A stretch of 64,000 nt of DNA from Octopus vulgaris (lineage: Eukaryota): positions 68,758,001 through 68,822,000 of the forward strand of contig OX597831.1 of assembly GCA_951406725.2 (NCBI GenBank), given 5' to 3'. How positions within the stretch are numbered: the stretch's first letter is position 1; every line of letters begins with the position of its first letter. This document shows, in pieces, positions 1 to 64,000 of the stretch. The notes under the pieces are model-generated. The model saw only the letters and a program-made list of their open reading frames with translations, was not told the origin of the DNA and did no database searches. The translations under genes were made by a program, and so were the position numbers.

Positions 1-1356
1 AGAACATAAATAGAAACTAGCAGATTGATCTAGTAGCAAATTTCTCTGAGTAAATTGAAGAGTCTGAGACAAATCGGAGTTGCTATCTTTATTGTCTGGG
101 TCAATATGGATAGTTGGAAGCTCCTACAGCTTGCATTAATTAATTACTAAGATGAAGCTGACTTGGTATATACCTTATGATAGTTCTGCTTGTCATTCTG
201 TTTACTCAGCCTATCAGTAACACTTTCATGTGATTAGTTGAAGGGAAAGAGAGGAGAAAGAAAAGGAGGGAGAAAAATAGATAAAGGCAAAGAGTAAGAC
301 AGAAAGTGAGAATGAAAAAGAGGGAGAGAGAAAACGACAGAGAGAGAAAAAGAGGGAGAGAGAAGCATCCATGACGTGAGGTAGGGGAATGTAATATTTA
401 TTATGTGGTTAAAAAAGTTAGTCAAAAGTAGTGATGATAGAGAGGAGGAGAGTTGAAAATATAATTTCAGCAGTGGGGTAATGTTCTGATGATGAGATGA
501 GGTTAAAGAAAGGCAGAGAGAGAGATTGAGGGGAGAGAAAGTGAGGAGAGAGATATGATGGTGATGGTGGGGGTGGTGGTGGTGATTGGATAGCGAAAAG
601 TGTATTTTTTTATTTAATCGAACTAAGTTTTTTATGTCACCTATCACTTAACACATGCTCATAAGTGCAATTCTGTGAAATATTCATGCTTGTATACATG
701 GCAGATATTTAACTAAAGGTTGTATCATATGTACAGGATATGTTTTTTCATTTATGGGAAAATGGAAAAATAAGAGTGAATATTAATTTTATGAGTGCTG
801 TGTTTTAAGTCCATAGAATTATACATAAAGTATATAAAGTGTATATATAAAGTGCATTAAGTTATAATTGTATCTCAATTCCTTTCACTTTTCAATGAGT
901 AGCTGATGAGTGACTATCTTTCTATACAGGCACAACACAAGCTATATTTTTAGGGATTTTTGGATAAAGTTTTCAGAAATAGCCCAATAGGTTCACCATT
1001 AATTCTGTGAAATAGTCACGGGATCCACTAGTTTACGTTGATTTAGACTGCACTAGTTAGAATATCTTTTCTATAGACAAAATACAGACCCAGTGGCAAG
1101 GTACAAAGTCTATTCCAAATGAAATCAAACTTTTAAAGCAGCACATCTATCAGCTGGCATAGCATGTTTGTGATTGCAGTGCTGTTGAGTGACTTCACTC
1201 TTTAGTCTAATAATAACCATATTATGTCACTCCAATTAGTCATCAGTCTACATGTGCCAAAGTCGATGTATATTTGGGGTACTTGGTATTTTGTCACAAG
1301 TTGAGCAATGAAAAATTTGGACTAACAAAACATTTATGTGAATTGCTATTTATTGT

Positions 1357-1745
1357 GAATGGAAGCACTCCGTCGGTTACGACGACGAGGGTTCTGGTTG
1401 ATCCGAATCAACGGAACAGCCTTCTCGTGAAATTAACGTGTAAGTGGCTGAGCATTCCACAGACACGTGCAACCTTAACGTAGTTCTCAAGGATATTCAG
1501 CATGACACAGAGAGTGACAAGGCCGGCCCCTTGAAATACAGGTACAACAGAAACAGGAAGTAAGAGTGAGAGAAAGTTGTGGTGAAAGAGTACAGCAGGG
1601 ATCACCACCATCCCCTGCCGGAGCCTCGTGGAGCTTTTAGGTGTTTTCGCTCAATAAACAGTCACAACACCCGGTCTGGGAATCGAAACCGCGATCCTAT
1701 GACCGTGAGTCCGCTGCCCTAACCACTGGGCCATTGCGCCTCCAC
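1357..1745 (-). mobile_element. tRNA-derived SINE, family C (tail variant 1), full length
   Basis: Minus strand begins GGAGGCGCAATGGCCCAGTGG (A box) and has GGTTTCGATTCC (B box). Flanked by a 13-bp TSD TGCTATTTATTGT at 1344-1356 and 1746-1758. Head and body shared with copies at 25438, 29306 and 56336. Confidence 0.9.
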
Positions 1746-2044
1746 TGCTATTTATTGTACCAGTATTTTGAATAAGGAAGAATATCCACCAAAGTTGATA
1801 CCAAAACATATATTTCCATGACAACAAATGGCAATCACTTTGCAGAATTGCATGCTGTGATCTATAAAAATCATCATCTGTCTGTCCACAAAGTTTTCTA
1901 AGTAGGCATCTTTAAAAGTTTGTGCCATATGGTTTTAAAAGAAAATGCAAATGCATCATGTCATCACAAAATGTCTGCTATTCCTGCTGACAGACAAAAC
2001 CAGTCAATTGGATTTGTGTTACAATTCTTTCCCACTTAAAAGAA

Positions 2045-2333
2045 GCTGGGCTGCATGTTGTGTTCTTGAGCAAGATACTTTATTTCACGTTGCTCCAGTT
2101 CACTCAGCTGTAGAAATGAGTTGCGACATCACAGGTGTCAAGCTGTATCGACCCCTTTACCTTTCCCTTGGATAACACTGGTGGCGTGGAGAGGGGAGAC
2201 TGGTATGCATGGGCGACTGTTGGTCTTCCATAAAAACAACCTTGCCCAGACTTGTGCCTCAGAGGGTAACTCTCTAGGTACAAGCCCATGGTCAGTGTCT
2301 GACCGAAGGGGGTCACAACAAAAAGAAGCTTGC
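2045..2333 (+). mobile_element. SINE fragment with CORE-like central motif (family E), tRNA head missing
   Basis: GTGTTCTTGAGCAAGATACTTTA...CACTCAGCTGTAGAAATGAGT resembles SINE central domains; higher GC than flanks; ends ACAACAAAA. Single copy in the window. Confidence 0.55.
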
Positions 2334-3485
2334 ACATATACAACTAGGGCTGGGTGCTGCCCTATGACACCACACCTGTTCAAGCATCAATTCTTGTCAC
2401 TGATTTTTGGACAAAGCACAAGACTTTCAATTTGCAGCCACTCTACTCCCTGGATTTGGTCCTTGTGTCTAAATTTGATATCTAACCTAAAATGTCATCA
2501 GTTTTAATTGATCAAAGCAATATTATGAGAAATGCTATTTTCATTCAAAACACATTCCAAGATGTATTTGAAGTTGGAATTTTGGGAGAAATGTATTAAC
2601 AATAAAGAGATTTATCTAAAGGAAAAGCTTATCCATTATAGGTAAAGTAATAATTTCTCATTTAAAAATGTTTGTTTCTTTATGGATTGACCTAGTATAA
2701 ACAGCCACATGTTTGTCTTTACCATTCTGTTCTCTGGCATTGTGTTGTATCCTTGGATATAATACATTGTTCTAATTTGATAGTAGAAGAGAAGCATGTC
2801 CAACAATAAAATATATTTTCAACTAATCTATGCAAATATCTAAATTTGCAGAATTACTAAACCTATATTGGTTAAAAGTGTATTCAAAATATCAATATAT
2901 ATTTGTAATGCTTAAATTCAACCTGAAAGTCAATATTTTCCTAGACAAATAAATTTCAATTATTTCTTACTTTTGCCATAGCCCTAATACTACAGCACAG
3001 TACTACAGTATGTTATAGGTCTAGTCCTTACTCTCTGCTACTATCAAGATGTATTTCCATATAGACAACTTATGTGAATAGCTCGCTAATGACTAACAAT
3101 ATAAATTTGGTTGTATTATTTACTGATTGCTAATTGTATTATTTTTGCTGATGGCCATCAATAAAGAGTTTCTTGATTGTTATCAATACAACTTTTCTAG
3201 ACAGCTAACAATACTATAGCCTTTAGTGGTGGCCTACAGTATTGACTTAATTTTATTTTTAACTTTATAATTAACACAAAATTTGGACGGCATTCAAGAT
3301 TTCATTAAAAAAGACAAAGGCAATCGTTCTACTAACAATATGACATTATCACAAGATTGTTTGATATTGTTTAGTCAGTGTAGTGTACCAATTTCTAGTG
3401 TAAAGTGATGGAAAGCAAAGATAAATCCTAATAAGGTTTGAATCCTGAACTATATAGTTTGCTTCCCTCCTTCCCTCCCCTGCAC

Positions 3486-3598
3486 AACTACCACCGCCAC
3501 TACCACTGCCACCACCACCACCACCACCACCACCACCACCACTACCACCACCACCACCACCACCGCAACCACCACCGCCATCACCACCACCACCACCA
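3486..3598. repeat. (CCA)n trinucleotide microsatellite
   Basis: Direct reading; explains the poly-Gly ORF 3349-3654. Confidence 0.95.
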
Positions 3599-4809
3599 AT
3601 TCCATTAGCAATTTTAGATATTGATTGTTGACATAAGTTCCTCACATTTAACACGTTATAGTTCTGGCACTAATAATGTAAAATAAATGTTTAATCTTTG
3701 ACCCAATTATCTGTATCATCTTCTTTTTTTTTATGTTATCCACATCCTGATTTAGATTAATGTTCTCATGGAACTCTTTTTAATGATATTCCCTGGAAAT
3801 ATGAGTCAAATTTCAGATGATCAGTTTTAAGAACCTCTAAAATAATTTAGGATCTGCTTAGAATATAAAAAAAAATTTTACTCTGAGCATGTTTTTTCCT
3901 TATATGTGCTAGCAGAAAGCCCACCCTCCAGGCAGTTTTTTCTCTGCTAGTCACCAAAGGATATTTGCACATCTGATTCCCAAGTTATATAATTAATTTT
4001 ACTGATATTATGTCTAACTTTCTAATTTTCCTTTGTATCCTTTATTCATCCAATAGAACTTACTTGCTCAGTAAATATTTATTTCATGTTTCATAGCAGT
4101 CTTAATCTCTCTATTTTATTTCGTTTTTGGATTTGGTTTGCAAGATTCTTTATATGAGTTCGTGTATTGAAGCATATTCTGTTGTGTCTGGGGAGAGTCA
4201 TTCTCTTTTAGTGTCTTATTATTTAACACACTCACCGGTAAAATTTCCACTTATTTCTTATTTTTATTTTCTAAAATTTCCTTTGCGTCTTGCAACCTTT
4301 TCAATAGTCTTGACTTGCTATTTTAAACAAACTGAAATGTAGTACAAACTCTATGTGGTTATTTATTATGCCAGAAACAGCAGGGATAACATGAGTAAAT
4401 TCTAAGGTGTATGTTATACCAAAGAGCCATACCAACAAATCCATCTCTGATATATTTTCAAATTATTCTGATGTTGTGATTTCACATTAACCTCTCACCC
4501 CATCCAGCTTGCTTCCCAGTAATTTGTACTGCTTTCAGATTACTAAAGTAATCCTCGCTAGGAGCAATTTAAAATTGATTTCATACTACCACCTCAAATC
4601 CATTCCCAAATGTTTCCTGCTTTGGTGACAAACAAAGTGTGTTTTCTGTGGTGTGTGTGTGTGTAAAAGCTTTAGGTACACAAGTGCAAATCACAGAGAA
4701 AGGGGTTTGAGCAGTCAATTAGCATTGGAAAAATCACATTTAAAGTGTATAAATATACTATTTTGTATAATAGTTTTGTATTAAAATATTTTGTTAACAT
4801 GTTAAGAAT

Positions 4810-4924
4810 GTGTGTGTATATATACATATATATGCGTGTGCGTATGAATACATATATACATTTATATATGTATGTACATATATATATATGTATGTATGAA
4901 TGTATATATATATATATATGTATG

Positions 4925-4960
<36 letters not shown>
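4810..4960. repeat. (TA)n/(TG)n compound microsatellite
   Basis: Direct reading. Confidence 0.95.
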
Positions 4961-4962
<2 letters not shown>

Positions 4963-5304
4963 TTTATTGTATGGTATATATTTTGATTGCATTTGAAATG
5001 TGTAAGTTTGTAATTACATTTTATGTTTAATAAATTCAAACTGAAATAAAACTTTTAAATTATCAGAAAGTAAAACAAGCTAATGTTTTCAAATGTAAAC
5101 AGAATATATATACTTACACACTTTAAATTCAAGTGAAACATATTAAAATGAAATTTTTATTCTAAAAAATTGCAGACTCAAAATCTTTGATGTTTAAAGT
5201 GTTTTTTAAAGGCATCATAAAAATGTTAAGGGATGTAACATATGTGAATGTATAAATTTTCTTTTGCATTGATTTACACATTTGTGCAATTTAGTATTAA
5301 TAAC

Positions 5305-5664
5305 TGAGCATGATCGTTGCCAGAGCAGCCAACTGGCTTCTGTACCCGTGGCATGTAAAAGGGCACCATTCGAGCGTGATTGTTACCAATGTCGCTTCAC
5401 TGTGGCACCTGTGCTGGTGGCATGTGTAAAAAGATTTGAGCGAGGTCGTTGCCAGTGCCGCCTGACTGGCCCCTGTGCTGGTGGCACGTAAAAAGCACCC
5501 ACTACTCTCTCGGAGTGGTTGGCATTAGGAAGGGCATCCACCTAGAGAAACTCTGCCAGTTCAAGATTGGAGCCGACTGCAGCCATCTGGCTCACCAGCC
5601 CTCAGTCAAAATCGTCCAACCCATGCTAGCATGGAAAGTGGACATTAAACGATGATGATGATGA
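5305..5664 (+). mobile_element. Family D: 5'-truncated 3'-UTR copy of an RTE-clade LINE, (GAT)n tail
   Basis: Internal ~60-bp repeats (GGTGGCAYGTAAAAAGCACC), then GAGTGGTTGGCATTAGGAAGGGCATCCA and CCAACCCATGCTAGCATGGAAAG...AAACGATGATGATG. Confidence 0.85.
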
Positions 5665-5767
5665 ACCCACACAAACACACAATAACTGTATTACTAAGAT
5701 AGCAAATTATATATTTTTTACTTCATCATATGAATAATGTTAACATGAATGGTTGAAGTTTCAGTGA

Positions 5768-6397
5768 AGGAATGCTTGAAAAGACCTGGCAAGCCAAGTG
5801 AGACCATAAGTCGTGGACTATGCCAGTGGTGTAACCAGGCCACTTATGTGTACCTTTCCTTCATTGGACACTAAACTCTCCTTGCGAAGACTTGATGAGG
5901 CAAGTGAAATCGAAATCAAATTCGATGACAGCACTGCATGACTGGCATCTGTGCTAGTGGAGCGCTAAGGGCACCATCTGAGCATGATTGTTGCCAGGGC
6001 CACCGACTGGCTCCCATGCTGGTCGCATGTAAAAAGCACCATTTGAGCGTGATCGTTACCAGCATCGCCTTACTGGCACTTGGACCAGTGGCATGTGAAA
6101 AACAACATTTGAGTGAGGTTGTTGCCAGTGCCGCTGGACTGGCTCCTGTGCAGGTGGCACGTAAAAAACACCATTTGAGCACGGCCGTTGCCAGTGCTTC
6201 CTGACTGGCCCTTGTGCTGGTGGCATGTAAAAGCACCCACTACACTCTCAGAGTGGTTGGCATTAGGAAGGGCATCCAGTTGTAGAAACTCTGCCAGATC
6301 AGATTGGAGCCTGGTGCAACCATCTGGCTCGCCAGTCCTCAGTCAAACCGTCCAACCCATGCCAGCATGGAAAGCAGACGCTAAACAATGATGATGA
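5768..6397 (+). mobile_element. Family D longer copy including the last codons of the RTE ORF
   Basis: Starts GCTTGAAAAGACCTGGCAAGCCAAGTGA (LEKTWQAK*), matching the ORF end of the RTE relic near 7680-7710 (minus); about five internal ~60-bp units; (GAT)n tail. Confidence 0.8.
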
Positions 6398-6907
6398 GGT
6401 GCATATTTAATCAAACTAAACCAGTAAATTGCAGGTTCTTATTTCATACAGCTTTATGACAGAAGGAAAGACAAAAAAGACAATGAGAATACTTAAATTC
6501 AGAAGCTCAAAACTAAACACTATTTTGTATTTAAGCTGTTACATTATATTCCTGACAACATTCAGTTTCCATATTCTTCAACCTCCATTTGCTCAGGTAA
6601 ACAAAGGTAAGCAAATCAAGTTTATGATAAAATCAATTAGTTACTAAACAACAAATTTAGATTTTAAAATAATTTCTAATTCTAGGTGTACATGCTCACA
6701 CACATACATGCTACATTACTGCCTTATTCTTTAATGTCTGTTGTCCATGCTGGTATGGGTTAGATGGCTTAACCAGGGCTGTCAAACTGAGGGGCTGCAC
6801 CAGACTCCAGTCTGATTTGGCATGGTTTCTATGGTTGGATGCCCTTCCTAATGCCAACCACTCTGAGAATGTAATGGATGATTTTACATATCACCAGCAC
6901 AGATACC

Positions 6908-7130
6908 TATTTCTTTATTACCCACAAGGGGCTAAACATAGAGGGGACAAACAAGGACAGACATAGGTATTAAGTCTATTACATCGACCCCAGTGTGGAA
7001 CTGGTACTTAATTTATCGACCCCGAAAGGATGAAAGGCAAAGTCAACCTTGGCGGAATTTGAACTCACAACGTAATGACAGGTGAAATACCGCTAAGCAG
7101 TTCGTCCGGCGTGCTAATGTTTCTGCCAGC
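6908..7130 (-). mobile_element. tRNA-derived SINE family B (Nin/Deu-like central motif)
   Basis: Minus strand GAGTTCAAATTCC (B box) followed by GCCTTTCATCCTTTCGGGGTCGATAAATTAAGTACCAG; 14-bp TSD CCAGCACAGATACC at 6894-6907 and 7126-7139. Confidence 0.9.
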
Positions 7131-7429
7131 ACAGATACCAGTTCCCTGACACCAATATCTGCCACATCTACGATTTCACTTGCTTTGATGGGTCTTCTCA
7201 AGCACAGCATATTGCCGAGGGTCTCAATCATTTGTCTTTGCCACCATGAGGCCTAACACTTGAAATGTGCCATTTATGTGCCACTAGCACAGGTGTTAGT
7301 TACTCGACACTGGCACTGGCCACATTGCCTCCATGAGGCCCATCACTTGAGTTGTACATTTTACGTTCCACCAGCATGGGTGCCATTTACATAATACCAG
7401 TATCTGCCATGACTGGTATTATGTAACAA

Positions 7430-7661
7430 AGGCTGCGAGCTGGCAGAAACGCTTGCACGCCGGGTGAAATGTGTAGCCGTATTTCGTCTGTCGTTACGTT
7501 CTGAGTTCAAATTTCGCTGAGGTCCACTTTGCCTTTCATCCTTTCGGGATCTATTAAATAAGTACCAGTTACGCACTGGGGTCAATACAATCGACTTAAT
7601 CCGTTTGTCTGTCCTTGTTTGTCCCCTCTGTGTTTAGCCCCTTATGGGTAGTAAAGAAATA
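7430..7661 (+). mobile_element. SINE family B
   Basis: GGCTGCGAGCTGGCAGAAACG...GAGTTCAAAT...GGGTAGTAAAGAAATA; TSD AGTATCTG(C/A)CATGACTG at about 7399-7416 and 7662-7678. Confidence 0.9.
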
Positions 7662-9099
7662 AGTATCTGACATGACTGATCTCACTCGTCTTGATGTGTC
7701 TTCTCAAGCATGGCATATCGCCAAAGGTCTCAGTCACTAGTCATTGCCTCCATGGGGCCCAGCATTCAGAAATTATGCTTCACCACCTCATCCCATGTCT
7801 TCCTGGGTCTACCTCTACCACAGATTCCTTCCACAGTTAGAGGGTGGCACTTCTTTACACAGCTGTCCTCATCCATTCACATCACATGACCATACCTGCA
7901 CAGCTGTCTCTCTTGCACACCACATCTGATGCCTCTTATGCCCAACTTTTCTCTCAAGATGCTTGCGCCCTGTCATACATGCACACTGACATTACACATC
8001 CTGCGAAGCATACTAGCTTCATCTCTTTCAAGCCTATGCATGTCCTTGGCAGTCACAGCCCATGTTTTACTACCATGTAGCATAGTTGTTCACACACAGA
8101 CATCATATAGTCTACCTTTCACTCAGAGGAGAGAGGATCTTTGTTGCCAACAGTGGTAGGAGCTCTCTGAACTTTGCCTAGCCTATTCTTATTCTCACTG
8201 CTATGCTACTGACTTGGTCACCAAAATAACAGAAACTGTCAACTACTTCTTGATTAACCTCTGGCAGTTGATGGAGTCTATTTTCTGTATACTTTTAGAG
8301 TTTATTGTACCTGTGCACCTTCCACACACAAAATCTATTTTCCCAGGTAATCTTCCTCTGATATTGCTGCACCTCTTGTGTATCCATAGCTTACACCAGG
8401 TACATCTTACAGACTTTCTACCAATGCTTTTTTTACAGATTGAGCAGAACTATCTACTCAATTTGTGATTGTCTGCTTTCCTACTTACTAAGACTTTGGT
8501 TTTTGCTAGGTTAACTCTATGATTTTAGACCTTGCTTCCACACCTGAAACTTCTCTAGTTCTGATCGTGATTCAGCTATAAGTGCAAGATCATCAACATA
8601 GAGGAGCTCCCAGGAACAACTCATCTTAGATTCCTCTGATATTGTCTGGAGAACTATGACGAACAGGCATGAGCTGAAGACTGATCCTTGGTGAACTTCT
8701 ACTTGTGTCCTGAATTCCTCGCTATACTCGTTGCCAACTCTCACCTTACTGACTGCATTCCTGTAAATGGCTTGTACAATTCTCACCAACCACTTGCCTA
8801 TCCCTAATTTCTGCACTGGCCATGAAATAAGGGATTTGGGAACCCTGTCAAAGCCATTCTCTATGTCAACAAAAGCCAAATACAGAGGTTTATGTTTGGT
8901 TAGGTACTTCTCCTGTGTCTACATTACTAGAAATATAGCATCAGTGGTGCTTCTACCAGGCACAAAACCAAGTTGCATTTCATCTAGACTAACTCTCTCA
9001 CTAATTAGTTGAGCTAGGACCCTCTCTGTGACTTTCATCACCTGATTCAAAAATTTGATACCTCTGTATCAAATTTTTGGATCAAATTTTTTTTATCAA

Positions 9100-9342
9100 A
9101 GCCTTGGCTGGCTTCTGATCATGGCTGTTGCCAGCCTTGCCTGGCATCTGTGCCGGTGGCATGTAAAAAGCACCCACTACACTCACAGAGTGGTTGGCGT
9201 TAGGAAGGGCATCCAGCTGTAGAAACACTGCCAGATCAGACTGGGGCCTGGTGCAGCCTTCTGGGTTCCCAGACCCCGGTCGAACCATGCAACCCATGCT
9301 AGCATGGAAAATGGACGTTAAACGATGATGATGATGATGATG
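9100..9342 (+). mobile_element. Family D copy nested in the RTE relic
   Basis: Family D 3' motifs and (GAT)7 tail, opposite orientation to the host LINE. Confidence 0.85.
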
Positions 9343-9587
9343 TAATTATTTCTATCTAAGATGTCACCTTTACCTTTGTAGCAGTTGACTATTGTACTGC
9401 TACACCAGTCATTAAGTATGACTCCTTCATGTAGCACTTGGTCAACTATATGGGTGACTAGACCATAACCTACACCACCAGATATTTTAAGCATCTAAGA
9501 GGTGATTCCTGGTGTGCTGGGGGTTTACCCTATTTTCATATCCTTCATGGCTTTGTCTACAATGCTGCTGTTCATTCAGATTGTTGG

Positions 9588-10255
9588 TCATCATCATTGT
9601 TCGACCGTGGTCGAGACAATGGAATTTACTATGTTATGCCAGACTTCACGGTCCATCATAGCATTACGGAGGTCCTATTGCTGGATGCCTGTATCCCTGG
9701 AGATTACATCAGGGTAGGAGAGTGTGCACCCTCTGGTATTGCGAGTAGATGGCTTCCAGAGGAGAAGAGTAGAAATTACTTCTTTTTCAGCTCTACAACA
9801 ATGTCCAGCAAACTGGACTCTCCTACCTTTCACAAGAGATGACACAGGTGGTAGTTTCCCATATATTTGCATTTTGGTTGGATGGCACTTCCATGAGAGA
9901 TTTTGAGCCCTCATAAGGAGGCGAGTGTAGGTTCCATCCAACCGCCTCTCAAGCTTCTTTGATAACGTCCAGGTTTCTGAGCCATATAGTAGAATTGGTT
10001 CGACTGTGGCTTTGAATATTTCAAGTTTGAAGTCTCTACTTAGATTTGATGACCAGATCTTATGCATGTCATTACAGGCTGACCAGGCCATACCCTTTCT
10101 AGTTAGAAAGTCTTTTCCAGATGATGATATGTATGACCCAAGATATTTATAATCAGAAACCATATTTAAAGGTGCACTGTTGAGAGTATGGATGATGCAA
10201 TCACTGTTGGACAGGCACTTGTTTATGTATTCAGTTTTGGCCTCATTGAGCTGAC
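9588..10255 (-). mobile_element. 5'-truncated RTE-like LINE of a second family, nested in the RTE relic
   Basis: ORF 9675-10163: YKYLGSYI...IFKATVEPILLYGSETWTL...RRVQFAGHC (RT thumb/C-terminal region); short (TGA)n tail near 9588-9597. Confidence 0.85.
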
Positions 10256-11079
10256 TGTCCTTCTATCATGAGTTCCCTACATTTAGTAGTCTTTCATAGT
10301 GGCACTTCCAAGCCTCTTTCTTTGCAGTGTCACTAACAGCAAGTGAACCATCATCCATGTGAACACATTTGTCTCTCACAGCATCATAATTTTACCTGGT
10401 GCACTGTCTTACAAACTGAAGTACTTCAAGTCACTGGTCCTCATGTGACAGAACATTGACAAACTTCTTCCTCTCTGCTTCGCCCTTGGCTAAGTATATC
10501 AGCTTCTTAGCTGCCTTCTAGCTGCCAGATAGAACTACTTGCTACTACCACCCTTTTGGTCCTTCCAAGCCTGTTTCTTTGCTCTAATGGCCCTATCAAC
10601 TAAATTGTTCCACCACCATGTCACCCTAGGTCTGATTGGGGCTATGCACCACCCACAAATTTGGTTCGTGGCTCTTAGAAAGTTGTCTCTTAGGAACTTC
10701 CAGTTATCCTCTATAACTCTTCCTCCTCATCAAATGCTTCTGTTTATTCAAAGGATCCTTAAGCTTTCAGATCCTTCTTTTCCAAACTGGCTTGCTTCTT
10801 GGAATCTTTCATGCCTGCAGTTCGAAGTTACTAAGATAGCTGTAGAATGTTACACAAGCACTTAACTCTGAGTACACTGCTTCTTAGAATAGAAACAGCT
10901 GTAAGCTAATGAAGGTCATTACGTGATTCTTGTTCTCTTATTCATTAATTAATATTATATTCTGTACTTGCCTAAAACTTCACCCTAAAGCATGATCATA
11001 TTAACATCTAACAACTGGTTATTAGTTCTGCAATATTGCTATTCCTAAGTAAAGGCACAATATATATATATATATATAG

Positions 11080-11275
11080 TATAGTCGCCATGATAGATCG
11101 TTAACCACTACACACATTTTTTCTCTCCTTGTTTTTTCTGTGTCCCTTTCTGTAGAAGAGCGTAGGCTCGAAACGTAAAAGACTTTTTCTATTCCTGAGC
11201 ATTATACTAATACATCTGTTTGTTTTGTACACCACCTGTCTTCGTTTTTTGTTTTTGTTTGTAAACTTTCCCTAT
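11080..11275 (+). mobile_element. Short Penelope-like pLTR-type element in a (TA)n tract, with hammerhead-like motif
   Basis: Near-identical inverted copy at 58168-58345; both flanked by (TA)n; contains CTTT-CTGTAGA-A-GAGC GTAG GCTC-GAAAC-GTA-AAAG. Confidence 0.65.
11146..11181 (+). ncRNA. Minimal type-I hammerhead-like motif with non-canonical core (CUGUAGA)
   Basis: Stem I CTTT/AAAG, stem II GAGC/GCTC, GAAAC, palindromic ACGT stem III, GUA cleavage triplet; A6 replaced by U. Confidence 0.55.
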
Positions 11276-12462
11276 ACATACATACATACATATATATATC
11301 AACAAATTGCTTTTGAATTATATGATATTTGCTAAAGGATTTTCATCAGAGTATCAAAGTGATTCAGCCAAAAAGTTGATGCAGAAATGATGATGATAAT
11401 GGTAGAAGGGTAGTAGCAATGACAATGGTTACAATATCCTTCAGTTTCAAAGTATTCTTATTTATTTGAAGAGATGTAAGAAATAAATCAGAAAATTTGT
11501 TTGTGCCAAGGTAAGTAAACCTCGTAGCTTTCTGGGTAATATAAATGAATACTGAAGTACACAATTTTCTAGATAGTAAAAGGAATTTTTAACACACATT
11601 TTTTTACCCCATTGATGATTATAAATATAAGAACAGAATCAATTACTCTGCTTTTAACTCATCTAGTCCCTAAAGAGGGTAACATTCTTTATTTGAAGAT
11701 CAAAATAAACCAGAGAATGTATTATCTTTTAGATATAGCACTCTATTGATTGTGAGGTACAAAAGTTTACTATAACTAAATAAAGAATATTGACAGGCAT
11801 AAAAATATTTTGAGACCAACACACTTGGGAATGAGAAAACATAGCAAGGAACTTTTCTGAAACCAGATATACATTGGTAGAATAAACACACAAACAAATA
11901 GGAAAACTTATTATATTTGTGCTGATTTTATTTCAATGGGGACCCAAATATAATATGGAAGATAGAAACAAGTTATAGATTAACAATATTGATTCACTTT
12001 TGAAGAAGCTCTGCATATAGGGAATCTATTTATAATTGTTTATCTTTATCCTTTGGCCATTTTAGAATTGATTAATAATGAACTATGAACAAGTCATCAG
12101 TTTTCCTCACGTTTACCTGGTTTTCTTCATCTTATCAAAACAGTCTAGTTTCTAAAATTCTAATTCTCATCATTTCATCTCTGCCAAGACATGTTGATTG
12201 GTTGGGTATGTCAATCTAATTAGATATCTAAATGTTACCTTGAACTAAGTACAGAAGTTGCAGATTGAATTATTAGTACAACCACATGCAATTTTTGCAA
12301 AATAAATTTGTGATGCGTCAATAAGCTTTCGGATTATGCAGAGTGCAGCTTTATGTCATGTAATGTAGCAGTCAGGGAGGGTCATCTACATTTCAGTATT
12401 CAGCTTATTTGTTTAGGACTGAGATTTCAACTAGTACAGAAGAGTAATTTCTTCTTTTTTTT

Positions 12463-12863
12463 TTCTTTTACTTGTTTCAGTCATTTGACTGCGGCCATGC
12501 TGGAGCACTGCCTTTAGTCGAGCAAATCGACCCTGGGACTTATTCTTTGTAAGCCTAGTACTTATTCTATCGGTCTCTTTTGGCGAACCGCTAAGTGACG
12601 GGGACGTAAACACACCAGCATCGGTTGTCAAGCAATGCTAGGGGGACAAACACAGACACACAAACATATACACACACATACATATATATATACATATATA
12701 CGATGGGCTTCTTTCAGTTTCCGTCTACCAAATCCACTCACAAGGCATTGGTCGGCCCGGAGCTATAGCAGAAGACACTTGCCCAAGATGCCATGCAGTG
12801 GGACTGAACCCGGAACCATGTGGTTGGTTAGCAAGCTACTTACCACACAGCCACTCCTGCACC
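12463..12863 (-). mobile_element. tRNA-derived SINE family A (CORE-like motif, internal microsatellite, (AGTAAAAG)n tail)
   Basis: Minus strand TGGCTGTGTGG A box, GGTTCAGTCC B box, CTTGGGCAAGTGTCTT, internal (TA)n(TG)n, 3' CAGTCAAATGACTGAAACAAGTAAAAG. About 20 copies or fragments in the window. Confidence 0.92.
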
Positions 12864-14205
12864 TAATGAGAGTTAGTAACCTGTCCCAATGTTTTGAATT
12901 GATGTGGTTCATGCTGATGTAATTATTTTGGTATGTTTTGTATCTAAAACTAATTTTAAAAATAAGATGACAGGATTGAACCTAATGCCTCGTGATTTGA
13001 ACCATAGGTAAAATAAACTCTGTTAAGTGGTATATTATAGATAATAATCTGTTGTTACAATAAGATTGGCATTTAAATAAAATGCTACATCTAAAAATAG
13101 TTGACATTACACTTTACATATATTACCTTGGTTGACAATCTGCTGGCGTATTGATAAATCAGAAAACAATTTGGTCAATTAAAACAGTAATAAGTTAAAT
13201 AAAAGCTGGAGGATGTGATGCTTGTGAAATGGTCCACTTTCACCAGCTGTAAGCATGAAATTACTTACTCACCACTTAATGAGATAAATTTCATTAAATC
13301 AATCCCTTAGTTAGATAATTATACTGTAACAATTTGAGGCATGTTCTAACTTTACTGCTAAATTTGTCTAAGAAGTGTTTAAAGTAGCTTAATTCTTCTG
13401 CAAATTGCTTCATTTGCTCCACACACCCTGGAGCATTTGATCAATATCAGTAATTTTACTGCTATTAACCACAATAATCAGATAGTAACTGCCATCTTAG
13501 CAGCAAAATTATATCTATTATACAGAAACCATGGAAATCTGGTTTAAACTGTTTGTTCCTTCAGTTGAAGATTATGGTAGAATTATGCTGTTTAGCAGGT
13601 TTTCTTTCACATAAATGTAAATTAAGAAGAGATAGTGAAAATAATAAAACAGGTCTTTAAGAGAACTTCTAATGAAGATTTTATGCTGTAAACAGTGTAA
13701 TTATCCAAGGTAGTTGTGTTGTCAGAAGAAATAAAAATGGTATTTTTTTTTTTTTCTAATGAACAAACATATATACTTTATGTGTAAAGATTAAGGAACT
13801 TGGCTGCTGTGTGTGTGAGACATGAAATAATTCCTGCTTCAACTGTTTCTCTGTGTACCAGATTTGTACCAAACTGAAGCAAGCAGGTTCTGAATTAGTG
13901 CTGCTTTTTTTCTGACGTCATTTTGAAAAAATATCATGTGTGGTCATGTTATTTCAGTGTCATGTGATGATCTGTTGCATTGCATCTGCAGACAGATGGT
14001 GATTTTGGAGATCCCTAGGCTGGACTAGATTAGAGTGATGGTAAATGCCCAATGTGTGCCTAGACAGGTCATTCATTGGTCTGGGATGCCATTATGGCCA
14101 ATATTTTGAGTGACAGTAATATATAAGAGGCTGCAATCCACTAGTAGAGATATGTATATATATATATGTATATATATGTGTATATATATGTGTGTATGTA
14201 TATAT

Positions 14206-17200
14206 TATGTCAGGTCTCCGCTTGGAGCTACTGGTAACATGTAACCCAGTACAACCTGTTACATGGTCAGGTCGTTGGCGACTAAACTGGCAACCCCACC
14301 AAGATTTCTTGGTGAGGAGGGTGATTTGGACACCCAGCAGGACTGAAAACAAAACCTGTCAAAGGGCAGAGGAACTCTCTCATGAGTCAATGGCCATCCA
14401 AAATCCGGAGTGGAGCCCCTAAGGCGGTTGGATTGCGCCATGCGTGCCACCTTCCGGCAGCTCCTGCATCTTGGTCTACCCCCAGTCGTCTTGACTTTGT
14501 CTTGCCACTGGATCCGGCGCACCAGGACGAGAGAGTGAGGCTGATCCTGCGCAAGTCACCCTCACTATAATCCAAGTCACGCGCATGTCACGACATCATG
14601 ACGCCATGACACCATCCCAAAGTCCTGTGGCGATGGGGAAACGGCGAAGTAGCAGGTGAGGATACACTGGAAGCTGCAGTCGTGAACCCACACACAGGCG
14701 GCTCAGGACATGTGGTCGCCCCTCACTGAACTGAGGCAGCAGTGGAGTCCGGCAGCCTCCTGAGTGACCGAGCAGCCCTCTTCAGGATCGCTCTGCTCGC
14801 CTCCCCAGCATGAGGACGGGGCTAGAAAAGGTTGCCCTAAACATAGCCTGCCTCACCTCACCCTGGTCAGCAAACCGCGGCTGGCGGGGATCCTTTCCAA
14901 GCGGTCGAAACAAAGAAAGAAGAAAACAAACAAAGGTGCTCACTTTCGCAACTTGGAACGTGAGAACTCTGCTTGACAACACCAAAGCGGACAGACCAGA
15001 GAGACGAACTGCCCTGGTGGCCAGAGAACTGAGCCAATACAGTGTCGATATTGCAGCACTGAGCGAGACCCGCCTTGCGGACAAAGGCCAGCTGACAGAG
15101 ACAGGCGGCGGCTACACTTTCTTTTGGAGTGGTCGCAGCAGCGAAGAGCGTCGTGAGGCTGGTGTTGGTTTTGCCATTAAGTCAGTACACGTGCGGAAAC
15201 TGGAAAGCCCCCCGAGGGTATCAACGATCGGCTGATGAAGATGCAGCTCCCACTTGGAAACAAGACTAGTGCGACCATCATCAGTGCTTACGCCCACACC
15301 ATGACCAACCCTGAAGAAGTTAAGGACAGGTTCTATGAGGAACTCGACTCCCTCATCACGTCAGCCCAGCCTGGGAAGCTCATCCTCCTTGGGGATTTTA
15401 ACGCCCGTGTCGGGACTGACCACCAAGCCTGGCATCGCGTACTGGGAAAGCAAGGAATCGGAAAGTGCAACAGCAACGGACAGCTCCTCCTGCGTGCGTG
15501 TGCCTCTCATGATCTTACCATCGCCAACACCTTGTTCCGTCTCCCTACACGCAACAAGACATCATGGATGCATCCACGCTCCAAACACTGGCATCTGATA
15601 GATTACGTCATCGTCAGGGCGAAAGACAGGCGGGACGTGAGACTGGTCAAAGCCATGTGCGGAGCTGACTGCTGGACGGACCATCGCCTCATCATCTCCA
15701 GGATGGATTTCTACATCCGACCTAAGAGAAGACCACAGGGTCAGAAAGTGACGAGGAAGCTTAACATCACGAAATTAAAGAACCAGCTGACTGCACAAGA
15801 TCTCCAGTCACGTATGGACAGTAAGCTGTTGGACATTCGGAGTGACCAGTCCAGCATCGATGAGCAGTGGGAATCATTCAGGGACACGGTTCATTCCATC
15901 GCCCTTGAAACTCTGGGCCAAATTACGAGGAACCACCAGGACTGGTTCGACGAAAACGACCAGGAAATCCAAAAGCTCCTGGAAGAGAAACGCCGTCTGC
16001 TGCGGGCTCACCAAAACGACACCACCTGCACGGCAAAGAAGGCCGCTTTCAACAACATTCGCAGCACAGTCCAGGCTAAACTCCGCCTCATGCAAGATGC
16101 ATGGTTAAGCGCCAAGGCGGATGAGATTCAGGGATACGCAGACAAACACGACACCAAGAAATTCTATGAGGCGCTGAAAGCTGTCTATGGACCGCAGTTC
16201 TCCTTTGGATCAATCCCCCTGCTCAGCTCAGATGGAACCTCACTCCTGACTAACAAGAGGCTGATCCTGGAGAGATGGGCGGAGCACTTCAACATCGTGC
16301 TCAACCGACCAGCCCAGATCAACGAGGAAGCCATCGCACGACTCCCCCAGGTGCCGACAAACCACGGGTTGGCTGTTCCCCCTGCAGTCGAGGAAGTGAG
16401 CAGAGCCATCAAAAAATGTCCACCGGCAAGGCTCCAGGCTCTGACGCCATCCTTGCAGAGGTGTTCAAGTCGGGCGGCCCCACCATGATCAGTCAGCTCA
16501 CCAGCCTGTTCCAGTCGATGTGGGACAGGGAACAACTCCCTCAAGATTTCCGGGACGCAACAATCGTCCACATTTATAAGCGGAAAGGAGATCGGCAGTC
16601 CTGCGACAACCACCGAGGTATTTCCCTCTTGTCCATAGCAGGCAAGATCCTGGCCCGGGTCCTGCTTGACCGCCTTCTGGAACACTTGGAGCAAGGCCTT
16701 CTCCCTGAGAGCTAGTGTGGCTTCCGTGCGGGTCGAGGGACCACTGACATGATATTCGCCGCCCGCCAGCTCCAGGAGAAATGCATGGAGCAGCACCTTG
16801 ACCTCTGCATGACCTTTGTTGACCTCACCAAGGCCTTTGATACAGTCAGTCGGGAGGGACTATGGAAGGTCATGGGAAAATTTGGTTGCCCCAGCAAATT
16901 TATTGCAATTGTCCGCCAGTTCCACGACGGAATGACAGCCAGAATCCTTGAAGACGGCGACTCATCTGAAGCCTTCCAGGTGACCAACGGAGTCAGGCAG
17001 GGCTGTGTCCTGGCCCCAACACTGTTCAGCATCATGTTCTCGGCAATGATGTCCGACGCCTTTAGGGACTGCAAGTCCGGTATCAACATCAAGTACAGGA
17101 CAGACGAGAAACTTTTCAACTCCAGGAGATTGCAGGCTGTCACAAAGGTGAGGGAGACAGTCGTCAGAGACTTTCTCTTTGCTGACGGCTGCGCCCTTAA

Positions 17201-18186
17201 TGCAATCGATGAGCAGGAGATGCAGCTCGAGATGGACAGGTTCTCATCAGCCTGTGACAACTTCGGTCTCACCATCAGTGCAAAGAAAACCGAAGTGATG
17301 TTTCAGCCAGCCCCCGGCAAACAATACCATGAGCCTCAGATAAGGGTGAACGGACGGATCCTCCGAGTGGTGGAAAACTTCACCTACCTGGGCAGCACTC
17401 TCTCCTGCAATGCCAACATAGATGCTGAAACCATCAACAGAATCTCCAAGGCAAGCAGCGCGTTTGGGAGACTGCGAAAGAAAGTCTGGGAGCGGAGAGG
17501 AATCAGCCTCAACACCAAGCTGAAAGTCTACCGGGCAGTCGTGCTTACCACCCTACTATACGGCTGCGAGACGTGGACTGCTTACCGAAGGCATGAACGC
17601 CAGATAAACCACTTCCATCTGAGGTGTCTTCGGAATCTCCTTCACATCCGCTGGCAGGACAAAGTCCCAGACACGGAAATTCTGAAGCAGGCAGATCTCC
17701 CTAGCACCATCACAATCATGCGCAAGGCCCAGCTGAGATGGGCGGGCCACGTCTCCCGCATGTCCGACACTCGCATCCCAAAACAGCTCTTCTACGGTGA
17801 ACTCGGCCAGGGCAGGCGCAAAGTCGGAGGGCAGAAAAAGCGCTACAAGGATAGTCTCAAGGTCTCTCTCAAAGACTTCTCCATCGGAACAGAGACCTGG
17901 GAGACACTTGCTGCCAACCGCTCATCCTGGCGCAGCGCAATCACCGTGGGAGCAGGGACAGCCGAGGAGGGATGGATTCGGTCAGCGGAGCAGAAACGTC
18001 AGATGCGTAAAGTCAGAGCCGCCTGCACCAGTAGCACTGCCCCTACCCACTTCTGCCCCACCTGTGGGAGGGGCTTCCTTGCCCGGATTGGCCTCACCAG
18101 CCACCTCCGGTCTCATGGCGGCAGTTCCATCAGATGATGTCAGTTGGTCATCTTCGAACCGAAGGACGAACATTATTATTATTATT

Positions 18187-18187
<1 letters not shown>
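14206..18187 (+). mobile_element. Near-full-length RTE/BovB-type LINE (5' UTR, single EN-RT-ZnF ORF, short 3' UTR, (TAT)n tail)
   Basis: ~600-bp 5' UTR; APE endonuclease motifs TWNVRTL, LSETR, LGDFNARVG, IDY, TDH; RT motifs DLTKAFD and QGCVLAP; C-terminal CPTC-x12-HLRSH; tail ATTATTATTATT; inserted in a (TA)n(TG) tract whose pattern recurs on both sides. Confidence 0.95.
14810..18137 (+). pseudogene. Disabled endonuclease-reverse transcriptase ORF of the RTE/BovB LINE
   Basis: 1-bp frameshifts near 15214 and in the A-run near 16411-16416; TAG at 16713-16715 within ES(Q)CGFR; catalytic FADD reads FADG (GGC at 17187-17189). Confidence 0.92.
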
Positions 18188-18612
<425 letters not shown>

Positions 18613-18769
18613 TTGCTTTGAATCAGTGCCAGTAGAAACACTGGCATTGCTGATCAATGAATGAGGGTATTTATTCATTGTGAATGTAATTGATCCAACA
18701 GATGAAACAGACTCTACATAATGGTTTCAAATTTTGTGACAGGGTCGGCAGCTTTCGAGGGGGGGAGGG

Positions 18770-18940
18770 AGAAATCTATTACTCGACTCCAGTACTTGAC
18801 TAGAACTTATTTCACTGACCCTGAAAAGATGAAAGGCAAAGCTGACCTTGTCAAAATTTGAACTCAGAATGTAATGATGAACAAAGTGATGCTAAGCACT
18901 TTGTCTGGTGTACGAAGAGTTCTGCCAGTTTACTGCTTTA
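18770..18940 (-). mobile_element. Diverged SINE family B copy
   Basis: GACCCTGAAAAGATGAAAGGCAAAGCTGACCTTG...GAACTCAGAATGTAA...TTCTGCCAGTT matches family B. Confidence 0.7.
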
Positions 18941-19279
18941 AAACAGCCTCGACACGATACATGTGACAATGCATTGGTTTAGCAATCATTTGGTCAATGC
19001 TTGGTGTATCTGCCCAATGTTAGAATAGGCTCTCCTCCTTCCCCTTCAATCTTGTCTCTGGCACATCATCACCATACTTTCTGATCTGTTTACAGATTTA
19101 TGACACTGCTGTTCTCCACATCTCTTGTGCCACTGCTTGTCACCTCCTCCTGCCTGAGTCACTTCTATCTCTTTTTCCTCTCCACCCACCTCCGTTTTGA
19201 TATTTATTTTCAACTATACCTCCACTCTTGTCCATCTCTCACTACATCAACCTCTAGCCATCAGTCACTCCCTTCGCAC

Positions 19280-19805
19280 ATCATCATCGTTTAACGTCTG
19301 TTCTCCATGCTAGCATGGGTTGGACGATTGGGATCTGGGAAGCCAGAATGCTGCACCAGGCTCCAGTTTGATCTGGCAGTGTTTCTACAACTGGATGCCC
19401 TTCCTAACGCCAACCACTCCATGAGTGTAGTGGGTGCTTTTTACGTGCCACTGGCATGGAAGCCAGTCGAGGCGGCGCTGGCATCGGCCACATTCAGATG
19501 GTGCTTTTTACATGCCACCGGCACGGAAGCCAGTCAAGGTGGTGCTGGCATTGGCTACGTTCAGATGGTGCTTTTTACGTGCCACTGGCCCGGGGATCAC
19601 AACTACAATTTCCATTGATTTTTTATGTTGGTGTACTTGACTCAATAGGTCTCCTCAAGCACAGGGTCGAAACGGTGTTTCTTTACTTGCCACCTGCACA
19701 GGAGTCAGTCCAGCGGCACTGGCAACTGCCGGGTGCCAGTCATAGGATTGGTTCAATTTCAATTCCGATTTCACTTGCCCCAACAAGTCTTCACAAGCAG
19801 AGTTT
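19280..19805 (-). mobile_element. Family D copy
   Basis: (CAT)n tail on plus strand, family D 3' motifs, internal ~60-bp units. Confidence 0.85.
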
Positions 19806-20317
19806 AGAAATTATCCACTGTTTCCTTCTTTCTTTCCTACTGAATCCATTGTATATGCTCCCTTATATTCACCTTCCGGTATTTTGAGAGTACATTCAGG
19901 TACCTCATCACTGTACCTTTTATCTCACTTCCAGCTATTTTCACCCATCTGCACTCAATGCTGTGTAGCCATATATCTCCTCTATAGTAAGTCACCAGTG
20001 CTTATCCTAGCATAAAGGCATCTCCCCATCTCTCAAAGACACTCCCACTCAGGTGAAGGTCTTTTGTCTTTTTTTTTTTGCTTTTCTTTGTTCTGCAAGG
20101 TACTAGGGGACATCACCAATGCGACTGTCATAAAAAAAGGTTCCAAGCATACACTGTAAAGTGGTGGGCATTAGGAAGGGCATCCAATAGTAGAATGCAT
20201 GCCAAAGCTGAAGTTTGGGCTTAATGTAGCTCTGTAACTCATTGGATCCTCTCAAACTATCCAACATCCCACCCATGCCAGCATGGCAAATGGATATTAA
20301 TTGATGGGAATGGTTTA

Positions 20318-20572
20318 TACACACATACACACACACACACACAGACACACAGACACACACACATGCATGCATGTGCATGCAGGCATACACTCACACATAC
20401 ACATGCATGCACACAAGTACATATGCACACACACATACACACATATACAGAGACACACACACACACACACGCACACATGTGCATACATGCACACATGCAC
20501 GCATACACTCACACATACACATACACACACACGCACACACATACACACACACACAACACAAACATACATGCA
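20318..20572. repeat. (CA)n-rich compound microsatellite
   Basis: Direct reading. Confidence 0.95.
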
Positions 20573-21503
20573 TAGTATAATTCAGGTTACATGTATTTAA
20601 GAGCTCCTATACTATTATCAGCTACCAAGTCTTTCTACAGCAGGATATTTTCCAAAGCTGATTAAACAGGCGGAACCTCTCTATTGTATAGGATTAATAT
20701 AAGAATAATATAACATAAAGATGCTAAATTCCAATCTTTAATGGCAAATCACAACACTAGTGCAGAAACAAATGTTATTTGCTATTAAATCCTGGTATTT
20801 TCCATCCTCATGTTACATTATTCTTATTTATATACATTATATAATATGGTGGAAGTTGATTAGTGATGAAGTGAAACCATGCCTTAATCACATTTAATTT
20901 CAAGAAACACTTCATGTTCAGAGATTTATTATTGCTTGCATACAGTTTTTCGAGATCAGTGACGAAAAGTTTCTGGAAAAACGTTATAAGGATTTGCATT
21001 GGGACTCCCTTCATTGAAAACCGGTGATTGTCGTACGCTGAAGACAGGCAAATACCTAGAAACTGCAGCCTGTGCGTGTCACCTAGGTTGACGAGGGAGG
21101 GATGACCTCCCTTTGCAAATACCATAAGGGCACAGAAAGCGTGCCTAAAGCTGGCTGGAGACGATGATCTCCTGGGGCTACAAGCTACAGTAACACCCAC
21201 CCTTAGTGGTTAGCCATATTGAGATGGCTACTTAGTATACCTTACACTTCATGTTTGTTTTCCTTATATAGCTCTTAAGGTCTGTAAGGGACTTGTAAGT
21301 CATTTCATATTAATTATAAGTTAGTTTTCCATGACCATGCTTGTGGCTGAGTAGGCCTGCCTTTGAGAAGCAGACCTGACCATACTGGTCTTAGAAATGA
21401 AATGCTTTCATGCCCTTCTCAGGGTGATGGTCCACATCTTTCATATACTTACTGGCACATTTCAACTCATTGTATACAGCCATGTTGTTCTCATATTCTT
21501 TAA

Positions 21504-21723
21504 CCCTTTTGTTACTGTATTTATTTTGAGATGCTCTGTGTTTCTTTCAATTATTTTAAATAAAACAAAGAATTATGTAAAATAACTTAGTTATCATTAA
21601 GCTAGCGTTGGGAACATAAATTGTGACTAAGGTTTATTGGAAGATTTTAATTTAAAACTTACGAAAACAAGATATTTGTACTTAGAGCCAGAGCCAGTTT
21701 CAGCCGGGTTGGTAACAAAAGGA
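21504..21723. mobile_element. piggyBac-like MITE (220 bp)
   Basis: TTAA|CCCTTTTGTTAC ... GTAACAAAAGGA|TTAT: 12-bp TIR starting CCC, with TTAA target (right end has one TIR and one TSD mismatch); no ORF. Confidence 0.75.
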
Positions 21724-21749
21724 TTATTGCCAGTAACAATCTGATTCCT

Positions 21750-22490
21750 TCACAGCTCCCTCTCTGATGCAAGATTTTCTCAAATGTTAGTATCGATATT
21801 GATTTTTTAAGATAGTCTTTGAAACATTTGCACAGTTTGCACTGGGGACATTTTCCTTGCTTCAACTCACCATACAGTACATGTTTTGGGGTATGTGGGT
21901 CTCCTCTAAATGGACAAGATGACCAGACCATCTAAGTTGGTCTTTGATTATCGTGAACTTGATACTCATCATTTTTACCAGCTGCAGTACTCTCATATCA
22001 AGCACATGAGATTGCCATGAGATCTTCAGGATACTCTGTAAGCATCACTGGTGGTATCATTCAAGGCTGTGGATATGCCAGTGGATGGTTATCTGGGTCT
22101 TGCATCCATACAACAGTACTGTTAAGACGTACTTGAAAATCCAACTTTCATTGCTGCTTTGATATCTGATTGTGATCAGAGTCTCAATTCAAGCTTTCCA
22201 AATGCATCACAGGCCTCACAAAGTTTACTCCTGACCTTCTCGTCAGGTGTATTAAATCTAGATAGTGTGCTACCAAGGTAGACAAACATATGTATAACTT
22301 GACTTGTATTGGCTGCAGTATGACTACAGTCATCTTAAGACTGATTTCAACCTCAAATACATCACATGCAGTTGAAAAGCAGTCCTTCTGGAACTACAGG
22401 TCTTCCTCAGTGTGAGTTATGAGATCTCAATGATTAATGTAAAGAAGATAACAAATGAAAGCCATGAAAGTTTTTGTTACTGTGTTCAGA
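21750..22490 (-). mobile_element. Old RTE/BovB-like LINE 3' relic
   Basis: [13 protein letters not shown]...FKDYLK in ORF 21659-21931 and YLGSTLS near 22260-22285, homologous to the C-terminal part of the 14206 element. Confidence 0.75.
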
Positions 22491-22552
22491 TGTTCTTCGA
22501 ATAGAATATACTTAATAGTGCTCAAAATATTCAAACTTGAGCAGGGTTAGAA

Positions 22553-22900
22553 GCAAATGTGGGGAAAAGCAAATTATACAGATCAATATATAAAGTATTA
22601 AATACATGAAATACAAAATGTGCAAACAGTTGCTTACATATTTGTAAACAACTGTTTACATATTACAACCACATTCTCTGATGGAATTAATCTATGAACA
22701 TTATTATGTATTGCTGAGCCTCCAGAAACAGCTGTTGGATTTGTAATACCTTTCTTCCACTCCTTTAATTTTCTATATCATTTGTACTCTGTGTAAGTTG
22801 GACCTTTTTGTATGTATACATATATATACATATTTTGTATTTCATGTATTTAATATACTTTATGTATTGATCTGTCTAATTTGCTTATCCCCACATTTGC
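22553..22900 (+). mobile_element. Fold-back element (~67-bp inverted arms) enclosing a decayed hammerhead motif; Penelope-like pLTR derivative
   Basis: Arms 22553-22619 and 22832-22900; interior CTGA-TGGA...TCCA-GAAAC-AGCT-GTT at 22678-22736. Confidence 0.65.
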
Positions 22901-22909
22901 CTATATATT

Positions 22910-22953
<44 letters not shown>

Positions 22954-22955
<2 letters not shown>

Positions 22956-23527
22956 CTAATCAAAGGACATACTAAGTATGTCTACTTGCTGGAAATAACA
23001 GTCATAACTCTTATTTAAATCGCTAAAATACACCCATAATAACTTAATAACTACAGAAATCAACCGTCCAAGGGCAAATGGGCTAAGACAATTTCTCAGC
23101 GTACATTCATGTATTTGGACTCATGTGGACAGGTTTCTGGACTGGCATTATAGCCTCACCTTTCTCTGCATGCGTGTTGAGGAAGGTGAGGCTACTATGC
23201 CAGTCCATAAACCTGTCCACATGAGTCCAAATACATGAATGTATGCTGAGAAATTGTCTTAGCCCATTTGCCCTCGGACGGTTGATTTCTGTAGTTATTA
23301 TGGGTGTATTTTGGCTATTAAATAAGAGTTATGACTGTTATTTCCATCAAGTAGACATGCTTAGTATGCCCTTTGATTAATTTTAATCCTTCAGTTATTT
23401 AATACTTGGGCGGGGGTTGCAATTGCCTGTATTATTGATTCTGTTATTATCATTTTTAAATTATTATACTAGATAATAATTGAGTCGATATCTTCTCAAA
23501 TATTTTCTCCTGAATTATTTGCTCTGT
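22954..23527 (+). mobile_element. Fold-back element: ~210-bp inverted arms, 12-bp spacer, ~145-bp one-sided extension
   Basis: 22954-23166 is the reverse complement of 23179-23382 with a few substitutions and one short indel; (TA)n on both flanks. Confidence 0.85.
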
Positions 23528-23532
23528 ATATA

Positions 23533-23900
23533 TATATTTAAACACATAAGGAATCCACTTATAGGGAATTCAACACGCTAGAAAGAACAGCTAGGTTCTG
23601 TAAACCACAAAAATTAAGGATAAAATTTGACAGGAATAAATTTGGAAATGAAAAACATGAAAAGTGTGTGTATATTCCCGTCAAATTTTATCCGTTATTT
23701 TTGTGGTTTACAGAACCTAGCTGTTCTTTCTAGCGTGTTGAATTCCCTATAAGTGGATTCCTTATGTGTTTAAATATACACTATATCGTATGACTAATAT
23801 ATAGTCTTTTTGACTAATTTTTTTGCATGTTAGACCACTGGAAATGTAAATTTTGATTGAATGTTTTAATTTTAATTAAATTCCATTTCCCTTTGACATG

Positions 23901-23903
<3 letters not shown>
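23533..23903 (+). mobile_element. Fold-back element: ~105-bp inverted arms, 34-bp spacer, ~125-bp one-sided extension
   Basis: 23533-23638 pairs with 23673-23778; (TA)n on both flanks. Confidence 0.85.
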
Positions 23904-23938
<35 letters not shown>

Positions 23939-24206
23939 TTACACACACACACACACACACAATTAGTTGGCAGATGTATATGAATGTAGGCAATACATAG
24001 TTAATTCCTTTAAATGAAATTATTTACTCTATGGGACAGCTAAGTAACTTGATAGTTAGTCAGCGTTATGATTTTATGTCTATGTAAATGAAACTAAGAA
24101 AATATTGAATATTTACCTCAAGTTACTTTGCAGGCTGTCAAGATGCTTCAGTAATTATTCTTCTTGCCAACCACTGATGAACTAAAAACAGTTACTTGTT
24201 TAGCGA

Positions 24207-24604
24207 CATCTGGTACCAGTGCCGGTGGCATATAAGAGAACCATCCGAACATGGCCATAGCCAGCACCGCATCGACTGGCCTCCGTGCTGGTGGCATGTA
24301 ACAAACACCATCTGATCGTGGCCATGCCAGCTTCGCCTGGTCTCCGTGCCGGTGGCACATAAAAAACACCATCCGAGCGTGGCCATTTGCCAGCCTCATC
24401 TGGCACCTGTGTCGGTGGCACATAAAAAGCACCCACTACAATCACGGAGTGGTTGGCGTTAGGAAGGGCATCCAGCCATAGAAACATTGCCAGATCTGAC
24501 TGGCCTGGTGCAGCCTTCGAGCTTCCCAGACCCCAGTTGAACCGTCCAACCCATGCTAGCATGGAAAGCAGATGTTAAACGATGATGATGATGATGATGA
24601 TGAT
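24207..24604 (+). mobile_element. Family D copy
   Basis: Several ~60-bp units, 3' motifs, (GAT)8 tail. Confidence 0.88.
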
Positions 24605-24847
24605 ATATATCAGTTGTTGACATCTCTTGCACTCTTAAATGCTTTAAGAGCAAGCAAAAGGGAGTGGGAGGAGGGTTGAGAGAGAGAGACTTCAGCACCA
24701 TCTCCTACAATGATATAGATACACGTTTCTCCTTTATAACTGTCAGTATGGTCTTCATGAAGCTGGACCATGGTGACTTTACCCTCCTTTAACACACACC
24801 TGTGGCATCTTGACTTTATGAGAGAAATGCTGTCATTTTCAACATCA

Positions 24848-25266
24848 GCGCAGGAGTGGCTGTGTGGTAAGTAGCTTGCTTACCAACCACATGGTTCCGG
24901 GTTCGGTCCCACTGCGTGGCATCTTGGGCAAGTGTCTTCTGCTATAGCCCCGGGCTGACCAATCCCTTGTGAGTGGATTTGGTAGGCAGAAACTGAAAGA
25001 AGCCTGTCGTATATATGTATATATTACATATATATATGTATGTGTGTGTATATGTTTGTGTGTCTGTGTTTGTCCCCCTAGCATTGCTTGACTACCGATG
25101 CTGGTGTATTTATGACCCTGTTAATTAGTGGTTCAGCAAAAGAGACCGATAGAATAAGTACTGGGCTTACAAAAGAATAAGTGCTGGGGTTGATTTGCTC
25201 GACTAAAGGCGGTGCTCCAGCATGGCCGCAGTCAAATGACTGAAACAAGTAAAAGAGTAAAAGAGT
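24848..25266 (+). mobile_element. SINE family A, full length
   Basis: Complete head, internal microsatellite and (AGTAAAAG)2 tail; ATCAGCG repeated at both ends. Confidence 0.92.
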
Positions 25267-25437
25267 ATCAGCGAGAATTCAACTGTGTTTAGCAGATGAA
25301 GCTCCTCTTAAAACTGCCTGTCCATGGTCTCCATCCATTTCTCATCTTTTGAATGGGTAGTTACCTACAAAACAGCATTATTGTTGTGCATGTCAACAGA
25401 GGTCTTTCTGCCTCCCATTCTGTTCAAGCATGTCCTC

Positions 25438-25720
25438 TGTGGAGGCACATGGCCTAGTGGTTAGAGCAGCGGACTCGTGGTCGAGGGATCGCGTGTTCGA
25501 ATCTCAGACCGGGCGATGTGTGTGTTTACGAGCGAAACACCTAAGCTCCATGTGGCTCCGGCAGAAGGTAATGGCGAACTTCTGCCACAACTTTCTCTCA
25601 CTCTTTCCTCCTGCATCTTGCAGCTCACCTGTCCCGTCCTGGTGGGGAACCTATATGCCAAGAAACCGGAAAACTGGCCCTTATGAGCCAGGCGTGGCTC
25701 GAGAAGGAACAAACAACAAA
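25438..25720 (+). mobile_element. SINE family C (tail variant 2)
   Basis: TGGCCTAGTGG A box, GTTCGAATC B box; 13-bp TSD CAAGCATGTCCTC at 25425-25437 and 25721-25733; 3' hairpin GAGCCA/TGGCTC and (AAC)-type tail. Confidence 0.92.
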
Positions 25721-26950
25721 CAAGCATGTCCTCATCCTCTATTTTATCCTTAACTCTTTTCCTTCCCTATATTAATGATGTACCTGCTGGCACATCCAGC
25801 AACACCCATTCATATGACACTACTTCATTTAGACACTACATGCCAAACTCATATTCACTCCAGGAACAGAAACTTTGAAGGAATCCTCCAATAGGGTTGG
25901 TCTGATTTTGATCAATTGCAACTAAGTACAAATGCTATTTATATCAAGAAAACACAATCAAGCGATGCCCCTCCTAACCATAAGTTGCATTCAATTAGAG
26001 CCCTTAAAATCACTCCTATTATTAGCAGGTTTCTCTTCATGAAACCAAATTTTTAACATGGCTAGAACTGCATCCTAATGACTGGCTGTATTCTTTACAG
26101 CCTGAAAATACTTTAGCTCCAAGATTTTTTAATACTTTGCAAAGCTCAGGTGAGGCTCACATTAGAAAATTACTCTCACATCTGGGAAGGTGGTGCTGCC
26201 GTGCATGTAGATATCTTAGACTACATGCCGAAAAGGACAGTCTGTCTGATTCTCTACCACTACTATAATGCTTTGTTCCTCATCCCACCTCCACTTAGGC
26301 ATTTATGTCCCACCTGGCTCTCCTCTTCTCTTCACCCTTATTGTGCACAACTTATACCATCCCATCCCATTGCATCATGGCCCCAGCTCTTCACTTGTCA
26401 CTATGCCCTATCTTCCTTCCTAGAATGTTGGTCATCTGGAACTTCTTTTCTGCTCCTATCTTTCCTCTAGCTATTGATTTACAAAGATTCTAGAGGAATA
26501 TCAATGGCATCAGTCCACATAGGGACTTTGAAGACTGTGGGTTCTGTCCCTTCCTTGAGATCAAAGTAGAAACAAGAATGAGCAAAATAGAAACAAGAAT
26601 GAGCAAAGAGACTAAGCGACCATTTTTTTATCACTGAGAAAAGCATATATAATATATATCTGCATGTATGTTGATGGAGAGAGAGAGAGAGATAAAGGAA
26701 TTGCTACTATTGTAATTGAGGTAAAAAAGGAAATTATTAAATACATTTTCCTATAATACATTTTCATCAATCTATTTGTACACTTATTTTCAAGTGAGCT
26801 ATTTTTACATAGACACATATACTTAGGTTAGGTTTGAGCTCAGAACTTGTATTTTTTATGCAGTGTTTCAAATATTTAGCCATTATGTCACATACCCTAA
26901 ACTAAAGCCAAATTTTGTAATGTGAAAACCAAACTAGGCATGAGTTATAT

Positions 26951-27166
26951 ACTTTTTTACTCTTTTACTTGTTTCAGTCAGTTGACTGAAGCCATGCTGG
27001 AGCACCACCTTTAGTCGAGCAAATCGACCCCAGGACTTATTCTTTGTAAGCCTAGTACTTATTCTATCGGTCTCTTTTGCTGAACCACTAAGTTACGGGG
27101 ATGTAAACACACCAGCATCTGCTGTCAAGCGATGTTGGGGGGACAAATACATACACACAAACATAT

Positions 27167-27225
<59 letters not shown>

Positions 27226-27391
27226 TACAACAGGCTTCTTTCATTTTCTGTCTACCAAATCCACTTACAAGGCTTTGGTCAGCCTGAGGCTATAGTAGAA
27301 GACACTTGCCCAAGATGCCACGCAGTGGGACTGAACCCAGAACCATGTGGTTGGTAAGCAAGCTACTTACCACACAGCCACTCCTACACCT
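26951..27391 (-). mobile_element. SINE family A
   Basis: Full-length match to the family pattern. Confidence 0.92.
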
Positions 27392-28649
27392 ATGGGAATA
27401 AAACTATAAAGAAGATTCTAGAAAATCAAACACACTTCATCCCTTTGTTTCACTATTATTGAAGGACCCGAAAAGGATCTTGGATGTTCCTTTTCCTGCT
27501 GTCATTAAAAGGAGAAACTGCTAATTGGCATGTTTAATCATATTAATAAGATGAATATTTAGCTAAAGTTTAAAATAATGGTAAACATATTCCGTATGTT
27601 GTCATGTATTAAGTAGGGAGAGAAAATTTTCTGCTTCTTATTGTAGGCATGCCTATGTCTGCTGGAATGTTTATGTGTGTGTGTAACAAGATATTGGAAG
27701 AAAATAGTTTCTAAAAATACATTTTAGTTTTCTCTTTTACATAATTTCACTTTTTAACACTCGAAATTACCATAATATCTACATCTCATATTTGAATTGC
27801 TTTTTCACATAGCTTTTGTGTATGGTACCTTTTTTGACATGCAATAACAAAATGCCATGTGTGTGTGTGTGTGTCTGTTTTTCTGCTCATTTATGCATTA
27901 TGTTTTGCTTAACTTTCACTTTCACAATGAATAATTAAATAATTGGCAGTGAAAAGAAAAATGTATGAGAACTTTGGGGGAAAAGTGTGTTATTTTATCT
28001 GAGAGAGTTGAGGTGTCTTGGCATAGAAAACCTGAACTTATATATACATCGATTCTATATGCTAATTGAAAGGTGCTTGGCATATATGGTTTATGTGAAA
28101 AGAGAGTGAATAAATTGAATTGACAATTTAAAAGTTTTTCTTTCTCTTTCAATATAAAAAATTCAGACATTTATAGGGATTCTTACAGAACAAAAATATT
28201 GCAAAAGTAGAAACAACAAATGCCTTGACAATTTAATGTTGTTTTGAAATAATTTTATTACTGTAACTCAATAAATGTAGATGGTATACTACATTACTCC
28301 TATTCCATCAGTTCAAATCTTGATACAAGTGGTGTATTTTGATTCCTTGAGGACATTTTTTTGACTTTATAGGTGAATTAAGAATATTCATTAAAAAGTT
28401 TGTAACATTGGCAGAAAACCACAAATTTCACTGGGTGTATTGTCAATCATATCTAGTACTTAGTTTATCACCCTGTAAGGTTAATAAACAAAATCAACTC
28501 TGGTGGGATTTGAACTTAGAATGTAATGTTTTGTAACTGAAAACCACATGACATTTTGTCTGATGCTCCAGCAATTCTGTCAAATCACCATCCTTTTAAA
28601 ATTCATTTAAAATTGTTCATTCTTTTTTATGGTGTCTATCTATTATTTT

Positions 28650-29043
28650 TTTTACCTGTTTTAGTCATTTGACTGTGGCCTTGCTGGGGCACCGCCTTGA
28701 AGAATTTTAGTCAAACTAATCAACCCCAGCACTTATTTTTCTTTTTAAACCTGCTACTTATTCTATCAGTCTCTTTTACTGAAAGGCTAAGTTGCGGGGG
28801 ACATTGAACACACCAACACCGGTTGTCAAGTACTGAAGGGCGTAAAACACAGGCACAAATACACACACTCTCTCTCACTCACACACACACATGTATATAT
28901 GATGGGCTTCTTTCAGTTTCCATCTACCAAATCTACTCACAACCCTTTGGTCAGCCTGTTGCCCAAGGTGCCACACAATGAGATTGAACCTAGAACCATG
29001 TGGTGTGAAGCAAACTTCTCACCACACAGCTATATGTGCACCT
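28650..29043 (-). mobile_element. SINE family A, diverged
   Basis: Same head and tail order, more substitutions and an internal deletion. Confidence 0.8.
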
Positions 29044-29305
29044 ATGTAGGCAATCAGATGACTTTAATGTACGTATGTTTCCATGTGTGTCTGCATATAT
29101 TTATTCTTGATTTTTTTTTCACCAAGTATTATTGGTTACAGGTTCCCCCTAGGTCATTCCCTGGTTCATTGCATTTCTGATGACAAGAGTGACAAGAGTG
29201 CATCTGTAACCCAGGGAGTGTCATTAAATGAGCCTCAGTCTTTATTGATGACTTTATTCTTGTTTGATATACATTGGTGAAATACAACTACGTATATATT
29301 CATAC

Positions 29306-29575
29306 GTGGAGGCATATGGCCTAGTGGTTAAAGCAGCAGACTCGCAGTCGAGGGATCGCGGGTTCGAATCTCAGACCAGACGATGTGTGTGTTTATGAGC
29401 GAAAACACCTAAGCTCCACGCGACTCCGGCAGAAGGTAATTGTGAAACTTCTGCTAATTCTTCCGCCACAACTTTCTCTCACTTTTTCCTCGTGCATCTT
29501 GCAGCTCACCTGCGACAGACCGGTGTTCCATCCAGGTGGGGAACCTATACGCCAAGAAACCGGGAAGCAACAAAA
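29306..29575 (+). mobile_element. SINE family C (tail variant 2, 3' end shortened)
   Basis: A/B boxes as in the 25438 copy; ATATATTCATAC repeated at about 29295 and 29576 (TSD). Confidence 0.88.
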
Positions 29576-29840
29576 ATATATTCATACACAAGACAGGCTT
29601 CCACATAGTTACAGATGAACTAATTCCATTTAGAAGGTAGGCACAGGCATGACTGTGGATAGGGAGTTTGTTTCCCAGTCATGCAGTTTGCAGTTCATCC
29701 CACTGTTCAATACTTTAGATTAGTGTCTTCTACAGTCAAGTCCAAAGCCTTGTGAGCGAATTTGGTAGCTGCAAACTGGAAGAAGCCTATGGTATATGTG
29801 TGTGTATGCATAAGTGTGTGTGTATATATATATATATATA

Positions 29841-30050
29841 GTTAATCCAAACATGAAAACACAAAGAGAAAGCACAACAACGCGAGGACGTGGAACAAAT
29901 ATAGTATTATTGGATGCTCAGGAAAGAAGGAAAGAAGGAGGGTTTAACGTTTCGAGCGGAGCACTTCGTCTGAAACATAGGAAAAGGAAAGATCCAAAGA
30001 AGGGAAGATGGAGGATAAAAAATCGCCAACAGTACACACGCGGTCACATT
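29841..30050 (-). mobile_element. Short Penelope-like pLTR-type element with decayed hammerhead motif
   Basis: Flanked by microsatellites; minus strand of 29942-29976 reads GTTT-CAGACGA-A-GTGC TCC GCTC-GAAAC-GTT-AAAC. Confidence 0.6.
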
Positions 30051-30310
30051 TATCCATGTGTGTGTTTGTGTGTACATGTGTGCACATGCATGTAAAAAGG
30101 TGTGTGTGTGCATGCATGTATAAAGGTGCATGTGTGTGTATGTATATATGAATGTATGTATATGTGTGTGTGTATGTGTGTGTGTGCATGTATGAGGGTA
30201 TGTGTGTGTGTTTATGTGTGTTTATCTCCTTGTCTTGATATTACATGGTAGTTATAAAGTGGTGTCCATTTTCTATCTTTTATGGAATCATACTTAGCCA
30301 TGAGGAAATA

Positions 30311-30553
30311 TAGTTAAGTTAAGTTTTTGGCTCAAAAAGCAAAAAGCAAGGCCATGTAGGGGGACATAGAGTTATGTACAGGGAGGGTGTTCATGCAAAG
30401 AGTTCAGGCCATTTCTGGTCAAGAGAGATTTTGAACTGAGTGGTCGTCGGCATCTTCACTATCTCGTCCGGCAGCTTATTCCACGGATCCACAACCTGGA
30501 TGGAGAAAGCCCCTCTCCTTCAATTGAGATGAAATCGTCGCAGATAGAGCTTT
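30311..30553 (-). mobile_element. 3' end of a CR1-group LINE
   Basis: Minus strand translates RRGAFSIQVVDPWNKLPDEIVKMPTTTQFKISLD (typical CR1 C-terminus), followed by a short UTR and (AACTT)n tail. Confidence 0.8.
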
Positions 30554-31348
30554 ATTGCCTTATTATGAAGACAAGAGAGGTTTGGTGACTGGAAGGGCAT
30601 CCAGCCACAGAAAATCACCTCAACAAATTTTGTCTGGTGCATGCAAGCATAGAAAAGTTGGCATCAAATAACAGAGATGATGATATTCATGAAGTTATTA
30701 GTCAACCAAAGCTACAACAGAAGACTCTTGCCCAAGGTGCCAAGCAGTGGGATCAAACCTGACACCCTATTGTTGCAAAGGGAACTTCATAGCCATGCAG
30801 TCATATCAGCCCATATGTATGAGGTGAACATTTGTATTCACTTACAATGTCATGTATAAGCATTATTTGTATATAAGCATTCCTATATACACCTATATGT
30901 AAACATGTATGTGAGAGGTCAAAGAGAGAGAAAAAGAGAGACTATGTATAGTTGTGTGTGTATTTTTATCTGTGTGTGTGTGTGTGTGCATCTATAGGTG
31001 TGTGTCTGTATGTCTATGTATATATACATACCTGTTTGTTTGAGTGATTTTCTTTGTTAATGGAAAGCTTGCATGACATATTTAACTTAATGTTAAAGAC
31101 ATGGTTAGAATCAATAAAACATTAAAAAAATATCTTTTAAATTTTGTATTTGATATTCATTTATTGAGATAAGAATTGCACAGATATGAAACTGATAAGT
31201 AATAAATATATTTACAGTACTGTTGCATTTCGGTCATAATTAGATAATTAACAGTTTTCACTCCAAGAACAGAATATCACACCCTGATAATTACTATTGC
31301 ACATTGGAAATGTCTTACTTTGCTATCCTATAACCCTGATATTTTTCC

Positions 31349-32199
<851 letters not shown>

Positions 32200-32684
32200 A
32201 AGAGATTGATTAAATTTCAAAAATTACATAGAAGCAGAAAAAAGGAACAAATGGAATCAAGACAAAAGGAACATGCTCTTTTCTCGTCAGTTATCATCTA
32301 CAAAAATGTAATTGCAATTTCACACTTTTAGCAATATGTGTGTGTGTGCATATGTTTGCATGTGTGTGTGTGTGTGCGTGCATGCCTACTTTTCTACCTG
32401 CTGGCTAGATTAAACTTATGTATTTCTGTATTGGTAAGTTAGAGTTAACATAATTATGATGGATAACATTAATCACTTAACTAAAAATGTTTGATATTCT
32501 AGAGAAAAAAAAAAACACGGTACAAGGTAATGATATGTTACTTTCATTTTTCTAGCTGGTATGACAGCAACCCCAGACATGTTTCAGTCTTACATTGACC
32601 TTATCTGTAAATATAGTCTTCGAAGTACTTGTCCAATTATGTAAATGTACAAGAGTGTATATTATTTAGGGAAATAAAATAGAG

Positions 32685-33102
32685 TTACTCTCTTTACTCT
32701 TTTACTTGTTTCAGTCATTTGACTGCGGCCATGCTGGAGCACCGCCTTTAGTCGAGCAAATCGATCCTGGGACTTATTCTTTGTAAGCCCAGTACTTATT
32801 CTATCGGTCTCTTTTGCCGAACCGCTAAGTGACGGGGACGTAAACACACCAGCATCAGTTATCAAGCAATGCTAGGGAGACAAACACAGACATACAAACA
32901 TACACACACATATATATATATATATATATACATATATACGACGGGCTTCTTTCAATTTCCATCTACCAAATCCACTCACAAGGCTTTGGTCGGGCCGAGG
33001 CTATAGTAGAAGATACTTGCCCAATGTGCCACGCAGTGGGACTGAACCCGGAACCATGTGGTTGGTAAGCAAGCTACTTACCACACAGCCACTCCTGCGC
33101 CT
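32685..33102 (-). mobile_element. SINE family A, full length
   Basis: Complete head to tail. Confidence 0.92.
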
Positions 33103-33934
33103 ATGTTGTTTAGAAATTTTATAATTCAAAGACATCATTAACATAAAAACAAGTTGATTAGTATAAAAATATTTAGTACACAAATCATTAGAAAGTTAAT
33201 TAGAAATATATTAATTGATGAGTAATATAACTTAGTTTTCTCAACAACTACAGGAAACAACTGAAGACATATTTTGGTCTTATTCTGAACTCAGTGTTGA
33301 TAGATAAAATGGATTAAAATGAAGACTTCGTTATTTTCCATTGTGTCACTATTCCACAAATCAAACTTGTGGAATAACAATGCATTTTGAAGAAACTTTG
33401 GTAGAATACTGATGCACGTCATTCAATTGCTCATATTCATTATCATCATCATTTAATGTCTGTTTTCCATGCTGGTATGGGTTGGATAGTTCAGTAGGTG
33501 CCAGCAAGTCAGAAGACTGCACCAATACATGGTTTCTACAGCTGGATGCCCCTCCTAATGCCAACTGCTTTATGGAGTGTACTGGGTGGTTTTTACATGA
33601 CACCAGCAGCAGTGAGTTTACCAAGTAACTTGCAGGACAAGACCCCTGAACTGAGGACAGGTGGTAGTATAGAGGGCTAGAAACACACACACATGACAGG
33701 CTTCTTTCAGTTTCCATCTACCAAATCCACTCACAAGGCTTCGGTTAGTCCAAGACTATAGTAAAAGATACTTGACCCTGAATTATGAAGTTGGGAAGCA
33801 AGTTTCTTACCAACAGCCACGCCCGCACCTATATATATATATATGTAGGTCCCGGGTTGAGTCGGGGTTAACCACAGTAAATAAGGTACTCAATACATAG
33901 CAGAATAAATTAATTTATTTTATTTTATAGAAGG

Positions 33935-33985
33935 AGCTTCTACAGGACTAGTACTGTTTCATTCAAATGAAATCATCAGGAAGCT
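33935..33985 (-). ncRNA. Type-I hammerhead ribozyme motif
   Basis: AGCTTC-CTGATGA-TTTCATTTGAAT-GAAAC-AGTACTAGTCCT-GTA-GAAGCT on the minus strand; identical to 39079-39129. Confidence 0.75.
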
Positions 33986-34401
33986 GGCTGTTAAAATAAA
34001 GTTTGGTATTTATACATTTAGGCAGATTTAATGGGGTGGTGGTGGGGGACGTTTTTTGGGTAAGCAGGGCACAAATTGTCGTTCTTAGGGGTGTGGTCAA
34101 AAGAATCAGTGATAAAGTAAATAAATGAATAAATAGAATAATTGAATAGAGTTTTATGTAAATTAGAAGACTATTGCTTTTAGTCAATTTGTTGTTGTTG
34201 TTATTAAGTTGAGGGAAGAAGTAGATAAATGAAAGAACATATAAAATAAATATACATACAAACCCCCGCATACATACACATGCGAATATCCATATATATA
34301 CATATACATATGCCCATGTATATACATACAGACACACACATACTTACACATAAATACACAAGCACATATATATACATATATGTACACACACACATATGCA
34401 T

Positions 34402-34440
<39 letters not shown>

Positions 34441-34988
34441 CATACAAATACACATACACATACATGCAAACACGCCAACACACGCACATATATATATACA
34501 CATATATATACCCACATATACACACACACATATATATATTTTTTATCTCCTCATCTTCCTCCCTTATTTTATTTTTATTTTTATTTCCTTTTCTCTATTT
34601 GTCTCTCCCCCCTACTCCAAACACATAGACACACACACACACACACAACACACACAAACACACACGTACACACAGAGACGCGCGCGCGCGCGCGCGCGCA
34701 CACACACACCTCCACAGCACATTCATACAAAGTAGACGAAGTTCTTAGCTGACAGTCTTCAAAATCATAAGAGGTATAATTTATGACCTGCCTACACACT
34801 GACACACATTCAGTGACGCTAGATTAGATGAACGCCAAAGTTCCTGGAACTCCCCTTGGGATTCCAGCCTGCCAAAAGGGATACTTCTACTACTCCCCTC
34901 TCCCTTCCTTTCTATCTTGTTACCAAAGGATACAAACACACACACTCACACACACACACACACACACACTCACACGCACACTCACACG

Positions 34989-35019
<31 letters not shown>

Positions 35020-35608
35020 GCACACTCATACACATACACACATATGTTCTCTCACTCATTTCCTCTTCATCCACTTATACATATGCATATATCTCTCTCT
35101 ACATACACATATATATATATATACATACACAAATACACACATGCATACATACATAAATGTACCCACGTTCACATAAACATATACATAACCATGCATATAT
35201 AAACACACATATATAAACGTACTTCTGTACACATAAACACACATAAATATCTGCCCGCTTATATAAACGCATATGCACATATAAAACCATATGTGCATAT
35301 AAATATACATACGCATATATACGCATCCATACACATATAAATACACATAAGCACACATGCATGCATACCCGTATATGTAAATGCATACATGCATATACAT
35401 ACACACACACATATTCATACATGCACATACATACACATATGTACACGTACATACATGTACATATCTACACATATACACATACATATATACCCATACAAAA
35501 ATCTACGAGTCCACATACATATACATATATATATACACACATATATATATATACATATATGCCCATACAAAAATCTACAAGTCCATATATATAAATATAC
35601 ACATATAC

Positions 35609-35638
<30 letters not shown>

Positions 35639-35640
<2 letters not shown>

Positions 35641-36306
35641 CATCATCATCATCATCATCATTTAGCGTCCGTTCTCCATGCTAGCATGGGTTGGACGGTT
35701 CAACTGGGGTCTGTGAAGCTGGAAGGCTTCGTCAGGCCCAGTCAGATCTGGCAGTGTTTCTACGGCTGGATGCCCTTCCTAACGCCAACCACTCCGTGAG
35801 TGTAGTGGGTGCTTTTTACGTGCCACCCGCACAGGTGCCAGACAGAGCTGGCAAACGGCCACGAACGGATGGTGCTTTTACGTGTCACTGGCACAGGGCC
35901 AGGCGAGGCTAGCAACGGACATGAACGGATGGTGCTTTTACGTGTCACCGGCACAGGGCCAGGCGAGGCTAGCAACGGACATGAACGGATGGTGCTTTTA
36001 CGTGCCACAAACACGGGGGCCAGACAGAGCTGGCAAACAGCCACGAAACGGATGGTGCTTTTACGTGTCACCGGCACGGGGGCCAGGCGAGGCTAGCAAC
36101 GGACATGAACGGATGGTGCTTTTATATGCCACTAACACGGGGGCCAGACAAAGCTGGCAAACGGCCACGAAACGGATGGTGCTTTTACGTGTCACCGGCA
36201 CGGGGGCAAGGCGAGGCTGGCAACGGACACGAACGGATGGTGCTTTTATATGCCACCAACACGGGGGCCAGACAGGGCAAACAGCCACGAACAGATGGTG
36301 CTTTTA
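35639..36306 (-). mobile_element. Family D copy with eight ~60-63 bp internal minisatellite units
   Basis: (CAT)7 tail on plus strand; units ending GGATGGTGCTTTTA from 35815 to 36306. Confidence 0.9.
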
Positions 36307-37210
36307 TACATATATATACATATACACATATATACATACACATATGTACTTACACCCATACACAAATATATACACATACACATACATACACACACATATA
36401 TATATATATATATATACATGTACATACATAAGCATATGCATATATAAATACACATACGCATATCTACACACATATGCTCACACACACACTCACACACACA
36501 CACACACACACACCACACACACACACACTCACACGCACATTCGTACCCATACACATACACACATGTTCTCTCACTCATTTCCTCTTCATCCACTTATTCA
36601 TATGCATATATCTCTCTCTACATGCATATATATACATATATACATACATACACAAATACACACATGCATACATACATAAATGTACCCACGTTCACATAAA
36701 CATATACATAATTATGCATATATAAACACACATATATAAACGTACTTCTGTACACATAAACACACATAAATAAATATCTGCCTGCTTATATAAACGCATA
36801 TGCACATATAAAACCATATGTGCATATAAACATACATACGCATATATACACATCCATACGCACATAAATACATATATGCACACATGCATGCAAACCTGTA
36901 TACATAAATGCATAGATGCATATACATACATACATACACATACATACATATACGTACACGTACATACATATACATATCTACACACATACACATACACAAA
37001 CCCATACAAAAATTTACGAGTCCATATATATATATACATATATATACACACACACATATATACACACATACACATATGTACTTACACCCATACACAAATA
37101 TATATATATATACATATATATACTTATATATACATATACATACACATACATAAGCATATGCATATATAAATACACATACACATATCTACACACATACACA
37201 CACACACACT

Positions 37211-37247
<37 letters not shown>

Positions 37248-38007
37248 ACCTCTATATACATATAAAAATCTACAAGTCCGTACATTCACACATATACATA
37301 TATACATATATATATTATGTGAAATAGAAAGATGAATAATCTTGTAGTAGATTAATCAAAAGTTTAACCGATACCTTAGTAGCAAAAATCACAGCAGTAA
37401 AACAGCGGGGAGTTTCCTTGACAAGGCAGGTTTAGATGAGAACACACACACACATAAAACATGATGTATATTTTTTTTCTGCCACCCAACGGTCATCACG
37501 GCAGTAGCCACTGACAGCCGAACGATCAAACGCACACACGTACACAAAAAATGTTTTCTACCCCTACGCCAACACACACGTATATAGAACAGTATACACA
37601 CACACACGTCTCTAAGTAGATTTTTTCTCGCCCCTTATAAAACATCCAATATTCCTTAAATAGTCAGAACTTTATTCTCGGTCACAAAGAACATCTACGC
37701 CCCCTCACCCACATGATTGACCGATGCCTGACCCGTTGAATTCTTCAGCCACCGGTTCTCAACATACACTGATAAACAGTTTCGCCATGGGCTCTTAGGA
37801 GCATAGTTCGATTTGTTTTTGCTCCGCCTCTGTTCTGTTTTTGTTTTTCCAACGGATTTCCTATTTTCTTCCTGAAGAGAAAGACACAATATGGTCCCAT
37901 TATTCCATCGGATTTTGGTAATTTGTGCCTTTCGAAACACGTGTAGAATGAAATAAAACGATTTCTGTTCAATCTGCGTTCATCTCCATTTCTTCAATTC
38001 ACCAATA

Positions 38008-38072
<65 letters not shown>

Positions 38073-38249
38073 CATACATATACATACATACATACATACA
38101 CCCATACACAAGTATACAAGCATATATATATATATATACATAAATACACATACGCATACATATAAATACATACAAGCATACACACACATACACATATACA
38201 TACATACATAAACTTATACATGCATATACTCATACTTACACATACACAT

Positions 38250-38282
<33 letters not shown>

Positions 38283-39078
38283 CATAAATACACGCATGCG
38301 TACATATATGTATACATATACACCTACACATACATACATACACACACATATAGATACACGCACATAAGCACATACATATAAATATTCATATACACATATA
38401 TATACATATACACGTACATAAACATATACATATGCATACACATACATAAATATATACTCGTGTACACACACATATACAAACATATGCACATATACACACA
38501 TACATATACACACATATATACATACACATATATATACACACACATATATATATACATATATATATACATATATATACATACATATATATATACATATATA
38601 CACACACAAACATGCACACATATACACATACACACGTATGCATGCCTACACATACACATGTACATACACAAATGCACACACACACATACAAATACATATA
38701 TGCACTCGTATACATACATGTGCACACATGCACATGCCCACATCCACATATATGTATATAGTCTTAGGAGAGAAGGTAATTGGGGGTGATGAAGGAACGG
38801 TGGGAGTGGGGAGTTGTTGTGGGTGGGGTGTCGCCAATCGGGTTGCCTGGTGGGTCTGTAATGTATGTAGTTGGCATTAATTTTGTGCATACAGTTTGGG
38901 GAGTGTTCTGAGATCTATTCAATTATTCTATTTATTCATTTATTTACTTTATCACTGATTCTTTTGACCACACCCCTAAGAACGACAGTTTGTGCCCTGC
39001 TTACCCAAAAAATGTCCCCCACCACCACCCCATTAAATCTGCCTAAATGTATAAATACCAAACTTTATTTTGGCAGCC

Positions 39079-39129
39079 AGCTTCCTGATGATTTCATTTG
39101 AATGAAACAGTACTAGTCCTGTAGAAGCT
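39079..39129 (+). ncRNA. Type-I hammerhead ribozyme motif
   Basis: 6-bp stem I AGCTTC/GAAGCT, intact CUGAUGA and GAAA, stem III CAG-TACTAGTC-CTG (near-palindrome), GUA triplet with predicted cleavage after 39123. Confidence 0.78.
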
Positions 39130-39139
39130 CCTTCTATAA

Positions 39140-39180
<41 letters not shown>

Positions 39181-39185
<5 letters not shown>

Positions 39186-39414
39186 GGATAAGATCGATTT
39201 TTAATACTGATCTTATCAGGTGGACAGCATGGGAATAAAAACTTTCAAAAGTAATAATTATTTAAAATTATAATTTAGGGTATCTAAGAAATACCACCAC
39301 ACTGGAAATAGCTGTCAAAACTTGACTCTAAAACCACATTAAGTTTAATGTGGTTTTTGAGTCAAATTTTGATTGCTATTTCCAGTGTGGTGGTATCTCT
39401 TAGATACCCTAAAT

Positions 39415-39424
<10 letters not shown>
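39181..39424 (-). mobile_element. Fold-back element: ~80-bp arms, 2-bp centre, ~82-bp extension on the left
   Basis: 39263-39342 pairs with 39345-39424; (TA)n on both flanks. Confidence 0.82.
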
Positions 39425-39468
<44 letters not shown>

Positions 39469-39472
<4 letters not shown>

Positions 39473-39703
39473 AAATAATATGTGACACTTATACAATAGC
39501 CAAGATAAAACTCTGAGTTTCGGATGCCGAGGTGGAAATAACCGAAGAGAAGGTGTTGTGGATTTCCACCTTGGCATCCGAAACTCAGAGTTTTATCTTG
39601 GCTATTGTATAATTGTCACATATTATTTTACAGATAAATTTCCTCTATTTACATAATATTGAGGTCTCTTTCTTTCTTTTGTTATCTTAACGTTTTTACC
39701 AAG
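39469..39703 (+). mobile_element. Fold-back element: ~70-bp arms, ~70-bp extension, hammerhead-like motif at the start of the long arm
   Basis: 39469-39539 pairs with 39562-39632; (TA)n on both flanks. Confidence 0.82.
39538..39596 (+). ncRNA. Hammerhead-like motif with U4C core variant
   Basis: ATAA-CCGAAGA-[stem II GGTGTT/GGCATC plus GTGGA/TCCAC]-GAAAC-TCAGA-GTT-TTAT; stem III AACTC-A-GAGTT is palindromic. Confidence 0.6.
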
Positions 39704-39763
39704 ATATATATATATATATAAAATGCTTACTTACATATAAGAGAACAAAGTGTACGTACTTTG

Positions 39764-39885
<122 letters not shown>

Positions 39886-40523
39886 TGAGAGAGATGATAG
39901 ATAGATAGATAGATAGATAGATGGATAGATGTGTGTGTGTCTTTGTGTTTGTTTTTCAACACAACTTGACAATCAGTGTTGGTTTGTTTACATCCCCATA
40001 ACTCAGGAGTTTTGCAAAAGAGACCAATTGAATATAAATACCAGGGATTGATTTGTTTGAGTAAACTATCCAAGGCAGTCCTCCAGTATGGTTACTATCC
40101 AACAGCTAAAACAGTCAAAAGATAAAATATAAAAAAGTTAGCTACATAATATCTCTCAATATTTTACTTATTTTTTAATGGAATTCTTCATGAGTTTGCT
40201 TGGAAATGCATATGTCAGCTTTACATCACCTGTAAATAAAAACAGGGATCCAATGGAAAATCTGACTAAGGAGGGGTGGTCAATTCTGTTCTGCCACTGA
40301 GTTCTGGATCAATCTTCTATTGTTGCTTCTAGACTTGAAAGAAATGGCTCATTTAATTTTCCAACTCTTACACATTACAGTATTGAATTCTACTTTCACA
40401 AAGTACTTATTTATGATATATGAATAGGATAAAATCAGGCTAGGGGTGAAATTCCCACTTACATTAATTTTTTAAAAAATTTTTACTATGTAACAATGCC
40501 GATGACTCCAATATTTTATTAAC

Positions 40524-40689
40524 AGGCGCAGGAGTGGCTGTGTGGTAAGTATCTTGCTAACCAACCACATGGTTCCAGGTTCAGTCCCACTGCGTGGCAT
40601 CTTGGGCAAGTGTCTTCTGCTATAGCCCCGGGCCAACCAATGCCTTGTGAGTGAATTTGGTAGACGGAAACTGAAAGAAGCCTGTCGTA

Positions 40690-40740
<51 letters not shown>

Positions 40741-40965
40741 ATATGTTTGTGTGTCTGTGTTTGTCCCCCTAGCATTACTTGACAACCGATGCTGGCGTGT
40801 TTATGTCCCCGTCACTTAGCGGTTCGGCAAAAGAGGCCGATAGAATAAGTACAGGGCTTACAAAGAATAAGTCCCGGGGTCGATTTGCTCGACTAAAGGC
40901 GGTGCTCCAGCATGGCCACAGTCAAATGACTGAAACAAGTAAAAGAGTAAAAGAGTAAAAGAGAG
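40524..40965 (+). mobile_element. SINE family A, full length
   Basis: Complete head and (AGTAAAAG)3 tail. Confidence 0.93.
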
Positions 40966-41321
40966 TTAGTTGCAGCTGACCATAATTTTTGTCTGTTGTA
41001 GTTTGATTCAGAAAAGAATGCCAGATTTCTGGTTACCTTATATAACTGTCAGACTGACAACTTGTCACAAAAAAAAGAAATGAAAAGTGAACTAAAGCTA
41101 TTCTTATTGCAGGAATACCAAAGAGATTTTTTCTTTACTACAAGTGTCAGAAAAAAAATTTGTTTTTCCAAATTTCAACATTGGTAGAAAGGATCGTTTT
41201 GTAGCAATGTAGTCTCATATTCAATGCCACTACACTACATTTTGGATAAGTGTCTTCTATTACAGCCTTGGATTGACCAATGCCATGTAAGTGGAACAGT
41301 AAAGGAAAACTGTACAGAAGT

Positions 41322-41534
41322 TTTACTCTTTTACTCTTTTACTTGTTTCAGTCATTTGACTGTGGCCATGCTGGAGCACCGCCTTTAGTCGAGCAAATCG
41401 ACCCCAGGACTTATTCTTTGTAAGCCCAGTACTTATTCTATCAGTCTCTTTTGCCGAACTGCTAAGTGACGGGGACGTAAACACACCAGCATCGGTTGTG
41501 AAGCAATGCTAGGGGGACAAACACAGACACACAA

Positions 41535-41567
<33 letters not shown>

Positions 41568-41726
41568 CATATATACGACAGGCTTCTTTCAGTTTCCGTC
41601 TACCAAATCCACTCACAAGGCATTGGTCGGCCCAGGGCTATAGCAGAAGATGCCACGTAGTGGGACTGAACCCGAAACCATGGGGTTGGTTAGCAAGCTA
41701 CTTACCACACAGCCACTCCTGCGCCT
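41322..41726 (-). mobile_element. SINE family A
   Basis: Complete except a short deletion in the CORE-like part; abuts an older family A head at about 41185-41320. Confidence 0.92.
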
Positions 41727-41937
41727 ATATATATATATAAAAGGATAAAAATGTATATACATTATCACTAATCAACATTATTATCATATTTATATTTGCT
41801 TTTATATATTGCATGTGTCAAACAGGCCTTGTCTGGTACAGTGTCCCAATCAAATACCTCTTAAATCTGGTATTTCTCTGACTCTAGGTTTTGCTTCTAC
41901 ATTTGGAATTTCTTTAAATCCTTCACAGTCTCCACTA

Positions 41938-42160
41938 TATATTTCTTAACTACCCACAAGGGGCTAAACACAGAGGGGACAAACAAGGACAGACAAATGG
42001 ATTAAGTCGATTATATCGACCCCAGTACGTAACTGGTACTTAATTTATCGACCCTGAAAGGATGAAAGGCAAAGTCGACCTCGGCGGAATTTGAACTCGG
42101 AACGTAACAACAGACGAAATACGGCTATGCATTTTGCCCAGTGTGCTAACGTTTCCGCCA
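41938..42160 (-). mobile_element. SINE family B
   Basis: Matches the 6908 and 58705 copies. Confidence 0.9.
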
Positions 42161-42539
42161 CCTCTATAAGTACAAAGTCACCATCATATAGTGGTCCTTA
42201 TATATAGCTGATCTCAAAATAGTGTTATATTGTGTTCCTTTATGTTCTTAAATTGAAAGGGGGCTGAGATTGAACTTTCATGAGACTGAACTTTCCAGGC
42301 CCTCAATGAACTCATAACCAACTTTCACTTTACTGATTGCATCTCTTTGCATGGCTCACAAATTCTCTTCTGCATTGCATGTGTGTGCACATGTGCGTGT
42401 GTGCGTATGTATGTGTCCACGTGCCCACACGTGCATATTTATTTAAGTTTACACCTGTCTGAAAACCAGTGTTGTTTGTGTTGTGCTGCTTTATGTTCCT
42501 GAACTATTCAATAAATAGTGTTAATAAAATAAATACCAT

Positions 42540-43958
42540 AGGCGCAGGAGTGGCTGTGTGGTAAGTAGCTTGCCTACCAACCACAGGGTTCTGGGTTCAG
42601 TCCCACTGCGTGGCATCTTGGGCAAGTGTCTTCTGCTATAGCCTCGGGCCAACCAATGCCTTGTGAGTGGATTTGGTAGACGGAAACTGAAAGAAGCCTG
42701 TCGTATATATGTATATATGAACTGCTTATTCCCTAAGAATTTCTGTAAACTAGAATCGCCTCTATCCCACTTTGGTCTATCATCATCATCTTTTAACGTC
42801 CGCTTTCCATGCTAGCATGGGTTGGACGGTTCAATTGGGGTCTGGGGAGCAAGGAGGCTGCACCAGGCCCAGTCTGATCTGGCAGTGTTTCTACAGATGG
42901 ATGCCCTTCCTAATGCTAACCGCTCTGTGAGTGTAGTGGGTGCTTTTTATGTGCCACCGGCACAGGTGCCAGGCGAGGCTGGTAACGGCCATGATCAGAT
43001 GGTGCTTTTTACGTGCCACCAGCACGGAGGCCAGTCGGGGTGGCACTGGCAATGGCCATGTTCGGATGGTTCTCTTAAGTGCCACCGGCACTGGTATTAC
43101 AACTACAATTTCCGTTGATTTTGATCAATTTCGATTTCGATTTTATGACAACAACAATTAGAACATTCTTAGTGTTAGGTTTTGTATGCGGTCAAGAGAT
43201 AACAATGGTCATATATAAAGCTATTAGACATCATCAACACAATGTAGTCTACTCAAACCTGCTTGATTACTTGATAAAGACTTTTGCATACTTAAAAATA
43301 GTTACAAGTAACTTTTGACCATTATAATTCACATAATCAAAATGAAAGTAAAACGAGCTAAGGGAAATAACTCAAATGAGCCATTGGCATGATTTGGGAT
43401 AAATAAGTTGAGGGTTGATGTATTGAATGCCATGTGTAGAAAATGTTTTCCTAGTTGTAGACAACAGTTATGAAGGGAATACCAATACATTATGAAGTGT
43501 CTGTTTGGCTTTTACAGATGTAGAAAATAAATTAGGTTATAAAATTGCACTATGAATCATCAAATCAGCTATTAAGTTATTGAATCAAGCTGTAGTGACA
43601 TATTAAAAGAAAATGTTTGATTTAAATACCAAATTTGGTATTTTGCCATTTTGTTTTCAGGTACCAGTCAGAACATTTAAGAAAATATAACGGCCAAAGA
43701 ATCTCAAGCTATTAAAACTAAGAAAATAATAAATAATAAAAGCAATTAGGACAAAAATATGTATGTGTATGTATATGTTTGTGTGTCTGTGTTTGTCCCT
43801 CTAGCATTGCTTGACAACCTTAGCGGTTCGGCAAAAGAGACCGATAGAATAAGTACTGGGCTTACAAAAAATAAGTCCCGGGGTCGATTTGCTCAACTAA
43901 AGGTGGCGCTTCAGCATGGCCACAGTCAAATGACTGAAACAAGTAAAAGAGTAGAGTA
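42540..43958 (+). mobile_element. SINE family A split by a 1.04-kb insertion (5' half 42540-42717, 3' half 43761-43958)
   Basis: The head ends in the internal (TA) tract; the 3' half resumes at GTATGTGTATGTATATGTTTGTGTGTCTGTG. Confidence 0.9.
42718..43760 (+). repeat. Direct duplicate of 46326-47369 (~1.04 kb), includes a family D copy
   Basis: Both copies run TGAACTGCTTATTCCCTAAG ... GGACAAAAATAT; about six differences seen by eye. Confidence 0.95.
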
Positions 43959-45699
43959 TAAAGAAATAAGTTGTGAGCCAATATCATCAAAGTGAACCCC
44001 ACTGTTTAATAACCGAAATCAGTAACAGTATAAAAGTATCTACTTGAAGAATTAGTAAAATGCTTTTACAATGGCCTTCCCTTTCTATCAATAACTTCTT
44101 ACTGTGAAGAAGTATGTGAATTAATCGTTTACAGTTAGGCAGCCGTTATTACATTAGGCTAAAAGAAATCATTATTACATAATATTGACTAAAGTAATAG
44201 AGTAATATTCTTTGATTTGGAGTTCTAGTGATAGTGTCATCTCTAAATTATGCTAGTAATATCAACTCTAATATTGATTTCTAACACAAGACCACATGTT
44301 TTGAGGGAAGGACCTTAACCCCACTACTTCACTTTCACTATTACTTCCTCTTGTTTAAATCAATTGAGATTGTATGCAGTTCACATTTTAGTTTGACTGT
44401 CGTTGTGCTTATTATTTTACGCAATCAGAGATGAGTAGTCTGTGGGCTATGCTTTGGCTATTTACCAGAACACGTGACTGTTCCATGAGGTCTCAACTGC
44501 CTGTCTGTCCTTCTCTCTCTCTCTCACACACACATTCACTCACTCACTCACTCACTCACTCACTCACTCACTCACTCGTATAAGTTTAAAAACACATGTG
44601 TTATCTGTATTGTCTTTATGACTAACCATTATCTGATCACGCACATCTGACTTTAAAACACTAATTGACTTATGTATATATAACACTTTTAAATAGAATT
44701 TGTTTCAGCTGGTCTTGTAAATTAAGATGTTCTATATTTATGACTGAATTCTGACACAAATTTGTATCCACAATTACTTGCTGAGAAATTAGTTTTTCAT
44801 CATTCTACCCCCGAATTTAGAAGTGGTGTGTTTTGTGTTGATTATGCAGAAAACGAATACAACAAATTATATATAACCTATCTTTGTTGATATAGTTTAT
44901 TTCTTATCTTTGACTTGTTTCAGTCATTAGACTGTGGCCATACTGGATCACAGCCTTTAAGAATTTTTTAGTCAAATGAATTGACATCAGTACTTATTTT
45001 TGAAGCCTGTCATTTATTTTATCAGACTCTTTTGACAGATATATGAGTGCATCTTTTCCCTGATTTTTGGACTAATAACTAATAACATGCTTTTTGGCAA
45101 TATCTTGCCACTTATATTAGGACCTCTGTACCTTGAGGGTATGCCCTGGCACTTGCCACCTGTCTCTCTCTTCCTTTACTCTATCATCTCATCTATACTT
45201 TGATCTCTATTCCTTGTGAGTAGGCCCTGGCTCTTTGCCACCATCTCTTCCCGCTCTCACTTGCACTCTTGTGGTCTTCCACTCTCTCTCTCTGTTTCTG
45301 TCTGTCTGTCTGTCTCTCTCTCTGTCTCTCTCTCTTGCTCCTCTTCTGGTTGGGTATTCATGCATCTTCTTTACAGCAGCATACCTGTTCCTGTCCTCAT
45401 TCTTTCTCTCTCTTGCTCTTCCCACTGGCTGAGTAACCATTACAACAGCACACCTCTTCCTGTCCTCATTTTTGATCTCTCTCTCTCTCTCTCACTCTCT
45501 TTTCTCTTTCTTGCTCTTTCTCTCTCTTTCTCTCTTTCCCTCTGGCTGGATAACCATATACCTCCTCAACAGCAAGACACCTGTTTCTGTGTCTCTGTCT
45601 CTCTGACACATGCTAACCTTTCATCATCAGACACAAGATAACCTCCACTAATGCCCTTCCACTCTCAAAGGATCTTTATCTTACAAGTTAATTGGTGAC

Positions 45700-46000
45700 T
45701 CTCCCAGTGCTGGTGCCACTTAAAAAGCATCCAGTCCATGCTGTAAAGTGGCTGGAATTTTGTAGGTTATCCAACTGTAAAAACCATGCCAAAACTGACC
45801 TTGCTCGTGCTGATGCCATGTAAACTGCACTCAGTCCACTCTGCACGGTGGGTTGGTGCTAGGAGGAGCATCTAGCCATAAAAACCATGCTAAAACAGAC
45901 ACAGAAGTCTGGTCCAGTCATCTGCCTGGCCAGCTGCTGTCAAACCAGCCAACCCATGCCAGCATGGAAAGCAAACTTTAAACAATAAGGATGATGATGA
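45700..46000 (+). mobile_element. Older family D-related copy, followed by an inverted SINE A head (46000-46162)
   Basis: Diverged family D motifs ending AAACAATAAGGATGATGAT. Confidence 0.7.
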
Positions 46001-46325
46001 TATATACAACAGGTTTCTTTCAGTTTCTGTCTGCCCAATCCACTTACAAGGCTTTGGTTGGTCTGAGTCTATAGCAAAAGACACTTGCCCAAGGTGCCAC
46101 ATGGTGGGACTCAACCTAGAATCATGTGATTGGGAAGCAAGCTTCCTACCACACAGCCATGCTATGATTTTAATTCTTTAAGATTTTAATTCTTAAAGTT
46201 GGTTTCCAATGTTCAAAACAAGTCTACATATTTGTGATTTAGCTCATAATAAAATCGAGCCTCTTACTTCCATAATCTTGTCACACTTCAATATGTGATT
46301 CCTGGTTGACATCTGTTTTCTATGC

Positions 46326-47369
46326 TGAACTGCTTATTCCCTAAGAATTTCTGTAAACTAGAATCGCCTCTATCCCACTTTTGGTCTATCATCATCATCT
46401 TTTAACGTCCGCTTTCCATGCTAGCATGGGTTGGACGGTTCAATTGGGGTCTGGGGAGCCAGGAGGCTGCACCAGGCCCAGTCTGATCTGGCAGTGTTTC
46501 TACAGATGGATGCCCTTCCTAATGCCAACCGCTCTGTGAGTGTAGTGGGTGCTTTTTATGTGCCACCGGCATAGGTGCCAGGCGAGGCTGGTAACGGCCA
46601 TGATCAGATGGTGCTTTTTACATGCCACCAGCACGGAGGCCAGTCGGGGTGGCACTGGCAATGGCCATGTTCGGATGGTTCTCTTAAGTGCCACCGGCAC
46701 TGGTATCACAACTACAATTTCCGTTGATTTTGATCAATTTCGATTTCGATTTTATGACAACAACAATTAGAACATTCTTAGTGTTAGGTTTTGTATGCGG
46801 TCAAGAGATAACAATGGTCATATATAAAGCTATTAGACATCATCAACACAATGTAGTCTACTCAAACCTGCTTGATTACTTGATAAAGACTTTTGCATAC
46901 TTAAAAATAGTTACAAGTAACTTTTGACCATTATAATTCACATAATCAAAATGAAAGTAAAACGAGCTAAGGGAAATAACTCAAATGAGCCATTGGCATG
47001 ATTTGGGATAAATAAGTTGAGGGTTGATGTATTGAATGCCATGTGTAGAAAATGTTTTCCTAGTTGTAGACAACAGTTATGAAGGGAATACCAATACATT
47101 ATGAAGTGTCTGTTTGGCTTTTACAGATGTAGAAAATAAATTAGGTTATAAAATTGCACTATGAATCATCAAATCAGCTATTAAGTTATTGAATCAAGCT
47201 GTAGTGACATATTAAAAGAAAATGTTTGATTTAAATACCAAATTTGGTATTTTGCCATTTTGTTTTCAGGTACCAGTCAGAACATTTAAGAAAATATAAC
47301 GGCCAAAGAATCTCAAGCTATTAAAACTAAGAAAATAATAAATAATAAAAGCAATTAGGACAAAAATAT
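46326..47369 (+). repeat. Source copy of the 1.04-kb duplication
   Basis: Continuous with unique flanks on both sides, unlike the 42718 copy. Confidence 0.9.
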
Positions 47370-47547
47370 TGCAGCTTTCACTCAATTTTAAGAAGGAATT
47401 TATTGGAAAATTATTTATTTTTAGAGAAATATAAAAATTCTAATGGAATGTTTCAAAGATTAATGAGAAAAGAAATTTGTAGATAAGTAAGCAATGTTGG
47501 CCTAGAAAATGCTAGAAAGTACTAGTAATGGTAGTCCAGAGTATTTG

Positions 47548-47680
47548 TGTGTATAAATGGTATAACATGTATAATGTGTATAAATGTATAATGTGTATAA
47601 TGTATAATGTGTGTAAATGTATGATGCGTATAAGTGTATAATGTGTATAATGTATAATGTGTATAAATGGTATAAAATGT
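47548..47680. repeat. Degenerate (TATAATG/TGTATAAATG)n short tandem repeat
   Basis: Direct reading. Confidence 0.85.
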
Positions 47681-48369
47681 AACAGATCTTCAATATTTAT
47701 TTTATAGAAATTTTCTGCAGTCTAAAAAGATTGTAATAGGTTTACACCTTAAACTATAATTAACCAAAATAAAACCTGGAAATAGTTATCCTCACTTAAA
47801 TGTGAATGTTCTGTTAGAACAAACTATACTGCAGTAGCTACCATGAGAGAACCTCTCATATTGGTTTTAAGTGAAAAATGCACTCTTGCTAGTGGGGAGG
47901 TAAATCCCCAGTACATCCAGTGCTGAGATCATCAGATCATGTAATTTTGACCTTCATTAATCTTTTCAATGATGGATGCTTGAAATATGAAAAATATTTT
48001 TGTAGCAAATTAACAGAAGTGATGGAGTGAATACTAGAAGCATTAAAGTGTGTGCTTTAAATGTTTTACATTCTGAATTCAAACCTGCCTCAAATTAACT
48101 TTGGGCAAGTAGATCTCGAGTCAAAGGCTTGCATTCATGCCCACACTGTTTTTTTTTTCTATTGCAGATACTATATATGTCACACATTATATATTTTCTG
48201 AAATCTTCTTTTCCATGTGAGGTTTTCTGAATATTAAACCCTTATAAAAAAATATGATTCTGAAACATTTAGCTATTTGTCAACCTGAGTACAAGGTCAG
48301 ATATTAAAACAATGCTTTGGCATTATACAGAACTGCGAAACAAAGACCAATAAAAACTAACATGCTTAA

Positions 48370-49560
48370 TAATATAGAGGCAAGGAAAGCATCTGGGCCA
48401 TCAGGTAGTACATAGAGAATACCAAACAATACCAAACGTATCTAACGTTTACAAGCCACGAGTTGTAATAAATACGGTATCCATAGGGAATGAGTTTGGT
48501 ATTTTATTTATTACACACGAATAAATGACCATATTTTATTAACCCCGAAACTAAATTCTTCACGTTTAGTTGTAACTTATGAGTGACAAAAGTAGTGCCG
48601 TCACCGTGACCTCGGGTCATCACCATGTATTGACCAATCAGAAGCAGCGCTGTCACCGGGACCGCGGGTCATCACCATGGATTGACCAATCAAAAGCAGC
48701 GCTCGCAGTATCTGACATATGTTGGATACCAAAAATATCTCAAAGTGTTCTCACTCACATGTGTGTAATAAAAGAAGGGATAATTCCAAACGACTGATGT
48801 AGCAGTATCATCACCATTTGCTATAAGAGTAAAGGAAAATGCTCTACGAAGAAAGAGCTGAAGCAGCATAAAATTATGGTGTGTGCCATGTAATGAATGT
48901 AATGGAAATTGTCATAGTACAAATAATTAGGAAGAATATTAACTTAGATAAGATGCAATTTAGGTTTCTACCAAGACAGGGTGCCCTCTTGCTAATGAAA
49001 CATCTAAAAGAATATTTGTGCTAAGTTTTTAGCACAAATATTTGCTGAGCTGAAGAAGGTCTTTGATAGGGTCCACATCGTAGTTTGATGGTTGCTAAGA
49101 ATTTAAGGTGCAGATGAAAGTTTGTACAGAGATGCAACTGACAAGATTAAAACTGAACAATGAGGTCAGTGCTTAATTTAACAGGCATCATCAGAGTTCA
49201 ATTCTCTTATCTCTATTGTTGTGCCTCAGGGAATAAAGAAGAAGTTTAAGTCCAACTGTCTGCAATAATTTCTGTTCCAACGACATAGTTCTCAAGATTT
49301 AAAGAAGAAACTCTAAATGTGGAAGTAAAACTTAGAAGTGGGAATCCTCTGAGTAAACCTAGCTTAGTGAAAACAAAAGTTTTAGCTACAATGAAATCAC
49401 AACTATTTTCTTATCTGGAAAGTGACCATATACTTCATATATATACAAGGAAGTAGGTAGAAATGCTACACAGTGACTCAATGTAAACCATGAATCAACT
49501 AGAAATATGATGGAATCGTAGATAGTCTAACAGAAAAGGGAGGATTTGTATGTACTAGAT
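48370..49560 (+). mobile_element. Heavily decayed RTE-clade LINE relic, interrupted at about 48410-48715
   Basis: GKASGPSG (48379), EGIIPND*CSSIITICYKSKG (48773), AELKKVFDRV (about 49045); same family type as the 6725-10865 relic. Confidence 0.65.
48600..48703. repeat. Two tandem 52-bp GC-rich units, each with a CCAAT box
   Basis: GTCACCG(T/G)GACC(T/G)CGGGTCATCACCATG(T/G)ATTGACCAATCA(G/A)AAGCAGCGCT x2. Confidence 0.9.
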
Positions 49561-50029
49561 TCATTTTCCTTGCCTTCTTCCTATATTGTTTCCCTGTGCA
49601 TCTTTTGATACTGGGTTTATATTTTTGCCTATCACTTCTTCCCTTTGTTGCACATTCTCCATACTATCTCTTCTCCCACTTGACCTAGACCTCACCTGCT
49701 TCCTCCAGTTTTTTTCGGACGTAATCTTGTTACAAACATTGACCTTCCCCTATCACCCTTCTTTACTTCCTTCCCATGTTTACCTCACAAACTATGCACA
49801 ATTCACAACACCTCTTGCTGTCCACACCTCATATCATCTCTTAAATTTGTTCCATTCTGAATTCACTTTCTTGTGATCAACGCCATAAAACCTTGATGTA
49901 CCTTCCCTCCAGGAGAAGAGCAGGTGCTCGAAAAATTAGATTCTTTTAAAACATGAAAGAAATCAACTCATTGAATTCTTCTACAAACTCTGCTCACTCC
50001 TTCTCTTTTGTGTGTGAATGTATGTATGC

Positions 50030-50971
<942 letters not shown>

Positions 50972-53014
50972 TACTCTTTTACTCTTTTACTCTTTTACTT
51001 GTTTCAGCCATCCGGCTGAGGCCATGCTTGGGCACTGCCCTTGTTGCTACCTTCTCTAAGTCCAGTTTGCCGTGGCTGGCCACTGATCTAAGAGAGAGTT
51101 TGTAGCTGCTGCCCTTAGGTTACCTTCGTACCTTGCAGTGGGTTCATCTGGGATCCCGGAAAGCAGCTTGTCTAGATGTTTTTTGAAAATGTCCACATCC
51201 GCATCATGTAGATCTCTTAGTTTTCTTGGCAGTTTGTTGAACAGCTGAGGGCCCCTGAACCCCAGGCTATTACAGTATCTGCTCCTTACCCTGGATATGG
51301 AAGACGGGACTTTTGGCACCACACAGTGACGTCCTGTACGGGGATTGGAACAGCTCTCAATTCCAAAATTTGGTGCTAGTCCCTCCAGGATTTTCCATAT
51401 GTATATCACTGCATATCTCTCTCGTCTTCGTTCCAAGGAGTACAAATTGAGTTCCCTAAGCCTCTCCCAATAGTTCTTTTCTTTCATGGTGGAAATCCTC
51501 TTGGTGAAATGTCTTTGGATTGTCTCAAGCTCTGTGGTTAGTTTGACACTATGCGGTGACCACAGTTGGGAGCAGTAGTCCAGGCGGCTTAGGACAAATG
51601 TCCTCCATAGTGTCAACATGGTCTCGCAGTCTCTTTTCCGGAATGTCCTCAGGATCCAGCCAGTGAGTCGTCTGCACATTGTCGCCACCTTCGCGATGTG
51701 TGAAGAAAAAGATGCATCGTCACTCATGTCTATCCCCAGGTCCCGTATTGATTTTGATACTGGGATTTCGATCCCTCCTGGACCAGTATAGTTGTGTTGT
51801 AATGTATATGTGTTTACAGCTTGATATTGTAAGGCTTGAAATTTACCAGCATTAAATTGCATGTTGTTGTCTTCAGCCCATTTGTATATGGCATCCAGAT
51901 CTTGTTGTAAAAGGTCAGCATCAGCTGGGTTTTTGATTGCCTGTGCTACCTTTGTGTCATCAGCATAGCTAGTGAGGGATGTTGTTTGTGCTACCAAGGG
52001 CATGTCAGAGAGCGCCACCAAAAACAGCAAGGGTCCCAAGACTGTGCCCTGTGGCACCCCGCTTGCTATTGGTGTCTTTCCCGAGAGGGCTCCATTGGCT
52101 GCAACCATCTGGCTTCTGTCCTTCAGGAAGTCATGTATCCACTCACCTACTTTTCCTGTTATGCCGAGTCTGAGTAATTTGTGACATATCACTCCGTGGT
52201 CGACTTTGTCAAAGGCCTTCGCAAAGTCGAGATATACCACATCCACCTGTGAGCGATCCAGTAGTTGTTTCAGTACCCAGTCGTAGTGTTGTAACAGCTG
52301 CGTAAGGCAGCTTCTTCCTGGGCGAAAGCCATGCTGTGTGTCAGTGAGACGGTTAGTTTCTTCGAGGAACGTGATCAGTTTTTTTCTGATGATTCGTTCC
52401 ATGACCTTACTTATGTGTGACGTCAGGGAGACTGGCCTGTAGTTTTTGGCCTCTGCTCTACTCCCTCCTTTGTGGATAGGGCATATGGTGCCTTCTTTTA
52501 GCGCCCTGGGCAGTTTACCGTTAGCCAAGGAACCACTGAAGAGCTTCTTCAGTGGTCCCGCTAGGGCATGCCTGCATGTTTTTAGGAGGACTGCTGGGAA
52601 TCCATCTGGTCCAGCAGCTGAGTTTATTCTCATTTCTTCTATGGCAGATATTACATCCCTCTCTGTTATGTCTATGTGGTCGATGGTTGTTGTTTGGTTT
52701 TGGAGTGTTGTGGCATCAAAGAAAACTTCTGGGTTTGTGATTTGCATGTGCCCCAGAGGGGATGTGAACACACTTTTATACTGTTCCTTTAGTATTTCAC
52801 TTATCCTTTGGGGGTCCTCAGTTAGAGAGCCCTTTTTATCAAAGAGTGGGCCAATCTTGCAGTGTACCGAGGTGGTTTCTTTCGCAAATTTAAAGAAGGC
52901 TTTAGGGTTTGTTTTAATATTCTCTATGGCCCTGGCTTCTCTCTCTGCCCTCTCCTTCTCATAGGAAAGTTTGAGTGCAGTTTCCGTTTCAAAAAGTTTC
53001 AGGTGGAGTCCCTC

Positions 53015-53015
<1 letters not shown>
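50972..53015 (-). mobile_element. Young 5'-truncated CR1-group LINE with (AGTAAAAG)n tail
   Basis: RT ORF, then a short 3' UTR ending GGCTGAAACAAGTAAAAGAGTAAAAGAGTAAAAGAGT; embedded between two (TA)n tracts; endonuclease domain absent. Confidence 0.92.
51056..53013 (-). CDS. Reverse transcriptase ORF2 fragment (about 650 codons, uninterrupted, lacking its own start; the track's extension to 53134 is microsatellite)
   Basis: [66 protein letters not shown]. Confidence 0.9.
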
Positions 53016-53378
<363 letters not shown>

Positions 53379-53909
53379 GTATCAGATGGAAATGAAAGGT
53401 AAAAGAGGAAGAACCCTATTGCCTCCTTGTTTAAACCGTGGAGAAATGTTAAATAAAAGAGATTAATTTTCTTTTTATATTTCTCTTTTAATGTTCCACT
53501 GAGTAAACAATGTCTAGACTAACACAGTATGATTCATTGATATCTTCTTAAGAATCATTAAAATATAGAGGATAAAAAAATTTCAGTGATTGTTGTAAGA
53601 ACTTCAGTAGCGAAATGTCTTTGATTTTAATGTTTTTCATCAGTTATGTATTAACATTTCACTTCAAATATATCATAGTATTGAATTTATTTAACAGTTG
53701 TTGAAATTAAATTTACACTATAATTTTTTACTTTTAATCATCTGACTATTATTCAAAAAAACATTGTGTTTTTTTTTATTGACTTTAATTTTTATAGGAT
53801 TTCCAAAACATCATTATCTCTACTCTTAACTTATTCAAGGACCGACTTAATTTCTTCTGTTTGTACACTGACCACTTTTTCTTCCCCCTTCTGCTTCAGT
53901 TGTTGCTAT

Positions 53910-54092
53910 TTCATCATCGTTGTCATCACCGCCACCACAACCACCACCAACACCAACACCACCAACATCACAACCACCAACACAACTACCACCATCACAA
54001 TCACCACCATCACAACCACCACCACCAACACCACCGCCAAAACCACCACCATCACAACCACCACTACCACTCATTATCATCATCATCATCAT
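53910..54092. repeat. (CCA/CAA/CAT)n trinucleotide tract
   Basis: Direct reading; explains the poly-T/P/H/G ORFs here. Confidence 0.93.
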
Positions 54093-54754
54093 TTTCTACT
54101 CCTCTAAACTTGTAGAATGTATTTCATCTCATTTTTAAAGTGCAGTTGCTTCACTCACTGTATCACTCCTATAGAGATATTGTACTCACCCTCCTCTGCT
54201 ATGTCTCTTTTCCACTCCTCTTGCAATAAATATTTTTCTCTGTGTTTTTCTCCTTAGACAACATTCTCCTCCTCTGCAATTCGCCACCACCCACTACTTC
54301 TGCCTGTAATTTTTTCAAAATGAAATGCTATTTCATTTCAAAACTTCCACTATAACATGAACTATATATGTAGTTATTTGTGTTGTACTGCCACTGTAGG
54401 CTTATAAAGGATAAGATGATAAGTGTTTCTCATTAAGTTAACTCATTAAAAGTACAAAAACACAAAACCTATTTGAAACAACTACTTCAATAGAATGTAA
54501 TGCAAGTTGAAGTAAATATTTTGATTTTCCAGTAAAATTTAAAAGCTTTACAAATTTTCTATTTTACAATCATAAACATAAAACATGTGTGCATACATAC
54601 ACACTAGACATTAAAAGCATCTAAAGATAAGGTTAATAGTCTAGAAAATTAGAATCTCAGTTCATCTCAAGCATTTAGCCATTTTATTAAAAATACCAAG
54701 TCAAGACAAAGAAAGAACAACAGATGTACTTGTTCAACTTGATACTTACAATGT

Positions 54755-54785
<31 letters not shown>

Positions 54786-54787
54786 AT

Positions 54788-54956
54788 CTACACTCTCGGA
54801 GTGGTTGGCGTTAGGAAGGGCATCCAGCTGTAGAAACACTGCCAGATCTGACTGGCCTGGTGCAGCCTTCGGGCTTGCCAGACCCCGGTTGAACCGTCCA
54901 ACCCTTGCTAGCATGGAAAGCGGACGTTAAACGATGATGATGATGATGATGATGAT
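54788..54956 (+). mobile_element. Short family D 3' end
   Basis: 3' motifs plus (GAT)8 tail, between (TA)n tracts. Confidence 0.88.
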
Positions 54957-55004
54957 ATATATATATATATATATACATATATATATACATATATATATAT
55001 ATAT

Positions 55005-55390
55005 AAACAGTACTTGGAGAAGAAGAACGAAACGAACAAATCAAATCGAATCGACGCGAGGGCGCTCAGTCATACAATAGCGTAATAAATAAAATGTATG
55101 CATACATACATACATATATGTACGTACCTACATCTACATGTATATATACATGCATATATAAATATATATACGTGAGTACAGGACACCACAAGTAGACGTA
55201 GAACTCAATGAGAAACGAAAACGGAAAAACAAGCGTGGAACAGACCATTTTTTTACAACGAAAAACAGAGTACAAGACAAGCTACACAAGGAAAAATCCC
55301 CTTCATCAGCTGTCCCTAGTTCAACTCCAGCGTGTTTCGAAGGTAGGACAGAACACGACTCGTCGAACTAGCCCTTCCTGCGAAGAAATA
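55005..55390 (-). mobile_element. CpG-rich unclassified insert in (TA)n, possibly Penelope-like pLTR
   Basis: Flanked by (TA)n; the minus strand has CTGATGAAGGGG and CGAAAC, but I could not fold a complete hammerhead. Confidence 0.4.
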
Positions 55391-55393
55391 TAC

Positions 55394-55427
<34 letters not shown>

Positions 55428-55860
55428 GTGTATTGGATTAAAGGGGATTTAGAAACATGAGGGTTCCCCCAGCCAGCTCTCCTATGAATACTGCTAAAAG
55501 AATGCCCTAAGTGGACAGTTTTCCATTCAAACTGAAATTCCAAGGAAAATCTGTTAAGTCCAAGAATGGAGTAAATAATATAAATGTAATATTATGACTG
55601 CCATTCTTCAACTTACCATGTGTGTGTGTGTGTACACATGCGTGTGTGTGTTTGTGCTTTCATTTGTCCACCACCACTGCTTGATAACCAGTGTTGGTGT
55701 GTTTACATCTTCATAACTTAGCAGTTTGGCAAATAAGTGCCAGACTTAAAAGTAAAAAAAAGTTTTGAGGTCATTTTATTTGAATAAGATTCTTCAAGGC
55801 AGTGCTCCAGTATGGTCACAGTCTAATGACTGAAACAAGTAATAAAAAAGATAAAAGCTA

Positions 55861-55911
<51 letters not shown>

Positions 55912-56335
55912 TCTACATATATTCTACATATGGCTGCCCTTCTTGTCACCAAATCTCACCTGTTTCTGAAGATGATTATATTTCTCCTTGGCCAGACATG
56001 TTTTCACTGGATGACCCTGCTTATATAACAATGACACTCACTTAAAACCAGCATGCAATGCCAAGACAAGGGGACATAAACACAGATACACACACACACA
56101 CATTCACACTTATATACAGATAAACATGCATACACATGCACATATGTCTATGACAGACTCCATTTAGTTTCCATCTATGAAATCCACTCACAATATTTTG
56201 ATTATTCTGGGACTATCGCAAAAGACAGTTTACTCAAGGTGCCACACTGGGGGCTGAACCTGGAACTATGTAGATGGGAAATAAACTTAGCCATACATCC
56301 ATGCAAGTGTATATATATATATACATATATATATA

Positions 56336-56636
56336 TCACCGTGATCTACCAGGTTATCAGATGTTGTTACACATCGCTGGTCACAATGCGCTTTGCATTG
56401 TTTTTGCCTTCAAATGACGCCACCCCGCTGGCTAAGTGAGCAGGCCAACAGAAGAAAAAGTGAGAGAATGTTATGGCGAAAGAGTACAGCAGGGATTGCC
56501 ACCACCCACTGCCGGAGCCTCGTGGAGCTTTAGGTGTTTTCGCTCAATAAACACTCACAACGCCCGGTCTGGGAATTGAAACCACGATCCTACAACCGTG
56601 AGTCCACTGCTCTAACTACTGGGCCAATTCACCTTC
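56336..56636 (-). mobile_element. SINE family C (tail variant 3)
   Basis: Head and body match 1560-1745; 56336-56455 is a different 3' module. Confidence 0.85.
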
Positions 56637-56640
56637 ACAC

Positions 56641-56753
<113 letters not shown>

Positions 56754-57651
56754 AAATAATTAAGATTCAGTTAAATTAGGTACTTAAGCTGAGGCACCAA
56801 GTCTGTCCAGTATTGTCCGCACAGCTCAGGAGAGTGGCTTATCTCAAATTGACGTAATGTTTGCATTTATTGATTAAACGGAGCCGTAATGCACTAATAC
56901 CTGGATATCCTTGTTACTTATTTGCTGTACTAGGCTTACAATGAATAAGTCCCGGGGTCGATATGTTCGACTAAAGGTGGTGCTCCAGCATGGCCACAGT
57001 CAAATGACTGAAATAAATAAAAGAATATATATATACATCATCATCATCATCATCATCATTCTCATCCTCTCATCCTCATTCTCATCATATCATCATCATC
57101 GTTGTCGTCATCATCATCATCATCATCATCATTATCACTTTATGTTCCTTTTCCATGCTGGTATTGGTAGGATGATTTGACAAGATTTAATGGATTAGAG
57201 AGCCACGTCTTGCTCTAATGTCTTGCTTTCAGGATGGTTCGTATGGCTGGATGCTTTTCCTAACACCAACCCCTTTACAAAGTGTATTGGATGCATTTTT
57301 TCGTGGTACCATCACTATAGAGGCTGCATTGCTATTTGCAAAGCTAAAGAGCTTTTCTGCCCTGGCCACATTGTAACAGTTGAAATGATTTACCAAATAT
57401 GTATGTATAGAGTGTTAGAAGTGGTGTGTAGATATTGAATATTGAGAAAAGAGGGTCATCAGAATTTTGGAAAAAGATTTTTTTTATTTAGTCCTTATTT
57501 TGTTCATCTTTGAACTTGTCAAATAAAATTGTGAATGTGCAAACAGTTTTGTTCATTTATATGTCACGTGATTTTTTTGTATTGTTTGTTTAGAAGAGAA
57601 CATTGTTTTTTTTTTTGTTTTTGTTTTTTGGGGTGAGGTTGCAGGAAAGGG

Positions 57652-57698
<47 letters not shown>
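57652..57698. repeat. (GATA)n tetranucleotide repeat
   Basis: Direct reading. Confidence 0.95.
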
Positions 57699-57699
<1 letters not shown>

Positions 57700-57942
57700 T
57701 GACAGACCAACGGACAGATAGATAGGTAGAGAAAGGGAAGGGGGAGGAATTTCTTTTCAATTTGGAATGTTTTAACCAATTATTTATTTAATCAGATTTT
57801 ATGATTGTATAGCTACTGGCATGAGACATGAGTTGGGGAAAATAATGAAAAAGGGTGAGGCATTTTTTTTTCTTAAGGTGCCAAAAACGAAGATAAGAAG
57901 TTCTATGAAAAATTAAACATATAGGCATATAAATGTGTGTGG

Positions 57943-57978
<36 letters not shown>

Positions 57979-58135
57979 CTGTGAGTTCATGTGTTTGGAA
58001 ATATGTCTATGTCTACACTGTGTAATTTTGATGTTTTGCATTGAAAAATAAAGTCAGTTTTTTTTTTTATTTCATAATTTTGCATGAACAAACATTAGTA
58101 CAATATTCACAAATTAGAAAAACAAAACCCACTGC

Positions 58136-58167
<32 letters not shown>

Positions 58168-58171
<4 letters not shown>

Positions 58172-58345
58172 AGAGTTTATGAAAAAAAAACAAAAGACAA
58201 AGACAGGTGGTGTACAAAACAAACAGATGTATTAGTATAATGCTCAGGAATAGAAAAAGTCTTTTACGTTTCGAGCCTACGCTCTTCTACAGAAAGGGAC
58301 ACAGAAAAAACAAGGAGAGAAAAAATGTGTGTAGTGGCTAACGAT
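58168..58345 (-). mobile_element. Second copy of the 11080-11275 hammerhead-like element
   Basis: Reverse complement of 11096-11273; motif at 58261-58296 with the same CUGUAGA core. Confidence 0.7.
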
Positions 58346-58704
58346 ATATATATACATATACACACACACACACACAATCATATGGGCTTCTTTTCGTTTG
58401 TAACTGATATGCGAGTATGCATGTGGATGCACTAGGTGCACAACAGATTACCATATTGTAGTTAGTGTCCACATTAAGCTCCTTCTCTTATGTGACTTGG
58501 TAGAGGAACATGTATAGTGCATGCACATTGTATGACTGGACAACATGGAGCAGGATGTTGGTAAATTCATTATTTTTGTATCTATTACAATCATTTTAGT
58601 AATAATAACCAAGATCAATGAATAACCACCAATTATGAATTACAACAGATAAAATATGGTCCTTGATCAATATGATTGAATGTATTTTATTAGTTGTAAT
58701 TTAT

Positions 58705-58940
58705 ATATTTCTTTACTACCCACAAGGGGCTAAACATAGAGGGGACAAACAAGGACAGACAAAGGGATTAAGTCGATTACATCGACCCCAGAACGTAACT
58801 GGTACTTATTTTATCGACCCCGAAAGGATGAAAGGCAAAGTCAACCTCAGCGGAATTTGAACCCAGAACACGTAACGGCAGACGAAATACGGCTACGCAT
58901 TTCACCCGGCGTGCTAACGATTCTGCCAGTTCGCTGCCTT
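58705..58940 (-). mobile_element. SINE family B, full length
   Basis: Complete head and tail; TSD TTATTAGTTGTAATTTATA at about 58687-58705 and 58939-58957. Confidence 0.92.
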
Positions 58941-59135
58941 ATTAGTTGTAATTTATAACTTGTGACCGTTCATTGGTCTTGATTAGCAATCACTTAAATA
59001 ATCAAAACTGATATACCTTGCTTCCTTTTATTCTCTCACTGCTGTTTGCTTAGGACTATTGCACTTGATGTGTTCTACACCTACCAACAACTGTAACTTT
59101 TGTTGATTAACAATAATAAAAAAATATATAAAGAA

Positions 59136-59323
59136 AGGTGCAGGCATGGCTTTGTGATGAGAGGCTTGATTTCCAACCACATGGTTCTGAGTTCAGTCCC
59201 ACTGCATGGCATTTTAGGCAAGTGTCTTCTACTATAGCCTTGAGATGACTATAGACTTGTGAGTGGACTTGGTAGATAGAAGCTGAAAGAAACCCATTGT
59301 ATACATATATAAATATATGTGTA

Positions 59324-59368
<45 letters not shown>

Positions 59369-59572
59369 CTTTGTGCCTGTGTTTGTCCTCCACCACCACT
59401 TAACCACTGGTGTTGGTGTGTTTATGGCCCCATAACTTAGTAGTTTAGCAAAAGAAACTGATAGAATGAGTGCCAGACTTTAAAAATAAGCACTGGGGTT
59501 AATTCATTTGACTAAAACTTCTTCAAGGCAGTGCTCCAGCATGGCCACAGTCTAATAACAGAAAAGTAAAAA
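59136..59572 (+). mobile_element. SINE family A, older subfamily
   Basis: Same modular order, diverged. Confidence 0.85.
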
Positions 59573-59665
59573 ATATATATACTCATGATCTGAGTTCTAT
59601 ATTTCTGTTCACATCACCAAACCTATATATAATATACATACATATATATATTATATTTTATGACG

Positions 59666-59744
59666 GACCTCACTGATGAACTGCAGATTAATTGTGTAAG
59701 TAAAATTGCATAATTTATTAACAGTGAAACAATTGTATTTGGTT
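59666..59744 (+). ncRNA. Type-I hammerhead motif with long stem II, within a ~230-bp insert in (TA)n (about 59650-59878)
   Basis: CTGATGA-ACTG...CAGT-GAAAC-AATT-GTA; palindromic ACAATTGT stem III; stem I GACCTCA/TTTGGTT has two mismatches. Confidence 0.65.
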
Positions 59745-59886
59745 AATCTATATTTTTGTTATTTTTCATTTGTCCTGCTCGCTTACGTTCATAGTGTGCT
59801 ATATCCTTCTTGAGAACAATTCTTAGTGGTTGAGACTCATGCGTAAGGGCGCCCACATAGCGGATTCTCTCTCATATTTATGTATG

Positions 59887-59955
<69 letters not shown>

Positions 59956-60338
59956 GAACATGCTTGGCTATGTGATCACAAACTTTTCCTCCTATTCAGG
60001 TTCCCTATCACAATATGGCACATGGAACAAAACCTTTCTAATAAAACCAATAGCAGACTATAGCTTCGTAGATGAAAACTGAAAGATGCCCATCTATATA
60101 TATATATACAATATATTAATAAAGAGATTCAGTTGGCAATTATTGTTTGTAATTTGCATTATACCCATACTTATGTGGTATTCAACTGACGTACCAGTGA
60201 ATTGGATGTTTTACACACCCCTTTGAAGGAATTCCTAAACTTAGTTTATTACTTTATATATATAATTATTTTATTTGCTAAAAAAAAGTCTGAAACCAGG
60301 AGTTAGATGGTAAATGTTTTTATTTTTCATTCCCTTCG

Positions 60339-60725
60339 AAATTTTATCCCTAAATGTGGTTTGGAATTTAACTGTCCTCTCTAGCGTCCAAGCAGTCCTA
60401 TGATAGCTATCTCTTATGTGCTTAAATGTACATTGTATTTATTATCATCATCATTATGTATATATATATATATATATGTATGTATTATGTGTGTATATGT
60501 TTGTGTGTCTGTGTTTGTGCCCCACCCCCAAGAACATCACTTGACAACCGATGCTGGTGTGTTTATGTCCCCGTAACTTTGTGGTTCGGCAAAAGAGACC
60601 AATAGAATAAGTACTTGGCTTACAAAGAATAAGTTTTTAAGTACTGGGGTTGATTTGCTTGACTAAAAAATATGGTGCTGCAGCATGTCCACAGTCAAAT
60701 GACTGAAACAATTAAAAGTAAATGA

Positions 60726-60763
<38 letters not shown>

Positions 60764-61146
60764 TCATTTACTTTTAATTGTTTCAGTCATTTGACTGCGG
60801 ACATGCTGCAGCACCATATTTTTTAGTCAAGCAAATCAACCCCAGTACTTAAAAACTTATTCTTTGTAAGCCAAGTACTTATTCTATTGGTCTCTTTTGC
60901 CGAACCACAAAGTTACGGGGACATAAACACACCAGCATCGGTTGTCAAGTGATGTTCTTGGGGGTGGGGCACAAACACAGACACACAAACATATACACAC
61001 ATAATACATACATATATATATATATATATACATAATGATGATGATAATAAATACAATGTACATTTAAGCACATAAGAGATAGCTATCATAGGACTGCTTG
61101 GACGCTAGAGAGGACAGTTAAATTCCAAACCACATTTAGGGATAAA

Positions 61147-61150
<4 letters not shown>
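60339..61150. repeat. 812-bp spacerless palindrome centred on (TA)18
   Basis: 60339-60726 is the reverse complement of 60763-61150 (one mismatch seen); each arm holds a SINE A 3' half plus a pLTR-like segment. Confidence 0.93.
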
Positions 61151-61180
<30 letters not shown>

Positions 61181-61182
<2 letters not shown>

Positions 61183-61572
61183 TTCTTTTATTTGTTTCTG
61201 TCATTTGACTGTGGCCATGCTGGAGCACTGCCTTAAAAGGTTTTGAGTCAAAGAAATCAACCTCAGGACTTCTTTGTAAGCCTAATACTTATTCTATCAG
61301 TTTGTTTTTTTTGCTGAACCACTAAGTTAAACACACAAGCATCAGTTGCTGAGCAATTGTGGGAGGACAACACAAATACAGAGACACGCACACATAAATA
61401 CACACACATATTCAATGGGCTTCTCTCAGTTTCTGTCTACCAAATTCATTCACAAGGCTTTGGTCAGCCCGAGGCTATAGTAAAAGACACTTGCCCAAGA
61501 TGTTATGCAGTGGGACTGAACTTGGAACCATGTGGTTGGGAAGCAAGCTTATTGCACAGCCATTCCTGCACC
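61181..61572 (-). mobile_element. SINE family A, diverged
   Basis: Head-to-tail match. Confidence 0.88.
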
Positions 61573-62143
61573 CCACACATAATAATCAAGGAGATTGCAG
61601 TCTGGAGAATTAGGTAGTCAGATATTGGGTGTGATGTGGTCACAGAAATTGTGTAACAGCCATAACTGGGCTCTCCTGCTTGTGTGGAATGGTGCAGAGT
61701 CCTGTGGCCAGATGCAGGGTCTTTCAGCAGCCATCCTTTTGACCTGTAGCAGCACTGCCTCTTACAGGCCCTTGATGTTGACCTTTGTGTTGTGTTTGAG
61801 GCCATGTGGGAAGATGAGCATAATGTCACCATCACTAATGATCACTCCAAACACCATGATGTTGACTGGATGTTTGATTTTTATCACTCTTGGTACATGT
61901 CCTCAGATTGCACTGTCTTCAGATTGACACCCAAACACTCTGAAACTTTCGTATTGGAGCTTCCTTTGCAAATGCCAAACACTACATGTCATTTCCAAAT
62001 TTCTTGCCGAATGAATTGTGTCATGGCGCTGCTTTTCTCATAGACAATGCCCAACTGACCTACTATACTGTGTAGTCAGCAAAATCAAAAACAAACTATG
62101 TGCATGCACAAAATAAAAAATATAAATGGTGACAATTTACCCA
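61566..62143 (-). mobile_element. Internally deleted DD37D (maT-type) Tc1/mariner relic
   Basis: Minus strand QD-SAPFHTSRRAQLWLLHNFCDHITPNI*LPNSPDCNLL-DYYVW: exactly 37 residues between the 2nd and 3rd catalytic Asp. 5' region matches 63120-63362. Confidence 0.85.
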
Positions 62144-62164
62144 TATTAGTAGTATATTCATATA

Positions 62165-63372
62165 CTGACAACTCATTTTAACAGATATATTTACCAAAAT
62201 TACATAAAAACATCTTATTCAATAAAATTGCCATTGGCTACAACCACAGCTTCCAGACGACTTTGGAATCTTCTGCAATTCTTCTGGTTGGTTTCCATGT
62301 TTAAGTTGGTGAATGCTGTCATAATCCTTGCCTTCAGTTCATCTTTGGTGTTACAAGGAATTTTGTTGGTCTCTCACTCAATTGTACCTACACATAATAA
62401 AGAGGTTGTAGTCTGGGGGGTTAGATGGCCAGATGTTAGGAGCGATGCGGTTACAGAAATTGTCTGAGAGCCATGACTGGGTTCTCCTGCTCGTGTAGCA
62501 TGGTGCAGAGTCCTGTTGCCAGACATAGGGTCTTCCAGCAGCCACCCTCTTGACCCAGGGCAGGACTACTTCCTCCAGGTACTTGATGTTGGCCTTTGTC
62601 TTGTGTCTGAGGCCATATAGGAAGCTGAATTTAGGCATAATGTCACCATCACTAGTGGTCACTCCAAACACCATGATGTTGACTGGATGTTTGATTTTTA
62701 TCACTCTTGGTACATATTTTGGGAACACAGCAAGCCAACAGTTTTTCTGTGTGTTCACCATCTGATCCTAGCAGAATTTCTTCTTGTCTGAGAAAAACCA
62801 AAGAGGGGACGCTTGAGTTTTTCAAAAACATAGTTCTGTGGTCTTTCCTCTTGACCTTGATGGCTTGGGATAAAAATTATCCCATTCTCATCTTGTATGA
62901 GGAATACTAAATGTCTTCATGCACAGCCTGATGAGAAACTCAGACACTCCCATGTCTCCGGTGATGGATCTGATTGACTTGGAGGGATTGTTGTCAATCA
63001 TGGCCTGGATCTCACCAAGAAATTCAGGAGTTCTTTTCTTATCAAAATGATCAGAGTGAGTTTTCAAAGCTGCTGTACCACTGTAATCCCCATTAGACTC
63101 ATCTAACTCTTTTTGAATCATCTGCACTCTCCTCAGATTGACACTCAAACACTCTGAAATATTCGTATTGGGGCTTCTGGTGTGAATGCCAAGCAGTACA
63201 GCATGTCACTTCCAAATTTCTGGCAGATTGAATTGCATAATGGTGCTGTTTTTCTCACAGGCGGTGCCCAACGGACCCTACCATACTGTGTAGTCAACAA
63301 AATCAAAAACACACAGTGTGCATGTGTAAAATTAAAAATATAAAATGGCAACAATTTACCCATCACACCCTG
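62165..63372 (-). mobile_element. Near-full-length decayed maT-type Tc1/mariner transposon
   Basis: ORFs 62888-63148 (HTH region) and 62378-62761 (IMVFGV...VWQQDSAPCY...WPSNPPDYN); 5' terminus TA|CAGGGTGTGATGGG on the minus strand; the other TIR is not recognisable. Confidence 0.85.
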
Positions 63373-63427
63373 TATATATATGCCTAAACATATATATGTA
63401 TATATATATGCTTAAACACACACACAC

Positions 63428-63468
<41 letters not shown>

Positions 63469-63844
63469 TATATATATATGTATACATATTAAAGTTAACA
63501 GTAGGGAGAAGCTCGATAATCATCATGTAGAAAGAGATTTTTTTTCTTTTGCTGACCAATTTTAAATCTACAAATATACTTAGAAGTGAGCAAAGGGTTG
63601 TTATACTGTCCTTATGCAATATTTTCTTTTTTAAATACACACAAATATTTTAAATATCTCCTACTGAGCTGGTTCAGGAAAAGTGTCTAAGGTCAGCAAG
63701 CAGTGGTGTTGTAATGCTTAAATACCAAGCCCATTCTCTATTGAATATCTAAGTGAGACCATTTCAGTTGTCCTTGACTGTTATTTATTTATGTTAATGA
63801 ATATTCAATGACATTATCCTGAGTAATATCTTCTAACATCTCTC

Positions 63845-64000
63845 TCTTTTACTCTTTTACTTGTTTCAGTCATTTGACTGCGGCCATGCTGGAGCACCGC
63901 CTTTAGTCGAGCAAATCAACCCCAGGACTTATTCATTGTAAGCCTAGTACTTATTCTATCGGGCTCCTTTTACCGAACCGCTAAGTTATGGGGACGTAAA
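63845..64000 (-). mobile_element. SINE family A 3' part, cut by the window edge
   Basis: (CTTTTACT)n tail and family A 3' motifs. Confidence 0.9.

Follow-up and report, generated by a model that had tools for sequence, protein, structure and literature searches.

The window analysed here is a 64,000-nt stretch of the Octopus vulgaris genome (contig OX597831.1), and the feature at 33846..39144 within it is best read as one 5′-truncated insertion of an autonomous Penelope-like retrotransposon (PLE) with Hydra-clade protein motifs, interrupted by two nested elements and likely produced by both-strand cDNA priming by the element's own enzyme on (TA)n; we put the probability of this reading at roughly 0.85. 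On the minus strand the copy runs from an inverted pLTR copy through the last 26 codons of an ORF and a long TG/TA-rich 3′ UTR to a hammerhead and a tail. Left of the element lies the (TA)n target (33830..33845), followed by the tail (33846..33919, minus), which is the long end of the insertion and in whole tandem copies forms the 5′ leader directly preceding the ORF. The sense copy of the 3′ pLTR end (33920..34150, minus) contains a type I hammerhead motif of Hydra-type layout (33935..33985, minus; predicted cut after 33941) and, 29 nt upstream of stem I, a TATAAAT predicted to act as a promoter (34008..34014, minus). The distal 3′ UTR (34151..35639, minus) is rich in TG/TA, and its conserved blocks lie around 34540, 34720, 35043, and 35160; it is followed by the nested 3′ end of a common LINE, which we take to be RTE-like (35640..36306, minus; (ATG)n end and 61-bp tandem repeat), and by further 3′ UTR (36307..37317, minus) holding a second copy, of about 710 bp, of 34930-35640 (85% identical by BLAST). 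A Hydra-like PLE younger than its host insertion occupies 37318..38008 (plus), where a 607-bp short-ended arm (plus) abuts the final 87 nt of its own tail (minus). This nested element carries a third hammerhead (37864..37955, plus; CUGAAGA at 37872, GAAA at 37934, stem III ACAC/GUGU, predicted cut after 37945) that had earlier been overlooked. The proximal TG/TA-rich 3′ UTR (38009..38836, minus) leads to the last 26 codons of the ORF (38837..38914, minus; ISEHSPNCMH..., including the CxH motif), where the 5′ truncation point lies, and the element closes with the inverted 5′ pLTR copy, a short end without a tail (38914..39144, plus), with its own predicted TATAAAT promoter (39050..39056, plus, 29 nt upstream of stem I) and type I hammerhead (39079..39129, plus; predicted cut after 39123), against the right-hand (TA)n target (39145..39184).

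The inverted repeats are as the first-pass annotation described them, 231 bp long (33920-34150 and 38914-39144) with differences at four positions (33991, 33992, 34051, and 34076), none inside the 51-nt hammerhead (39079-39129 on the plus strand, 33985-33935 on the minus strand), whose stem I AGCTTC/GAAGCT, CUGAUGA, GAAA, and GUA (39121-39123) were all recovered. The extension peculiar to the left repeat (74 nt) and the placement of both element ends within (TA)n were confirmed as well, and the right repeat is, as had been suggested, the usual inverted 5′ pLTR copy of a PLE. The near-palindromic stem III is present in the window copy and is partly peculiar to it, the loop-position A occurring in 30 of 108 long arms and T in the other 78. 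The two arms lie 4 nt from each other and 8-16 nt from other arms, making them each other's closest match, and have in common two variants (38972 A and 39064 T) found in none of 28 other arms; they appear to stem from one insertion event. Two separate insertions, or a recombined locus, could be imagined from contig C15, where the stretch 31838-36306, left arm and flank included, recurs at 97.5% identity and runs into a LINE ORF, and from the duplication within the UTR around the LINE piece; the mutual closeness of the arms, the exclusive variants, and a layout equal to that of copy L088, which has the same design minus the nested inserts, nonetheless make such an origin improbable.

The interior had been described as ORF-less and as containing unique blocks, and neither description held. 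Translated, positions 38914-38837 on the minus strand give the final 26 residues encoded by the family ORF, with the stop codon changed to TGG; the blocks at 34720-34930 and 38760-38913 are the family's 3′ UTR and ORF end, and that at 37320-38008 belongs to another repeat family with 1,582 candidates. About 1.4 kb of the supposed cargo consists of the two unrelated nested insertions. The expectation that internal blocks would recur with the terminal repeat was borne out, the same order being found at 9 of the 14 loci fetched, and microsatellite-rich DNA does travel with the repeat, its low-complexity sequence being inherited within subfamilies. Judged by these sequence comparisons, the CA/TA "cargo" is the inherited 3′ UTR of a PLE family.

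A search for an element combining reverse transcriptase (RT) and a GIY-YIG-type domain with the same pLTR, which the first-pass annotation had proposed, was successful. One locus (L004) has an RT and YIG frame continuing from block 38760-38916, and another (L091) has a 713-aa ORF between pLTR copies, in the order direct pLTR-hammerhead-tail, ORF, 2.5-kb UTR, and pLTR-hammerhead-tail, the tail at 2250-2324 preceding an ORF that begins at 2345. Of 31,684 candidates, 105 were scored in a protein search and gave 106 matches, several with open frames of 680-722 aa. The 713-aa frame is a single ORF with YRDD at 347 and YIG at 603, placing the endonuclease C-terminal to the RT, and it has DKT at 116, RWR at 38, and a CxCx5C linker (CNCPDKTTC at 567); it lacks CCHH, with one Cys in LVYTCEVRSGPDDKRKSYIG before YIG, CDLC at 667, and CMH at 695. 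Comparisons of the protein with Pfam yielded neither an RT nor a GIY-YIG match, and none was obtained in PDB; the Atlas lead was to GIY-YIG/RVT_1 clusters at 0.96-0.97. These motifs fit the Hydra clade of EN+ PLEs, an assignment based on the motifs, by-eye likeness to the portion of the published alignment consulted, and the Atlas lead. A Naiad PLE was rejected (the YIG is C-terminal rather than N-terminal, and a canonical hammerhead is present), and so was a DNA transposon or MITE, given the attached RT-type ORF and the free variation in arm length.

Hydra-clade PLEs, including Hydra-1_Obim (Craig et al. 2021, PMC8557442), share with the octopus family the single ORF, C-terminal endonuclease, DKT replacing DKG, RW[K/R], CxCx5C, and, in place of CCHH, CxxC and CxH flanking the conserved E and N, and also the (TA)n target, which recurs in family copies, a U.U-closed stem II, stem III ACAG/CUGU, the inverted 5′ copy, and a one-sided tail. 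The canonical hammerhead lies close to the 3′ end, in a layout matching rows of File S2. The octopus unit, in contrast, measures 4.3-5.9 kb, against 2,084-2,729 bp in 14 complete described families, and its tail about 70-74 nt against 30-40; the 4,782-bp unit of L091 likewise departs from "generally short (<3 kb)," a trait typical of Hydra and not defining for it. Its 2.1-3.7 kb 3′ UTR makes the unit roughly double the length of previously described Hydra elements. Compared by eye, Hydra-1_Obim is a different family, with a different hammerhead and N-terminus.

The hammerhead is present in at least 7,648 family copies in the genome, and the proposed link to the pLTR hammerheads of Penelope-like elements proved correct, the motif belonging to an ORF-bearing PLE. 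A check against Rfam gave no hammerhead match in the window at gathering score, nor was a hammerhead among the best 150 of 190 rows for the window at E≤10; our relaxed scan of the window was non-exhaustive and missed two known motifs. Across arms, 0 of 38 structured columns were polymorphic versus 4 of 13 in loops and N7, and from this pattern of variation we consider the hammerhead to be under selection. The stems are invariant in 108 arms, with variation restricted to N7 and the loops, and so provide no within-family covariation; stem III pair 4 is C-G in the nested family versus G-C in that of the window element. An earlier caveat, that stem II is weak and a competing hairpin could form, is mostly answered, since 14 of the 25 Hydra hammerheads listed in File S2 (Craig 2021, PMC8557442) have U.U closure, stem II is invariant in the 108 arms, and the competing hairpin is subfamily-specific; folding prediction placed the active fold 1.2-3.1 kcal/mol above the minimum free energy in five of five common variants. 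The minimal PLE hammerheads of Cervera and de la Pena (2014, PMC4209133) are likewise type I motifs in pLTRs, and that study ascribed opposite-strand hammerhead pairs 100-700 bp apart to truncated PLEs. The octopus motif differs from them in its 6-bp stem I, stem II of only 3 bp, and stem III of 4 bp with an 8-nt loop, and a monomer fold is therefore possible.

The element had also been called ribozyme-processed, which its ends do not bear out: one lies about 21 nt and the other 90-95 nt beyond the predicted cut, and the entire hammerhead is copied. Nor did the idea of a non-autonomous, undescribed retrozyme-like family survive, as what had looked like cargo is the 3′ UTR belonging to an autonomous element of RT/GIY-YIG type. 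A unit that lacks protein-coding sequence, has a hammerhead repeat at either end, and is copied whole would suit a window copy without an intact ORF and a family most of whose copies have none, but the ORF end is present in the window copy, junctions and truncation points vary from copy to copy, and the window's 38914 junction was not found again among 41 matches (20 loci inspected). Non-LTR retrozymes (preprint 10.64898/2026.07.22.740005) have a type I hammerhead of PLE origin but are defined as ORF-free tandem direct repeats, whereas the window element has inverted arms, keeps a coding remnant, and derives by truncation from an element with an ORF. We regard this alternative as largely refuted and very improbable.

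The family's mirror-image insertions follow a strict pattern. Among outward inverted pairs from the first 100 hits on contig C1, a tail was present on exactly one arm in 50 of 50 (p ~ 1e-15 versus a coin toss), and 39 of 50 pairs in this positional sample were hairpins of about 200 bp folded at stem I. One tail was also the rule in 11 of the 12 ORF-bearing pairs listed, in which either arm may be tailed: the long ORF-sense arm in L088, L093, and L102, and the inverted arm in L090, L094, L095, L096, L101, L108, and L110. In one ORF-bearing pair (L092), both outer ends are tailless, though its inverted arm is incomplete, with no (TA)n at the break. Arms start at -3 to +12 of stem I in 71 of 118 cases, and TATAAAT stands at -29 relative to stem I in 86 of 93 long arms, though 14 of the 22 spacer columns vary.

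One long and one short end per insertion likely reflect reverse transcription begun on both DNA strands. The element's protein would nick both strands of (TA)n, and the cDNAs would start about 90-95 nt and about 21 nt, respectively, downstream of an uncut (or re-ligated) hammerhead and be joined via short inverted microhomology. Transcripts starting at stem I, 29-30 nt past the conserved TATA, would give the run-off mini-hairpins that form the majority class, and long copies, the window element among them, would come from read-through or from circular templates. Poseidon PAc of Anolis (Frangieh et al. 2024, PMC11167929) offers a parallel in its AT-rich targets and two-strand extension; both strands are nicked and then extended, with initiation at two internal sites in the RNA that delimit the tail and with uncut RNA as the main substrate. 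It belongs to another clade, however, and that study saw no difference between strands in start site, unlike the one end of each kind per sampled octopus pair. The sections of the PLE literature consulted contain no statement of twin priming or a one-tail rule, or of a TATA or start site at the hammerhead.

A single primed cDNA might instead prime itself at a palindrome and fold back, with the lone tail left by endonuclease resolution and the stop at stem I imposed by RNA structure rather than an RNA start. Self-priming at palindromic junctions has been proposed for Adineta PLEs (in the part of PMC3846280 consulted), endonuclease resolution has been proposed as the origin of the tail (PMC8557442), and folds are most often centred on the palindrome AGCT. 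One primed strand, however, offers no simple explanation for tails on the ORF-sense arm in some pairs and the inverted arm in others, and the subfamilies all keep the same distance between TATA and the stop point; we therefore think fold-back less likely, though it is the most serious competitor to priming on both strands. In the nested PLE family, mini-hairpins form no sharp peak (by hand count, the gap is ≤130 nt in 3 of 28 pairs), so run-off at stem I is not general.

In a 7-nt window spanning the predicted cut, the assembly shows 505 deletions of 1-3 nt; a window of the same size in stem III/loop shows 20. The first 100, counted by hand, comprised 42 without G+4, 32 without G+1 and G+4, 15 without G+1, and 11 others. 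Deletions were found mostly in hairpin arms (11/79 versus 0/114, a count biased by the way arms were found), and of 13 listed on C1 below 29.2 Mb, 11 were in mini-hairpins and one in a long pair. A scar of in vivo cleavage was rejected, since contigs of four public runs show no deletion at those places at a 1% threshold. Failure to call bases in inverted duplicates is a documented error of nanopore sequencing (PMC7229812), which would matter here if the octopus assembly was built from such reads. Short-read libraries may under-sample hairpins, and the deletions may yet have a real origin.

The family's 3′ UTR is 2,064-3,669 nt long (n=23 copies), TG/TA-rich, and purine-pyrimidine-alternating. 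The amount of DNA carried in such UTRs looks modest: in the 29 Mb sampled, the stretches enclosed by the eight long exact pairs total about 30 kb, nested inserts included. SSR-bearing Penelope elements of penaeid shrimp likewise move microsatellites along with the element, the part of that report consulted (PMC7878876) not stating their clade, 3′ UTR location, or strand bias; the PLE literature consulted contains no statement of microsatellite 3′ UTRs. We tentatively entertain a broader joint reading, to which we give somewhat less than an even chance: the element may be a microsatellite shuttle whose UG/UA-rich 3′ UTR stays constant in length and strand bias even as its sequence is replaced from one subfamily to the next, as though under selection, with a capped RNA that begins on the hammerhead's first base, two fixed RNA priming sites, run-off hairpins in the thousands, and long copies that need a hammerhead-made circle or read-through. 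Exactly one tail per mirror pair would then arise because the target strands are primed at two fixed, different RNA sites.

The locus alone is a textbook PLE insertion, and the novelty resides in its family, a Hydra-type PLE roughly double the length of those described that carries kilobases of inherited microsatellite-like 3′ UTR, DNA that would get annotated as simple repeat. With the strict rule that one end is long and the other short, what had been loosely described as an "optional tail" becomes a testable claim of coordinated two-strand priming, and the conserved TATA puts the predicted RNA start at the hammerhead, which gives a handle on what PLE hammerheads do.

The 5.3-kb element at 33846..39144 is, with a probability above 0.9, a truncated autonomous Penelope-like element (PLE), which replaces the non-autonomous, retrozyme-like reading of the first-pass annotation. 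The inverted terminal repeats it described were confirmed as two 231-bp arms (33920-34150, minus strand; 38914-39144, plus strand) that differ at 4 positions, none in the hammerhead motif, as was the one-sided extension, a 74-nt tail on the left arm (33846..33919), with (TA)n at both element ends in a TA-rich host genome of 2.8 Gb. Genome searches returned 718 candidates for the arm, 478 for block 38760-38913, and a 32-nt part of the hammerhead was matched exactly 7,648 times (reversed control, 0). At one fetched locus, L004, block 38760-38913 is continuous with an open frame that carries RT and YIG motifs; in the window, the minus strand of 38914-38837 codes for the final 26 residues of the L004-type protein, so the element is not ORF-less as had been stated. 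Read on the minus strand, the window copy comprises an inverted 5' arm, the ORF end, the 3' UTR, the hammerhead, and the tail. Among 14 places retrieved because they share the arm or the ORF end, 9 had the ORF end, UTR blocks, and terminal repeat (pLTR) linked in window order and strand, as anticipated, with the 34720 block also present at 6 of the 9; locus L088 has the window copy's design without inserts. Because the two window arms share two variants that are absent from 28 other arms, the window copy most likely represents a single insertion.

The anticipated RT/YIG-bearing element with the same pLTR was found as a whole unit at locus L091, in the order direct pLTR, hammerhead, tail, 713-aa ORF, 2.5-kb 3' UTR, pLTR, hammerhead, and tail (4,782 bp between the two cut sites); given this arrangement, the tail is the 5' leader to the monomer that follows. 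Directly past the tail the element carries ATAT, resembling the target. The family ORF yielded at least 106 protein matches (105 scored candidates), with several frames of 680-722 aa, and its motifs (RWR, DKT, YRDD, CNCPDKTTC, YIG without a preceding Cys pair, CDLC, and CMH) are the set listed as Hydra-clade features in the available text of PMC8557442, so that on protein motifs the family is assigned as Hydra-type. In that text, the clade is also said to have its 5' copy inverted and a tail of 30-40 bp, which frequently sits at a single end only. Since its hammerhead and N-terminus are unlike those given for Hydra-1_Obim, the window family is distinct from it. Pfam and PDB searches with the family protein gave no relevant match, and the leads from an Atlas search were GIY-YIG and RVT_1 clusters. 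The feature is real and its kind is known: it belongs to a Hydra-type PLE family that is new and unusually long. The family may already be in the supplement or library of an octopus repeat annotation (PMC13282606), whose main text, as available, contains neither 'Hydra' nor 'hammerhead'.

A rule for the ends emerged from DNA around all first 100 hammerhead matches on contig C1 (67 loci), where exactly one arm was tailed in 50/50 outward-facing inverted pairs, 39 of which were mini-hairpins (~200-bp inverted pairs folded at stem I). Nineteen further arms had no partner within the fetched DNA, three of them being joined to an inverted tail piece. Among ORF-bearing pairs, 11 of the 12 inspected obeyed the rule, with the tail on either arm; the exception, L092, has its inverted arm broken off. 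Excerpts of PMC3846280 describe, for Adineta PLEs, inverted junctions that contain palindromes and a tail borne by one inverted pLTR.

Rfam models gave no hammerhead match on the window at the gathering score, nor among 150 of the 190 rows with E≤10. Across 108 ungapped long arms, minor alleles at ≥10% occurred in 0/38 core and stem columns, 4/13 loop/N7 columns, and 14/22 columns of the spacer just upstream; with stems lacking common variants, these arms showed no stem covariation within the family. The U.U under stem II, raised as a weakness, is real, yet 14 of the 25 Hydra hammerheads tabulated in the available text of PMC8557442 have it, and four of the 25 share stem III ACAG/CUGU. The suspected competing hairpin is the MFE fold for AUUU-loop variants only, other variants having different alternatives, and for the five most frequent variants the active fold is less stable than the MFE by 1.2-3.1 kcal/mol. 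According to excerpts, metazoan PLE hammerheads cleave poorly when alone (PMC4209133), and that of an Anolis PLE requires its protein and is dispensable for insertion in vitro (PMC11167929). The assembly shows a 25-fold enrichment of deletions adjoining the predicted cut, with recurrent loss of G+1 and/or G+4 at 505 places. They may be real; their clustering in hairpins, and the fact that four independent runs list none of them when a 1% threshold is applied, led us to reject them as a cleavage trace, and they are probably sequencing error in hairpins.

The unit of 4,782 bp contrasts with 2,084-2,729 bp for the 14 complete Hydra families in the sources available. In 23 copies, the 3' UTR measures 2,064-3,669 nt, with purine-pyrimidine alternation of 52-74% (vs 13% in the whole window) and a sense-strand composition of about 42% T, 21% G, and 9% C. 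Members of one subfamily had hundreds of informative low-complexity 18-mers in common (up to 358) and members of different subfamilies few, with at most 10 in reverse-complement controls; this sharing within subfamilies bears out the suggested microsatellite cargo, microsatellite-like DNA being copied along with the element. Judged from these copies, UTR sequence changes rapidly but keeps its composition. In shrimp, SSRs are reported to move with Penelope elements (PMC7878876, in excerpt).

At 4,897 nt, the window copy's UTR owes its excess to nested inserts and a duplication of ~710 bp (34930-35640 and 36442-37152; 85% identity by BLAST, higher in unique blocks) that has a single match in other copies examined. 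Between the duplicates lies the 3' end of a common LINE (35640-36306), presumably RTE-like; the same sequence on contig C15 enters an RVT_1 frame. The supposedly unique block 37320-38010 belongs (37318-38008) to a younger, Hydra-like family with 1,582 candidates, 99-100% identical among best matches, with its own hammerhead at 37864-37955 (motif, 1,408 exact genome matches), a 3' UTR of about 735 nt, a 153-nt tail, and an ORF 40% identical to the window family's over 447 residues. Among 13 loci largely chosen for having a tail, 8/8 inverted pairs had one tail; mini-hairpins starting at stem I formed no peak in this family. Four same-strand copies of this nested family's hammerhead at G000:C1:119514352-119525260 form a head-to-tail array whose 3,624-3,625-bp spacing gives the family's unit length. 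The nested family's ORF at L178 4104-6767 has a degenerate linker without CxCx5C and long Asn/Ser-rich inserts recalling the N-rich inserts described, in excerpt, for Adineta PLEs.

Several further features surround the element. The segment 31838-36306, which takes in the left arm with 2 kb of its flank, has a 4.5-kb duplicate on C15 (L074 3916-8383; 97.5% identity, 100% in unique blocks) that continues there into a LINE ORF and may reflect recombination in a 61-bp LINE repeat, transduction, or assembly duplication. In (TA)n next to the element lies another hairpin insertion, the third (39470-39703), with inverted arms of about 60 nt, of which only the right one is extended, by about 70 nt. 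It has a hammerhead-like motif (stem I ATAA/TTAT, stem III ACTC/GAGT, and a CCGAAGA core at 39542) and is probably another PLE family following the one-tail rule. Between two (TA)n runs, 39258-39422 is a ~165-bp near-perfect palindrome in which no hammerhead core was found by eye. A common ~250-bp repeat, likely SINE-type, is present three times (32693-32938, 40706-40960, and 41321-41575), two of the copies making up an inverted pair 360 nt apart.

Of 118 arm starts, 71 fall at -3..+12 of stem I, 27 past -45, and 20 elsewhere, and folding is most often centred on the palindrome AGCT. A fold-back origin of such ends, with a stop imposed by structure, is the less likely of the accounts considered. 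TATAAAT lies 29 nt upstream of stem I in 86/93 long arms, with CATAAAT in 2 more, and the hairpin junction sequence recurs in public runs at loose contig ends (25 contigs in run X15). Alongside the observed anatomy, end rule, fold points, and TATA spacing, we lean slightly toward twin priming with an RNA start at stem I, whereby both target strands would be nicked and then primed at two fixed RNA sites, and the two cDNAs would be joined at inverted microhomology; transcripts starting at stem I would yield run-off hairpins, and long copies would come from read-through or circular RNA. The value of the finding lies in a family-level end rule and a predicted promoter position, both directly testable.

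What the first reader, a model, noticed from the sequence alone, without database searches (positions are those of the whole stretch)
50972..51060. The CR1-group LINE and the abundant SINE A share a 3' end with a compensatory hairpin change
Seen: LINE 3' end GGCAGTGCCCAAGCATGGCCT-CAGCC-GGAT-GGCTG-AAACAAGTAAAAGAGTAAAAG versus SINE A GGCGGTGCTCCAGCATGGCCG-CAGTC-AAAT-GACTG-AAACAAGTAAAAGAGTAAAAG. The stem has a C-G to T-A compensatory swap and the tail repeat is identical. Known: CR1/L2-group RTs recognise a 3' stem-loop shared with partner SINEs. Inference: this LINE lineage drives the ~20 SINE A copies here, and its uninterrupted ~650-codon ORF suggests recent activity.
Basis: partly seen in the sequence, partly recalled or inferred. 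Interest (0 to 1): 0.7.

Follow-up and report, generated by a model that had tools for sequence, protein, structure and literature searches.

The report
Octopus SINE shares CR1 retrotransposon tail
An abundant short repeat in this probably-octopus genome ends in nearly the same 50-letter tail, predicted to fold into two hairpins, as a young family of long jumping genes, so it likely borrows that lineage's copying enzyme: a new example of a well-known kind of partnership.

Summary
A 5'-truncated LINE with a CR1-like reverse transcriptase (minus strand, about 53012-50972) shares its last 50 nt plus an 8-nt tail repeat with SINE A (42 of 50 identical). The block folds into two hairpins, not one. 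All 8 differences lie in unpaired positions or in the one compensatory pair. The chance-fusion alternative is refuted: in 4 of 4 public runs a family contig runs from the LINE body through both hairpins, and one 4098-nt contig carries the tail. Lineage-level partnership is likely. That this very family made the SINE copies is not shown. Its second loop differs from the SINE's at 2 of 4 bases, and loops set specificity in tested L2 LINEs. The copy is 0.4% from its family majority, against 2.6-24% for nine SINE copies, and sister families exist whose ends I could not see. The copy lacks the endonuclease. SINE-CR1 tail sharing with compensatory changes is published for bivalves; nine searches found no octopus pair. 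Earlier scan notes report Tx1-SINE tail sharing in this genome, and none on this pair. Verdict: new member of a known kind.

The parts
51056..53012 (-). 5'-truncated LINE ORF (linker end, reverse transcriptase, C-terminal region), open to TAG at 51058-51056; no endonuclease, no start codon
   Evidence: RVT_1 E 1.3e-30; best hits 68-69% identical, about 1000 aa with endonuclease; nearest named hit from Argonauta hians, 59%
51040..51055 (-). LINE-specific part of the 3' UTR (16 nt), not found in SINE A
51020..51039 (-). Hairpin H1 (3 bp, 1x1 internal mismatch, 4 bp, 4-nt loop), shared with SINE A
51005..51018 (-). Hairpin H2 (5 bp, 4-nt loop); C-G pair at 51015/51008 where SINE A has T-A; loop GGAT where SINE A has AAAT
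50972..51004 (-). AAACAA spacer and three 8-nt GTAAAAGA units ending in GTA; same unit as in the young SINE A copies
50033..50971 (.). (TA)n microsatellite at the LINE 3' junction; a TA-rich run also flanks the 5' junction (53013-53370), so a target-site duplication cannot be read
12456..12864 (-). SINE A, young full-length copy
24846..25270 (+). SINE A, young copy with a candidate 7-nt target-site duplication
26950..27391 (-). SINE A, young full-length copy
32685..33102 (-). SINE A, young full-length copy
40524..40965 (+). SINE A, young full-length copy (reference)
41321..41726 (-). SINE A, young full-length copy with a 13-nt deletion
42540..43958 (+). SINE A copy interrupted by about 1 kb of other DNA
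63840..64000 (-). SINE A 3' part, cut by the window end
28643..29043 (-). SINE A, older type (20% from the young majority); H1 loop CCCA
59136..59575 (+). SINE A, older type (24%)
61180..61573 (-). SINE A, older type (16%)
44900..45034 (-). SINE A older 3' end; further 3' ends at 55642-55857 (+), 56927-57025 (+), 60499-60722 (+) and 60767-60990 (-)

Best explanation
SINE A and this young CR1-like LINE family end in nearly the same 50-nt block plus an 8-nt repeat, predicted to fold into two hairpins, and SINE A is likely copied in trans by reverse transcriptases of this LINE lineage, with most existing copies probably made by older or sister families rather than by this one. Inferred mechanism, by analogy with L2 LINEs: SINE RNA (Pol III, from A- and B-box-like motifs read by eye in its head) is bound through the tail stems and loop by the LINE protein. 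The endonuclease nicks the target, and reverse transcription is primed on the short 3' repeat. The window's LINE copy is a recent, 5'-truncated product of a longer family member and cannot copy itself.
For: Shown: 42 of 50 identical for the window copy, 44 of 50 for the read majority. No stem pair is broken. If 6 changes are placed at random in the 35-nt block, no pair is broken in 2-7% of trials and all Watson-Crick pairs stay Watson-Crick in 0.2-0.4%; over 50 nt the figures are 8-16% and 2-3%. Family contigs bridge the body-tail junction in 4 of 4 runs from 3 coded organisms, reach 266-2067 nt further 5' than the window copy, and gain depth towards the 3' end in 2 of 4 runs. The LINE tail matches only SINE A among the window's repeats; the two RTE-type LINE ends and three other short-repeat families end differently. 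7 of 8 young SINE copies carry the LINE's 8-nt unit. No variant of 2% or more lies in the SINE's H2 stem in 2 of 2 runs. Precedent: bivalve SINE-LINE homologies are 35-61 bp at 72-95% (PMC11481361).
Against: No activity test. The H2 loop differs at 2 of 4 positions, and loop swaps nearly abolished retrotransposition of zebrafish L2 LINEs (PMC4176376). Only one covarying pair exists, and it is not significant in the alignment. The LINE fold alone is modest (z -1.3 for 89 nt, -2.3 for 74 nt). The structure was derived from the same sequences that were tested against it. I could not see the 3' ends of sister families. Earlier scan notes report Tx1 LINEs sharing a tail with an abundant SINE of this genome, and I could not check whether that SINE is SINE A.
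Confidence: 0.62

Rival explanations
1. This very family is the direct, current driver of SINE A; its protein tolerates the SINE's different H2 loop.
For: The 8-nt tail unit is identical to that of the young SINE copies. The family is very young. No second LINE appears among the 12 loose-end rows shown of 218. 4544 recently active SINE insertions and 13 active CR1 families are reported for O. vulgaris (PMC13282606), so both classes are active in at least one octopus.
Against: Loop mismatch. SINE copies are 2.6-8.2% (6 young) and 16-24% (3 old) from the young majority, against 0.4% for the LINE copy. Sister-family contigs reach higher depth than this family at conserved patches (for example 1842 of 2035 at 51872 in X1). 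The summed SINE depth of about 1e6 would hide any LINE.
Confidence: 0.2
2. The direction is reversed: the SINE's tail came from, and is served by, another LINE clade (for example Tx1), and this CR1-like family captured it by template switching.
For: The LINE-specific 3' UTR is only 16 nt. The SINE is far more abundant and older. Earlier scan notes describe Tx1 and ORF1-only elements sharing a hairpin tail with an abundant SINE in this genome (not tested here).
Against: A recent capture would be nearly identical to the SINE, yet 6 structure-respecting differences separate them. A second SINE family in the window has a different tail and could be the one in those notes (not tested). Even if captured, the family has spread with this tail, so its protein accepts the fold.
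Confidence: 0.15
3. The junction is a one-off fusion of a truncated LINE with a decayed SINE fragment.
For: Only one LINE copy lies in the window, inside a (TA)n run with no readable target-site duplication.
Against: High-depth family contigs from 4 of 4 runs carry the same junction and the same H2, and extend beyond the window copy's 5' end. Two of the window copy's differences from the SINE are private to this copy.
Confidence: 0.02

Closest known systems
BivaV-SINE2 and BivaCORE-SINE1 with CR1-14_CGi (Nishihara et al. 2016, PMC4824008; passages and supplement parts 1-2 of 4 read)
   Same: Mollusc tRNA-SINEs sharing a 3' tail with a CR1-type LINE, with stem-loops and compensatory changes argued as support.
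   Different: Bivalves, not cephalopods. The bivalve SINE tails I saw (BivaMeta-SINE1, BivaMD-SINE1, BivaV-SINE1) do not resemble this tail by eye; I did not see the BivaV-SINE2, BivaCORE-SINE1 or CR1-14_CGi tails.
Bivalve SINE-LINE partnerships with CR1, CR1-Zenon, L2 and Nimb (Martelossi et al. 2024, PMC11481361; passages)
   Same: Homology of 35-61 bp at 72-95%; inference from sequence and age profiles only.
   Different: The word 'cephalopod' does not occur in its main text. It reassigns the earlier CR1 partners to CR1-Zenon, which is reported as rare or absent in cephalopods (PMC10294476).
UnaSINE/UnaL2 and ZfL2-1/ZfL2-2 stringent LINEs (Hayashi et al. 2014, PMC4176376; passages)
   Same: 3' stem-loop plus short terminal repeat; source of the mechanism assumed here.
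   Different: L2 clade and experimentally tested. There the loop sets specificity, whereas here the LINE and SINE H2 loops differ.
Octopus SINEs of Ohshima and Okada 1994 (paper not held; title seen in reference lists; the names OR1 and OR2 seen, the name OK recalled)
   Same: SINE A may be one of these three tRNA-derived octopus families (recalled, not compared).
   Different: Identity was not tested. No partner LINE for them appears in the passages read, and Ohshima's 2013 review with its pair table holds no 'octopus', 'squid' or 'mollus-' (PMC3747384).

Membership tests
Stringent SINE-LINE partner pair | SINE 3' end homologous to the 3' end of a LINE family, not of one copy | tested here: met
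   42-44 of 50 nt plus repeat; family contigs in 4 of 4 runs
Stringent SINE-LINE partner pair | Conserved 3' stem-loop in both partners | tested here: met
   Same predicted two-hairpin fold; no pair broken, chance 0.2-16% depending on the null model; prediction only
Stringent SINE-LINE partner pair | Covariation beyond chance across many sequences | tested here: inconclusive
   One double change; 92 of 500 shuffles reach it
Stringent SINE-LINE partner pair | Same loop sequence (the specificity element in L2 LINEs) | tested here: not met
   H2 loop differs at 2 of 4 bases; H1 loop at 1 of 4 in the read majority
Stringent SINE-LINE partner pair | Shared terminal short repeat | tested here: met
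   8-nt unit in the LINE and in 7 of 8 young SINE copies
Stringent SINE-LINE partner pair | Overlapping age profiles | tested here: inconclusive
   One LINE copy at 0.4%; nine SINE copies at 2.6-24%; no genome held
Stringent SINE-LINE partner pair | Trans-mobilisation by the LINE protein | not testable with these tools
   Needs a cell or in vitro assay
CR1 clade of LINEs | Non-LTR reverse transcriptase with an N-terminal AP endonuclease in full-length members | tested here: met
   RVT_1; the three closest relatives and most of the 120 listed carry PF14529 and/or PF03372; best PDB match human L1 ORF2p
CR1 clade of LINEs | Placement within CR1 (not CR1-Zenon, L2, Crack or Rex1) on an RT tree with named references | not testable with these tools
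   No named reference set could be fetched; the motifs QHGFxx[17 protein letters not shown] and [10 protein letters not shown] look like CR1 from recall only
tRNA-derived SINE (SINE2) | tRNA-related head with A and B boxes | tested here: inconclusive
   A- and B-box-like motifs read by eye; ARAGORN found no tRNA and Rfam gave no tRNA match on three copies
tRNA-derived SINE (SINE2) | Short, non-coding, dispersed, common 5' end, simple-repeat tail | tested here: met
   About 400 nt; 9 full-length copies aligned with a common start

The most novel reading that the evidence does not exclude
This CR1-type lineage is the so-far unnamed engine behind one of the SINE families that swelled octopus genomes. 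Unlike the tested L2 enzymes, it would read two stems and the 8-nt repeat while tolerating a different loop. That would let one SINE ride a whole set of sister families and follow them through a change of repeat unit (older copies seem to use a 7-nt unit). It may also be the missing partner of the ORF1-only element noted elsewhere in this genome.
Probability: 0.2. Interest if true: 0.55.

Novelty: new member of a known kind. Interest (0 to 1): 0.32.

Why it matters
SINEs make up 11.6% of the O. vulgaris genome and are an octopus-specific expansion (PMC13282606, PMC8967140), yet the papers I could read name no partner LINE. A defined 50-nt tail and a young, apparently full-length candidate family make the question of what copied these SINEs directly testable. 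The natural loop mismatch is also a ready test of whether CR1-type enzymes follow the loop-specificity rule found for L2. The principle itself is textbook and already shown in bivalves.

Tried and rejected
No genome is held for the window, so no copy census was possible. The metagenome scan gave 1 distant locus (34%, no 3' end). The tail pattern gave 0 hits in viral contigs and 1 hit in a bacterial MAG, not examined and taken as chance. ARAGORN and Rfam found no tRNA in the SINE head. ESM Atlas and PDB gave generic RT hits and no clade name. Laying contigs on a SINE tail to find a second LINE partner showed only older SINE forms in the 12 of 218 loose-end rows displayed; this is not evidence of absence. 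A shared preference for (TA)n targets was considered. The script flagged 6 of 15 SINE 3' ends plus the LINE, one of the six about 35 nt away, against about 8% background. None of the 8 young copies was flagged, so the idea is not supported. The 'all Watson-Crick' column mis-scored a G-U pair and was replaced. Look-ups of earlier scan notes by sequence and by words found nothing on this pair. The SINEBase supplement and Ohshima and Okada 1994 could not be read; both, and Repbase or Dfam, may already name this SINE or its partner.

Full report
Setting. No genome is held for this window. The host is probably an octopod: the nearest named relative of the LINE protein is from Argonauta hians (59% identity), and earlier scan notes call the genome octopus-like (unchecked).

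Observation. On the minus strand an ORF runs from a (TA)n tract near 53012 to TAG at 51058-51056. It holds a reverse transcriptase domain (RVT_1, E 1.3e-30) and no endonuclease, whereas its three closest relatives (68-69% identical) are about 1000 aa and have one. After 16 LINE-specific bases come 50 nt shared with SINE A, three 8-nt repeats in all, and another (TA)n tract. The match is far beyond chance: E 5.7e-18 against one SINE copy, and 18 matches of the tail 15-mer against 0.19 expected. SINE A is represented by 24 pieces, counted by hand, and 16 of them have a recognisable 3' end.

Structure. Both RNAs are predicted to fold into two adjacent hairpins, H1 (51039-51020) and H2 (51018-51005). 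The window copy differs from the majority of eight young SINE tails at 8 of 50 positions: six unpaired, and two forming the C-G/T-A swap in H2. Random placement of 6 changes leaves all pairs intact in 2-7% of trials over the 35-nt block (8-16% over 50 nt). It keeps every Watson-Crick pair Watson-Crick in 0.2-0.4% (2-3% over 50 nt). For 8 changes over 35 nt the figures are 0.6-3% and 0.03-0.14%. This is suggestive, not strong. The structure came from these same sequences, there is only one double change, and the 17-row alignment shows no significant covariation (92 of 500 shuffles). The LINE tail's folding z-score is -1.3 for 89 nt and -2.3 for 74 nt.

Seventeen of 24 listed runs, from three coded organisms, hold about 90% of the LINE's sampled words. 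I laid 4 of these 17. In all four, one contig runs from the LINE body across the junction with at least 33 letters on the tail side, ending at 51007, 50991, 50982 and 51006. Contigs also extend 896, 266, 2067 and 1250 nt beyond the window copy's 5' end. I did not see those upstream letters, but one record of 4098 nt spans everything, a size in line with mollusc CR1 consensus lengths (mean 3791 bp; PMC10294476). Depth rises towards the 3' end in two runs (70-96-179 and 55-68-105) and is flat in two. The family contigs differ from the window at eight places. I assigned these to the contigs by matching each record's count of other letters and its distance to the end. H2 is not among them. Two of them (51029, 51036) make the family closer to the SINE, 44 of 50. 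The tail is therefore a family feature, and the window copy is a recent truncated insertion, 0.4% from the majority; assembly errors or species differences may be part of that figure.

Is this family the driver? Three results argue for caution. First, the H2 loop is GGAU in the LINE and AAAU in the young SINE. In zebrafish L2 LINEs, loop replacement strongly reduced or abolished retrotransposition while stem exchange was tolerated (PMC4176376, passages). Second, six young SINE copies are 2.6-8.2% from their own majority, an underestimate because the majority was built from them, and three older ones are 16-24%; all are older than the LINE copy. Third, sister families are present in the same runs. 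Partial matches at conserved patches exceed this family's depth (for example 1842 of 2035 at 51872 in X1), and some loose ends, translated by eye, resemble P0001/P0005-type proteins. O. vulgaris has 169 CR1 families, 13 of them recently active (PMC13282606). When contigs of 2 runs were laid on a SINE tail, no variant of 2% or more fell in the H2 stem. The variants in the block were C>T or G>A changes in H1 (three keep a G-U pair, one is at the unpaired position), or changes in the loops and linker. The loose ends shown (12 of 218) were older SINE forms. With summed SINE depth near 1e6, which is not a copy number, a LINE would not be visible there. In favour of a close link, 7 of 8 young SINE copies carry the LINE's 8-nt unit, while two older copies and the commonest loose end point to a 7-nt unit. 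The LINE tail also matches none of the other short-repeat families or RTE-type LINE ends in the window.

Mechanism. Shown: the shared sequence, its presence across the family, and the family's youth. Predicted: the two hairpins. Inferred from L2 work: binding of the tail by the region between endonuclease and RT, and target-primed reverse transcription from the repeat. Target-site duplications are short or unreadable; one copy has a candidate 7-mer. I put 0.62 on lineage-level partnership with older or sister families making most copies, 0.2 on this family as the direct driver, 0.15 on capture of a tail that belongs to another clade, and 0.02 on a one-off fusion.

Clade and names. CR1 membership rests on recalled motifs; no named reference set was available, and Atlas and PDB hits were generic. 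SINE A may be one of the three octopus SINEs of Ohshima and Okada 1994, which was not held. Its tRNA origin is read by eye only (negative).

Literature. SINE-CR1 tail sharing with stem-loops and compensatory changes is published for bivalves (PMC4824008, passages and supplement parts 1-2 of 4; PMC4758252, passages; PMC11481361, passages). CR1 and RTE dominate Ohshima's 2013 pair table (PMC3747384, passages). Nine searches found no octopus pair. Neither did passages of PMC13282606 (part 1 of 3, passages and a supplement search), PMC8967140, PMC9115989, PMC5804259, PMC5786205, PMC3531059, PMC9223172 and PMC10294476. Repbase, Dfam, the SINEBase supplement and subscription papers were not seen and may already record it. 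Earlier scan notes on this genome report Tx1 and ORF1-only elements sharing tails with an abundant SINE. They give no sequence, so I could not tell whether they concern SINE A or the second SINE family seen here.

Verdict. The feature is real and well supported as a new member of a known kind; the direct driver is open. Interest 0.32.

Noticed in passing
run X4, record 32, on window 52670-52911: A 247-nt contig (depth 4.3) differs at 32 places. The rows shown are all T>C on the + strand, which is A>G on the LINE sense strand: the pattern of A-to-I hyper-editing of a sense transcript. One low-depth contig only.
   Followed up: no
window 14768-18160 (+): RTE-type LINE (clade by recalled motifs) with endonuclease and RT in broken frames, ending in a short ATT repeat; its tail is unrelated to SINE A.
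   Followed up: partly
window 7429-7669, 6900-7130, 41936-42164, 58702-58941: A second SINE family shares a short internal segment with SINE A just upstream of the tail but ends differently, which suggests tail exchange.
   Followed up: partly
window 5304-5665, 5925-6397, 24209-24580, 54788-54932; 25439-25672, 29306-29566: Two more dispersed short-repeat families with their own tails, one ending in (GAT)n.
   Followed up: no
window 60339-61149: Inverted duplication about 800 nt long centred on a (TA)n run; it duplicates a SINE A 3' half.
   Followed up: no
window 42700-43757 and 46326-47369: About 1 kb inside the SINE A copy at 42540 appears to be repeated at 46326-47369.
   Followed up: no
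5' flanks of SINE A copies at 27391, 29043, 33102, 41726, 42540: ATA directly precedes the SINE's first G in 5 of 9 copies whose start I located (a tenth is slightly truncated). This may be a target preference or part of the element.
   Followed up: no
runs X1 and X4 on window 40896-40954: Contigs that return from the tail repeat to the start of the hairpin block ('goes back 59'), suggesting tandem duplications of the shared tail alone.
   Followed up: no
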